Shown here piece after piece: positions 1-35,079 of a stretch of 35,079 bases of DNA. The DNA is from Candidatus Obscuribacteraceae bacterium (GTDB taxonomy: Bacteria > Cyanobacteriota > Vampirovibrionia > Obscuribacterales > Obscuribacteraceae): NCBI GenBank assembly GCA_044229845.1, contig JBGASG010000021.1, positions 1 through 35,079 of the forward strand, read 5' to 3'. The position numbers and the translations under genes are program-made. Positions within the stretch are counted from its first letter, which is position 1. Every line of letters begins with the position of its first letter. The notes beneath the pieces are model-generated. The model was not told the origin of the DNA. It saw only the letters and a program-made list of their open reading frames with translations, and ran no database searches.

Positions 1-1187
1 TTTTCGGTAGCGGCTTGAGATGATTGCAAAAATGTTGCACAGACCTCGCTCTTCTCACCGATCGCCTCGCCCCAACGTGCGGCCAGTTCCTGCAGATCGT
101 CTTCGGGCGACCGGCTGAGCGCACGGCAGAGCCGGTTTTTCAACTGCGCAAAGACGATACTGTACGCCATGTCATAAGCCTTGGCGCGCTGATACGTGTT
201 GGCAAGTCCTTCGATGTACTCGAGGTTGGAAATTTTGCGCACAACCGGCACCGGCACTTTGGCCGAGAACCGCTGCCCGAGGCTGATCAAAACGATCAGA
301 AAAACAATGAACAGCTGCATCACCAAAAGACCGATCGGTCCGCGCGTGATGGCGATGAACAAATTGGTGGCCGCGGAATAGCCGTGCGCGCGCTCGTCAA
401 ACCAGATGTTGCCGTCCTTGGTCGCTACCGACCGCAGCCAGTTGAGCAAAAACTGAAAGTTATCCCAGTTGGACTTTTCTCCAAAACGCAGATTGGAAGC
501 CAGCGTGGGCACCGTACCCACCAGACAGCGTCCGTCGCCATACTTGATCTCGGTCAAGAACGCGCCCTTATCGTCGCTGACCAGTGGCTCTTCGACGCCC
601 GTCAGGCGCTGGTTGGCCGAGATTACCAGGTCGCCGACATGATCGTGGAGTTGCTCCGCTCGATTGTTGGCGTTCAAGTGCATGGGCTGATCGCGTACAT
701 TGATACTGGCATCGGCCGTGTCGATATCCAGAGCCTGCAAGAACTTGCGTCCGGAGCCGAAAGCGAAATAATCCAGATAGACGAGATTGTTTCCCTTGCG
801 CACCCACTTCAAGATTTCTTCCAGCTCGAAAGAAGACGCGGTGTAAATGGGTGCCACCACTATCAGTGTGCCTTTCTTTTCAGTCAAGTCACGATAGGGC
901 ATCTCCCAGATTTCCGGCTTCAGGTGCGAGCGCTTGCAAAGCTCCAGAAAGCCGCTATAGCCGGTTTGACGCTTGTTGAAAGTCGAGGCGTTGAGTGTCA
1001 CTTCCGGTGTCACTGATTCGACTTTGGCACTGAAATCTTTGGATATTGCCGCTATTCCCGTTGCCACCACGCACAGTGCCACAAACTGCCAGGCAATTCT
1101 TATCCAGTCAGCCCGGGTGACGCTGGCGGCGGCGCGCAATTCTGGAGTTTCGTCCAGGGTCTCGAATAACACACCCTTCTTAGCCAT
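1..1187 (-). CDS. DUF4350-domain membrane protein (MoxR-associated operon), 3' end outside the window
   Basis: Not in the ORF track because it has no stop in the window. I translated the 5' and 3' portions of the minus strand by hand. From ATG 1187 (TGATG overlap with the upstream stop) it reads MAKKGVLFETLDETPELRAAASVTRADWIRIAWQFVALCVVATGIAAI...NASTFNKRQTGYSGFLE. The later part reads ...NFQFLLNWL...IWFDERAHGY...GLLVMQLFIVFLIVLISLGQRF...LEYIEGLANTYQRAKA, which fits DUF4350 architecture. The + strand 24..1016 ORF is its antisense shadow. Confidence 0.8.
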   Translation of the reverse strand, partial: MAKKGVLFETLDETPELRAAASVTRADWIRIAWQFVALCVVATGIAAISKDFSAKVESVTPEVTLNASTFNKRQTGYSGFLELCKRSHLKPEIWEMPYRDLTEKKGTLIVVAPIYTASSFELEEILKWVRKGNNLVYLDYFAFGSGRKFLQALDIDTADASINVRDQPMHLNANNRAEQLHDHVGDLVISANQRLTGVEEPLVSDDKGAFLTEIKYGDGRCLVGTVPTLASNLRFGEKSNWDNFQFLLNWLRSVATKDGNIWFDERAHGYSAATNLFIAITRGPIGLLVMQLFIVFLIVLISLGQRFSAKVPVPVVRKISNLEYIEGLANTYQRAKAYDMAYSIVFAQLKNRLCRALSRSPEDDLQELAARWGEAIGEKSEVCATFLQSSQAATE

Positions 1188-1846
1188 CAGGCAGCAGCCT
1201 CCGGCGGGGGTGCGGCCGCCCGGGCCTTTTCTTCCAGATCGGCAATGATAGCCAGGCAGCTCTTGTAATCAGCCGACTCCGCTCTTTTGTTGCCGAACCA
1301 GACAAGCTCGACGATATCGGCGACCGAGATGAAGCCCTGACAGATCTGTGGATGCTTGGAGAGCAGATAGCGATACTCGTAATTGGTTTTCGCCGGCGCA
1401 AAGATGGCGATCTTGTTTTCGTCGAATACCTGCAAAAGCGACAGGTAGAGCGCCCGACAGGCGCCGCGGTAGTCGCCTTGCTTAGCCAGTTTTTCTGCTT
1501 CTTCCTTCCAGCCGGAAGCATTCAAGATCTGCTCCACATCGAGGGCACCGCGTTTTTTCAGCGATAGCGCCATCTGCTTCAAACGCACGCGGCGAAACAA
1601 CACATAGATAAGTACGACTACGGCGATGGCGCCGAGAACGTACAGCAGGTATTGCAGCGAACTGCTAATGCCGCGACTGTCAGTGGTTTGTGGAATGCTG
1701 ACGTTCATGCTATGCAGCCAATCCAAAATTGCCTGGATGATCTGCGAGAGCAAATCTTGAATGTTGCCGACAGCCTCCGGCTGCTTAGGATAGATATATT
1801 TGTTTGCCACGTCGGCAATCACCGGCGTCGCATCGGGATAGCTCAT
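1187..1846 (-). CDS. DUF4129-domain membrane protein
   Basis: One TM helix followed by 'AEKLAKQGDYRGACRALYLSLL...TNYEY...ELVWFG', typical of DUF4129. Translationally coupled to both neighbours. Confidence 0.8.
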   Translation of the reverse strand: MSYPDATPVIADVANKYIYPKQPEAVGNIQDLLSQIIQAILDWLHSMNVSIPQTTDSRGISSSLQYLLYVLGAIAVVVLIYVLFRRVRLKQMALSLKKRGALDVEQILNASGWKEEAEKLAKQGDYRGACRALYLSLLQVFDENKIAIFAPAKTNYEYRYLLSKHPQICQGFISVADIVELVWFGNKRAESADYKSCLAIIADLEEKARAAAPPPEAAA

Positions 1847-2832
1847 GTTGGTGCCACCGTCTCCGCGTGCGACATCTTGGTCAGCCGGCGGACGATGTCC
1901 AACCCTTCTCTGCGCAGCCGCACATCAAAGTAATAGTAACCGAAGGAAAGAAACATGATCGGGCGCAGCAGCATACCGGTGAGCGCCTCCCAGACCTGGT
2001 CGACAGCCAGGATGTAGAGCGGCACTTGATACGTCTCGGCGTTGGCGGTGCTGACCCCGGCGCGGAAATAGTCGGCCAGAGAAAGTGCCACTACCGGCAG
2101 TGCAAGCGGCGAGTAGAGAGCCATCATCACACAGGTAAGCACTATGCCAAAACCGAGGCTTCTCCAGAAATTGCTGAACGTCAGGCGGAACGCACGCCCC
2201 ATAATGGTGAAGAAGGGGACATCTTCGCAGGCCATGCACGAGAAACCGACCATCACCACCATGAAGGAAAGTCCGGCGGTGAGCGCCACGCCCAACAGCC
2301 AGACGGTAAACCCGATCAGCGATACCAAGCCCAATGCCGTCGGATGATCTTTGAGCAAGCCGACGAATACGCCCACAAAACCCAGCTGGATAAACCATAA
2401 GCCGAAGATGCAACTAAAAATCATGGCCGTGAAGATGTACAACCCGACCAGGACCCACTTTTTATTCCAGAGATTTTGATCGGCCGTTTTCCAGTCCGGC
2501 GAGAAGCCGAGGAACAGCCTGACAAGAGCCAGTTGGCGCAGCGTGACAATCCAGCTGCCAATCGTCGCGACCACCCAACCCACGAAAAACACCAGCGCCA
2601 GAACAATCCCGTACACCCAATTGCTCGTCTTGGCCACATCCACGACACCATAGGACAGGGTGTACTGAATCGCGAAAGAACCAGCCATGAGGAAGATGCT
2701 GGGCATGATCAGAGCTTTGAAAATCAGAGGCACGTTGGTGCGGAACACGCGCACGGCTCTGCCGATGATGTCGCCCACGGACTGCGGGTTTTCTGGGGTG
2801 CCTGCTAATGCCTGAGTGCCGGACAGTGCCAT
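1843..2832 (-). CDS. Multi-pass membrane protein (GDPD membrane-domain-like family that precedes DUF4129)
   Basis: 'PQSVGDIIGRAVRVFR' N-terminus, about 6 TM segments and C-terminal 'YYFDVRLRREGLDI' motif. Confidence 0.75.
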   Translation of the reverse strand: MALSGTQALAGTPENPQSVGDIIGRAVRVFRTNVPLIFKALIMPSIFLMAGSFAIQYTLSYGVVDVAKTSNWVYGIVLALVFFVGWVVATIGSWIVTLRQLALVRLFLGFSPDWKTADQNLWNKKWVLVGLYIFTAMIFSCIFGLWFIQLGFVGVFVGLLKDHPTALGLVSLIGFTVWLLGVALTAGLSFMVVMVGFSCMACEDVPFFTIMGRAFRLTFSNFWRSLGFGIVLTCVMMALYSPLALPVVALSLADYFRAGVSTANAETYQVPLYILAVDQVWEALTGMLLRPIMFLSFGYYYFDVRLRREGLDIVRRLTKMSHAETVAPT

Positions 2833-2975
2833 TTTGGTGTCTTTCGAGAACTTCGGTCGGGGTCTGTTGTAACGTGGGCTAAATAGTCGTTCGCTTTATA
2901 GTTCCACGAAAGTGATTGTAGGTAAACTGACGTCTTCTATTGTATTGAGGCGGCCGCCCCGCGAAGATCCCACTT

Positions 2976-3539
2976 GTGCGTGCTCGACATCCCTACCCGC
3001 ATCATTTCACCGCCAGTGGTATTGTGCTCCACAACGACCATGTGTTGCTGGTTTTTCACAAGCGCCTGCAGTCCTGGGTGCCGCCGGGCGGACACGTAGA
3101 AGCGCATGAGGTGCCGGAAGAAACCTGCGTGCGGGAGATTTTGGAAGAAACCGGCGTGGCGGTGGAGATTGTCAGCGTCGAACCCGCCACACAGGCAAGC
3201 ACAGAGCCTGCCAGGAACGCCGACATCGAAGCATTTTTCCTCTTGCAGCCGGCTTACATCCAATGCGTCACCGCCCATGAAAAGGGGGGCGATTTCTACC
3301 ATGTCGACCTGGCGTACGCATGCTTGCCGGCGGGTTATGAGAATCGGTCGGATTTGCCGCCTCTGCGCACCAACAAAGAAGTCGAAGATGTGCGCTGGGT
3401 GCCTTTATCTGCGCTTGACAAGCTCCCGTTAGCAAAAAATGTTTCAGAAGGTGTTAGCCTCACTCGGGAGGCTCTGCGCCGTGTCCTGGACGGGCGCAGG
3501 GGGGCGCTGACCGCGAAGGAAATTCCCACAAAGATATGA
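2976..3539 (+). CDS. NUDIX hydrolase
   Basis: Nudix box GGHVEAHEVPEETCVREILEETG, preceded by HFTAS...LLVFHKRL. Confidence 0.9.
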   Translation: MRARHPYPHHFTASGIVLHNDHVLLVFHKRLQSWVPPGGHVEAHEVPEETCVREILEETGVAVEIVSVEPATQASTEPARNADIEAFFLLQPAYIQCVTAHEKGGDFYHVDLAYACLPAGYENRSDLPPLRTNKEVEDVRWVPLSALDKLPLAKNVSEGVSLTREALRRVLDGRRGALTAKEIPTKI

Positions 3540-3617
3540 CAAAAGTAGATGTGAAGCGCGGTTTTAGTACAAAACCTGGCATAAAGAAAATGGCGGAGGC
3601 TATCTCAAAGTAACCAC

Positions 3618-6251
3618 ATGCGAACACCGTTAGCGGAAAAACTGACCGGCGTCCGGGATTTCAAGAAAATCCTCGAAACGACCGTCAAAGAACTCGGCGA
3701 AACCTACTCCTGCGAAGTCAGCCAGATCGTGCTCAGCAATCCTCTGGATCGCAACAGCACTTCGATCTGCGAATATCGCAACGACCCGGACGCCGAACCA
3801 AGTGGTGCGCCGCATCACACGTTCCCGCTGCACCTGCAAGGCGGCGGCCTGTGCATGGTTTCCTTGCAAAGAGCCAATCCACCGCTCTCCGCCGACGAAA
3901 TCAACTACATCACGGTGACACTCAACGAGCTGGCCACCATCATTCGTCATGCTCAAATCAACGACATCGTCCAGCGAGACACTTTCCGCGAGACGTTTCT
4001 CGTAGAAATCAACAACTTCATGAACTATTCGCTGGGCATCGGCGATGCATTGTTCATGGTGGTGAATATTCTCGGCGAAGCGGTCAAGTCCAGCCGCTGC
4101 CTCTTCATCTGCGTAGACGATTCGCAGTCCGACTGGAAGTGCTACGAATACTGGCAGCAAGGACGCGTTAAGTCTTCTCAGGACTATGGCTGGCCGACCA
4201 CTGACTCCGCCATAGTGGCGCGCAGTCTGCTCGCTCGCACACCGGTCATCGTTTACGAAGGTGCGCAAAACAGCCATTTGACGCCGGTTCAGGAAGAACT
4301 GGCCCTGCTCGATGCTCGTTCGCTGCTGGCGGTGCCCTTGCGTTCCGACAACGCCACCCACGGCTGCGTAATTGTTCAGCAGTGCGATTCACGTCGCGCC
4401 TGGACGCGCCAGGAAGTTGATTTGATCCAGCGCGTCGCCGACACGGTGGCCGATGCCCTGGCAAAACTGCCGGAAGAGAAAAAGGCGCGCGAACCGATCA
4501 TGCGCCTCCACCAGCGCACGGTCAGCGAAGGAACCGACGGCGACAAGAAAGAAAGCATTCAGTCTGTGCGGCGTGCGCTCAAAGGCGCACTGGGAGCACA
4601 AGCTATCCCGACAGCCCAGAAGACGGGGCAGCACACCAAGCCGTCGCTGCCGCCGGCAGCGGTCATGCCTGCACCGGCAGCCCCGCCACCGCCTCCCACG
4701 CCCACACCTGCCGCACCAGCTGCTGTTCAAACGCCCGCGCAGCAAGACTTTGCGCCCGCACAGTCATCCGCAGCTCCGCCACCAGCCGCGACACCAGGTG
4801 TACCGGCACAAGGCGCCAGCTTCGAGGGTGAAACAGTCTCACCCGACCAGGGACTGAACGCCTTGCTGGGAGCCGTGCGCGGACTTGGTTCTCCAGTGGA
4901 TGCAGCGCCCGACGCGCCGCCGATTTTCGATCTGGTACCGGGAGCTGACACCGCATCTGGTGCGGCGCCGGCTGCCGAGACACCGCCAGCGCCGGTTGCC
5001 CAGCCACCGGCAGCACCGGTAGCAGAGACACCGCCAGCGCCGGCGCCTCAGCCCGAGACGCCTACGGCTCAACCAGCGCCGGACGCGACAACAGCCGCCA
5101 CCGAGACCGGCAGCAGCAAGTGGGGCAATTTAGACGCTATCGGCACGCCTGCTCAGGGCGCAACGCCCGCCCCCGCGGCACCAGCAGCAGATTTGAAGAG
5201 CCAGCTCGACTCCATACCCGCTCCCGGCGGCTCAGGCAGCGCCGACGCAACGGCCGCACCAGCTGCGGCTGCCGGTGAGAGCAAGTGGGGCAATTTAGAC
5301 GCCATCGGCACACCGGCCGCCGGCAACGGCACCGCCGGCGACACCGCCGCGCCGGCCGCTCCAGCGGCTCCCGTCGACGACGGCAAGTGGGGCAATCTCG
5401 ACAACATTCCCACGCCGGCCTCAGCATCAGGCGGCGGACTCCTCGGCTCCATGCGCGGCGGCGCCAGAGCCGCCAAATCAGGTGGTCCGAGCGCATTAGC
5501 GGCATCGTTCCACAAAGACAAATCTCGCTTTCAACAGCCGGTGCAAGTCGTCGACGGACCCCCGATTCAGATCGACGATCAGCAAGCAAAACAAAAGATT
5601 GAGCAAGTGCTGTCCAGCGCCTCAGCCTCCAGCGCCACCAGCGACTACATCTTTTCAATCAAAGGCGTCGGCACTCGCGTCCTGGGCAGAATCGACGCCT
5701 GGGTTTCGCAGGTGGAAGCTAAAGACAAGTATGCGACCAGTCACGCGCTAGCTGTGGCTGAACTGGCCGTTGCCATGGCCAGCATGATGGGCTTGCCCGA
5801 CACTGAGGTCGAAACGATTCGCCTGGCTGCCATCTGCCACGACATCGGCAAGATGGCGATCCCTGGAGCCGTGCTCCAGAAGCCGGAGGAAGAGCTTTCC
5901 GATCAAGAGCTGTTCATGCTCATGAAGCATTCTATTGACGGCATGGAGCTGGTCAAAGGCATGCCTGAATTGCAGCACCTCGCCGAAATCATCCTCTCGC
6001 ACCACGAAGAGTTTGACGGCAACGGTTACCCACAGGGACTGAAAGGCGAAGAGATTCCGCTTGCCGCCCGCATCATCAATATATGTTCGACGTACCACTC
6101 GCTGGCATCGCCGCTGCGCAATCGCCCCGCCCTCTCGGCCCAGGAAGCCCAGCAGGCGCTGCGCGCTGCCGCCGGCAAAGCCTTCGACCCCAGCCTGGTC
6201 GAGTTGCTGCTCGCTGCCGCCAGTCAGGTTCGGGTCGGCGCTGCCAGCTAG
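3618..6251 (+). CDS. GAF-domain + Pro/Ala-rich linker + HD-GYP domain protein (c-di-GMP signalling)
   Basis: GAF signature 'ARSLLAVPL...GCVIVQQCDSRRAWTRQEVDLIQRVAD'. C-terminal 'HDIGK...HHEEFDGNGYPQGLKGEEIPLAARII'. Confidence 0.88.
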   Translation: MRTPLAEKLTGVRDFKKILETTVKELGETYSCEVSQIVLSNPLDRNSTSICEYRNDPDAEPSGAPHHTFPLHLQGGGLCMVSLQRANPPLSADEINYITVTLNELATIIRHAQINDIVQRDTFRETFLVEINNFMNYSLGIGDALFMVVNILGEAVKSSRCLFICVDDSQSDWKCYEYWQQGRVKSSQDYGWPTTDSAIVARSLLARTPVIVYEGAQNSHLTPVQEELALLDARSLLAVPLRSDNATHGCVIVQQCDSRRAWTRQEVDLIQRVADTVADALAKLPEEKKAREPIMRLHQRTVSEGTDGDKKESIQSVRRALKGALGAQAIPTAQKTGQHTKPSLPPAAVMPAPAAPPPPPTPTPAAPAAVQTPAQQDFAPAQSSAAPPPAATPGVPAQGASFEGETVSPDQGLNALLGAVRGLGSPVDAAPDAPPIFDLVPGADTASGAAPAAETPPAPVAQPPAAPVAETPPAPAPQPETPTAQPAPDATTAATETGSSKWGNLDAIGTPAQGATPAPAAPAADLKSQLDSIPAPGGSGSADATAAPAAAAGESKWGNLDAIGTPAAGNGTAGDTAAPAAPAAPVDDGKWGNLDNIPTPASASGGGLLGSMRGGARAAKSGGPSALAASFHKDKSRFQQPVQVVDGPPIQIDDQQAKQKIEQVLSSASASSATSDYIFSIKGVGTRVLGRIDAWVSQVEAKDKYATSHALAVAELAVAMASMMGLPDTEVETIRLAAICHDIGKMAIPGAVLQKPEEELSDQELFMLMKHSIDGMELVKGMPELQHLAEIILSHHEEFDGNGYPQGLKGEEIPLAARIINICSTYHSLASPLRNRPALSAQEAQQALRAAAGKAFDPSLVELLLAAASQVRVGAAS
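5115..5420 (+). repeat. Three intragenic (S/G)KWGNLD(A/N)I(G/P)TPA peptide repeats
   Basis: agcaagtggggcaatttagacgc at 5115 and 5280, ggcaagtggggcaatctcgac at 5382. Confidence 0.85.
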
Positions 6252-6310
6252 CGGGAATCGTGTTGCACCACTCGTGGTGCCCAGAGGGTTCCCCAGAAAC
6301 GCCTCAAGCA

Positions 6311-6340
6311 AGAAGAGGCGACATCGGTGCCGCCTCTTCT
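6311..6340. terminator. Hairpin between convergent genes (probable terminator)
   Basis: agaagaggcg-acatcggtgc-cgcctcttct forms a perfect 10-bp stem between the HD-GYP stop (6251) and the rpsA stop (6370). Confidence 0.65.
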
Positions 6341-6369
6341 AATTTCGTTAGAGCTGTCCGGTTGGTTGT

Positions 6370-7506
6370 CTAGGCGCCGATCAGATCGGCGACATCGATG
6401 CCGCGCAGGCTGAGGCTGATCTTGTGCTCTTTGGGAGCAAACTTCTTGATGATCGCCTTCACTTCCTGTCCGACCTGGACAATTTCTTCCGGTTTGACGT
6501 TCGGCTGTTCGGACATCTCGACCGTAGGCAGGAGTGCGTCCACGCCCGGGTAGATTTGGACGAAAGCGCCGAAACTCTGGATCTTGCGGACGGTACCGGT
6601 GAGAACTTGACCTTCCTGGAACTTGTCTTCGATTTCCTTCCAGGGGTCTGGCTGCATCTGCTTCAAGCTGAGGCTGATGTGACCTTTGTCGCGATCCACT
6701 TTAAGTACTTTGGTGGCGATGACTTGACCGACCTTAAGCACATCGGAAGGATGCGAAACACGTTCCCAGGAAATTTCGGAGATAGGCAGAAGTCCGTCCA
6801 GACCGCCCAGATCGATGAAGGCACCGAAATCGGCGATACGCACCACTTCGCCGGTAACTTGGTTGCCGGCTTCCAGGGTGTTGAGGATCTTCTCGCGTTG
6901 AACGGCTTTCTCTTCTTGCACAGCAAGACGCTGGCTGAGGATCAGCTTGTTGCGCTTGGTGTCGGTTTCCAGAATCTTCATCGGAATTTCCATGCCGATC
7001 AGTTCTTCCGGGGTGGTGCCTTTGACGCGCAACTGGCTGGCCGGAACGAATCCGCGCAAGCCATACACATCCACCACTACGCCACCTTTGACCACAGCAG
7101 AGATTTTGGCTCTGATGGTGTCGTCGTTTTTCTTTTGTTGCTCCAGTTGCACCCAGCCGCGGGCTTGGGCAACTCGCTTGAGAGACAGCGTCAACTGGCC
7201 ATTTTCATTCTCTTCTCGGAGAATGTAGAACTCGAGGCGATCACCTACTTTGACGACTTCGTCGATGGAGTCGACCGGCATGTTAGAGATTTCTTTGACG
7301 GGCACGAAGCCTTCCGATTTACCTCCAACATCGACCAGCACGCCGTCGCGCTCGATGCGGACGACATCACCTGTGACGATGTCACCTTGTTCAAACTTGT
7401 AGTTGAACGACTCCTCCAAAAGTCGCTCGAACTCGCTTTTCGAATTCCCAACTGATTGTTCTGACACTGACGCGTGCTCTCCTTTATTCATTAGTTTTGC
7501 GGCCAT
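6370..7506 (-). CDS. rpsA: 30S ribosomal protein S1 (short, 4 S1 domains)
   Basis: 'GDIVTG...LVDVGGKSEGFVP', 'GLRGFVPASQL', 'DFGAFIDLGGLDGLLPISEISW', 'FGAFVQIYPGVDALL'. The start codon is uncertain. Confidence 0.95.
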   Translation of the reverse strand: MAAKLMNKGEHASVSEQSVGNSKSEFERLLEESFNYKFEQGDIVTGDVVRIERDGVLVDVGGKSEGFVPVKEISNMPVDSIDEVVKVGDRLEFYILREENENGQLTLSLKRVAQARGWVQLEQQKKNDDTIRAKISAVVKGGVVVDVYGLRGFVPASQLRVKGTTPEELIGMEIPMKILETDTKRNKLILSQRLAVQEEKAVQREKILNTLEAGNQVTGEVVRIADFGAFIDLGGLDGLLPISEISWERVSHPSDVLKVGQVIATKVLKVDRDKGHISLSLKQMQPDPWKEIEDKFQEGQVLTGTVRKIQSFGAFVQIYPGVDALLPTVEMSEQPNVKPEEIVQVGQEVKAIIKKFAPKEHKISLSLRGIDVADLIGA

Positions 7507-7949
7507 GAGAAGGGTAGGAACCTCCGACAGGGATAACGGTTCGGGCGAACAACTCGCCCTGTAAGACCACGTGAGACAACCAGTGGTCCAACGGAAACCT
7601 TGTCAAATTCAAAAGCTCAGCCAGTAGAGGCTTAGGAGGCTCCTTACATTCTGACAAGTCGCCTCCAGTAGTTTAGCGCTATGGGGTGCATTCAAACAAT
7701 ACAGGTTGTCTCTAAATTAGATATTCCTTTTACAAACTTGAAAAGCTTGATCTGGTGAGGACTTCCGCAAACGGGCAAAAATCGAGATTTGATACAATTC
7801 GACGCCTCTTGATATCCATAAAGGTAGTTGATCTCTGCTTTTGCCCGTTTTTATATCGACTGCGCTCGCTATTCGATACAAAGGACAACCTGGCAAATAC
7901 CTCATCTTATGATGGTTTTCATAAACAGAGGTGTGTTTTAACAGTCCTC

Positions 7950-7955
7950 TATAAT
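7950..7955 (+). promoter_or_regulatory. Candidate sigma70 -10 element (TATAAT)
   Basis: Perfect TATAAT about 90 nt upstream of ATG 8046, in an AT-rich divergent intergenic region. No clear -35 element. Confidence 0.35.
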
Positions 7956-8045
7956 GCGTGCGGAATGGGTGAGGGCTGGCTTGATCAGCCCATTGGGCAC
8001 GGAAATCCGAAAGGTGCCCGCGACGAGCGTTCAGCGAGGACTGCG

Positions 8046-8564
8046 ATGAGATTGCAAACGAAACTGGCTCTTACTCTGGTTGCCGGCAGCCTGCTGCTGG
8101 GCGGAGTTGGCACCGCATATGGTGCAGAAGACACGGTCATGAAGAAGCCGATCCCGGCTTCATCCTTTGAAATTCAAACCCCCGAACTGCAAAAAGCAGA
8201 TGCCCGCATCGAAGATGCGAAAGGTCAACTGGATCTGGCCCGCAAGCAGCTGCGCGCCTCCCAGGCGCTGCTGAAGGCTGCCGAAGCGGATCTGCGGGCA
8301 GCCGAAAGCGATCGCAAGGCGATTGCCTTGAAGAATCAAGCACACCAGCTGGCAGAAGACGCTCAACTGCAAGTTCCCAACAAGACTCAGATGGCCGCCA
8401 AGCCGCCTAAAGAAGTCACGAGCGAAGCTGCTCCAGCAGCAGCCAGTACGCCGGGAACTCCCTTGCCGGGAGCCGAAGCGCGACCGGCCGTCGATTTCAA
8501 TGCCGAGCCTATGCAGGCTGAGCCCGCGGTTGCGCCACAAGCAGACATTCCGCAACTTCGCTAA
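8046..8564 (+). CDS. Secreted hypothetical protein with coiled coil
   Basis: GAGGA RBS before ATG 8046 (in frame with the 7755 ORF). Signal peptide MRLQTKLALTLVAGSLLLGGVGTAYG, an Ala/Leu heptad helix and a Pro/Ala tail. Confidence 0.75.
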   Translation: MRLQTKLALTLVAGSLLLGGVGTAYGAEDTVMKKPIPASSFEIQTPELQKADARIEDAKGQLDLARKQLRASQALLKAAEADLRAAESDRKAIALKNQAHQLAEDAQLQVPNKTQMAAKPPKEVTSEAAPAAASTPGTPLPGAEARPAVDFNAEPMQAEPAVAPQADIPQLR

Positions 8565-8580
8565 AAGCTCTAAATAGTCC

Positions 8581-8610
8581 AAATGAGGCGGCGAAAGCCG
8601 CCTCATTTTT
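8581..8610. terminator. Bidirectional rho-independent terminator
   Basis: aaatgaggcggc-GAAA-gccgcctcattttt is a perfect stem with a GNRA loop and T tract, between convergent genes. Confidence 0.85.
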
Positions 8611-8667
8611 ATGCCTGCTTCTTTGCAGCAGCCTCTGAGATCTCAACCGATATCGGTTGAGATCTGT

Positions 8668-9405
8668 TTACGATTGTCCGTTCTTCTCGGAAAGTAGAAC
8701 ATCGCAAGCTTTTTGCGCAGCAGCTTGTTCCGCAGCCTTTTTAGAGCGTCCTCCGCCGTTGCCCAGAACCTGGTCGGCAACTGAAACGTCGACGCTGAAG
8801 TACGGGTCGTGCGGCGGACCGGTGACGTTGACTACTGAATACACAGGAATGCCCTGGGCCCGTGACTGGGTGATCTGCTGCAGCTGGGCTTTGTAGTTTT
8901 CTTTAACAGCATCTTTCGACAGGTCAGCGGCATTCTTACAGAAAAATTCGTTGATGAACTTACGCACGTGCGTAAATCCGGAGTCGAGGTAAAGCGCTCC
9001 CAGAGTCGCTTCCATCGCCCGCGCCCGAATGCTCGGCTTGGCGGTGGCACCGCGTCCGAAGCGGATGTAATCATCGAGATCGAGTTGTTTGGCAACCTGC
9101 TCGAGTGTTTTCCCTGACACCAGGACCGAGCGAATCTCAGTCAGGTTGCCCTCATCAAGGCTGGGAAAGTTTTCGTACAGATACTCGCTGACGACGAACT
9201 TGAAAACAGAGTCGCCAAAAAACTCCAGACGCTCGTAATTGTCGAAACCCGGATGATCGGATGAAAACGAGCTGTGCGTCAGCGATTGGTCGAGATAGTC
9301 AAGACGATTGCAGGAGACCCCCATCTTCTTGAGAAGCTTCTCGAGAAGCTCCTTGCGCTGTGGTGGCAAATGCTGGTGCTCGTTTCGGTGTTGTTCGCTG
9401 CCCAT
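8668..9405 (-). CDS. rnc: Ribonuclease III
   Basis: Signature NYERLEFFGDS, 'MEATLGALYLDSG', and C-terminal dsRBD 'NYKAQLQ...GPPHDP...G.SKKAAEQAAA'. Confidence 0.96.
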   Translation of the reverse strand: MGSEQHRNEHQHLPPQRKELLEKLLKKMGVSCNRLDYLDQSLTHSSFSSDHPGFDNYERLEFFGDSVFKFVVSEYLYENFPSLDEGNLTEIRSVLVSGKTLEQVAKQLDLDDYIRFGRGATAKPSIRARAMEATLGALYLDSGFTHVRKFINEFFCKNAADLSKDAVKENYKAQLQQITQSRAQGIPVYSVVNVTGPPHDPYFSVDVSVADQVLGNGGGRSKKAAEQAAAQKACDVLLSEKNGQS

Positions 9406-9579
9406 GCCTGGCGCATCTATCCCTGTGCAGACTGCCTTATTGTAAACCGTCGACTATGCTCGCGATTCAATTATGACCGTCTTATCTACATATAGGTAAG
9501 CAGCCTAGAGATGCTGCCTGAATGCTTGCTATGCTTATCCGTGCAGGCGTTTCGGCGTCAGAAGCCGACGGAAGTGAAT

Positions 9580-9978
9580 ATGTACGAACTCCAACTTCTT
9601 CAGATTGCCATCTTCGTTCTTGCCGGATTTGCATTGCCGGCAGTGGGGATGATCGGCATATCCTGGCTGCTCCAATCGAAATGGGTATTCGGCCACAACC
9701 GACCCAACCCGATCAAAGATCAGCCTTACGAGTGCGGTATGAAGCCTCTTCAAGAGGCGCATGTGCAGTTCGATATCAGGTACTACCTGTTCGCTCTGCT
9801 GTTCATCGTCTTCGACATCGAGATTGTCTTTCTCGTCCCGTGGGCCATCGCTGCCGCCACCCCGAAGATCAAGACGCTGGGTAATCTGGTGGCAGCCAAC
9901 GAAATTGCAATCTTCATCGCCATCCTTGCTGTCGGGCTGACTTACGCCTGGAAGAAGGGTGCCCTGAAGTGGGAGTAA
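9580..9978 (+). CDS. nuoA: NADH-quinone oxidoreductase subunit A (NdhC)
   Basis: 'PYECG...QFDIRYYLFALLFIVFDIEIVFLVPWA...YAWKKGALKWE'. Start placed at ATG 9580. Confidence 0.95.
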   Translation: MYELQLLQIAIFVLAGFALPAVGMIGISWLLQSKWVFGHNRPNPIKDQPYECGMKPLQEAHVQFDIRYYLFALLFIVFDIEIVFLVPWAIAAATPKIKTLGNLVAANEIAIFIAILAVGLTYAWKKGALKWE

Positions 9979-9984
9979 AAAAAG

Positions 9985-10661
9985 ATGCCTGAGCCCGACA
10001 CCACATCCGGTGGCACCTCTCAAATCGATATTCCGGAAGAGCTTCGGCAAACAGTTCAGCTGGGCAACCTGGACGATGCTCCAGGTCTCAACCGTATCTG
10101 GTCCGTTGCGATCAACTGGGCGTTTTCAATTCCGTCTGTTGCTGACTCGGTACATCCTGCTGCGCAATTGAAATGATGTCGGTGGGCATGTCGGCCTTCG
10201 ATATTTCGCGCTTCGGCTCCGAAGTGTTCAGAGCGACGCCGCGCCAAGCCGACTTGATTATCACCGCCGGCACCATCGTTCGCAAAATGGCTCCTGCGTT
10301 GATTACTCTCTACGAACAACTGCCGGAGCCTAAGTACGTGATCGCCATGGGTGCCTGCACCATCACCGGTGGCATGTTCAACGACTCGTACTCGGTCGTT
10401 CAAGGTGTCGACCGGATTATTCCTGTCGATGTTTATCTGCCCGGATGCCCGCCTCGTCCGGAGGGCATCCTCGATGCTCTGCTCAAACTTCAGCAGAAGA
10501 TTCGCACCGAGTCTTGGAAAGAACGCAAACGCAAAGCCTATCAACAGCAAGCCGTGCGGTATGTCGACTACGACACAGGCCGTCCGGTAGAGCGCCTGAA
10601 GGCAATCGTAGAAGAAGCACGGCTGACTGCGGACGAGCTGCGTCAAGCCGGCATCGAATAA
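9985..10661 (+). CDS. nuoB: NADH-quinone oxidoreductase subunit B (NdhK), frameshifted at about 10120-10150 (probable sequencing indels)
   Basis: The 9985 frame gives ...AINWA. The other frame gives [23 protein letters not shown]...[14 protein letters not shown]...IAMGAC...[10 protein letters not shown]. Confidence 0.9.
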
Positions 10662-10676
10662 TTCGGGAAAGAAACA

Positions 10677-11231
10677 ATGACTGAGCATACCCCTGCTAAA
10701 CCTGCCGAAGAACCGAAGGAACTGCCGCCCGGACCTTATGGCACGTTTCTAAAGGAGCATGGCATCGCCAGCACGCGGCTGGCCGATCATCTCGGCGTCA
10801 GCGGCAACGTCGAGTGCATCGAGATCGATAAACCCGACCTCGAAGCAGCCGTGAAGCGCCTGCGCAACAGTCAGGAGACCGACTTCAATTATTTGGTCTG
10901 TGTCGCAGGCGTCGATAGTGACACCACATACGATGCCGTCTACCACCTCTGGTCTTACAACCACAACAAGGAAGTCGTGCTGAAAGTGCGGCTACCGAAG
11001 AGTGAGTTGACCGCAGATCGGCTGCCCCACGTTGCCAGTTTGACGCCGTTCTGGCCCGCCGCCAACTGGCACGAACGCGAAACTTACGATCTGGTCGGAA
11101 TCCGTTTCATCGGACACCCCTACATGCGGCGCATTCTCAACCCGTGGGATTGGGAAGGTTATCCGCTGCGCAAAGAATACAAACAACCGATTGATGCGCT
11201 CAACGACAAAAACCCGCATAGCATGAGATAG
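10677..11231 (+). CDS. nuoC: NADH-quinone oxidoreductase subunit C (NdhJ)
   Basis: '[37 protein letters not shown]'. Confidence 0.95.
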
Positions 11232-11235
11232 GAAT

Positions 11236-12453
11236 ATGGCGATCGAATTTGCCCCCGACACTGGATTAAAGACCGATGAGATGATCATCAATATGGGTCC
11301 GCAGCACCCGGCAACACACGGCGTGTTGCGATTGCTGCTCACTCTCGACGGCGAGATCGTCAAACACGCAGAATGCGTAGTCGGCCACTTGCACCGCGCC
11401 CAAGAATGGCAGGGACAAAATCGCACCTGGTTCCAGTACCAGGCATTGATCGACCGCGTCGACTACCTGTCCGGCATGTTTACTTCATGGGCTATGGCGC
11501 GTTCCGCCGAAGTCCTGGATGGCACTCCGATACTGCCGCTGCGCGCCGAATATCTGCGCGTCATGATGGCAGAGATGAATCGTCTCACCTCGCACCTGCT
11601 CTGGTTGGGCACCTACTTGATCGACCTGGGCGCCATGTTCGGATTTCCGTTCTATCCATTTCGCGAACGCGAAAAATTGCTTGAGATGCTGGAAGCCGTA
11701 GCCGGACAGCGGATGATGTTCAACTACATCCGCATCGGCGGCGTGCAATCCAATCCTCCACTCGGCTGGTTCGACAAGGCTAAGTGGTTCGTCGATGACT
11801 TCGAAGCTCGCGTCGATGAATACGAAGCCATCGTCACCGAAAACCCCATCTTCTTAAAGCGCACGCAAGGCGTCGGCATTCTTCCCAAACAACTGGCTAT
11901 GGACTGGGGTGTCACAGGTCCTACCATTCGAGCATCCGGCGTCAACCTCGATCTGCGCAAAACCAAGCCGTACTCGGTTTACGACAGACTCGATTTCGAA
12001 GTGCCGGTCATGGAAGGCGACGGCGACACCTCGGCCCGCTATATTTGCCGGATTCGCGAGATGCGCGAAAGCAACAAGATTATTCGTCAGTGCCTGGAAC
12101 AAATTCCTGGTGGGACTACAGAGGAATTGCGCAAAAAGCGCGAGGCTTGCAACAGCTGCGGAAAGGACGCTTGCGAAAACTGCGGAGGCGACTTGCGCAT
12201 CATGATCAAGAAACAGATCGCTGGTTTGCGCGTTAAAGCCGGTGAGGCTTTCGCGGCAGTGGAATCGCCACGCGGAACGCTTGGCTGCTACGTGATCTCC
12301 AACGGCAGCGACCGCGCCGTGCGTTTCAAATGGCGCAATCCCTCATTTTGCAATCTCTCGATTCTGCCCGAGCTGTTAGTCGGACGCCCGATCGCAGACA
12401 TCATGGCCATCTTTGGTTCTATCGACGTAATCATCCCCGACGTGGACAGGTAA
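11236..12453 (+). CDS. nuoD: NADH-quinone oxidoreductase subunit D (NdhH)
   Basis: 'NMGPQHPATHGVLRL', 'DRVDYLS', 'VESPRG', 'IFGSIDVIIPDVDR'. Confidence 0.96.
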   Translation: MAIEFAPDTGLKTDEMIINMGPQHPATHGVLRLLLTLDGEIVKHAECVVGHLHRAQEWQGQNRTWFQYQALIDRVDYLSGMFTSWAMARSAEVLDGTPILPLRAEYLRVMMAEMNRLTSHLLWLGTYLIDLGAMFGFPFYPFREREKLLEMLEAVAGQRMMFNYIRIGGVQSNPPLGWFDKAKWFVDDFEARVDEYEAIVTENPIFLKRTQGVGILPKQLAMDWGVTGPTIRASGVNLDLRKTKPYSVYDRLDFEVPVMEGDGDTSARYICRIREMRESNKIIRQCLEQIPGGTTEELRKKREACNSCGKDACENCGGDLRIMIKKQIAGLRVKAGEAFAAVESPRGTLGCYVISNGSDRAVRFKWRNPSFCNLSILPELLVGRPIADIMAIFGSIDVIIPDVDR

Positions 12454-12454
12454 C

Positions 12455-13837
12455 ATGACAAGTTCCATAGCCAGAAACCCTTTCTTGCCAGCCGACACCG
12501 GCCCGGCCAACTGGTGGGAAGTCTACAAATTCGCCAGACTGGTCTTGCTCTGGATGAGCTTCATTTTTATACCTGTGTGGGGCGCCGCCTGGCTGGTCGG
12601 CATCGTATTGCCGTATCTGATCGAAGGCATGACCGGTATTCCCGCCGACGTGCGGGTGAATACCGCCAACGTTTTGAGAGCCTTGACGCCGTTGGTGGCG
12701 GTGATGGTCTTCATTCCGATCAATGCCATGTTCATGGTGTTGCAGGAAAGGCGCGCGCTGGCTTTGTTCACCGTGCGCAAGGGACCCAATCGCGTTGGAT
12801 TGTTCGGTTTCAACATGGATGGCATGTTCCAGACCGCAGCCGACGCAGTCAAGTTATTGCTCAAAGAAAGCATCACTCCCCGTGGTGCCGACGGTTTGAT
12901 GTTCACGCTGGCTCCGATTATCTTCTTCGCACCATCGGTGTTCGGCGCCATTCCGCTGCTCGCCCCCGTCACCGGTAACCATCCGCTTTTTCAGATGGTC
13001 AACCTGCCCACAGGTATCTTCTTCGTGCTCGCCATGTCTTCCATCCCAGTCATCGGCATTGTCATGGGAGGCTGGGCCAGTAACAACAAATACTCGCTGG
13101 TCGGCGGTTTGCGCTCAGCAGCTCAAGCGATCAGTTACGAAATCCCGCTAGTCCTCTCCCTGGTTGTTGTCTGCATGGTGGCGGGCACACTCGATGTCGT
13201 GCAAATCGCTCAAGGGCAACAAGGCCTGCCTACCTCTCCTGGTGGCTTCTGGCACTGGAATATCATCGGCGGAGAAGCATTCCTGAAGGGCATGCAGAGC
13301 GGCAACCCGGGTCACATCGCCGCCGCCCTCGGGCTGGCAGTTTCGATGGTCATTCTGTTCTTCATATATCTCACCGGCGCCTGCGCTGAAATCAACCGCA
13401 TTCCATTTGATCTGCCCGAAGCAGAAAGCGAACTGGTCAGCGGCTACAACACCGAGTACGGTGGCATCAAATTCGCCATCTTCTTCCTGGCAGAATTCAC
13501 AAACCTGTTCATCGTCTCCACCATCGCCACAGTGCTCTTCCTGGGCGGGGGCGCTCCGCTGTTTCCAGGTTTCTTAGATGCCGCGTTCTTCGACCACGTA
13601 TTTGGTGTGCTGAAGTCATTCCCGACCCCCGAAACAACTTTCTTCGATCCAAAGACGTTCTCCGCACTTATCTGGGGCGTCTCAAAAGTCTATGTGCTGA
13701 TCTTTACCGCCGTACTGGTGCGTGGCACATTGCCTCGTTTCCGAATCGACCAGCTTCTGGATTTTGGCTGGAAGCGATTGATTCCCCTCACGCTCATTCT
13801 TCTGCTCGCTGTCTCGTATCTCAAGGAGCTCGTATAA
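12455..13837 (+). CDS. nuoH: NADH-quinone oxidoreductase subunit H (NdhA)
   Basis: 'RKGPNRVG', 'GGWASNNKYSLVGGLRSAAQAISYEIP', 'NRIPFDLPEAESELVSGYNTEY', 'RGTLPRFRIDQL'. Confidence 0.96.
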   Translation: MTSSIARNPFLPADTGPANWWEVYKFARLVLLWMSFIFIPVWGAAWLVGIVLPYLIEGMTGIPADVRVNTANVLRALTPLVAVMVFIPINAMFMVLQERRALALFTVRKGPNRVGLFGFNMDGMFQTAADAVKLLLKESITPRGADGLMFTLAPIIFFAPSVFGAIPLLAPVTGNHPLFQMVNLPTGIFFVLAMSSIPVIGIVMGGWASNNKYSLVGGLRSAAQAISYEIPLVLSLVVVCMVAGTLDVVQIAQGQQGLPTSPGGFWHWNIIGGEAFLKGMQSGNPGHIAAALGLAVSMVILFFIYLTGACAEINRIPFDLPEAESELVSGYNTEYGGIKFAIFFLAEFTNLFIVSTIATVLFLGGGAPLFPGFLDAAFFDHVFGVLKSFPTPETTFFDPKTFSALIWGVSKVYVLIFTAVLVRGTLPRFRIDQLLDFGWKRLIPLTLILLLAVSYLKELV

Positions 13838-13838
13838 C

Positions 13839-14840
13839 ATGCTCGGTGTCATTGGGCGTTCACTAGAAGGTTTGAAGCAGGTCGCACGCGGTCTGTACAC
13901 GGTCGGCAAACACACATTCAGAACGCCGATCACCAAGGAATATCCGGACCAGATGCCGAAACTGGCAGCGGCATTCCGCGGGCGACTGTCGCTCACAGTC
14001 AATCCTAAGACGGGTGAGCACCTGTGCATCTCTTGCATGCAGTGCGAACGCGTTTGCCCCGACAAGTGCATCGAGATTACATCGCACAAGAGTCCGGAAA
14101 CCGGCAAACCCGAATTGATCAACTTCCGCATCGATCACGGACTTTGCATGTTTTGCGGTCTGTGCACCGAGGTCTGCCCGACCAGCTGCATCATCAACAC
14201 CAATGACTTCGAGATGTCCGATTACACACGTGAGTCGCTGGTTTACGACTTGAAGAAACTGACGTTGACGCAAGAAGAGTCGGAATTCTATTTCGAGAAG
14301 AAGGAAATACCGCTGCCGAAACCGAAGCCCGCCAAACCGGCGCCGGGAGCGGCTTCCGCCGCAGGCGCAGCAAAACCGGCCGCAGGAGCCGCAGCGACAG
14401 GCGCAGCAGCTGCTGCAAAACCAGCAGCTGCTGCAAAACCAGCTGCGGAAGCAAAGCCTGCTGCGGAAGCAAAGCCTGCTGCGGAAGCAAAGCCTGCTGC
14501 GGAAGCAAAGCCTGCTGCGGAAGCAAAGCCTGCTGCGGAAGCAAAGCCTGCTGCGGAAGCAAAGCCTGCTGCGGAAGCAAAGCCTGCGGCGGAAGCAAAG
14601 CCCGCGGCGGAAGCAAAGCCTGCTGCGGAAGCAAAGCCCGCTGCGGAAGCAAAGCCCGCGGCGGAAGCAAAGCCCGCTGCGGAAGCAAAGCCCGCTGCGG
14701 AAGCAAAGCCCGCTGCGGAAGCAAAGCCCGCGGCGGAAGCAAAGCCCGCTGCGGAAGCAAAGCCCGCGGCGGAAGCGGATGACAAAAAGGAAGAACCGGC
14801 TGCCGAAAAATCTGACGACAGCGAGAAAAAAGAGGGCTAA
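13839..14840 (+). CDS. nuoI: NADH-quinone oxidoreductase subunit I (NdhI) with long AAEAKP-repeat tail
   Basis: Two 4Fe-4S motifs, CISCMQCERVCP and CMFCGLCTEVCP. Confidence 0.94.
   Translation: MLGVIGRSLEGLKQVARGLYTVGKHTFRTPITKEYPDQMPKLAAAFRGRLSLTVNPKTGEHLCISCMQCERVCPDKCIEITSHKSPETGKPELINFRIDHGLCMFCGLCTEVCPTSCIINTNDFEMSDYTRESLVYDLKKLTLTQEESEFYFEKKEIPLPKPKPAKPAPGAASAAGAAKPAAGAAATGAAAAAKPAAAAKPAAEAKPAAEAKPAAEAKPAAEAKPAAEAKPAAEAKPAAEAKPAAEAKPAAEAKPAAEAKPAAEAKPAAEAKPAAEAKPAAEAKPAAEAKPAAEAKPAAEAKPAAEAKPAAEADDKKEEPAAEKSDDSEKKEG
14442..14765 (+). repeat. 18-bp tandem repeat, 18 copies (gc[t/g]gcggaagcaaagcc[t/c]) encoding AAEAKP
   Basis: Counted directly: 324 bp = 18 units. The first 8 are identical; later units differ only at synonymous sites. 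Confidence 0.95.
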
Positions 14841-14845
14841 ACAAA

Positions 14846-15472
14846 ATGCCGGAAGGGCGCAATTTAATTGCTGAAATGGCGCAATGGATCAGCGGAGGCA
14901 GCGAGATCTGGCTTTTCTACCTCTGTGCCGCGCTGGCTATCGGGTTTGCCTACGGGGTGATTCTCGATCGTCGCATCATTCGATGTGGGTTTCTTTTGAT
15001 TGGCGTTTTTGGCGCAATGTCGGGCATGTTCTTTCTGCTGGAAGCTCAATTCCTGGCGCTGGCGCAGATCATGATTTACGCAGTGGGCATCACACTCGTC
15101 GTCGTGATTGCTCTGATGCTCACCAACCCGAGACTGGAACAGGACGTCACCCCTAGTGTTCCGGCGATGCGATTGCCCGCCGTTGTTTCTTCGGTAGGCG
15201 TGTTTTTCATGGTTTACATGGCTCTGCGGTCCGAAATGTGGACCCACGAAACCGAACAGGTGGCAGACGCCAGTGCCACATTGACCAATATCGGGCAGCA
15301 GTTGCTCACATATTATGCGCTGCCATTTGAATTTGCATCGGTGCTGCTTCTGGTGGCACTGATCGGCGCCGTCATGCTGGCCAAAGCCGAGCCTGCCCCA
15401 CCGGCGCAAGTGGAAGATTGGATCGAGCCTGCCGATGCAGAGGGGAAAGAACAACATGCAGTCCAAGTCTGA
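14846..15472 (+). CDS. nuoJ: NADH-quinone oxidoreductase subunit J (NdhG)
   Basis: '[20 protein letters not shown]', '[31 protein letters not shown]'. Confidence 0.93.
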
Positions 15473-16028
15473 AAAGCTGACAACATCCGATCTGATGACG
15501 GTGTTCTACGTGGCAATCGTGGGCATTTTGGCTGCCCTCTTCCTGCACGGCGACGTCGGCAACTGGCTCAATCAAATACATGTCGGCGCAGAAAACGCCG
15601 ATTTCGCGATCTCGATCGTAATTCTCGGACTGTCGGCAATATTTCTATTGATGGGCGCCAACCCGGGAGTCTTGCTGGTATTCGGCACGGTAGCCGGTTT
15701 CTTCATATTGACCTTCCGCCAGGATGCGTTGATTCGATATATGACTTTGTCGGGAATTCTCTTTTCGCTCGGCGTATACGGCATGGTGACATCACGTAAC
15801 GCTGTCCGCGTCTTAATGTGCATCGAATTGATGTTGAATGCCGTGAATTTGAACCTGATTGCTCTGTCCAAATTTATTGATCCGGTCATGGTCAAAGGCC
15901 AGATCTTTGCCATCTTTATCCTCACTGTCGCCGCCGCCGAAGCTGCAGTAGGGCTGGCAATCGTGCTGGCTATTTACAGAAACACCGCCAGCGTCGACAT
16001 GGAAAAGTTCAACTTGTTGAAGTGGTAG
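15456..16028 (+). CDS. nuoK: NADH-quinone oxidoreductase subunit K (NdhE) with N-terminal membrane extension
   Basis: C-terminal ~100 aa '[28 protein letters not shown]...[19 protein letters not shown]...FNLLKW'. The start could be 15456 or 15435. Confidence 0.9.
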
Positions 16029-16387
16029 TTACTTTTCCGGCAGTGCCGCCCCCTCGCTGTAAGTTGCGTAGAGGCGATCAGCCAGTTCGCCAGTCTGCCA
16101 ACAGTCTTGGTGAGGTTGCTCAGCTCAGAGTCCCACTTCTCGTCGGTGAGAATCATTTTCGATAAAGGCGAAGAAACTCTCTGCATAAGGCTGCCAGCTA
16201 TTCGCTTGCGGCAAGTCGTATGAAACCAAAACCGGCTGACAAGATCGATGGGAGCATTTCAGTCAATCGATCGGCTCAGCCAGTTCAGTCACTGGCACAG
16301 GATTATGGCAGGTCGCCTTTCTCAAAATCTGATGCAAGCGAGTTGTGCCAATTATTTTGAAGGAATTCTGATGGAAGCTCACTACTA

Positions 16388-17815
16388 CTAGGAGTGTGGC
16401 GTCGCAATCGCCTGGCGCAAGAAGCCGCAGGCCCAGTCGTGGAGCCGGTTCCATCCAGTTACATGGCGCATAGACAACATGCGGCGGCGCTTTTCTTCAA
16501 CGCCCATGGTTAGAGCAGCCATAATGCCTTCGGCCACATCCTGAGCGTCCAGAGAATCGACAAGTACGGCGCCGCTCATTAGTTCGGCAGCCGAGCCTGC
16601 TTGTTTGCCCAGAACCAGAACGCCCTGCTCATCGAGTCGGCAGGCCACGAACTCTTTGGCGATCAGGTTAAGACCATCGCGGATCGGGGTGACTGCAACC
16701 ACATCGGCGGCCTGATACCAGGCTGCCAGTTCAGCATGGGGAACCTGCCCTTCAATCCAGACGATTGGTTGCCACATGTCGGCTTGGAAGCGCTGGTTAA
16801 CTTCGTTGACGCGACTGATGACTTGTTGGCGGTACTCCTCAAAGGAGGCAGTTTTTGCCAGCGCCGGCTGTGCCAGTTGCACATAGTGGAAACGTCTGTG
16901 CCACTCGGGGTTGAGCTCGAGAAACTTCTCGAGAGCGTTGATCTTCTCCAGAACGCCTTTCGTGTAATCCAGGCGGTCCACACCCAGAACGATCTGCTGA
17001 GCGAGGCGATGTTTCACAATCAGAGCTTCTGATTCACCGCGCGAGCTTTTGGACAGACGCTGCCAGTAAGGGAAATCCAGCCCCAGGGGCATCGAGACGA
17101 TGCGCGTGGTCAGCCCCTGTACGTGAACTTCGGCTTTTTCGGTGTCGATCACTGCATCGGGGAAGATGGCCTGGACTGTGGCGAGGAAATTATTGGCATA
17201 TTCCAGAGTGTGGAAACCGAGCAGACGGTTGGAGAGTAGCGCCAGGACCAGTTCTTTTCCGACCGGCGAATCTGTGATGACTTCCGGTTGCGGCCAGGGC
17301 GCGTGCCAGAACTGAGAAACGATAATGCCGGCCTCGTGAGCCAGAAGCGGCGCAACCAGCGCCGTTTCGAAGTCGTGCAGCCAGATCAGGGTCGGAAAGC
17401 TGCGCGCCGAGATGGAAAGCGACTGATGGGCAAGCAGCTGAGACAGCTTGCGAAAGCTCATCCAGGCTTCGTGGTCGAAACGGGCACGCTCAGGCAGTCC
17501 ATGCATGAGAGGCCAGAGATAATCGTAGAGAGCAGCCAGATGGCTGTCTTTGACGGCTTGCGGGATTTCGGGAGAAAAGAAACTAAACCCGGGCATCTGC
17601 TGGTCGGAAGCATCGGGTACGCCGGAGCAGGCAATCCATTGCACTTTCGTTCCCAGCTGTCTGGTCAGGGGTCCAAGACTGGCAGAAACTCCGCCTCCAA
17701 CGCCGGGACCTCGGTAAGAAACGATTCGGAGCGCCGGTAGATGAATCTGTAGCGCACCCAAATCCTCCTGTGTGAGAGGCGAGAGAAGTGGCGGTTGCTG
17801 AGTTGCTGCACGCAT
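16388..17815 (-). CDS. otsA: Glycosyltransferase family 20, trehalose-6-phosphate synthase-like
   Basis: 'LWPLMH', 'IWLHDF', 'FWHAPWP', 'LGVDRLDYTKG', 'DGLNLIAKEF'. Glucosylglycerol-phosphate synthase cannot be excluded. Confidence 0.82.
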   Translation of the reverse strand: MRAATQQPPLLSPLTQEDLGALQIHLPALRIVSYRGPGVGGGVSASLGPLTRQLGTKVQWIACSGVPDASDQQMPGFSFFSPEIPQAVKDSHLAALYDYLWPLMHGLPERARFDHEAWMSFRKLSQLLAHQSLSISARSFPTLIWLHDFETALVAPLLAHEAGIIVSQFWHAPWPQPEVITDSPVGKELVLALLSNRLLGFHTLEYANNFLATVQAIFPDAVIDTEKAEVHVQGLTTRIVSMPLGLDFPYWQRLSKSSRGESEALIVKHRLAQQIVLGVDRLDYTKGVLEKINALEKFLELNPEWHRRFHYVQLAQPALAKTASFEEYRQQVISRVNEVNQRFQADMWQPIVWIEGQVPHAELAAWYQAADVVAVTPIRDGLNLIAKEFVACRLDEQGVLVLGKQAGSAAELMSGAVLVDSLDAQDVAEGIMAALTMGVEEKRRRMLSMRHVTGWNRLHDWACGFLRQAIATPHS

Positions 17816-18051
17816 GGGGGTTATTCCTGATATTTAGCCTGAAAACGTGTTTCCAGTGAGCCGGAAGGCTTCAATAAGCCCATTTCCGGCTGGTTTAAGG
17901 TTGCCTAGCCAATAGAATTTATACAGCTATTCAAAATAATCGAAAAACAGCAAGTAATCAAGTTGAATTCAGAATGGATTACAAATATATAAATCGCCTA
18001 TCCGATACAGTACGATCTGCTGCCCATGCGGGTTTTCGAGGGACTGAAGTC

Positions 18052-18085
18052 CGAAACGGAAGCTAGCAAAAGGCTTCCGGTTTCG
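18052..18085 (-). terminator. Imperfect hairpin downstream of ribBA (possible terminator)
   Basis: cgaaac-ggaagc...gcttcc-g-gtttcg, 40 nt past the ribBA stop. No strong U tract. Confidence 0.4.
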
Positions 18086-18124
18086 CCTCCTGGTGCCACT
18101 ATATTTGGTATCAGAAAGTAGTCT

Positions 18125-19468
18125 TTAGAGATTGGGGCAAGATGCCGCCGGCGGCGGGCTGCTGATGCCGTCCAACCAGTGTCCCAGCTTCTCTTTCTTG
18201 GTGAGGAGGTAGTGCAGATTGTGGCTGTTGCAGGCTGGCGGCAAGCCGACGCGTCCGGAAACAGTCAAGCCGTAGCCTTCCAACCCAATGATCTTGCGTG
18301 GATTATTGGTGATGATCCGCACCGACGAAAGTCCCAGATCGCAGAGGATCTGTGCGCCGGTTCCATAGTCACGCAGATCAGGACGAAAACCTAGTGACTC
18401 GTTGGCCTGCACGGTGTCCTGTCCTTCATCCTGAAGCATGTAGGCCTTCAATTTGTTCATTAGCCCGATGCCGCGCCCTTCCTGACGCAGATAGACGAGC
18501 ACGCCGTAATCTTCCTGGGCGATCATGGAGATTGCCGCTTCCAGTTGCGGACCACAGTCGCACCGCAAACTGGCGAACACATCGCCGGTCAAGCACTCGC
18601 TGTGGACGCGAATCAGAACATCGGACTTACCGGACACATCGCCTTTGACGATGGCGAGATGTTCGGATCCATCGAGCTTGTTGCTATATGCAAAAATCTT
18701 GAACTCGCCGTAAGCGGACGGCAGGACCGTTTCGGCTTCGCGAACGACAAACCGTTCGCGTCGCAGACGGTATGCAATCAGCTGTGCGATGTTGATCACT
18801 TTTAGTCCATGCTTGGCGGCAAATTGCATCAACTGCGGAACTCGCGCCATCGTGCCGTCGGCATTGATAATTTCGCAGATTACTCCGGCTGGTGTGAAAC
18901 CGGCCAGGCGTGCCAGGTCTACGGCAGCTTCGGTGTGACCGGCGCGCTGCAGAACACCGCCTGGTTTAGCAATTAGTGGAGAGATGTGTCCGGGACGGCG
19001 CAAGTCGGCCGGCTTGCAGGAAGCATCGACTGCAACACGAATTGTTGTAGCGCGGTCATAAGCACTGATGCCGGTGGTCACACCAAATCTGGTATCAGCA
19101 TCGACAGTAACGGTGAAGGCAGTGTTCTGCGATTCGGTGTTGCGCTCGACCATGTAAGGCAGATTCAACTGGTCGGCTTTTTCGGTGGTCAGCGCCAGGC
19201 AGACCCAGCCTCTGGCCTCGGTGATCATGAAGTTGATCATGGCTGGAGTAACCAGCTCAGCGGCGCAAATCAAGTCACCTTCGTTTTCGCGGCCCTCATC
19301 GTCGGCAACGATTACGAACTTGCCGCGACGCAGTTCATCAATAGCTTCTTCAATGGTGCTGAAGGTGATTGCGCTGGCAGAACTTTCTGCTGCAGCGGGG
19401 ACTGGGCTCTCGCAAGGAGTGGGAAAAATTACACCGGCATCGTCGAGATGGACGTGTTTGTTTGCCAT
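18125..19468 (-). CDS. ribBA: Bifunctional DHBP synthase / GTP cyclohydrolase II
   Basis: '[11 protein letters not shown]', 'RPGHISPL...[11 protein letters not shown]', '[20 protein letters not shown]', '[11 protein letters not shown]'. Start ATG 19468 follows GAGGA. Confidence 0.96.
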
Positions 19469-19509
19469 GCTTGTTTGTTTCCTCAGCAGTCGCCCCAATC
19501 GTCAGGTTG

Positions 19510-20190
19510 TTAAGTGTAACTGTCCTCAGATGCAAACGACAGCGATAACCCCCCTTTGTTAATGTTTTGGCCGACGTGTGGCTGCAGCATACGAGCGACG
19601 AATTTGCCGATCAAATCAGCTTCTATGTTGACCATGTCGCCCGCCTTGAGAGCCCCCAGCGTGGTCACTTCCAGGGTGTGCGGAATCAACGCGACCGCAA
19701 AGCGGAATTTGTCGGCGACCCCCTCTGCTGAGTTTTCTTTAAGATAAACCAGGGTGAGGCTGACACCGTCGATTGTGACACTGCCCTTTTCGATGAAAAA
19801 TGGCGCCAGCTCCACTGTCGACTCAAATTCCACCAGGTTGGAGAAACCCTCTTTGGTGATCGATGTCACCGTCGCCTGCGCGTCGACATGCCCCGAAACC
19901 AGATGTCCGCCCAGACGATCGTTAAGTCGCAAAGCGCGCTCTAGATTGACGCGATCGCCGACTTTGAGCAATCCCAGCTTGGTGCGCCGCAGCGTTTCCT
20001 GCACCGCCTCCACTTCAAACCAGTTTGGTTGAAACGCGGTGATAGTCAGGCAACAGCCCGAGGTGGAGATAGAATCTCCCACCTTCGCATCTTGCAAAAT
20101 CAGCTTCGCATCAATGCGCAGTCGGCATCCATCGGACGTGGTCTCGATGGCGCTGATTACACCAACTTCTTCAACGATTCCTGAAAACAA
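19510..20190 (-). CDS. ribE: Riboflavin synthase alpha chain
   Basis: TTG start at 20190 gives the canonical MFSGIVEE. Also 'GDSISTSGCCLT', 'VNLERAL...RLGGHLVSGHVD', 'KGSVTIDGVSLT'. Confidence 0.95.
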   Translation of the reverse strand: MFSGIVEEVGVISAIETTSDGCRLRIDAKLILQDAKVGDSISTSGCCLTITAFQPNWFEVEAVQETLRRTKLGLLKVGDRVNLERALRLNDRLGGHLVSGHVDAQATVTSITKEGFSNLVEFESTVELAPFFIEKGSVTIDGVSLTLVYLKENSAEGVADKFRFAVALIPHTLEVTTLGALKAGDMVNIEADLIGKFVARMLQPHVGQNINKGGLSLSFASEDSYT

Positions 20191-20253
20191 GACGTGCGCC
20201 CTCACTGCTTGATGGAGAGCACATTGTACATGGACCGGCGACCGGCTCGTGGA

Positions 20254-20826
20254 CTACTGCGGCTGTTGTTGTTGCACTTGCGCAGACATGTCGACCATGT
20301 CGACCAGAATCGGCTCTTTATTGTCCCGGCGTTGACCGATGTAATACTTGAGTGCAATCGGTTGGTCTTCGACGCCTTCGGCTGAGTGTTTGACCACGTG
20401 GCCACGGACATACATGGGCACCTGCCCGTTGGCTTCGGGTTGGTCCGCCATCTTGATCGACTCGATGAGAACCGCCGATACAGTCTTGGTTTCGGTGAGC
20501 ATGCGAGTCTGCGCAATCGCTTCTTCCGGCGTCGGCGGCAAGAACTTGCACTTCTTCAACTTCTTAAGCAGGCTGGGACCCAGTTCTTGTTTCTCCAGCA
20601 TGGTGACGGACTGCGGGAAAGTCAAATATGTGCAATCAAGCAGGTGATAAGTGACGATGCGCGCGAACCGGTCGAAGTTGACCTTTTGTTCGGCGGTCAC
20701 GGCTTTCGATGGCATCATCTTAGGCAACATGAACAGGTTGAAGAGGACGCTGGCTGCCAGGGCGCCGTGCACACCATATTGGCGGACAAACTCTTCGGGA
20801 TTGAATTTTCTGATTCGCCAGTACAT
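20254..20826 (-). CDS. Bitopic membrane protein, putative VirB8/TraE-like (NTF2-like) subunit
   Basis: Short N-terminus and one TM, then helical 'FDRFARIVTYHLLDCTY..F' followed by alternating beta strands. Lies downstream of virB4. The ORF is solid; the family is inferred. Confidence 0.5.
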   Translation of the reverse strand: MYWRIRKFNPEEFVRQYGVHGALAASVLFNLFMLPKMMPSKAVTAEQKVNFDRFARIVTYHLLDCTYLTFPQSVTMLEKQELGPSLLKKLKKCKFLPPTPEEAIAQTRMLTETKTVSAVLIESIKMADQPEANGQVPMYVRGHVVKHSAEGVEDQPIALKYYIGQRRDNKEPILVDMVDMSAQVQQQQPQ

Positions 20827-20846
20827 CGTTGCTGTTCCTCACTGAG

Positions 20847-21224
20847 TCATTGGTACTCTACGCGACCGAGCTCCCACTGATTGTTCTTCTTATAGAAGTT
20901 CAGAGTAGCTCCACAGTCAACGACTTCGGACTGTCCCGGTCCGTCGCCGGTGGTAAGCGAAATTTGTTGCCTACCCTTTACCTTTACTATAGCGTCATTT
21001 GCCGTTTTTTGAACCACCGAAACATCGGTGATTTCAGCTTTTGATGCCCATTTCTGCGTCGCCGATTGCGACCAGTTCCAGGTAAAAACGTCATAGGCGT
21101 AGTCTTTTGCCACTTCCTGCAGGCGCATATTGGCGACAAACTGCAATCCGGCGTAGACCACAAGAAAGACGGCGCAAAAGCCAACAAACCATTTGCCCGG
21201 GCTGAAGATTTTATTGACGTCCAT
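20847..21224 (-). CDS. Small bitopic membrane protein (NTF2/cystatin-like beta domain)
   Basis: TM at about residues 12-30, a helix, then strands ending 'LNFYKKNNQWELGRVEY'. Confidence 0.6.
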   Translation of the reverse strand: MDVNKIFSPGKWFVGFCAVFLVVYAGLQFVANMRLQEVAKDYAYDVFTWNWSQSATQKWASKAEITDVSVVQKTANDAIVKVKGRQQISLTTGDGPGQSEVVDCGATLNFYKKNNQWELGRVEYQ

Positions 21225-21262
21225 TGTCGCGGGTATCTTTCGGTCGGGTGTCTGTCAGTTCG

Positions 21263-23690
21263 CTATTGCTCGTGCTGCAAGCCCAGGTAATAAACCGCTT
21301 GCCGGCAAGCGTCCGTATGGCTGAGCTGCGGGTTTTTGGCTTTCACTTCACGAATCATCTCAGCCCGGCGCGGAATGTCTTTGATCGGTTCTGACGTGCA
21401 GATCCAGTAATCCATCGGGCTGGGCACCAGTCGAATGGTGCCGTGCACACCGCCGACGATCAAGAGGCACTGGCTGTCGCGTCGTTTCTCTTCGTCTTTG
21501 GTGAAGTTTTCGATGTGCTGTACTTCGGCATCCGTCAGTCTGAGCGTTTCTTTCAAAAGGCGCAGATCGGAGGGATCCTGACGCAAGAGAATCTTCATGT
21601 GGGCGTTTTTGACGACCGAATCGGCAAGTTCAGCCTGCCGGAAAAAGTCTTTCAACTGCTGCGTAATGGTGACCAGCATCATACCGTAGTGGCGGGCGCG
21701 TCTCGAGAGATCGTCCAACAGGCGCGCCCCGGCTTTGAACCGCATCAGTGTCGCGGCTTCGTCGATGATGGCGGCAAATCTGATGCCGCGCGCCTTGCTC
21801 TCGGCTGCTTTGCGGCGAATAAATTCCGCCAGGATGAACACCGCCATCCGTTCCAGACGCGGGTCGTTGACTTCTCTGGTATCAAATACGATGAACAGTT
21901 TTTCGGTGTCGACGTTGGTGTAGCCATCGACCAATCCGCCGAAGGCACCAGCGCGCGTAAACAACGAAAGACCTCTGGAGAACTGCTGCAGGCGGTCTCT
22001 CTGCAGCGGATCGATTTCGTCGGCGGCTGCCTGGGTGGTGACGCGAGCCAGATCCGACATGGTGGGCACGGTACCACGGAGAGTGGCATCCATGTAAGCC
22101 ACGCGAATCAAACCATCGAGCAAGGATTTTTCTTCGACGTTCAACTCTTCGCGCCCTTCCGGAGCCAGCATGATGTCCAAAAGTGACAGCAGGTTACTGA
22201 CTTTGTCTGCCGAAGGCTCGCCGGGATTGTCTTCCGGTCCGAGATCGAACGGGTTGAGAATAAATCCCGAGTTGGGACCGAGGTCCACATAAGCGCAATA
22301 TTCCGGACCGAGAAGTTCGGTCAAGAAACGGTAGGCGCCGAATTTGTCGACAGTCTTATCAATCAGCACAAAGCGTGTGCCCAGTGGCAGAAGGCGCAAA
22401 ATCATCATAGACACGGCGAACGATTTACCGGCACCGGTCGTCCCTACAACAAACATGTTGTTCGCGTCTTTGCCGGCACCCCTGAAAAACGGGTTGAGCA
22501 GCACCGGTTCGCGCGATGCGATCGCAAAGCCGAACGGCACGCCATCTGGGGTTCCGCAACTGGCTGTGAAGAACGGCCAGAAAGTACCCACCACCGGTGA
22601 CATCACACGATGAACAATGGCCAGCTTGTCCACGCCCATCGGCAAGGTCGATTGCCAGGCATCGAACTGCAGCATCTGGGCTCGATCCAGAATGGCACCG
22701 CGGTTCTTGAACACGCGGCGGATTTCATCCATGTGTTGCGCGAGTTTTTCAGGCGTTTCACCGTGCGTCTTGATGTAGACGCTGATGTCGAATGCTTTAT
22801 TTGACGAGCGAAGAAACTCTTGAATGGCTGCCGCTGCGCTCCTGGTCGACTCCAAACCTTCAAGGTCGGGAGTGGCGAGCTGCGTCGATGCCACCATACC
22901 CAAGCGATAGCGTGTGGTGAGTTTTTTGCGCACCGAATCCTGATCGCACATGTGAATGTACATGGTCATCGTGTACTCGACCGAAAGCGTCAGCAGATCG
23001 ACGAGCCAACCCATCCAGGTTTCGTGCGGGGTTTCCGCCATGTACTGGGTGCCCATATACTTGCCGTCCAGCCAGACGTTTTCTTCGCCGACTCTCAAGG
23101 CTGACCGAGCCAGCACCGATGATTCTGATTGTCCCGGTCTGGTTGCCGGTGCTTCATCATCCATCTCGGAAAGCGTGGGGTTGAGGTTGGCGTAAATCAA
23201 TTTGCGCACTTCGCGACGATTGAGCATCACCGGTCGCAAGTTGGAACCGCGCAGTTGTTCGAAACAGGTCTTCACCAGACGATTGAGGGTTTCTACAAAT
23301 TCCTCGTGCTTCTGGATTGAACGGCGCCCCGACCAGGGCTGCGTCAAATTTTTGGTGTCAGGCGGGTTGTAGCTGACGACGATATAGAAATCGCGTTGCG
23401 GCACGAAGTGAACTTCCTGCACGCGCCGGAACCATTTATCCGTGTAGTCTGCATACCACTTCAAGTACTCGTTGTCGGTCTTCAACAGCATGGTGTAACG
23501 CTGCAGATATTCATCTACTGAAAGGTTGCGCGATGAAATGATGATTTGAATGTCCGAATCGCAGGAGTTTGCCAGCGAAGCAAACCCGCGGGCCAACATT
23601 TCACGCTCAGCCTCATCGAACAAAAGCGCATTTATGCCTTTGCAGCCGATAAACTTTCGCATGCTGCCGTCTGCGAGCACGACCAGATCG
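21263..23690 (-). CDS. virB4: VirB4/TraC-family ATPase; true start lies in the corrupted region upstream (possibly ATG 24590)
   Basis: Walker A 'VVGTTGAGKS', 'LNPFD', Walker B 'AAIIDEA', 'RRARHYG..LVTITQQLKDF', 'KILLRQ', and an N-terminal TraC-like domain ('QFDAWQSTLPMG'). Confidence 0.88.
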
Positions 23691-24990
23691 GGTTTGTGTC
23701 TTGCCGGCTTCGCAAGTTAAAGGCGAACCGCGCACCATTTCAGTTGTTCGAAACAGGATTTCTTCACCAGACGATTGATCGGGTTTCGTCCGCAGCCAGT
23801 TTTCGAATTCGCGCGACTGGGGAATCGTGCTTCATGGATTGAACCAGGGGCGCCTTCCCGACCGAGCCCGGCTGCGATGAGCCATGAATTTGTTGATTGA
23901 CTGAGGCGCTTTTCGATGGTTTGGGTTGGTTGCCCAATCGCTCCTTCCGGCTGAGGCAGGTTGTAGCTGACGACGACTCGCTGTTCCGGTAGTCAAAAAT
24001 CACACCCATTTGACGCGTGTTGAACTTCACGTTGCGGATATCGATAATCTGATCCAAGTGAACTTGGCACCTGGATTTTGAACGCAGCCTGATCGCTCGA
24101 AATCCTTCCATAAGGACATAACGGTAAAGTTGCGCGTCTGCGCCTGAAGCAGCGCCGTAAGTCTGCATACCACGGTTGGGGTTTCACCATTTCTTTGAAG
24201 TACTCGTCCGTCGGCGCAGGATTTCGCCTATCAACAGCATGAGCTCCTGAGGGTGTATGGCTGCGACGCGATTGATTGCGCAGCTTCGGAAGCCAGAGAC
24301 TTATGGAATCATGCGCGAACTATCCGCTGAAATCGGTTGCGCGATGGCGCTGCCCGGTAGCCCTGTGAGCCCGGTTGTCCGCGGATGGACTGAGGCGTTT
24401 CTTCAATGGTCCGGCTTTGCCGAATCGGCATAGCGAGTTTCAGTTTGGACAGTGCCGCAACTCGCTGTTCCGGTAGCCGGGTCGTTCCGCCCATCTCAGT
24501 TGAAGCCGGTTGGCGCCCGAGACGCTGATATCGATAATCATCTGGGTTCACGCTCATGCGCACGCACTCGCTGTCCGGAAACTGCGTCATAATTTCAGCA
24601 GCCCCTGACTTCCCACATAGAATTCTTGCAGATCACAGATGCCAGGTGGACTTCACCGAATGGATCGTTGACGCTCTTGCGCGCGCCATGTCCGCCCGGA
24701 AGTCCCCGGACGTCCGCCTTGAACCGGCGTTCCTTACCCAGCGACGTGAATGCGCTACCTGAGCCCTGTCCGCCCGGTTGTCCGCGCATAAGCGCGGCTC
24801 CCGATGTCCGGCTTTGCCTGGCAAATTCATGGCCCGGACCGCTGCGAGCGATGTGTTTTCCTCCGGCTGTCGGCGTATAGCGAGCCACTGCTCTCCGGCT
24901 CCCGGCGACCGGTGGTTCCGCCTCTCAGTGAGCCTGCGAGACGCTGGTATCGCTGTCCACCACTCGCTGTCCGAAACAACGTCTGCGAGG
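23680..24990. other. Mosaic of interleaved near-duplicate blocks (probable assembly/consensus artefact)
   Basis: Exact 13-18 nt blocks recur in colinear order: 23252-23286 at 23741-23778, 23365-23382 at 23959-23976, 23447-23459 at 24161-24173, 23977 vs 24461, 24037 vs 24527, 24369 vs 24772, 24565 vs 24961. Confidence 0.8.
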
Positions 24991-25131
24991 TGCCGCCTCT
25001 GGTTGCCACCGCCCGAGATTTCAACGCCGCACCAGCTGCGGTGGCAGCCGCCGAGACTTCGCGCAGACTCCCGTATCGACGACTGCTGGCTGCCGCCTGT
25101 GAGGTTTTGCTGGAAATTCTGCGCGACTGTA

Positions 25132-28100
25132 TCAATCAGACCAGCCTGGCTGCTGCTGAATCACGGACGGCTGGATATAACCGGCACTAATGGCATTGCC
25201 GGTTTCCGCAGCCCGCGCCTCCATTTGATTGCGCACTTCTTGTTGCAGTTGCGACCCGGCACTGGCAACGATGTCCTGACCAGCCGCCTGCGATGAGGCG
25301 ATGATCTGACTGCCGGCGGAGCCTTGCACCACCGAAGTATCGATGTTTGGCGCGGCATTAGCCGGCGGCACAATCGTCGACGATGAGTCGATCGAGTTGA
25401 GCGCACCACCTGTGTAGCTGGTGAATTGCATCGCGTTGTCGTTGTACGCCTGCCCCGTCGTCACATCATAGGAGTAGTTGGGATTGTAGACCGTACCGCC
25501 GTCGATTGAACCATAGGTGGTATCACCGTGGATGGTATCACCGTGATAGACATTACCGGCTGCTCCGGAGGCGATACCGGCTGTGTCGATACCGGAGCTG
25601 ATGCTGCCCATTGAAGAAACGGCACCGGCTTGTCCGACAGCCACGACGTTGGCCGACGAAGCCGCATCAGATGCGATGCGCGAGAGCTGGGTCTGCACAT
25701 CAGAATAAACCGCTTGTTGCTGTTGCTGCATAGCAGTTTGCACAGCTTGCTGAATATTCTGTTGCGTCTGATCGAAGACCGCCTGGGCGGCTGGATTATT
25801 TTGCAGAGCTTGCTGCATTTGCTGCTGCTGCATGAGCTGCTGCATCTGCTGCGCCTGTTGTTGCATCTGCGCGGCGACAGCGGCTTGCTGCTGCTGCACG
25901 TGTTGCTGCCAGGCTTGCTGCGCTTGCTGCTGGGCCTGCTGCTGCATTTGCGCGGCCACTCCCGGATCTTGGGAAGCCCCGGCAGCGTTTGGACCTTGCA
26001 TTTGCTGGTTGTATTGCTGCTGCATTTGCTGCGCCACTTGCAGGCTGTCTTGCGCCTGGCGAGCCAGTAGCTGTTGGATGTCCTGCTGTTGTTGCTGCTG
26101 TTGCTGCTGCAACGCTTGCTGCACCGCCTGCTGTTGACCGGGAGCGGTGCCGGCGAGCATTTGCTGCATGAGCTTATCTTGTTCAGCTTGTATCTGCTGC
26201 TGCGTCTGCGCTTGCTGCTGACCGAGAGCTTGCGCCATCGCGGTGCCCTGAACGTCACGAGCCAGTTGCTCGGCTTGCGACGCGGAGGCATTGATATTGC
26301 TGAACTCAGTGGCCATGCTGTTGTAATCGGTGTCGCTAACATTCAGCTGATCGAAATCGATGATGTCGGCGCTGTTGGCCATGCGGGCATAATCCAGTGA
26401 GCCGTCACTGTTGGTGAACTGCGAGAACTGGGCGGGATTGGAAGCCGCCAGGTTCATCAGCTGCTGATTCATGCTGTTGTACGAAGCATCCAGACCGCCA
26501 AGCGACGTGTTGAAGCTGGCGCTGAAATTATGACTCGCACTGGCATCGATTTGTGGTGCGTGCAGTTTGAGATCGTTCATGTGTTGCTGCGCGGCTTGCA
26601 ATGCCAGCATGTGAACAGCTGCTTCTTTGGAGTTCATGCCGGGCGGCGTCAAGCCGTGTCCGTGTCCATGTCCGCCGGTGCCGGCACCGAACTGCGCGTG
26701 CAGAGCGTGCATGGCATTCATGTGCTGATTGTGGAAGGCGGCATGAGAAGCGCTGGAGAAAGCGTTATAACTGGCGCCGAAGGTTGACCCGCCGCCGGTG
26801 TAGCTGACACTGCTGGCGCCGAGAATACCGGCCGCCGCTGCCGCGACATCACTGTCTTGCGCACCGAAAAATCCGGCTGCACCGCTGCCGGCATCTAAGC
26901 CGTCAGACCCGAGCCCGGCTATCGGAGGCGGCACAAAGCCGGCGCTGGCACCGCCGCCTCCACCACCGCCGTCGGCGGCCGAGAGCATGCTGAACGAACC
27001 GCCACCGTGAGCACCACCGCCCACGCCACCGCCTTCGGCTCCGGCTCCGGAGTAGCCGTAGCCGCCGCCGGAAACCAGACTGCCGCCCGGTCCATGTCCG
27101 AATGGACTGGCGTGCGAAGGAGTGTGTCCGGCCGAGCTGGTACCGACTGTGGTGCCGCCCGTGGACGCAGATGTACCGGTGCCGATGCCCGGCGCATGAG
27201 ACGCGGCTGCATGCCCGCTGCTCGGACCTGAGGACGCTGCAGTCGATCCTTTGCCGGCACCTTTGCTGGCCCCGACACCGGCGCCGGCGCTTTGACCCAT
27301 TTTGCCCGCCTGACCGAGAGCCTGTCCGGCGGCAGCCTGTCCGGCTGCTTTCACCAGTCCGGCGAAGTCGAAGGCGTACTTGACGGCTGCATTGGATAGG
27401 AAGAGCAGCGCGGCAGTGATTACCGAACCAGTGTCATCCACTCCGCGGAAGCAAGCCATCAGCAGCACCACGGTGTTCCAGAAAAGAGACCAGAAGCACA
27501 GGGTGACCACGCCCTCTGTCCAACTGGGAAGAGCTTCGCGCAATTGCTTGGATGGCCAGACCCAGAGGGCGGCCACGACCGGCCCCACACACCAGAGGTA
27601 ATAGAGGTAGGCCATCTGGAAGGCGCAAAGAATATTCCAGGTTGCAGCCAGACCGGCGTTGGAGATGCCCATCATGGCACGCTCGGAAGTGGATACGAAG
27701 GGAGCCGCTTCATTGGTGCGCTCGGGCGGAACGATACGGGTATTGGCGCACGGATCTTCCAGCATGTTGGACGTCGTCTGTCCTTCCATAACGGCTGCCG
27801 GAGTCTGGTTTTTCGGTCCTTTCGGATCGAGCTGGTCCCATTGTGTCGGCGGGCGGAAGATGCCGTTGTCGTTTTCGTGAGCCATGCGGATCGGGAATGC
27901 GCGCACATGCAAGCAGAGGGCATCTTTGTACATGTCCGAGTTGAAAATGCGCTTGTACTCACTGGCGATGGTGTAGGTGATCGAGTTGGCAACGTCGATA
28001 CCGTAGTTGATCACCAGATAGGTAGCCGGAATCAAGAATATGGCAACTATCGAACGCAATATGCCTTCGAAGGGGCTGGACACATCTTGAATAACGGGCG

Positions 28101-28932
28101 TACCGGCCGAGACGATTGCCTTCACCTGAGCCAGCACCGCCCCTGGTAGCAGAATCAAAATCGCCATCGGAATAAAAAGCTGATCGCGAATCTTGTTCCA
28201 GCGGTTGCCTTGATCGACAGTGAAGTTGTAGAGATAACTGGCGGTGAAGTCGATGGCTGAAGCTGCCTGGTTTCTTTCCAGGTTGGCAGCGGAGTCGGCG
28301 GTGTTCTGCATCTGCATGTTGCCCATGGAACCCATGGTCCACATAACGCGCTCGGGATCGAACATTTCAGCCAGCATGATGTTCTGGTTGTAGCGATGGA
28401 TCATTTGATATTGCGTGTCGGACACTGGGTAGCCCCAGGTCTTCAACATGTGATCGCCGATACCTTCGTCGCGCTTGGTGGCCAGAGGCGAGGTGGCTGT
28501 AGGAATTTCCACGGGCCATTTATAGACATCGTGCAATGTGATCTGTCCCGGTCCCACCGACTTGCGGTCGACGACTTCGTCATGTCCCATCGGGTGAACT
28601 TCTTTGGGCACGAATGGTGCGTTGTTGGGATCGGCGTACGTGTAGTCCTGGCGGATGTTTGCCGGGTTAAAATACGGGTGGCTGTTGTTACGGTTGAGCA
28701 GATCGTTCTGACCGCCATTCTGCAGCGGCTGCGGATTGGCGGTGGCACCACCCTGGTTTTGTCCACCCGGATTGGGGATGCGCGGCGGAGTTTGCGCAAC
28801 CGCCGGGTTCGTCGAACCGACGATACCGATGATCAGGGCGCCGACGGCGGCCAGTGTCAAATACGCCAGAGTCAGGCGCTTTGTCAGTTGCATTGGTTGC
28901 TTGCGGAGAATCATTTTTATTGCCTCGTGCAT
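25132..28932 (-). CDS. Extended VirB6/TrbL-like membrane protein with Gly/Ser-rich and Gln-rich C-terminal region (probably continues by frameshifts to about 24633)
   Basis: Signal peptide, then 'LFIPMAILILLPGAV...ILRSIVAIFLIP...IDVANSIT...YYLWCVGPVVAALWVWP...SWTEGVVTLCFW', a VirB6-like TM layout. Adjacent to virB4. Confidence 0.7.
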   Translation of the reverse strand: MHEAIKMILRKQPMQLTKRLTLAYLTLAAVGALIIGIVGSTNPAVAQTPPRIPNPGGQNQGGATANPQPLQNGGQNDLLNRNNSHPYFNPANIRQDYTYADPNNAPFVPKEVHPMGHDEVVDRKSVGPGQITLHDVYKWPVEIPTATSPLATKRDEGIGDHMLKTWGYPVSDTQYQMIHRYNQNIMLAEMFDPERVMWTMGSMGNMQMQNTADSAANLERNQAASAIDFTASYLYNFTVDQGNRWNKIRDQLFIPMAILILLPGAVLAQVKAIVSAGTPVIQDVSSPFEGILRSIVAIFLIPATYLVINYGIDVANSITYTIASEYKRIFNSDMYKDALCLHVRAFPIRMAHENDNGIFRPPTQWDQLDPKGPKNQTPAAVMEGQTTSNMLEDPCANTRIVPPERTNEAAPFVSTSERAMMGISNAGLAATWNILCAFQMAYLYYLWCVGPVVAALWVWPSKQLREALPSWTEGVVTLCFWSLFWNTVVLLMACFRGVDDTGSVITAALLFLSNAAVKYAFDFAGLVKAAGQAAAGQALGQAGKMGQSAGAGVGASKGAGKGSTAASSGPSSGHAAASHAPGIGTGTSASTGGTTVGTSSAGHTPSHASPFGHGPGGSLVSGGGYGYSGAGAEGGGVGGGAHGGGSFSMLSAADGGGGGGGASAGFVPPPIAGLGSDGLDAGSGAAGFFGAQDSDVAAAAAGILGASSVSYTGGGSTFGASYNAFSSASHAAFHNQHMNAMHALHAQFGAGTGGHGHGHGLTPPGMNSKEAAVHMLALQAAQQHMNDLKLHAPQIDASASHNFSASFNTSLGGLDASYNSMNQQLMNLAASNPAQFSQFTNSDGSLDYARMANSADIIDFDQLNVSDTDYNSMATEFSNINASASQAEQLARDVQGTAMAQALGQQQAQTQQQIQAEQDKLMQQMLAGTAPGQQQAVQQALQQQQQQQQQDIQQLLARQAQDSLQVAQQMQQQYNQQMQGPNAAGASQDPGVAAQMQQQAQQQAQQAWQQHVQQQQAAVAAQMQQQAQQMQQLMQQQQMQQALQNNPAAQAVFDQTQQNIQQAVQTAMQQQQQAVYSDVQTQLSRIASDAASSANVVAVGQAGAVSSMGSISSGIDTAGIASGAAGNVYHGDTIHGDTTYGSIDGGTVYNPNYSYDVTTGQAYNDNAMQFTSYTGGALNSIDSSSTIVPPANAAPNIDTSVVQGSAGSQIIASSQAAGQDIVASAGSQLQQEVRNQMEARAAETGNAISAGYIQPSVIQQQPGWSD

Positions 28933-28966
28933 TCAAGAGAGAGGGAAGAGAAGGGGAAACGAAATG

Positions 28967-31270
28967 CTATGAGTTTTCGTTTTTCTTTCCTCCGCCTCCT
29001 GCGTGAACGATGATGGTGTTTTGCTGTCCGCCGGCGAATCCCGGGAAGGCTTTGGTTGGCGATGATCGCGGCGCGGCTTGCGGTGGCTCGCTCTTATGCG
29101 ACGACGGCGGCGGTGCCACTGCGGGCGCTACCATGGACGGGGAATTGCCCTGTCCTGACGGCGGCACGACAGTATTGTTGACCAGCACGTTGGACTGAGT
29201 GAGATTGTTGCCGGCCGGCTGTGCCGCTGGTGGCGGGGCTGCCAGTTTGCCCAGGTTTCCGATCGCTTCGCCCGAGGGGGACGCACCGCTGTAAGCTGCC
29301 GATGCTTGTTCGAACATGGAGCCGGTGTTGGTCATTTGCTCGGACATCTGTTTCATCTGAGCATTGCCGCCGGCCATCTGCCCCATGCTCTGTCCCATTT
29401 GCTTGGCGCCTTGCGCACCTTGCTCGAGGACTTTGGCAGCTACTTCACCGGGTTTGAATTCAAACGGCTGGAATGGAACATACATGAGCAGTCCCATAAA
29501 GCAGGTAAACATCATCATTTCCCACTGCGTGTTCGGTGTGTACCAGCCCATTTCTTTGAGCCAGGCGATGCGCACGCACATGCAGGCGAGCACTACCATC
29601 CACCAGAATCTCCAGAGACCGAGAATGGTGATGGCATCCACCCACGTCGAGAAAACCCGGCGGAAAAGCCCTTGCTGACCATATCCTGAGGGCCAGGCAA
29701 ACAGTGATGCGGCGATCGGCCCCATGAGCAGCAGGTAGCACATCATCACCAGTTGGAACCCGGTGAGCACTACCAGTGCCTGTCCCATGAAGAAGTTCAT
29801 GACGTTATAGCCGAACTGCATCATGTTGGAGAGTTGTGTTTGTTTCTCAACTTCCGAGTCTTCTTCCGGCATTTCGTACTCTTTACCGTCCCAGTGAGGC
29901 TGCAAAGTCGGAATACCGTCGCCGCGAATTTCCATTTGTTCGGGGCGCTCGGACCACGGTCTATACGGATCCGGTTCCAGCACGTTCTGCGAGTTTTCGT
30001 GCGGAGCGTTGTAGGTCTGCTCGCGAGTGTACTTGAAGAGTTCTTCCGGGAACATCAACTCATTAGTGATGTAGCGCCGCACTTCATAGGTCATCGAGTT
30101 GCCGATGTCGATGATGTAACTGACATAAAGTTGTGTAGCCGGAATCAAAAACACGGCGATAATGGCGCGTAAAATTCCGGCGAAGGGGCTGACGGCATCT
30201 TCGTCTTTGGCTTCGCCCATCATGCCGAATTTGACCATGCCTTTCATTTGCGTCATGACGGCGCCCGGCAAAAGCAACAGAATGGCCATCGGAATGTACA
30301 CCTGCTTGTACATTTGCTGAACCATATATATGGCTTGCGGAATGGTTTTGTGAGCGGGATTGCCGGTTACCGGATCAGCTGCATCTTCGTTGGCGACGTT
30401 GATCAAAGATTCTTCGATCGTTCTCACCGATGTTTCGAAAGTCTGTTCGGAAGCCTGCGCAGCGGATTCCGTCAGCTGCTGGTGCTGGATATCTTTGGAA
30501 GCTTCCATCGTCCACATCCAGCGTTCCGGATCGAATGCCAGTTCTAAGAAACGCTGGTTGTCTTCTCTGTCGATGCCCTGAAATTGCGTATCGGAGATAG
30601 GTCCGACGCCGAACGTGGTCATCTCGTATTCCCACAATTCTTCGTCCCTGGCTTGCGCGATGTTACTTTTGTTGTCGTCGGACAGATAAGGTTGCAAGTA
30701 ACAGGGTATATCGTAACTAGTCGGAGTCCTAACTGTTACTGGATGAGGAAATTTAGGCGAGAGCGAACTTGAACTCATGATCACCGAAGGTGTCGGAGGC
30801 ATGAAAAAGCCTACGTTGCCGCAGGGTTTCATGAGCGGCCAATACTGAGGGCGGGTAGCCGCCTTCCTATCTCCATTCGTGGCTTTAGCCGCTTTTTGCA
30901 TAAGCGTGGGGCCCGGGTCAATTTGTATTTGACCTGGAATCATGGTCCCATCGTCGGCCTGCGTTGGTTGGCCCAAATAAATAGTTTGCTTCGGATGTTC
31001 ATTCATCGTCTCGCGCTTGGTCATCTCTTCGGCCAACTTCGCATACGGAAAGCGCAAGTGATAGCCTTCCTGGCGGTTGGTGTAGTTGTTATGGAAGAGG
31101 TTGCGCTGCTCGTTGCCGGCGATATCAATCGCCTGCACATCGGGACGCGGGCTTGGCGCTGGCGTTTGTGTCTGCGCTGATACCGGTGTCTGCGACATCG
31201 GCCACAGAAGCAAAGCCAACCCGGCGGCCGCCGCGAAGGACCTTAGTGTAGTAAATAGAGAGTTATTCAT
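28967..31270 (-). CDS. Second extended VirB6/TrbL-like membrane protein (paralogue of 25132..28932)
   Basis: Signal peptide ending VSA-Q, then 'VYIPMAILLLLPGAV...ILRAIIAVFLIP...IDIGNSMT...CYLLLMGPIAASLFAWP...STWVDAITILGLW'. Confidence 0.7.
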   Translation of the reverse strand: MNNSLFTTLRSFAAAAGLALLLWPMSQTPVSAQTQTPAPSPRPDVQAIDIAGNEQRNLFHNNYTNRQEGYHLRFPYAKLAEEMTKRETMNEHPKQTIYLGQPTQADDGTMIPGQIQIDPGPTLMQKAAKATNGDRKAATRPQYWPLMKPCGNVGFFMPPTPSVIMSSSSLSPKFPHPVTVRTPTSYDIPCYLQPYLSDDNKSNIAQARDEELWEYEMTTFGVGPISDTQFQGIDREDNQRFLELAFDPERWMWTMEASKDIQHQQLTESAAQASEQTFETSVRTIEESLINVANEDAADPVTGNPAHKTIPQAIYMVQQMYKQVYIPMAILLLLPGAVMTQMKGMVKFGMMGEAKDEDAVSPFAGILRAIIAVFLIPATQLYVSYIIDIGNSMTYEVRRYITNELMFPEELFKYTREQTYNAPHENSQNVLEPDPYRPWSERPEQMEIRGDGIPTLQPHWDGKEYEMPEEDSEVEKQTQLSNMMQFGYNVMNFFMGQALVVLTGFQLVMMCYLLLMGPIAASLFAWPSGYGQQGLFRRVFSTWVDAITILGLWRFWWMVVLACMCVRIAWLKEMGWYTPNTQWEMMMFTCFMGLLMYVPFQPFEFKPGEVAAKVLEQGAQGAKQMGQSMGQMAGGNAQMKQMSEQMTNTGSMFEQASAAYSGASPSGEAIGNLGKLAAPPPAAQPAGNNLTQSNVLVNNTVVPPSGQGNSPSMVAPAVAPPPSSHKSEPPQAAPRSSPTKAFPGFAGGQQNTIIVHAGGGGKKNENS

Positions 31271-31299
31271 ACCATCCCACCCGGTACTACTGACTGAAG

Positions 31300-33275
31300 C
31301 TAACGGTGCATCGTGATCGTGCGTCCCCCGTCGGAAAGTGACACTTTCAGTTTGTCGTTCCAGGGCCGGCCGAAAATTGTGATGGTGCCGGTAATTTCCT
31401 GATTTGGCTGTACGACGGTAGTATCAAATTCCGCTCTCACAGCCGCTTCCGCCAATCTGTGGTCGCCCTCGGCCACCGTCACCACGTCCGGGTCGAACTT
31501 GAATTGTTCATCGCCGTTGTTGCGTATAGCAACACGCAGTACCGATTTGCGAGGGGTGGTCTGAACCTCTTTCAATTGAAATGCAACGGAACCCGATGGT
31601 GCTGCCGCCGGTTTCTCAACCGGTTCTTCCACCACTTCAGCTTTGCCTTTGGGCGCATCGGCAGGACGCGCGGCTATCGCTTCTTGTGGGGCTTTGACGC
31701 CTTTGCCCTTCTTGTCTTTGTTCTTGTCGTCTTTGACTTTTTCGGGCTTGGCTTTGGCCACTTGTTGTTCTTCACCACCGGCGGTATCACCGTCCGCCGC
31801 CTGTTGTTTCTTGCCGCCCAAACCGATCATCCCGCCCATGTTGCCAAAGAACCCGCCTACCGAGCTCATGACTTTGGCTGTGCCGGATGCCTGTGGGGCT
31901 TCTTTCTGGGGCTCCGCTTGAGCTAGCGACTCAAGGCTGGGAGCCGTTCCCGATACGCGCTGAATAACAGAACGCGCGGCCGGGGCGCCGGATATTCCGG
32001 CCAGATCATTTTGCGCTGAGCGCAGGTCGTCTTTGGTCGAATCCGCTTCCTCTTGTGCTTTGGCTAAATCTGCCGCGGCTCTCTGTTTTTCCGAATTAGA
32101 TTCGGCAACCGATACTTCCTGCTTGCGGGCGGCCACAGTTTGCTGGGCCAGAGAGTATTTGTTGAAAGAGTAGAGGTAACGGAAGTAGGCGCTGGCGACT
32201 TCGCTTTGTATCTTCTTCACAGCCGGTACAATTGTTTGTCGGTGGCAGAGCCTTTGAACAGCATGTCGATCTGGCGCTGGCCGATGGCGGCACTACCTTT
32301 GGTGCTTTCCGAAGGCAGCCCGACGTCAACCTTGACCACGTCGGCAGCGATCTTTGCATCGCGGCAGGAAGGACCAGCGAGCCCGTTCACGGACAGAGCG
32401 GCTTTGAACAAAATCTTCAGGTCATCGCGTTGTTTGAATCCGGAGCGCGCTTCCATGCCGGTGGGAGTAATCACCTGAATGTCCGCTTTCTTCGGTTTGT
32501 CTTCCGAGGCGCCTTGTCCGGATCCGGCATCTTCCTGATTGCCGAACATGCTGCCCTGCTGGAACTTCGGCTGCTGCGGAGCAACCGGTTGCGCTCCCGG
32601 CGGGATGGCATAGGGATTGTAGGCGTACGGATTGTACTGGTAGTCAGCACCGGGTGGTGCCATGGCATACTGCGGCGGAGGGGCCGGTGCCATCGTCTGG
32701 GCCTGAGTAGACAGGGTGACGGCCGGCGGTGGAGGTATTAAGCCGGCCGACCCCCCGGAGCTTCCGTACCCGCCGTAGGACGCGACCTGCTGCGGTGGAG
32801 GGGATGCAGCTGGTTGCGATTGTCCAAACGGCCAGAACGGATCGGAGTTGTTCTGTGTACTGGTGGATTGATCCGGGCTGCCCGGCGTTCCGCTCGGGGA
32901 GCCGCTGGTGGCATTGGCTTCGGTCGTTCCCGGTATGGAGCCGGAAGTCGATGAAGTGATCAATCCTTGCGTATTCTGTCTCTTGTAGTCGCCGGAGATA
33001 GATCCGGTTTCGACTTTCGGCAGACCGCTCCAGCCGAAGAAACCATTGTTCGAACCTTGATCCGGCCTGAAGCAATGGCTTGCTCTTGCGCCGCTTGCTG
33101 GCGCTGCAGTTCTTCCTGGCGGATCTGTTCAACCATAGCCGGGTCAGCCTTCGGGCGCAGCGAGCCGATCACGCTCATCTGCGGTTTCCCATTGGAGTGT
33201 TGTGTTGCTGTTGTCCTCATTGCACGCAGTGAGGGCGACAATAGCGAACAACAGTGTGGCTGACCGTTTCAGCAA
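31300..33275 (-). CDS. Lipoprotein with Pro/Gln linker, TolC/OEP-like helical segment and C-terminal Ig-like domain; broken by at least 3 frameshifts
   Basis: TTG 33275 gives MLKRSATLLFAIVALTA-C (lipobox). It then appears to continue through abutting ORF fragments 32960..33241, 32217..32963 and 31300..32220. Confidence 0.6.
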
Positions 33276-33280
33276 GGAGG

Positions 33281-33961
33281 TTATTTCCTTTTCTGTTGAG
33301 CAGATAACCGTGAACGGCGGTTGATGTGCTGTTGCCGCCAGCCCGAGGCGCTGCCGGAAGGTCCGTAGTTGCCACCCATAACTGGCGGCAGACGGTACAT
33401 TGGCGACGCCGCTAGCCGATGGACGTCCCATGCCGTTCGGGCGTCCGGCACCGGCGCCGGCGACTGGCGTTGGTTTTGCCCAGGGCATGATTTTGCCGTG
33501 AATACCGGAAGAGAAACCACCGGGCAACGGTCCTTTAGGACCCATGCCGCGCGACGGAATATTGGTGCCCTGCGCGCCGAAGCCGCGAGCACAGGGAAGC
33601 GGAATCGGGTTGCCGGTCAGGCCGTCCGTGCGGTAAGGTCCGCCCGGCATGCTGCCTTGCATCGGCATGCCGCCTGACGGCATCGTGCCGCCGTCATCGC
33701 CGCCGTTGGCACCACCGCCGCCACCGCCGACTCGAACCCTTGCGGAGGCGGGGCAGTTGAACTTGTTGCGGTCCTTTGGGCGCTTCGCGGAAGTCTTTGA
33801 TAATCGGGCGATCATCACCGATCTGGAACTCGCGCGGCGCGTTATACCAGTGCACTTTTTCCGCCTTCACGTTGTTGTTCGTTTGCGCGTTGGCAGCTGA
33901 GGAGATGCACATAACACCGACCGTCAGGGATACTGCCACCAGGCCGATTTTGATTTTTCAT
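33281..33961 (-). CDS. Secreted Gly/Pro-rich hypothetical protein, frameshifted
   Basis: AAGGAG RBS then ATG 33961. Joined frames give MKNQN..VAVSLTVGVMCISSAANA-QT...HWYNAPREFQIGDDRPIIKDFREAP...GGGGG...TNIPSRGMGPKGPLPGG...TAVHGYLLNRKGK, with the stop at 33281. Confidence 0.6.
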
Positions 33962-33986
33962 AAAACGAACTCCTTGCCCCTGCTCT

Positions 33987-35040
33987 TTAGAAACCAATGA
34001 TGCCGCCGGTGCCTGTATTAAGGGCACGACGACCCATGCGGATACCTGAGCGACGACACGCTTTTGCCGGGCCCGTTTCAAGAAACGCTTGGTCCGGTTA
34101 TTTTTGAACCGTCCTGACGTGTAGTCATCATCCGGGAGTGAAAGATCTTGTGTCGTAGCTTGCGTCACGACCATCGAGTCGGTGCTTCCGGCGCGCCTGC
34201 TACATCCGCTTTGGGATCGAGCGCCGGCGCTTTGCCGAAGCCGCCGCCGCCACCACCGCCGCCGTGCCGCTAATCGGGCGTTCTTGCGGAGTTGCTGGCG
34301 GTCGAATCTACCAGTGGTGCTGACTGCGACCAGGTCGCCGCCGCCGGCTGGTCTGCCTGGCGAAGGAGCCGTTTTGCATTTGTAGTAACCGACACCGTTG
34401 CCGGAGGAGTTGCTACCGCCGCCGCCACCGCCGCCACCACCGTCACCAGCGCCCCAGCCGCTGTCTTCTTCACCACCGCCGCCACCACCGCCGCCGCCGC
34501 CACCTTTCGTCTTATAGGCGCCCTGAGCGACATGCTTGTAGTGCTGGTGCATGCTGGAAGATGGTTGGCACTGCCGCCACCACCGCCGCCACCACCGCCA
34601 CCGCCACCACTGGATGACGCTTTGGATATGGCACCCCAGGTGTCGCCTGGTTTGACGGGCAGATCTAGGCGTTCTGGCAGAGGCGGAAATCCGCCTGGCG
34701 GAACCGGCTCATCAGCTGCAATCGGTTCAAGCGGAAATATCTACTCGGCACGACCACCGAGCCGCCCATGGGCACGGCGCCGCCACCGCCACCGCCGCTC
34801 TGAGCCATCGGCATCGGGGCCGGATTTCTTCTTCACATAGACGCTGCCGCCACCGCCGGTGTCGATATAACCACCGCTGCCATGACGGGTCAGAATTGTT
34901 GCTGCTGTGTACTGATTATCACCAGGTTGCTTGATCCACTTGCCCATGTTCGTGGGCGGCAACTGGTTAAGTAGCCGGTTGCACAACAACACCGACTCCC
35001 AGAAATAAACTGTACCACTGGGCGCATGCTTGGCTTTCAC
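33987..35040 (-). CDS. Poly-Gly-rich hypothetical (probably secreted) protein, frameshifted
   Basis: GGAGG RBS then GTG 35040. Joined frames give NMGKWIKQPGDNQY...PPGGFPPLPERLDLP...MHQHYKH...YYKC...VVTQATTQDLSLPDDDY...RMGRRALNTGTGGIIGF, with the stop at 33987. Confidence 0.55.
34240..34800 (-). repeat. Several (CCG/CCA)n trinucleotide runs encoding poly-Gly on the minus strand
   Basis: Runs at about 34241-34263, 34415-34441, 34472-34505, 34573-34609 and 34778-34797. Confidence 0.8.
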
Positions 35041-35079
35041 TCTCAACCCTCCAGTAGGCTTCGCCGCTAAGCTGGGCGT

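Follow-up and report, generated by a model that had tools for sequence, protein, structure and literature searches.

A chromosomal VirB4/VirB6-type secretion locus in Obscuribacterales and its relaxase-bearing paralogue

Gene content of the locus

The window analyzed here is a whole contig (C17; 35,079 nucleotides) of a Candidatus Obscuribacteraceae genome (G000; 5.16 Mb, 88% complete). It carries a type IV secretion system (T4SS) cluster of Obscuribacterales, which we call locus A: 10 co-oriented genes on the minus strand, running from ~35,079 down to 20,254 (Table 1). As a clean reference for the operon we use a same-genus genome, G001, which is 96% identical over the operon and has the gene order G1, G2, lipoprotein, B6a, B6b, DUF2225, VirB3/PrgI-like, VirB4, p125, and p190, followed by ribE-ribBA. 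An earlier reading of the window, made from its sequence only, had described a tightly packed, co-oriented minus-strand run continuing into ribE-ribBA, as we find, but had counted about eight genes, two of the ten being hidden by misassembly; its suggestion that the operon may extend past the right edge gives way to an operon that starts at the edge, with a divergent operon beyond. Composition resembles that of the flanks, as that reading had also noted (GC 0.49-0.59 and GC3 0.57-0.70 in the operon vs. 0.54-0.58 and 0.62-0.64 in neighboring genes). The ribE and ribBA genes are probably not part of the machine, and in relatives variable inserted genes often separate them from the operon.

Table 1. 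Positions of locus A genes and neighboring features in the window
Feature	Coordinates	Strand	Remarks
G1, exported Gly-rich protein	33987..35079	-	tblastn pieces from G001 copy; open copy on contig C6
G2, exported Gly/Pro-rich protein, 262 aa	33281..34051	-	tblastn with G001 copy
Lipoprotein, 658 aa	31300..33275	-	one frameshift near 32230 in window assembly
B6a, extended VirB6/TrbL-like polytopic protein, 767 aa (768 aa in G001)	28967..31270	-	
B6b, extended VirB6-like, 1507 aa in G001	25132..28932	-	frameshift near 25148 in window
Misassembled stretch	23687..24990	-	in relatives: B6b end, DUF2225, VirB3/PrgI-like, VirB4 N-terminus
VirB4 ATPase, 914 aa in G001	21263..23686	-	Walker A and B intact
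p125, bitopic 125-aa protein	20847..21224	-	present in 73/73 loci
p190, VirB8-fold bitopic protein, 190 aa	20254..20826	-	AlphaFold model and structural matches
ribE	19510-20205	-	housekeeping neighbor
ribBA	18125-19498	-	housekeeping neighbor

Two parts of the window are disrupted. Positions 23,687-24,990 hold ~1.3 kb of scrambled sequence in place of ~2.2 kb in G001 (~0.9 kb short), where G001 encodes the end of VirB6b, DUF2225 (212 aa), the VirB3/PrgI-like protein (128 aa), and the N-terminal 107 aa of VirB4. The scramble is most likely an assembly error, because read depth in two DNA metagenome runs drops there to 0-4, against mostly 5-30 on the flanks; contigs of both runs span the flanks but cover hardly any of the scramble. 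We attribute the frameshifts at 32.2-35.08 kb to assembly errors too, since a contig of the same genome (C6) overlaps the right end with open frames. We rejected true degeneration of the operon on the G001 comparison and the metagenome depth. G1, which is frameshifted with its 5' end at the window edge, has 388 aa from the first ATG in G001 and returned no match in a Pfam search. RNA contigs from two studies (unstranded and without a silent control) cover G1/G2, the lipoprotein, VirB4, and p190/p125, and little of B6b. A palindrome upstream of the operon was ruled out as a conserved operator, being a genus-level interspersed repeat.

The T4SS genes for the inner-membrane part are all present at locus A, with no substrate-processing module beside them. 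The VirB4 of this locus (VirB4-A), with Walker A GTTGAGKS and Walker B IIDEA intact as the sequence-only reading had stated, matches TraG P-loop and TraC (VirB4/TraC family); its best NCBIfam match is a CD1110-type family, below the curated cut-off, and its match to CedB is weak and partial (E 9e-8; 31 bits vs. a cut-off of 700). A two-transmembrane VirB3/PrgI-like gene lies directly before VirB4 in 71/71 loci, and its product matches PrgI weakly (best E 5e-4) in 10 of the 40 orthologues. The proposed paralogy of the two large polytopic proteins is confirmed (B6a vs. B6b, hhalign 100%). B6a resembles TrbL/VirB6 clusters by language-model features (Atlas; best 0.92) and has at least four hydrophobic segments, with no relevant Pfam match among 19 members; from Atlas features, position, and hydropathy we assign it, with moderate confidence, as a VirB6-type subunit. 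B6b combines a conserved core with a hypervariable low-complexity tail: among 52 orthologous ORFs, of 1119-2334 aa, the core is matched in all 52 and the tail in 2. For p190, the 12 top structure-search matches of a confident AlphaFold model (pLDDT 92.5) are all VirB8-family proteins (best Z 14.2; rmsd 3.3 over 132 residues), and Foldseek concurs. Family matches, Atlas features, and structural matches thus agree with the VirB4, VirB6-like, and VirB8 identities first read from the sequence. The small bitopic p125 is perhaps a second, NTF2/cystatin-type VirB8-like subunit; it gave no significant Pfam or PDB match and no hhalign match to p190.

The lipoprotein, recognized as such before and with a conserved Cys18, continues into a Pro-rich linker, a helical hairpin, and a C-terminal Ig-like beta sandwich that matches generic beta sandwiches in a fold search. 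Its Atlas structure matches include DUF4138/TraN and CagX clusters, all at TM <0.5, and we treat a VirB7/VirB9-like envelope role as a lead only. One partial OEP match covers the hairpin; a TolC/OEP reading gained no support from the model (mean pLDDT 60), which has no barrel strands in the hairpin part, or from the fold searches, with no TolC entry among the matches listed. In the divergent operon beyond the right edge, genes for two TPR proteins and a 149-aa membrane protein accompany one for a TrbI/VirB10-like protein, which lies ~5 kb past the edge in conserved synteny; ubiX follows, then recA and lnt in G000 and G001. That the organism lacks VirB10, a protein not recognized in the window by the earlier reading, thus finds no support, with the caveat that the TrbI Pfam match (E 3e-4) is below cut-off and the candidate VirB10 tentative; some relatives of the protein carry the NCBI name TrbI/VirB10. 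Of 40 family genomes, 39 carry this gene and 38 the lipoprotein; of the 38 with both, 34 (G000 included) have the two within ~10 kb on one contig, and the remaining 4 have them split across contigs. A complex prediction for the VirB10-like domain and the C-terminal domain of the lipoprotein scored 0.00 and was uninformative. Profiles built from p125, the lipoprotein, the VirB10-like protein, and the relaxase described below had no significant match among PDB sequences, and T4SS pilin (PF18895), CagX/VirB9, and above-cut-off VirB11 were not found in any of the 5 genomes searched.

Distribution, inheritance, and placement of VirB4

We searched 250 genomes sampled across the class for VirB4 orthologues. 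Matches come from all 77 genomes of the host family (75 at E=0, two only via the paralogue) and from both genomes of a second family. Two further families give distant matches only (f4, 14/25; f10, 1/1), and the two f4 loci inspected are differently built clusters with a VirB4 of ~23% identity; the other seven families of the sample gave no match, nor did 300 other Cyanobacteriota genomes at E<=1e-25 (a draw without genomes of f4 or of the first two families). Gene linkage was counted among 80 VirB4 loci wherever the flank sufficed: p125 and p190 accompany VirB4-A in 73/73 loci, VirB6 in 45/52, DUF2225 in 43/52, and ribE, the linkage singled out for checking by the sequence-only reading, in 55/58. 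Where VirB6 is missing within 10 kb of VirB4, the VirB6 pair is found further away in 5/5 genomes, up to four times.

Trees of VirB4-A, of its paralogue VirB4-B, and of RpoB (FastTree; 17 genomes with all three, four lacking one marker being excluded) have 8-10 of 14 splits in common and do not conflict at any split of support >=0.95. Between G000 and G001, VirB4 differs at 90 synonymous and 3 nonsynonymous sites, with a pN/pS of 0.01 vs. 0.06 for ribE and ribBA, and we judge locus A to be under strong purifying selection. Inspection by eye of the 32 kb past the window in its own genome showed no integrase-like ORF, no tRNA flanks the locus except a tRNA-Arg near recA in 2/14 loci, and locus A has no relaxase or coupling protein in cis. 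Near-universal presence in the order, congruence with RpoB, and the lack of an adjacent integrase bear out the earlier description of a chromosome-resident, lineage-specific system. Divergence between G000 and G001 is mosaic, at 0-89 mismatches per kb with near-identical multi-kb blocks; this fits recombination, which is inseparable here from competence since ComEC is present, and PilB/PilT-like ATPase matches are present as well.

In a midpoint-rooted tree of 66 VirB4 sequences (485 columns), VirB4-A and VirB4-B fall among unnamed environmental VirB4s, grouped with FATA/FA references at support 0.978, outside the clade of the three FATA-type references and apart from the T, F, B, and C references; they are not sisters. 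This placement is rough, because references were few (three FATA-type and single T, F, B, and C sequences, with MPF_I, MPF_G, archaeal, and Patescibacteria VirB4s not included) and the environmental rows were picked by similarity to our own profile. Within that small reference set VirB4 is nested in no MPF class, in line with the expectation of the earlier reading. The nearest environmental VirB4s returned plasmid matches of 22-27% identity, one 2.5-kb contig in a metagenome scan, and no match in a viral scan.

A second operon with VirD4 and a MOBC-type relaxase

A paralogous core T4SS operon, locus B, lies elsewhere in the chromosome, 0.7-1.6 Mb from locus A in near-complete genomes. It encodes exported Gly/Pro proteins, an extended VirB6, DUF2225, VirB3-like, VirB4, and VirB8-like proteins, VirD4, and a PF13814 protein. 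Gene order is common to both loci: exported Gly/Pro proteins, VirB6, DUF2225, VirB3, VirB4, VirB8. Homologues pair by hhalign at 95% (G2 vs. B_218, an exported protein of locus B), 92% (B6a vs. the locus B VirB6), and 53% (VirB3-like), the VirB8-like protein of locus B being assigned by position only (17%), and VirB4-A and VirB4-B are ~30% identical. The VirD4 coupling protein and the MOBC-type nuclease are confined to locus B, the lipoprotein and a linked VirB10-like gene to locus A.

VirD4 and the relaxase are each present in 58 of 60 family genomes, at a single locus each in all but one and sometimes up to ~30 kb apart, and the relaxase is found in 3/3 genomes of the second family. The absence of a coupling protein and relaxase reported from the window sequence thus does not hold for the genomes of the family. 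In G000 itself the assembly lacks both genes and breaks inside VirB4-B, as the start of contig C13 cuts locus B. The best NCBIfam match of VirD4 is CD1115-type, below the curated cut-off. The relaxase-like protein matches PF13814 above cut-off and has a wHTH and a D..ExD nuclease motif, with D164, E182, and D184 invariant in 19 sequences; across the 7 closest pairs the dN/dS of its gene is 0-0.026. PF13814 represents the MobC relaxases according to excerpts of PMC5357655, and MOBC relaxases are PD-(D/E)XK nucleases according to excerpts of PMC12857230. A conserved noncoding motif upstream of the relaxase-like gene in 19/30 loci may be a promoter or oriT; no oriT was identified. On this distribution we regard both T4SS operons as core genome, fixed in the Obscuribacterales chromosome.

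Candidate functions and relation to known systems

Conjugation genes are normally mobile. Obscuribacterales are uncultured, nonphotosynthetic relatives of cyanobacteria, common in sludge and water. A core MOBC-type relaxase and VirD4 across the order most simply point to chromosomal DNA transfer, and the complementary gene content of the two loci suggests shared work. We therefore favor, with even confidence for and against, a domesticated conjugation apparatus formed by loci A and B for contact-dependent exchange of chromosomal DNA, with locus A giving envelope parts or a receiving channel. The relaxase would nick chromosomal DNA and VirD4 would pass it to the VirB4/3/6/8 channel; locus A would supply the outer-envelope parts of one composite machine or, alternatively, would act as a coupling-protein-free receiving channel in the partner cell, and the variable VirB6 tails might, speculatively, set partner specificity. 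The domesticated, lineage-specific machine of the sequence-only reading is retained here; the VirB10-like gene and the VirD4 and relaxase of locus B move weight away from secretion or predation, one of the roles that it listed, toward conjugative DNA exchange. VirD4 also serves protein export, which counts against DNA exchange. Joint conjugation has further points against it in that locus A is without a coupling protein, the loci are far apart, and their VirB4s are ~30% identical and non-sister.

A more specific form assigns the donor role to locus B, with its relaxase, coupling protein, and channel, and makes locus A a T4SS channel reserved for the recipient, whose variable VirB6 tails would serve kin recognition; we put it forward tentatively and consider it unlikely. 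If true, it would give diderm bacteria a counterpart of archaeal Ced, core to a whole order and with an unnamed VirB4 lineage. In either form of the DNA-exchange reading, the retention of two T4SS operons together with a relaxase and a coupling protein as order-wide core genes would be a rare bacterial example of domesticated chromosome exchange and would give an uncultured lineage a concrete, testable trait. The loci also add reference sequences for an unnamed VirB4 clade near monoderm systems in a diderm host. We found no published description of either locus in what were mostly open-access main texts (supplementary CONJscan survey tables might list them), and this domesticated T4SS variant of Obscuribacterales is apparently undescribed.

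Several known systems are close in some respects, as far as excerpts of the cited papers describe them. The Patescibacteria T4SS is likewise a chromosomal, lineage-wide VirB4/VirB3(PrgI)/VirB6 system, related to monoderm MPF_FATA conjugation and with a coupling protein usually encoded far away (PMC12102498); unlike it, Obscuribacterales have a diderm host, a clear VirB8, a one-gene VirB4, two paralogous operons, a conserved MOBC-type relaxase, a lipoprotein, and a VirB10-like gene, with no pilin found. Archaeal Ced/Ted are also domesticated chromosomal conjugation genes and move cellular DNA (PMC9905601), whereas the present system is bacterial and diderm, has a partner locus with VirD4 and a relaxase, and yielded no pilin. 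MPF_FATA/FA systems with MOBC share CD1110- and CD1115-type matches, a PrgI-like VirB3, VirD4 beside a MOBC-type gene, and the lack of VirB11 (PMC12857230, PMC5357655), but here all NCBIfam matches are below cut-offs and the loci are core-chromosomal, without integrase and outside the FATA reference clade. Rickettsiales rvh resembles our loci in vertical inheritance, several loci, duplicated VirB4 and VirB8, and expanded VirB6; according to the same excerpts it has recognized VirB1, 2, 7, 9, and 11, none of which was found in Obscuribacterales, where the relaxase is retained (PMC2653234). The T4SS proposed for predation in Vampirovibrio is from the same class but is a different, T-type system (PMC4451040). 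Cyanobacterial MPF_C (pCC7120alpha) comes from the same phylum, yet its Alr7206, like R388 VirB4, lies far from VirB4-A and VirB4-B in our tree.

The strongest competitor of DNA exchange, unlikely in our view although well worth keeping in mind, is that locus A works on its own as a T4SS that translocates proteins or mediates attachment on contact with a host, prey, or partner cell, with locus B a separate DNA system. Such a role is known for Brucella VirB and Ptl, which have no coupling protein, and has been proposed for Patescibacteria; locus A has neither coupling protein nor relaxase, and the variable VirB6 tails would suit this reading. The VirB6 pairs in up to four copies in some genomes recall Rickettsia rvh as excerpted in PMC2653234, and the class includes a predatory relative (excerpts of PMC4451040). 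Against these stand the absence of a conserved effector-like gene within locus A, the paralogy in layout to a relaxase-bearing operon, and the failure to find the system in the other Melainabacteria families searched, barring the distant, differently built f4/f10 cluster. If locus A does deliver proteins, it would point to an unrecognized contact-dependent lifestyle.

We consider it improbable that locus A takes up DNA for RecA repair in the manner of Helicobacter ComB, independently of locus B. T4SSs without a coupling protein include importers, as stated in excerpts of PMC12857230, and in G000/G001 and G013 the distance from recA to the start of the operon is ~12 kb, but recA is linked in only 2/7 relatives with the upstream region covered far enough, and ComEC and PilB/PilT-like ATPase matches are already present. 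Slightly more doubtful still is a structural role, as a cell-cell junction or an envelope scaffold, after loss of transport: the many low-complexity exported proteins and the lack of a known substrate would fit, whereas the ATPase motifs are intact and very strongly conserved, and the paralogous operon retains DNA-processing genes. A mobile or decaying ICE or plasmid region, for which the frameshifts, the scrambled stretch, and an integrase-bearing island ~22 kb upstream in G001 might speak, is already largely refuted and very improbable, since the breaks trace to misassembly, G000 lacks the island, and, as the sequence-only reading had anticipated in arguing against an ICE, relaxase, coupling protein, and integrase are not adjacent and distribution is not patchy, with order-wide synteny, congruent trees, and purifying selection.

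A conserved non-coding motif and a repeated palindrome

In 19 of 30 loci (L143-L168), from many genera, the relaxase-like gene is preceded at a distance of 30-150 bp by a conserved non-coding motif of ~30 bp, which is a candidate promoter or, alternatively, a candidate oriT. A second element has a palindromic core of 14 bp and a symmetry that extends further into its flanks; the genome carrying the window has 36 copies of it (allowing at most one mismatch), 19 of which fall within ~105 kb of the contig C6 region adjoining locus A, the window's T4SS operon. The palindrome may be a repeat of the REP-like kind, or it may mark sites that organise the chromosome regionally.

Coordinates of features in G000 (source of the window), its same-genus relative G001, and other records
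Feature	Location	Record
Palindrome	window 8645; G000:C6:178-283 kb	
NADH dehydrogenase subunit genes	window 10677-16028	
Trehalose-6-phosphate synthase family gene	window 16388-17815	
Second rpoB-like ORF	G001:C1:55639-57354	L199; also 17 other f1 genomes
Strain-specific island	G001, 3906-13000	L104
Third VirB4	G000:C13:100089-102914	L021, L250
Orphan VirB8-like gene	G000:C11:181-879 (start of contig)	
Minimal T4SS-like cluster, f4	890-6142; 4714-9495	L137; L138
VirD4-like, pilin-like and VirB4 genes, pYRE	10657-21076	L223

Second rpoB-like gene and strain differences

A divergent, full-length (~1170-1400 aa) second rpoB-like ORF is present in 18/20 genomes of f1, the family of G000 and G001, and a search of f2 and f4 genomes turned up no such ORF. 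An island present in G001 but not in G000 carries a primase-like gene along with two integrase-like genes. G001 also has a 3.3-kb glycosyltransferase-like gene, absent from the window, between the NADH dehydrogenase and trehalose-6-phosphate synthase genes.

Additional T4SS-like genes

The third VirB4 of G000 is an orphan, with no neighbouring T4SS genes, and is 66% identical to the window's VirB4; several other genomes have similar copies (61-65%), one of them within locus A (L058). The orphan VirB8-like protein shares 33% identity with that of locus B, the paralogous operon. Distant VirB4 matches occur in 14/25 genomes of f4, and two loci of this family (L137 and L138), from small-genome Melainabacteria, hold a different, minimal T4SS-like cluster comprising an apparent VirB3-VirB4 fusion, VirB8-like and VirB6-like genes (both called from position and hydropathy), and then a histidine-kinase-like gene. 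On the Myxococcus plasmid pYRE, a 240-aa protein with no Pfam match adjoins the VirD4-like gene; the plasmid, which is typed as non-mobilizable, also carries a pilin-like gene and a VirB4.
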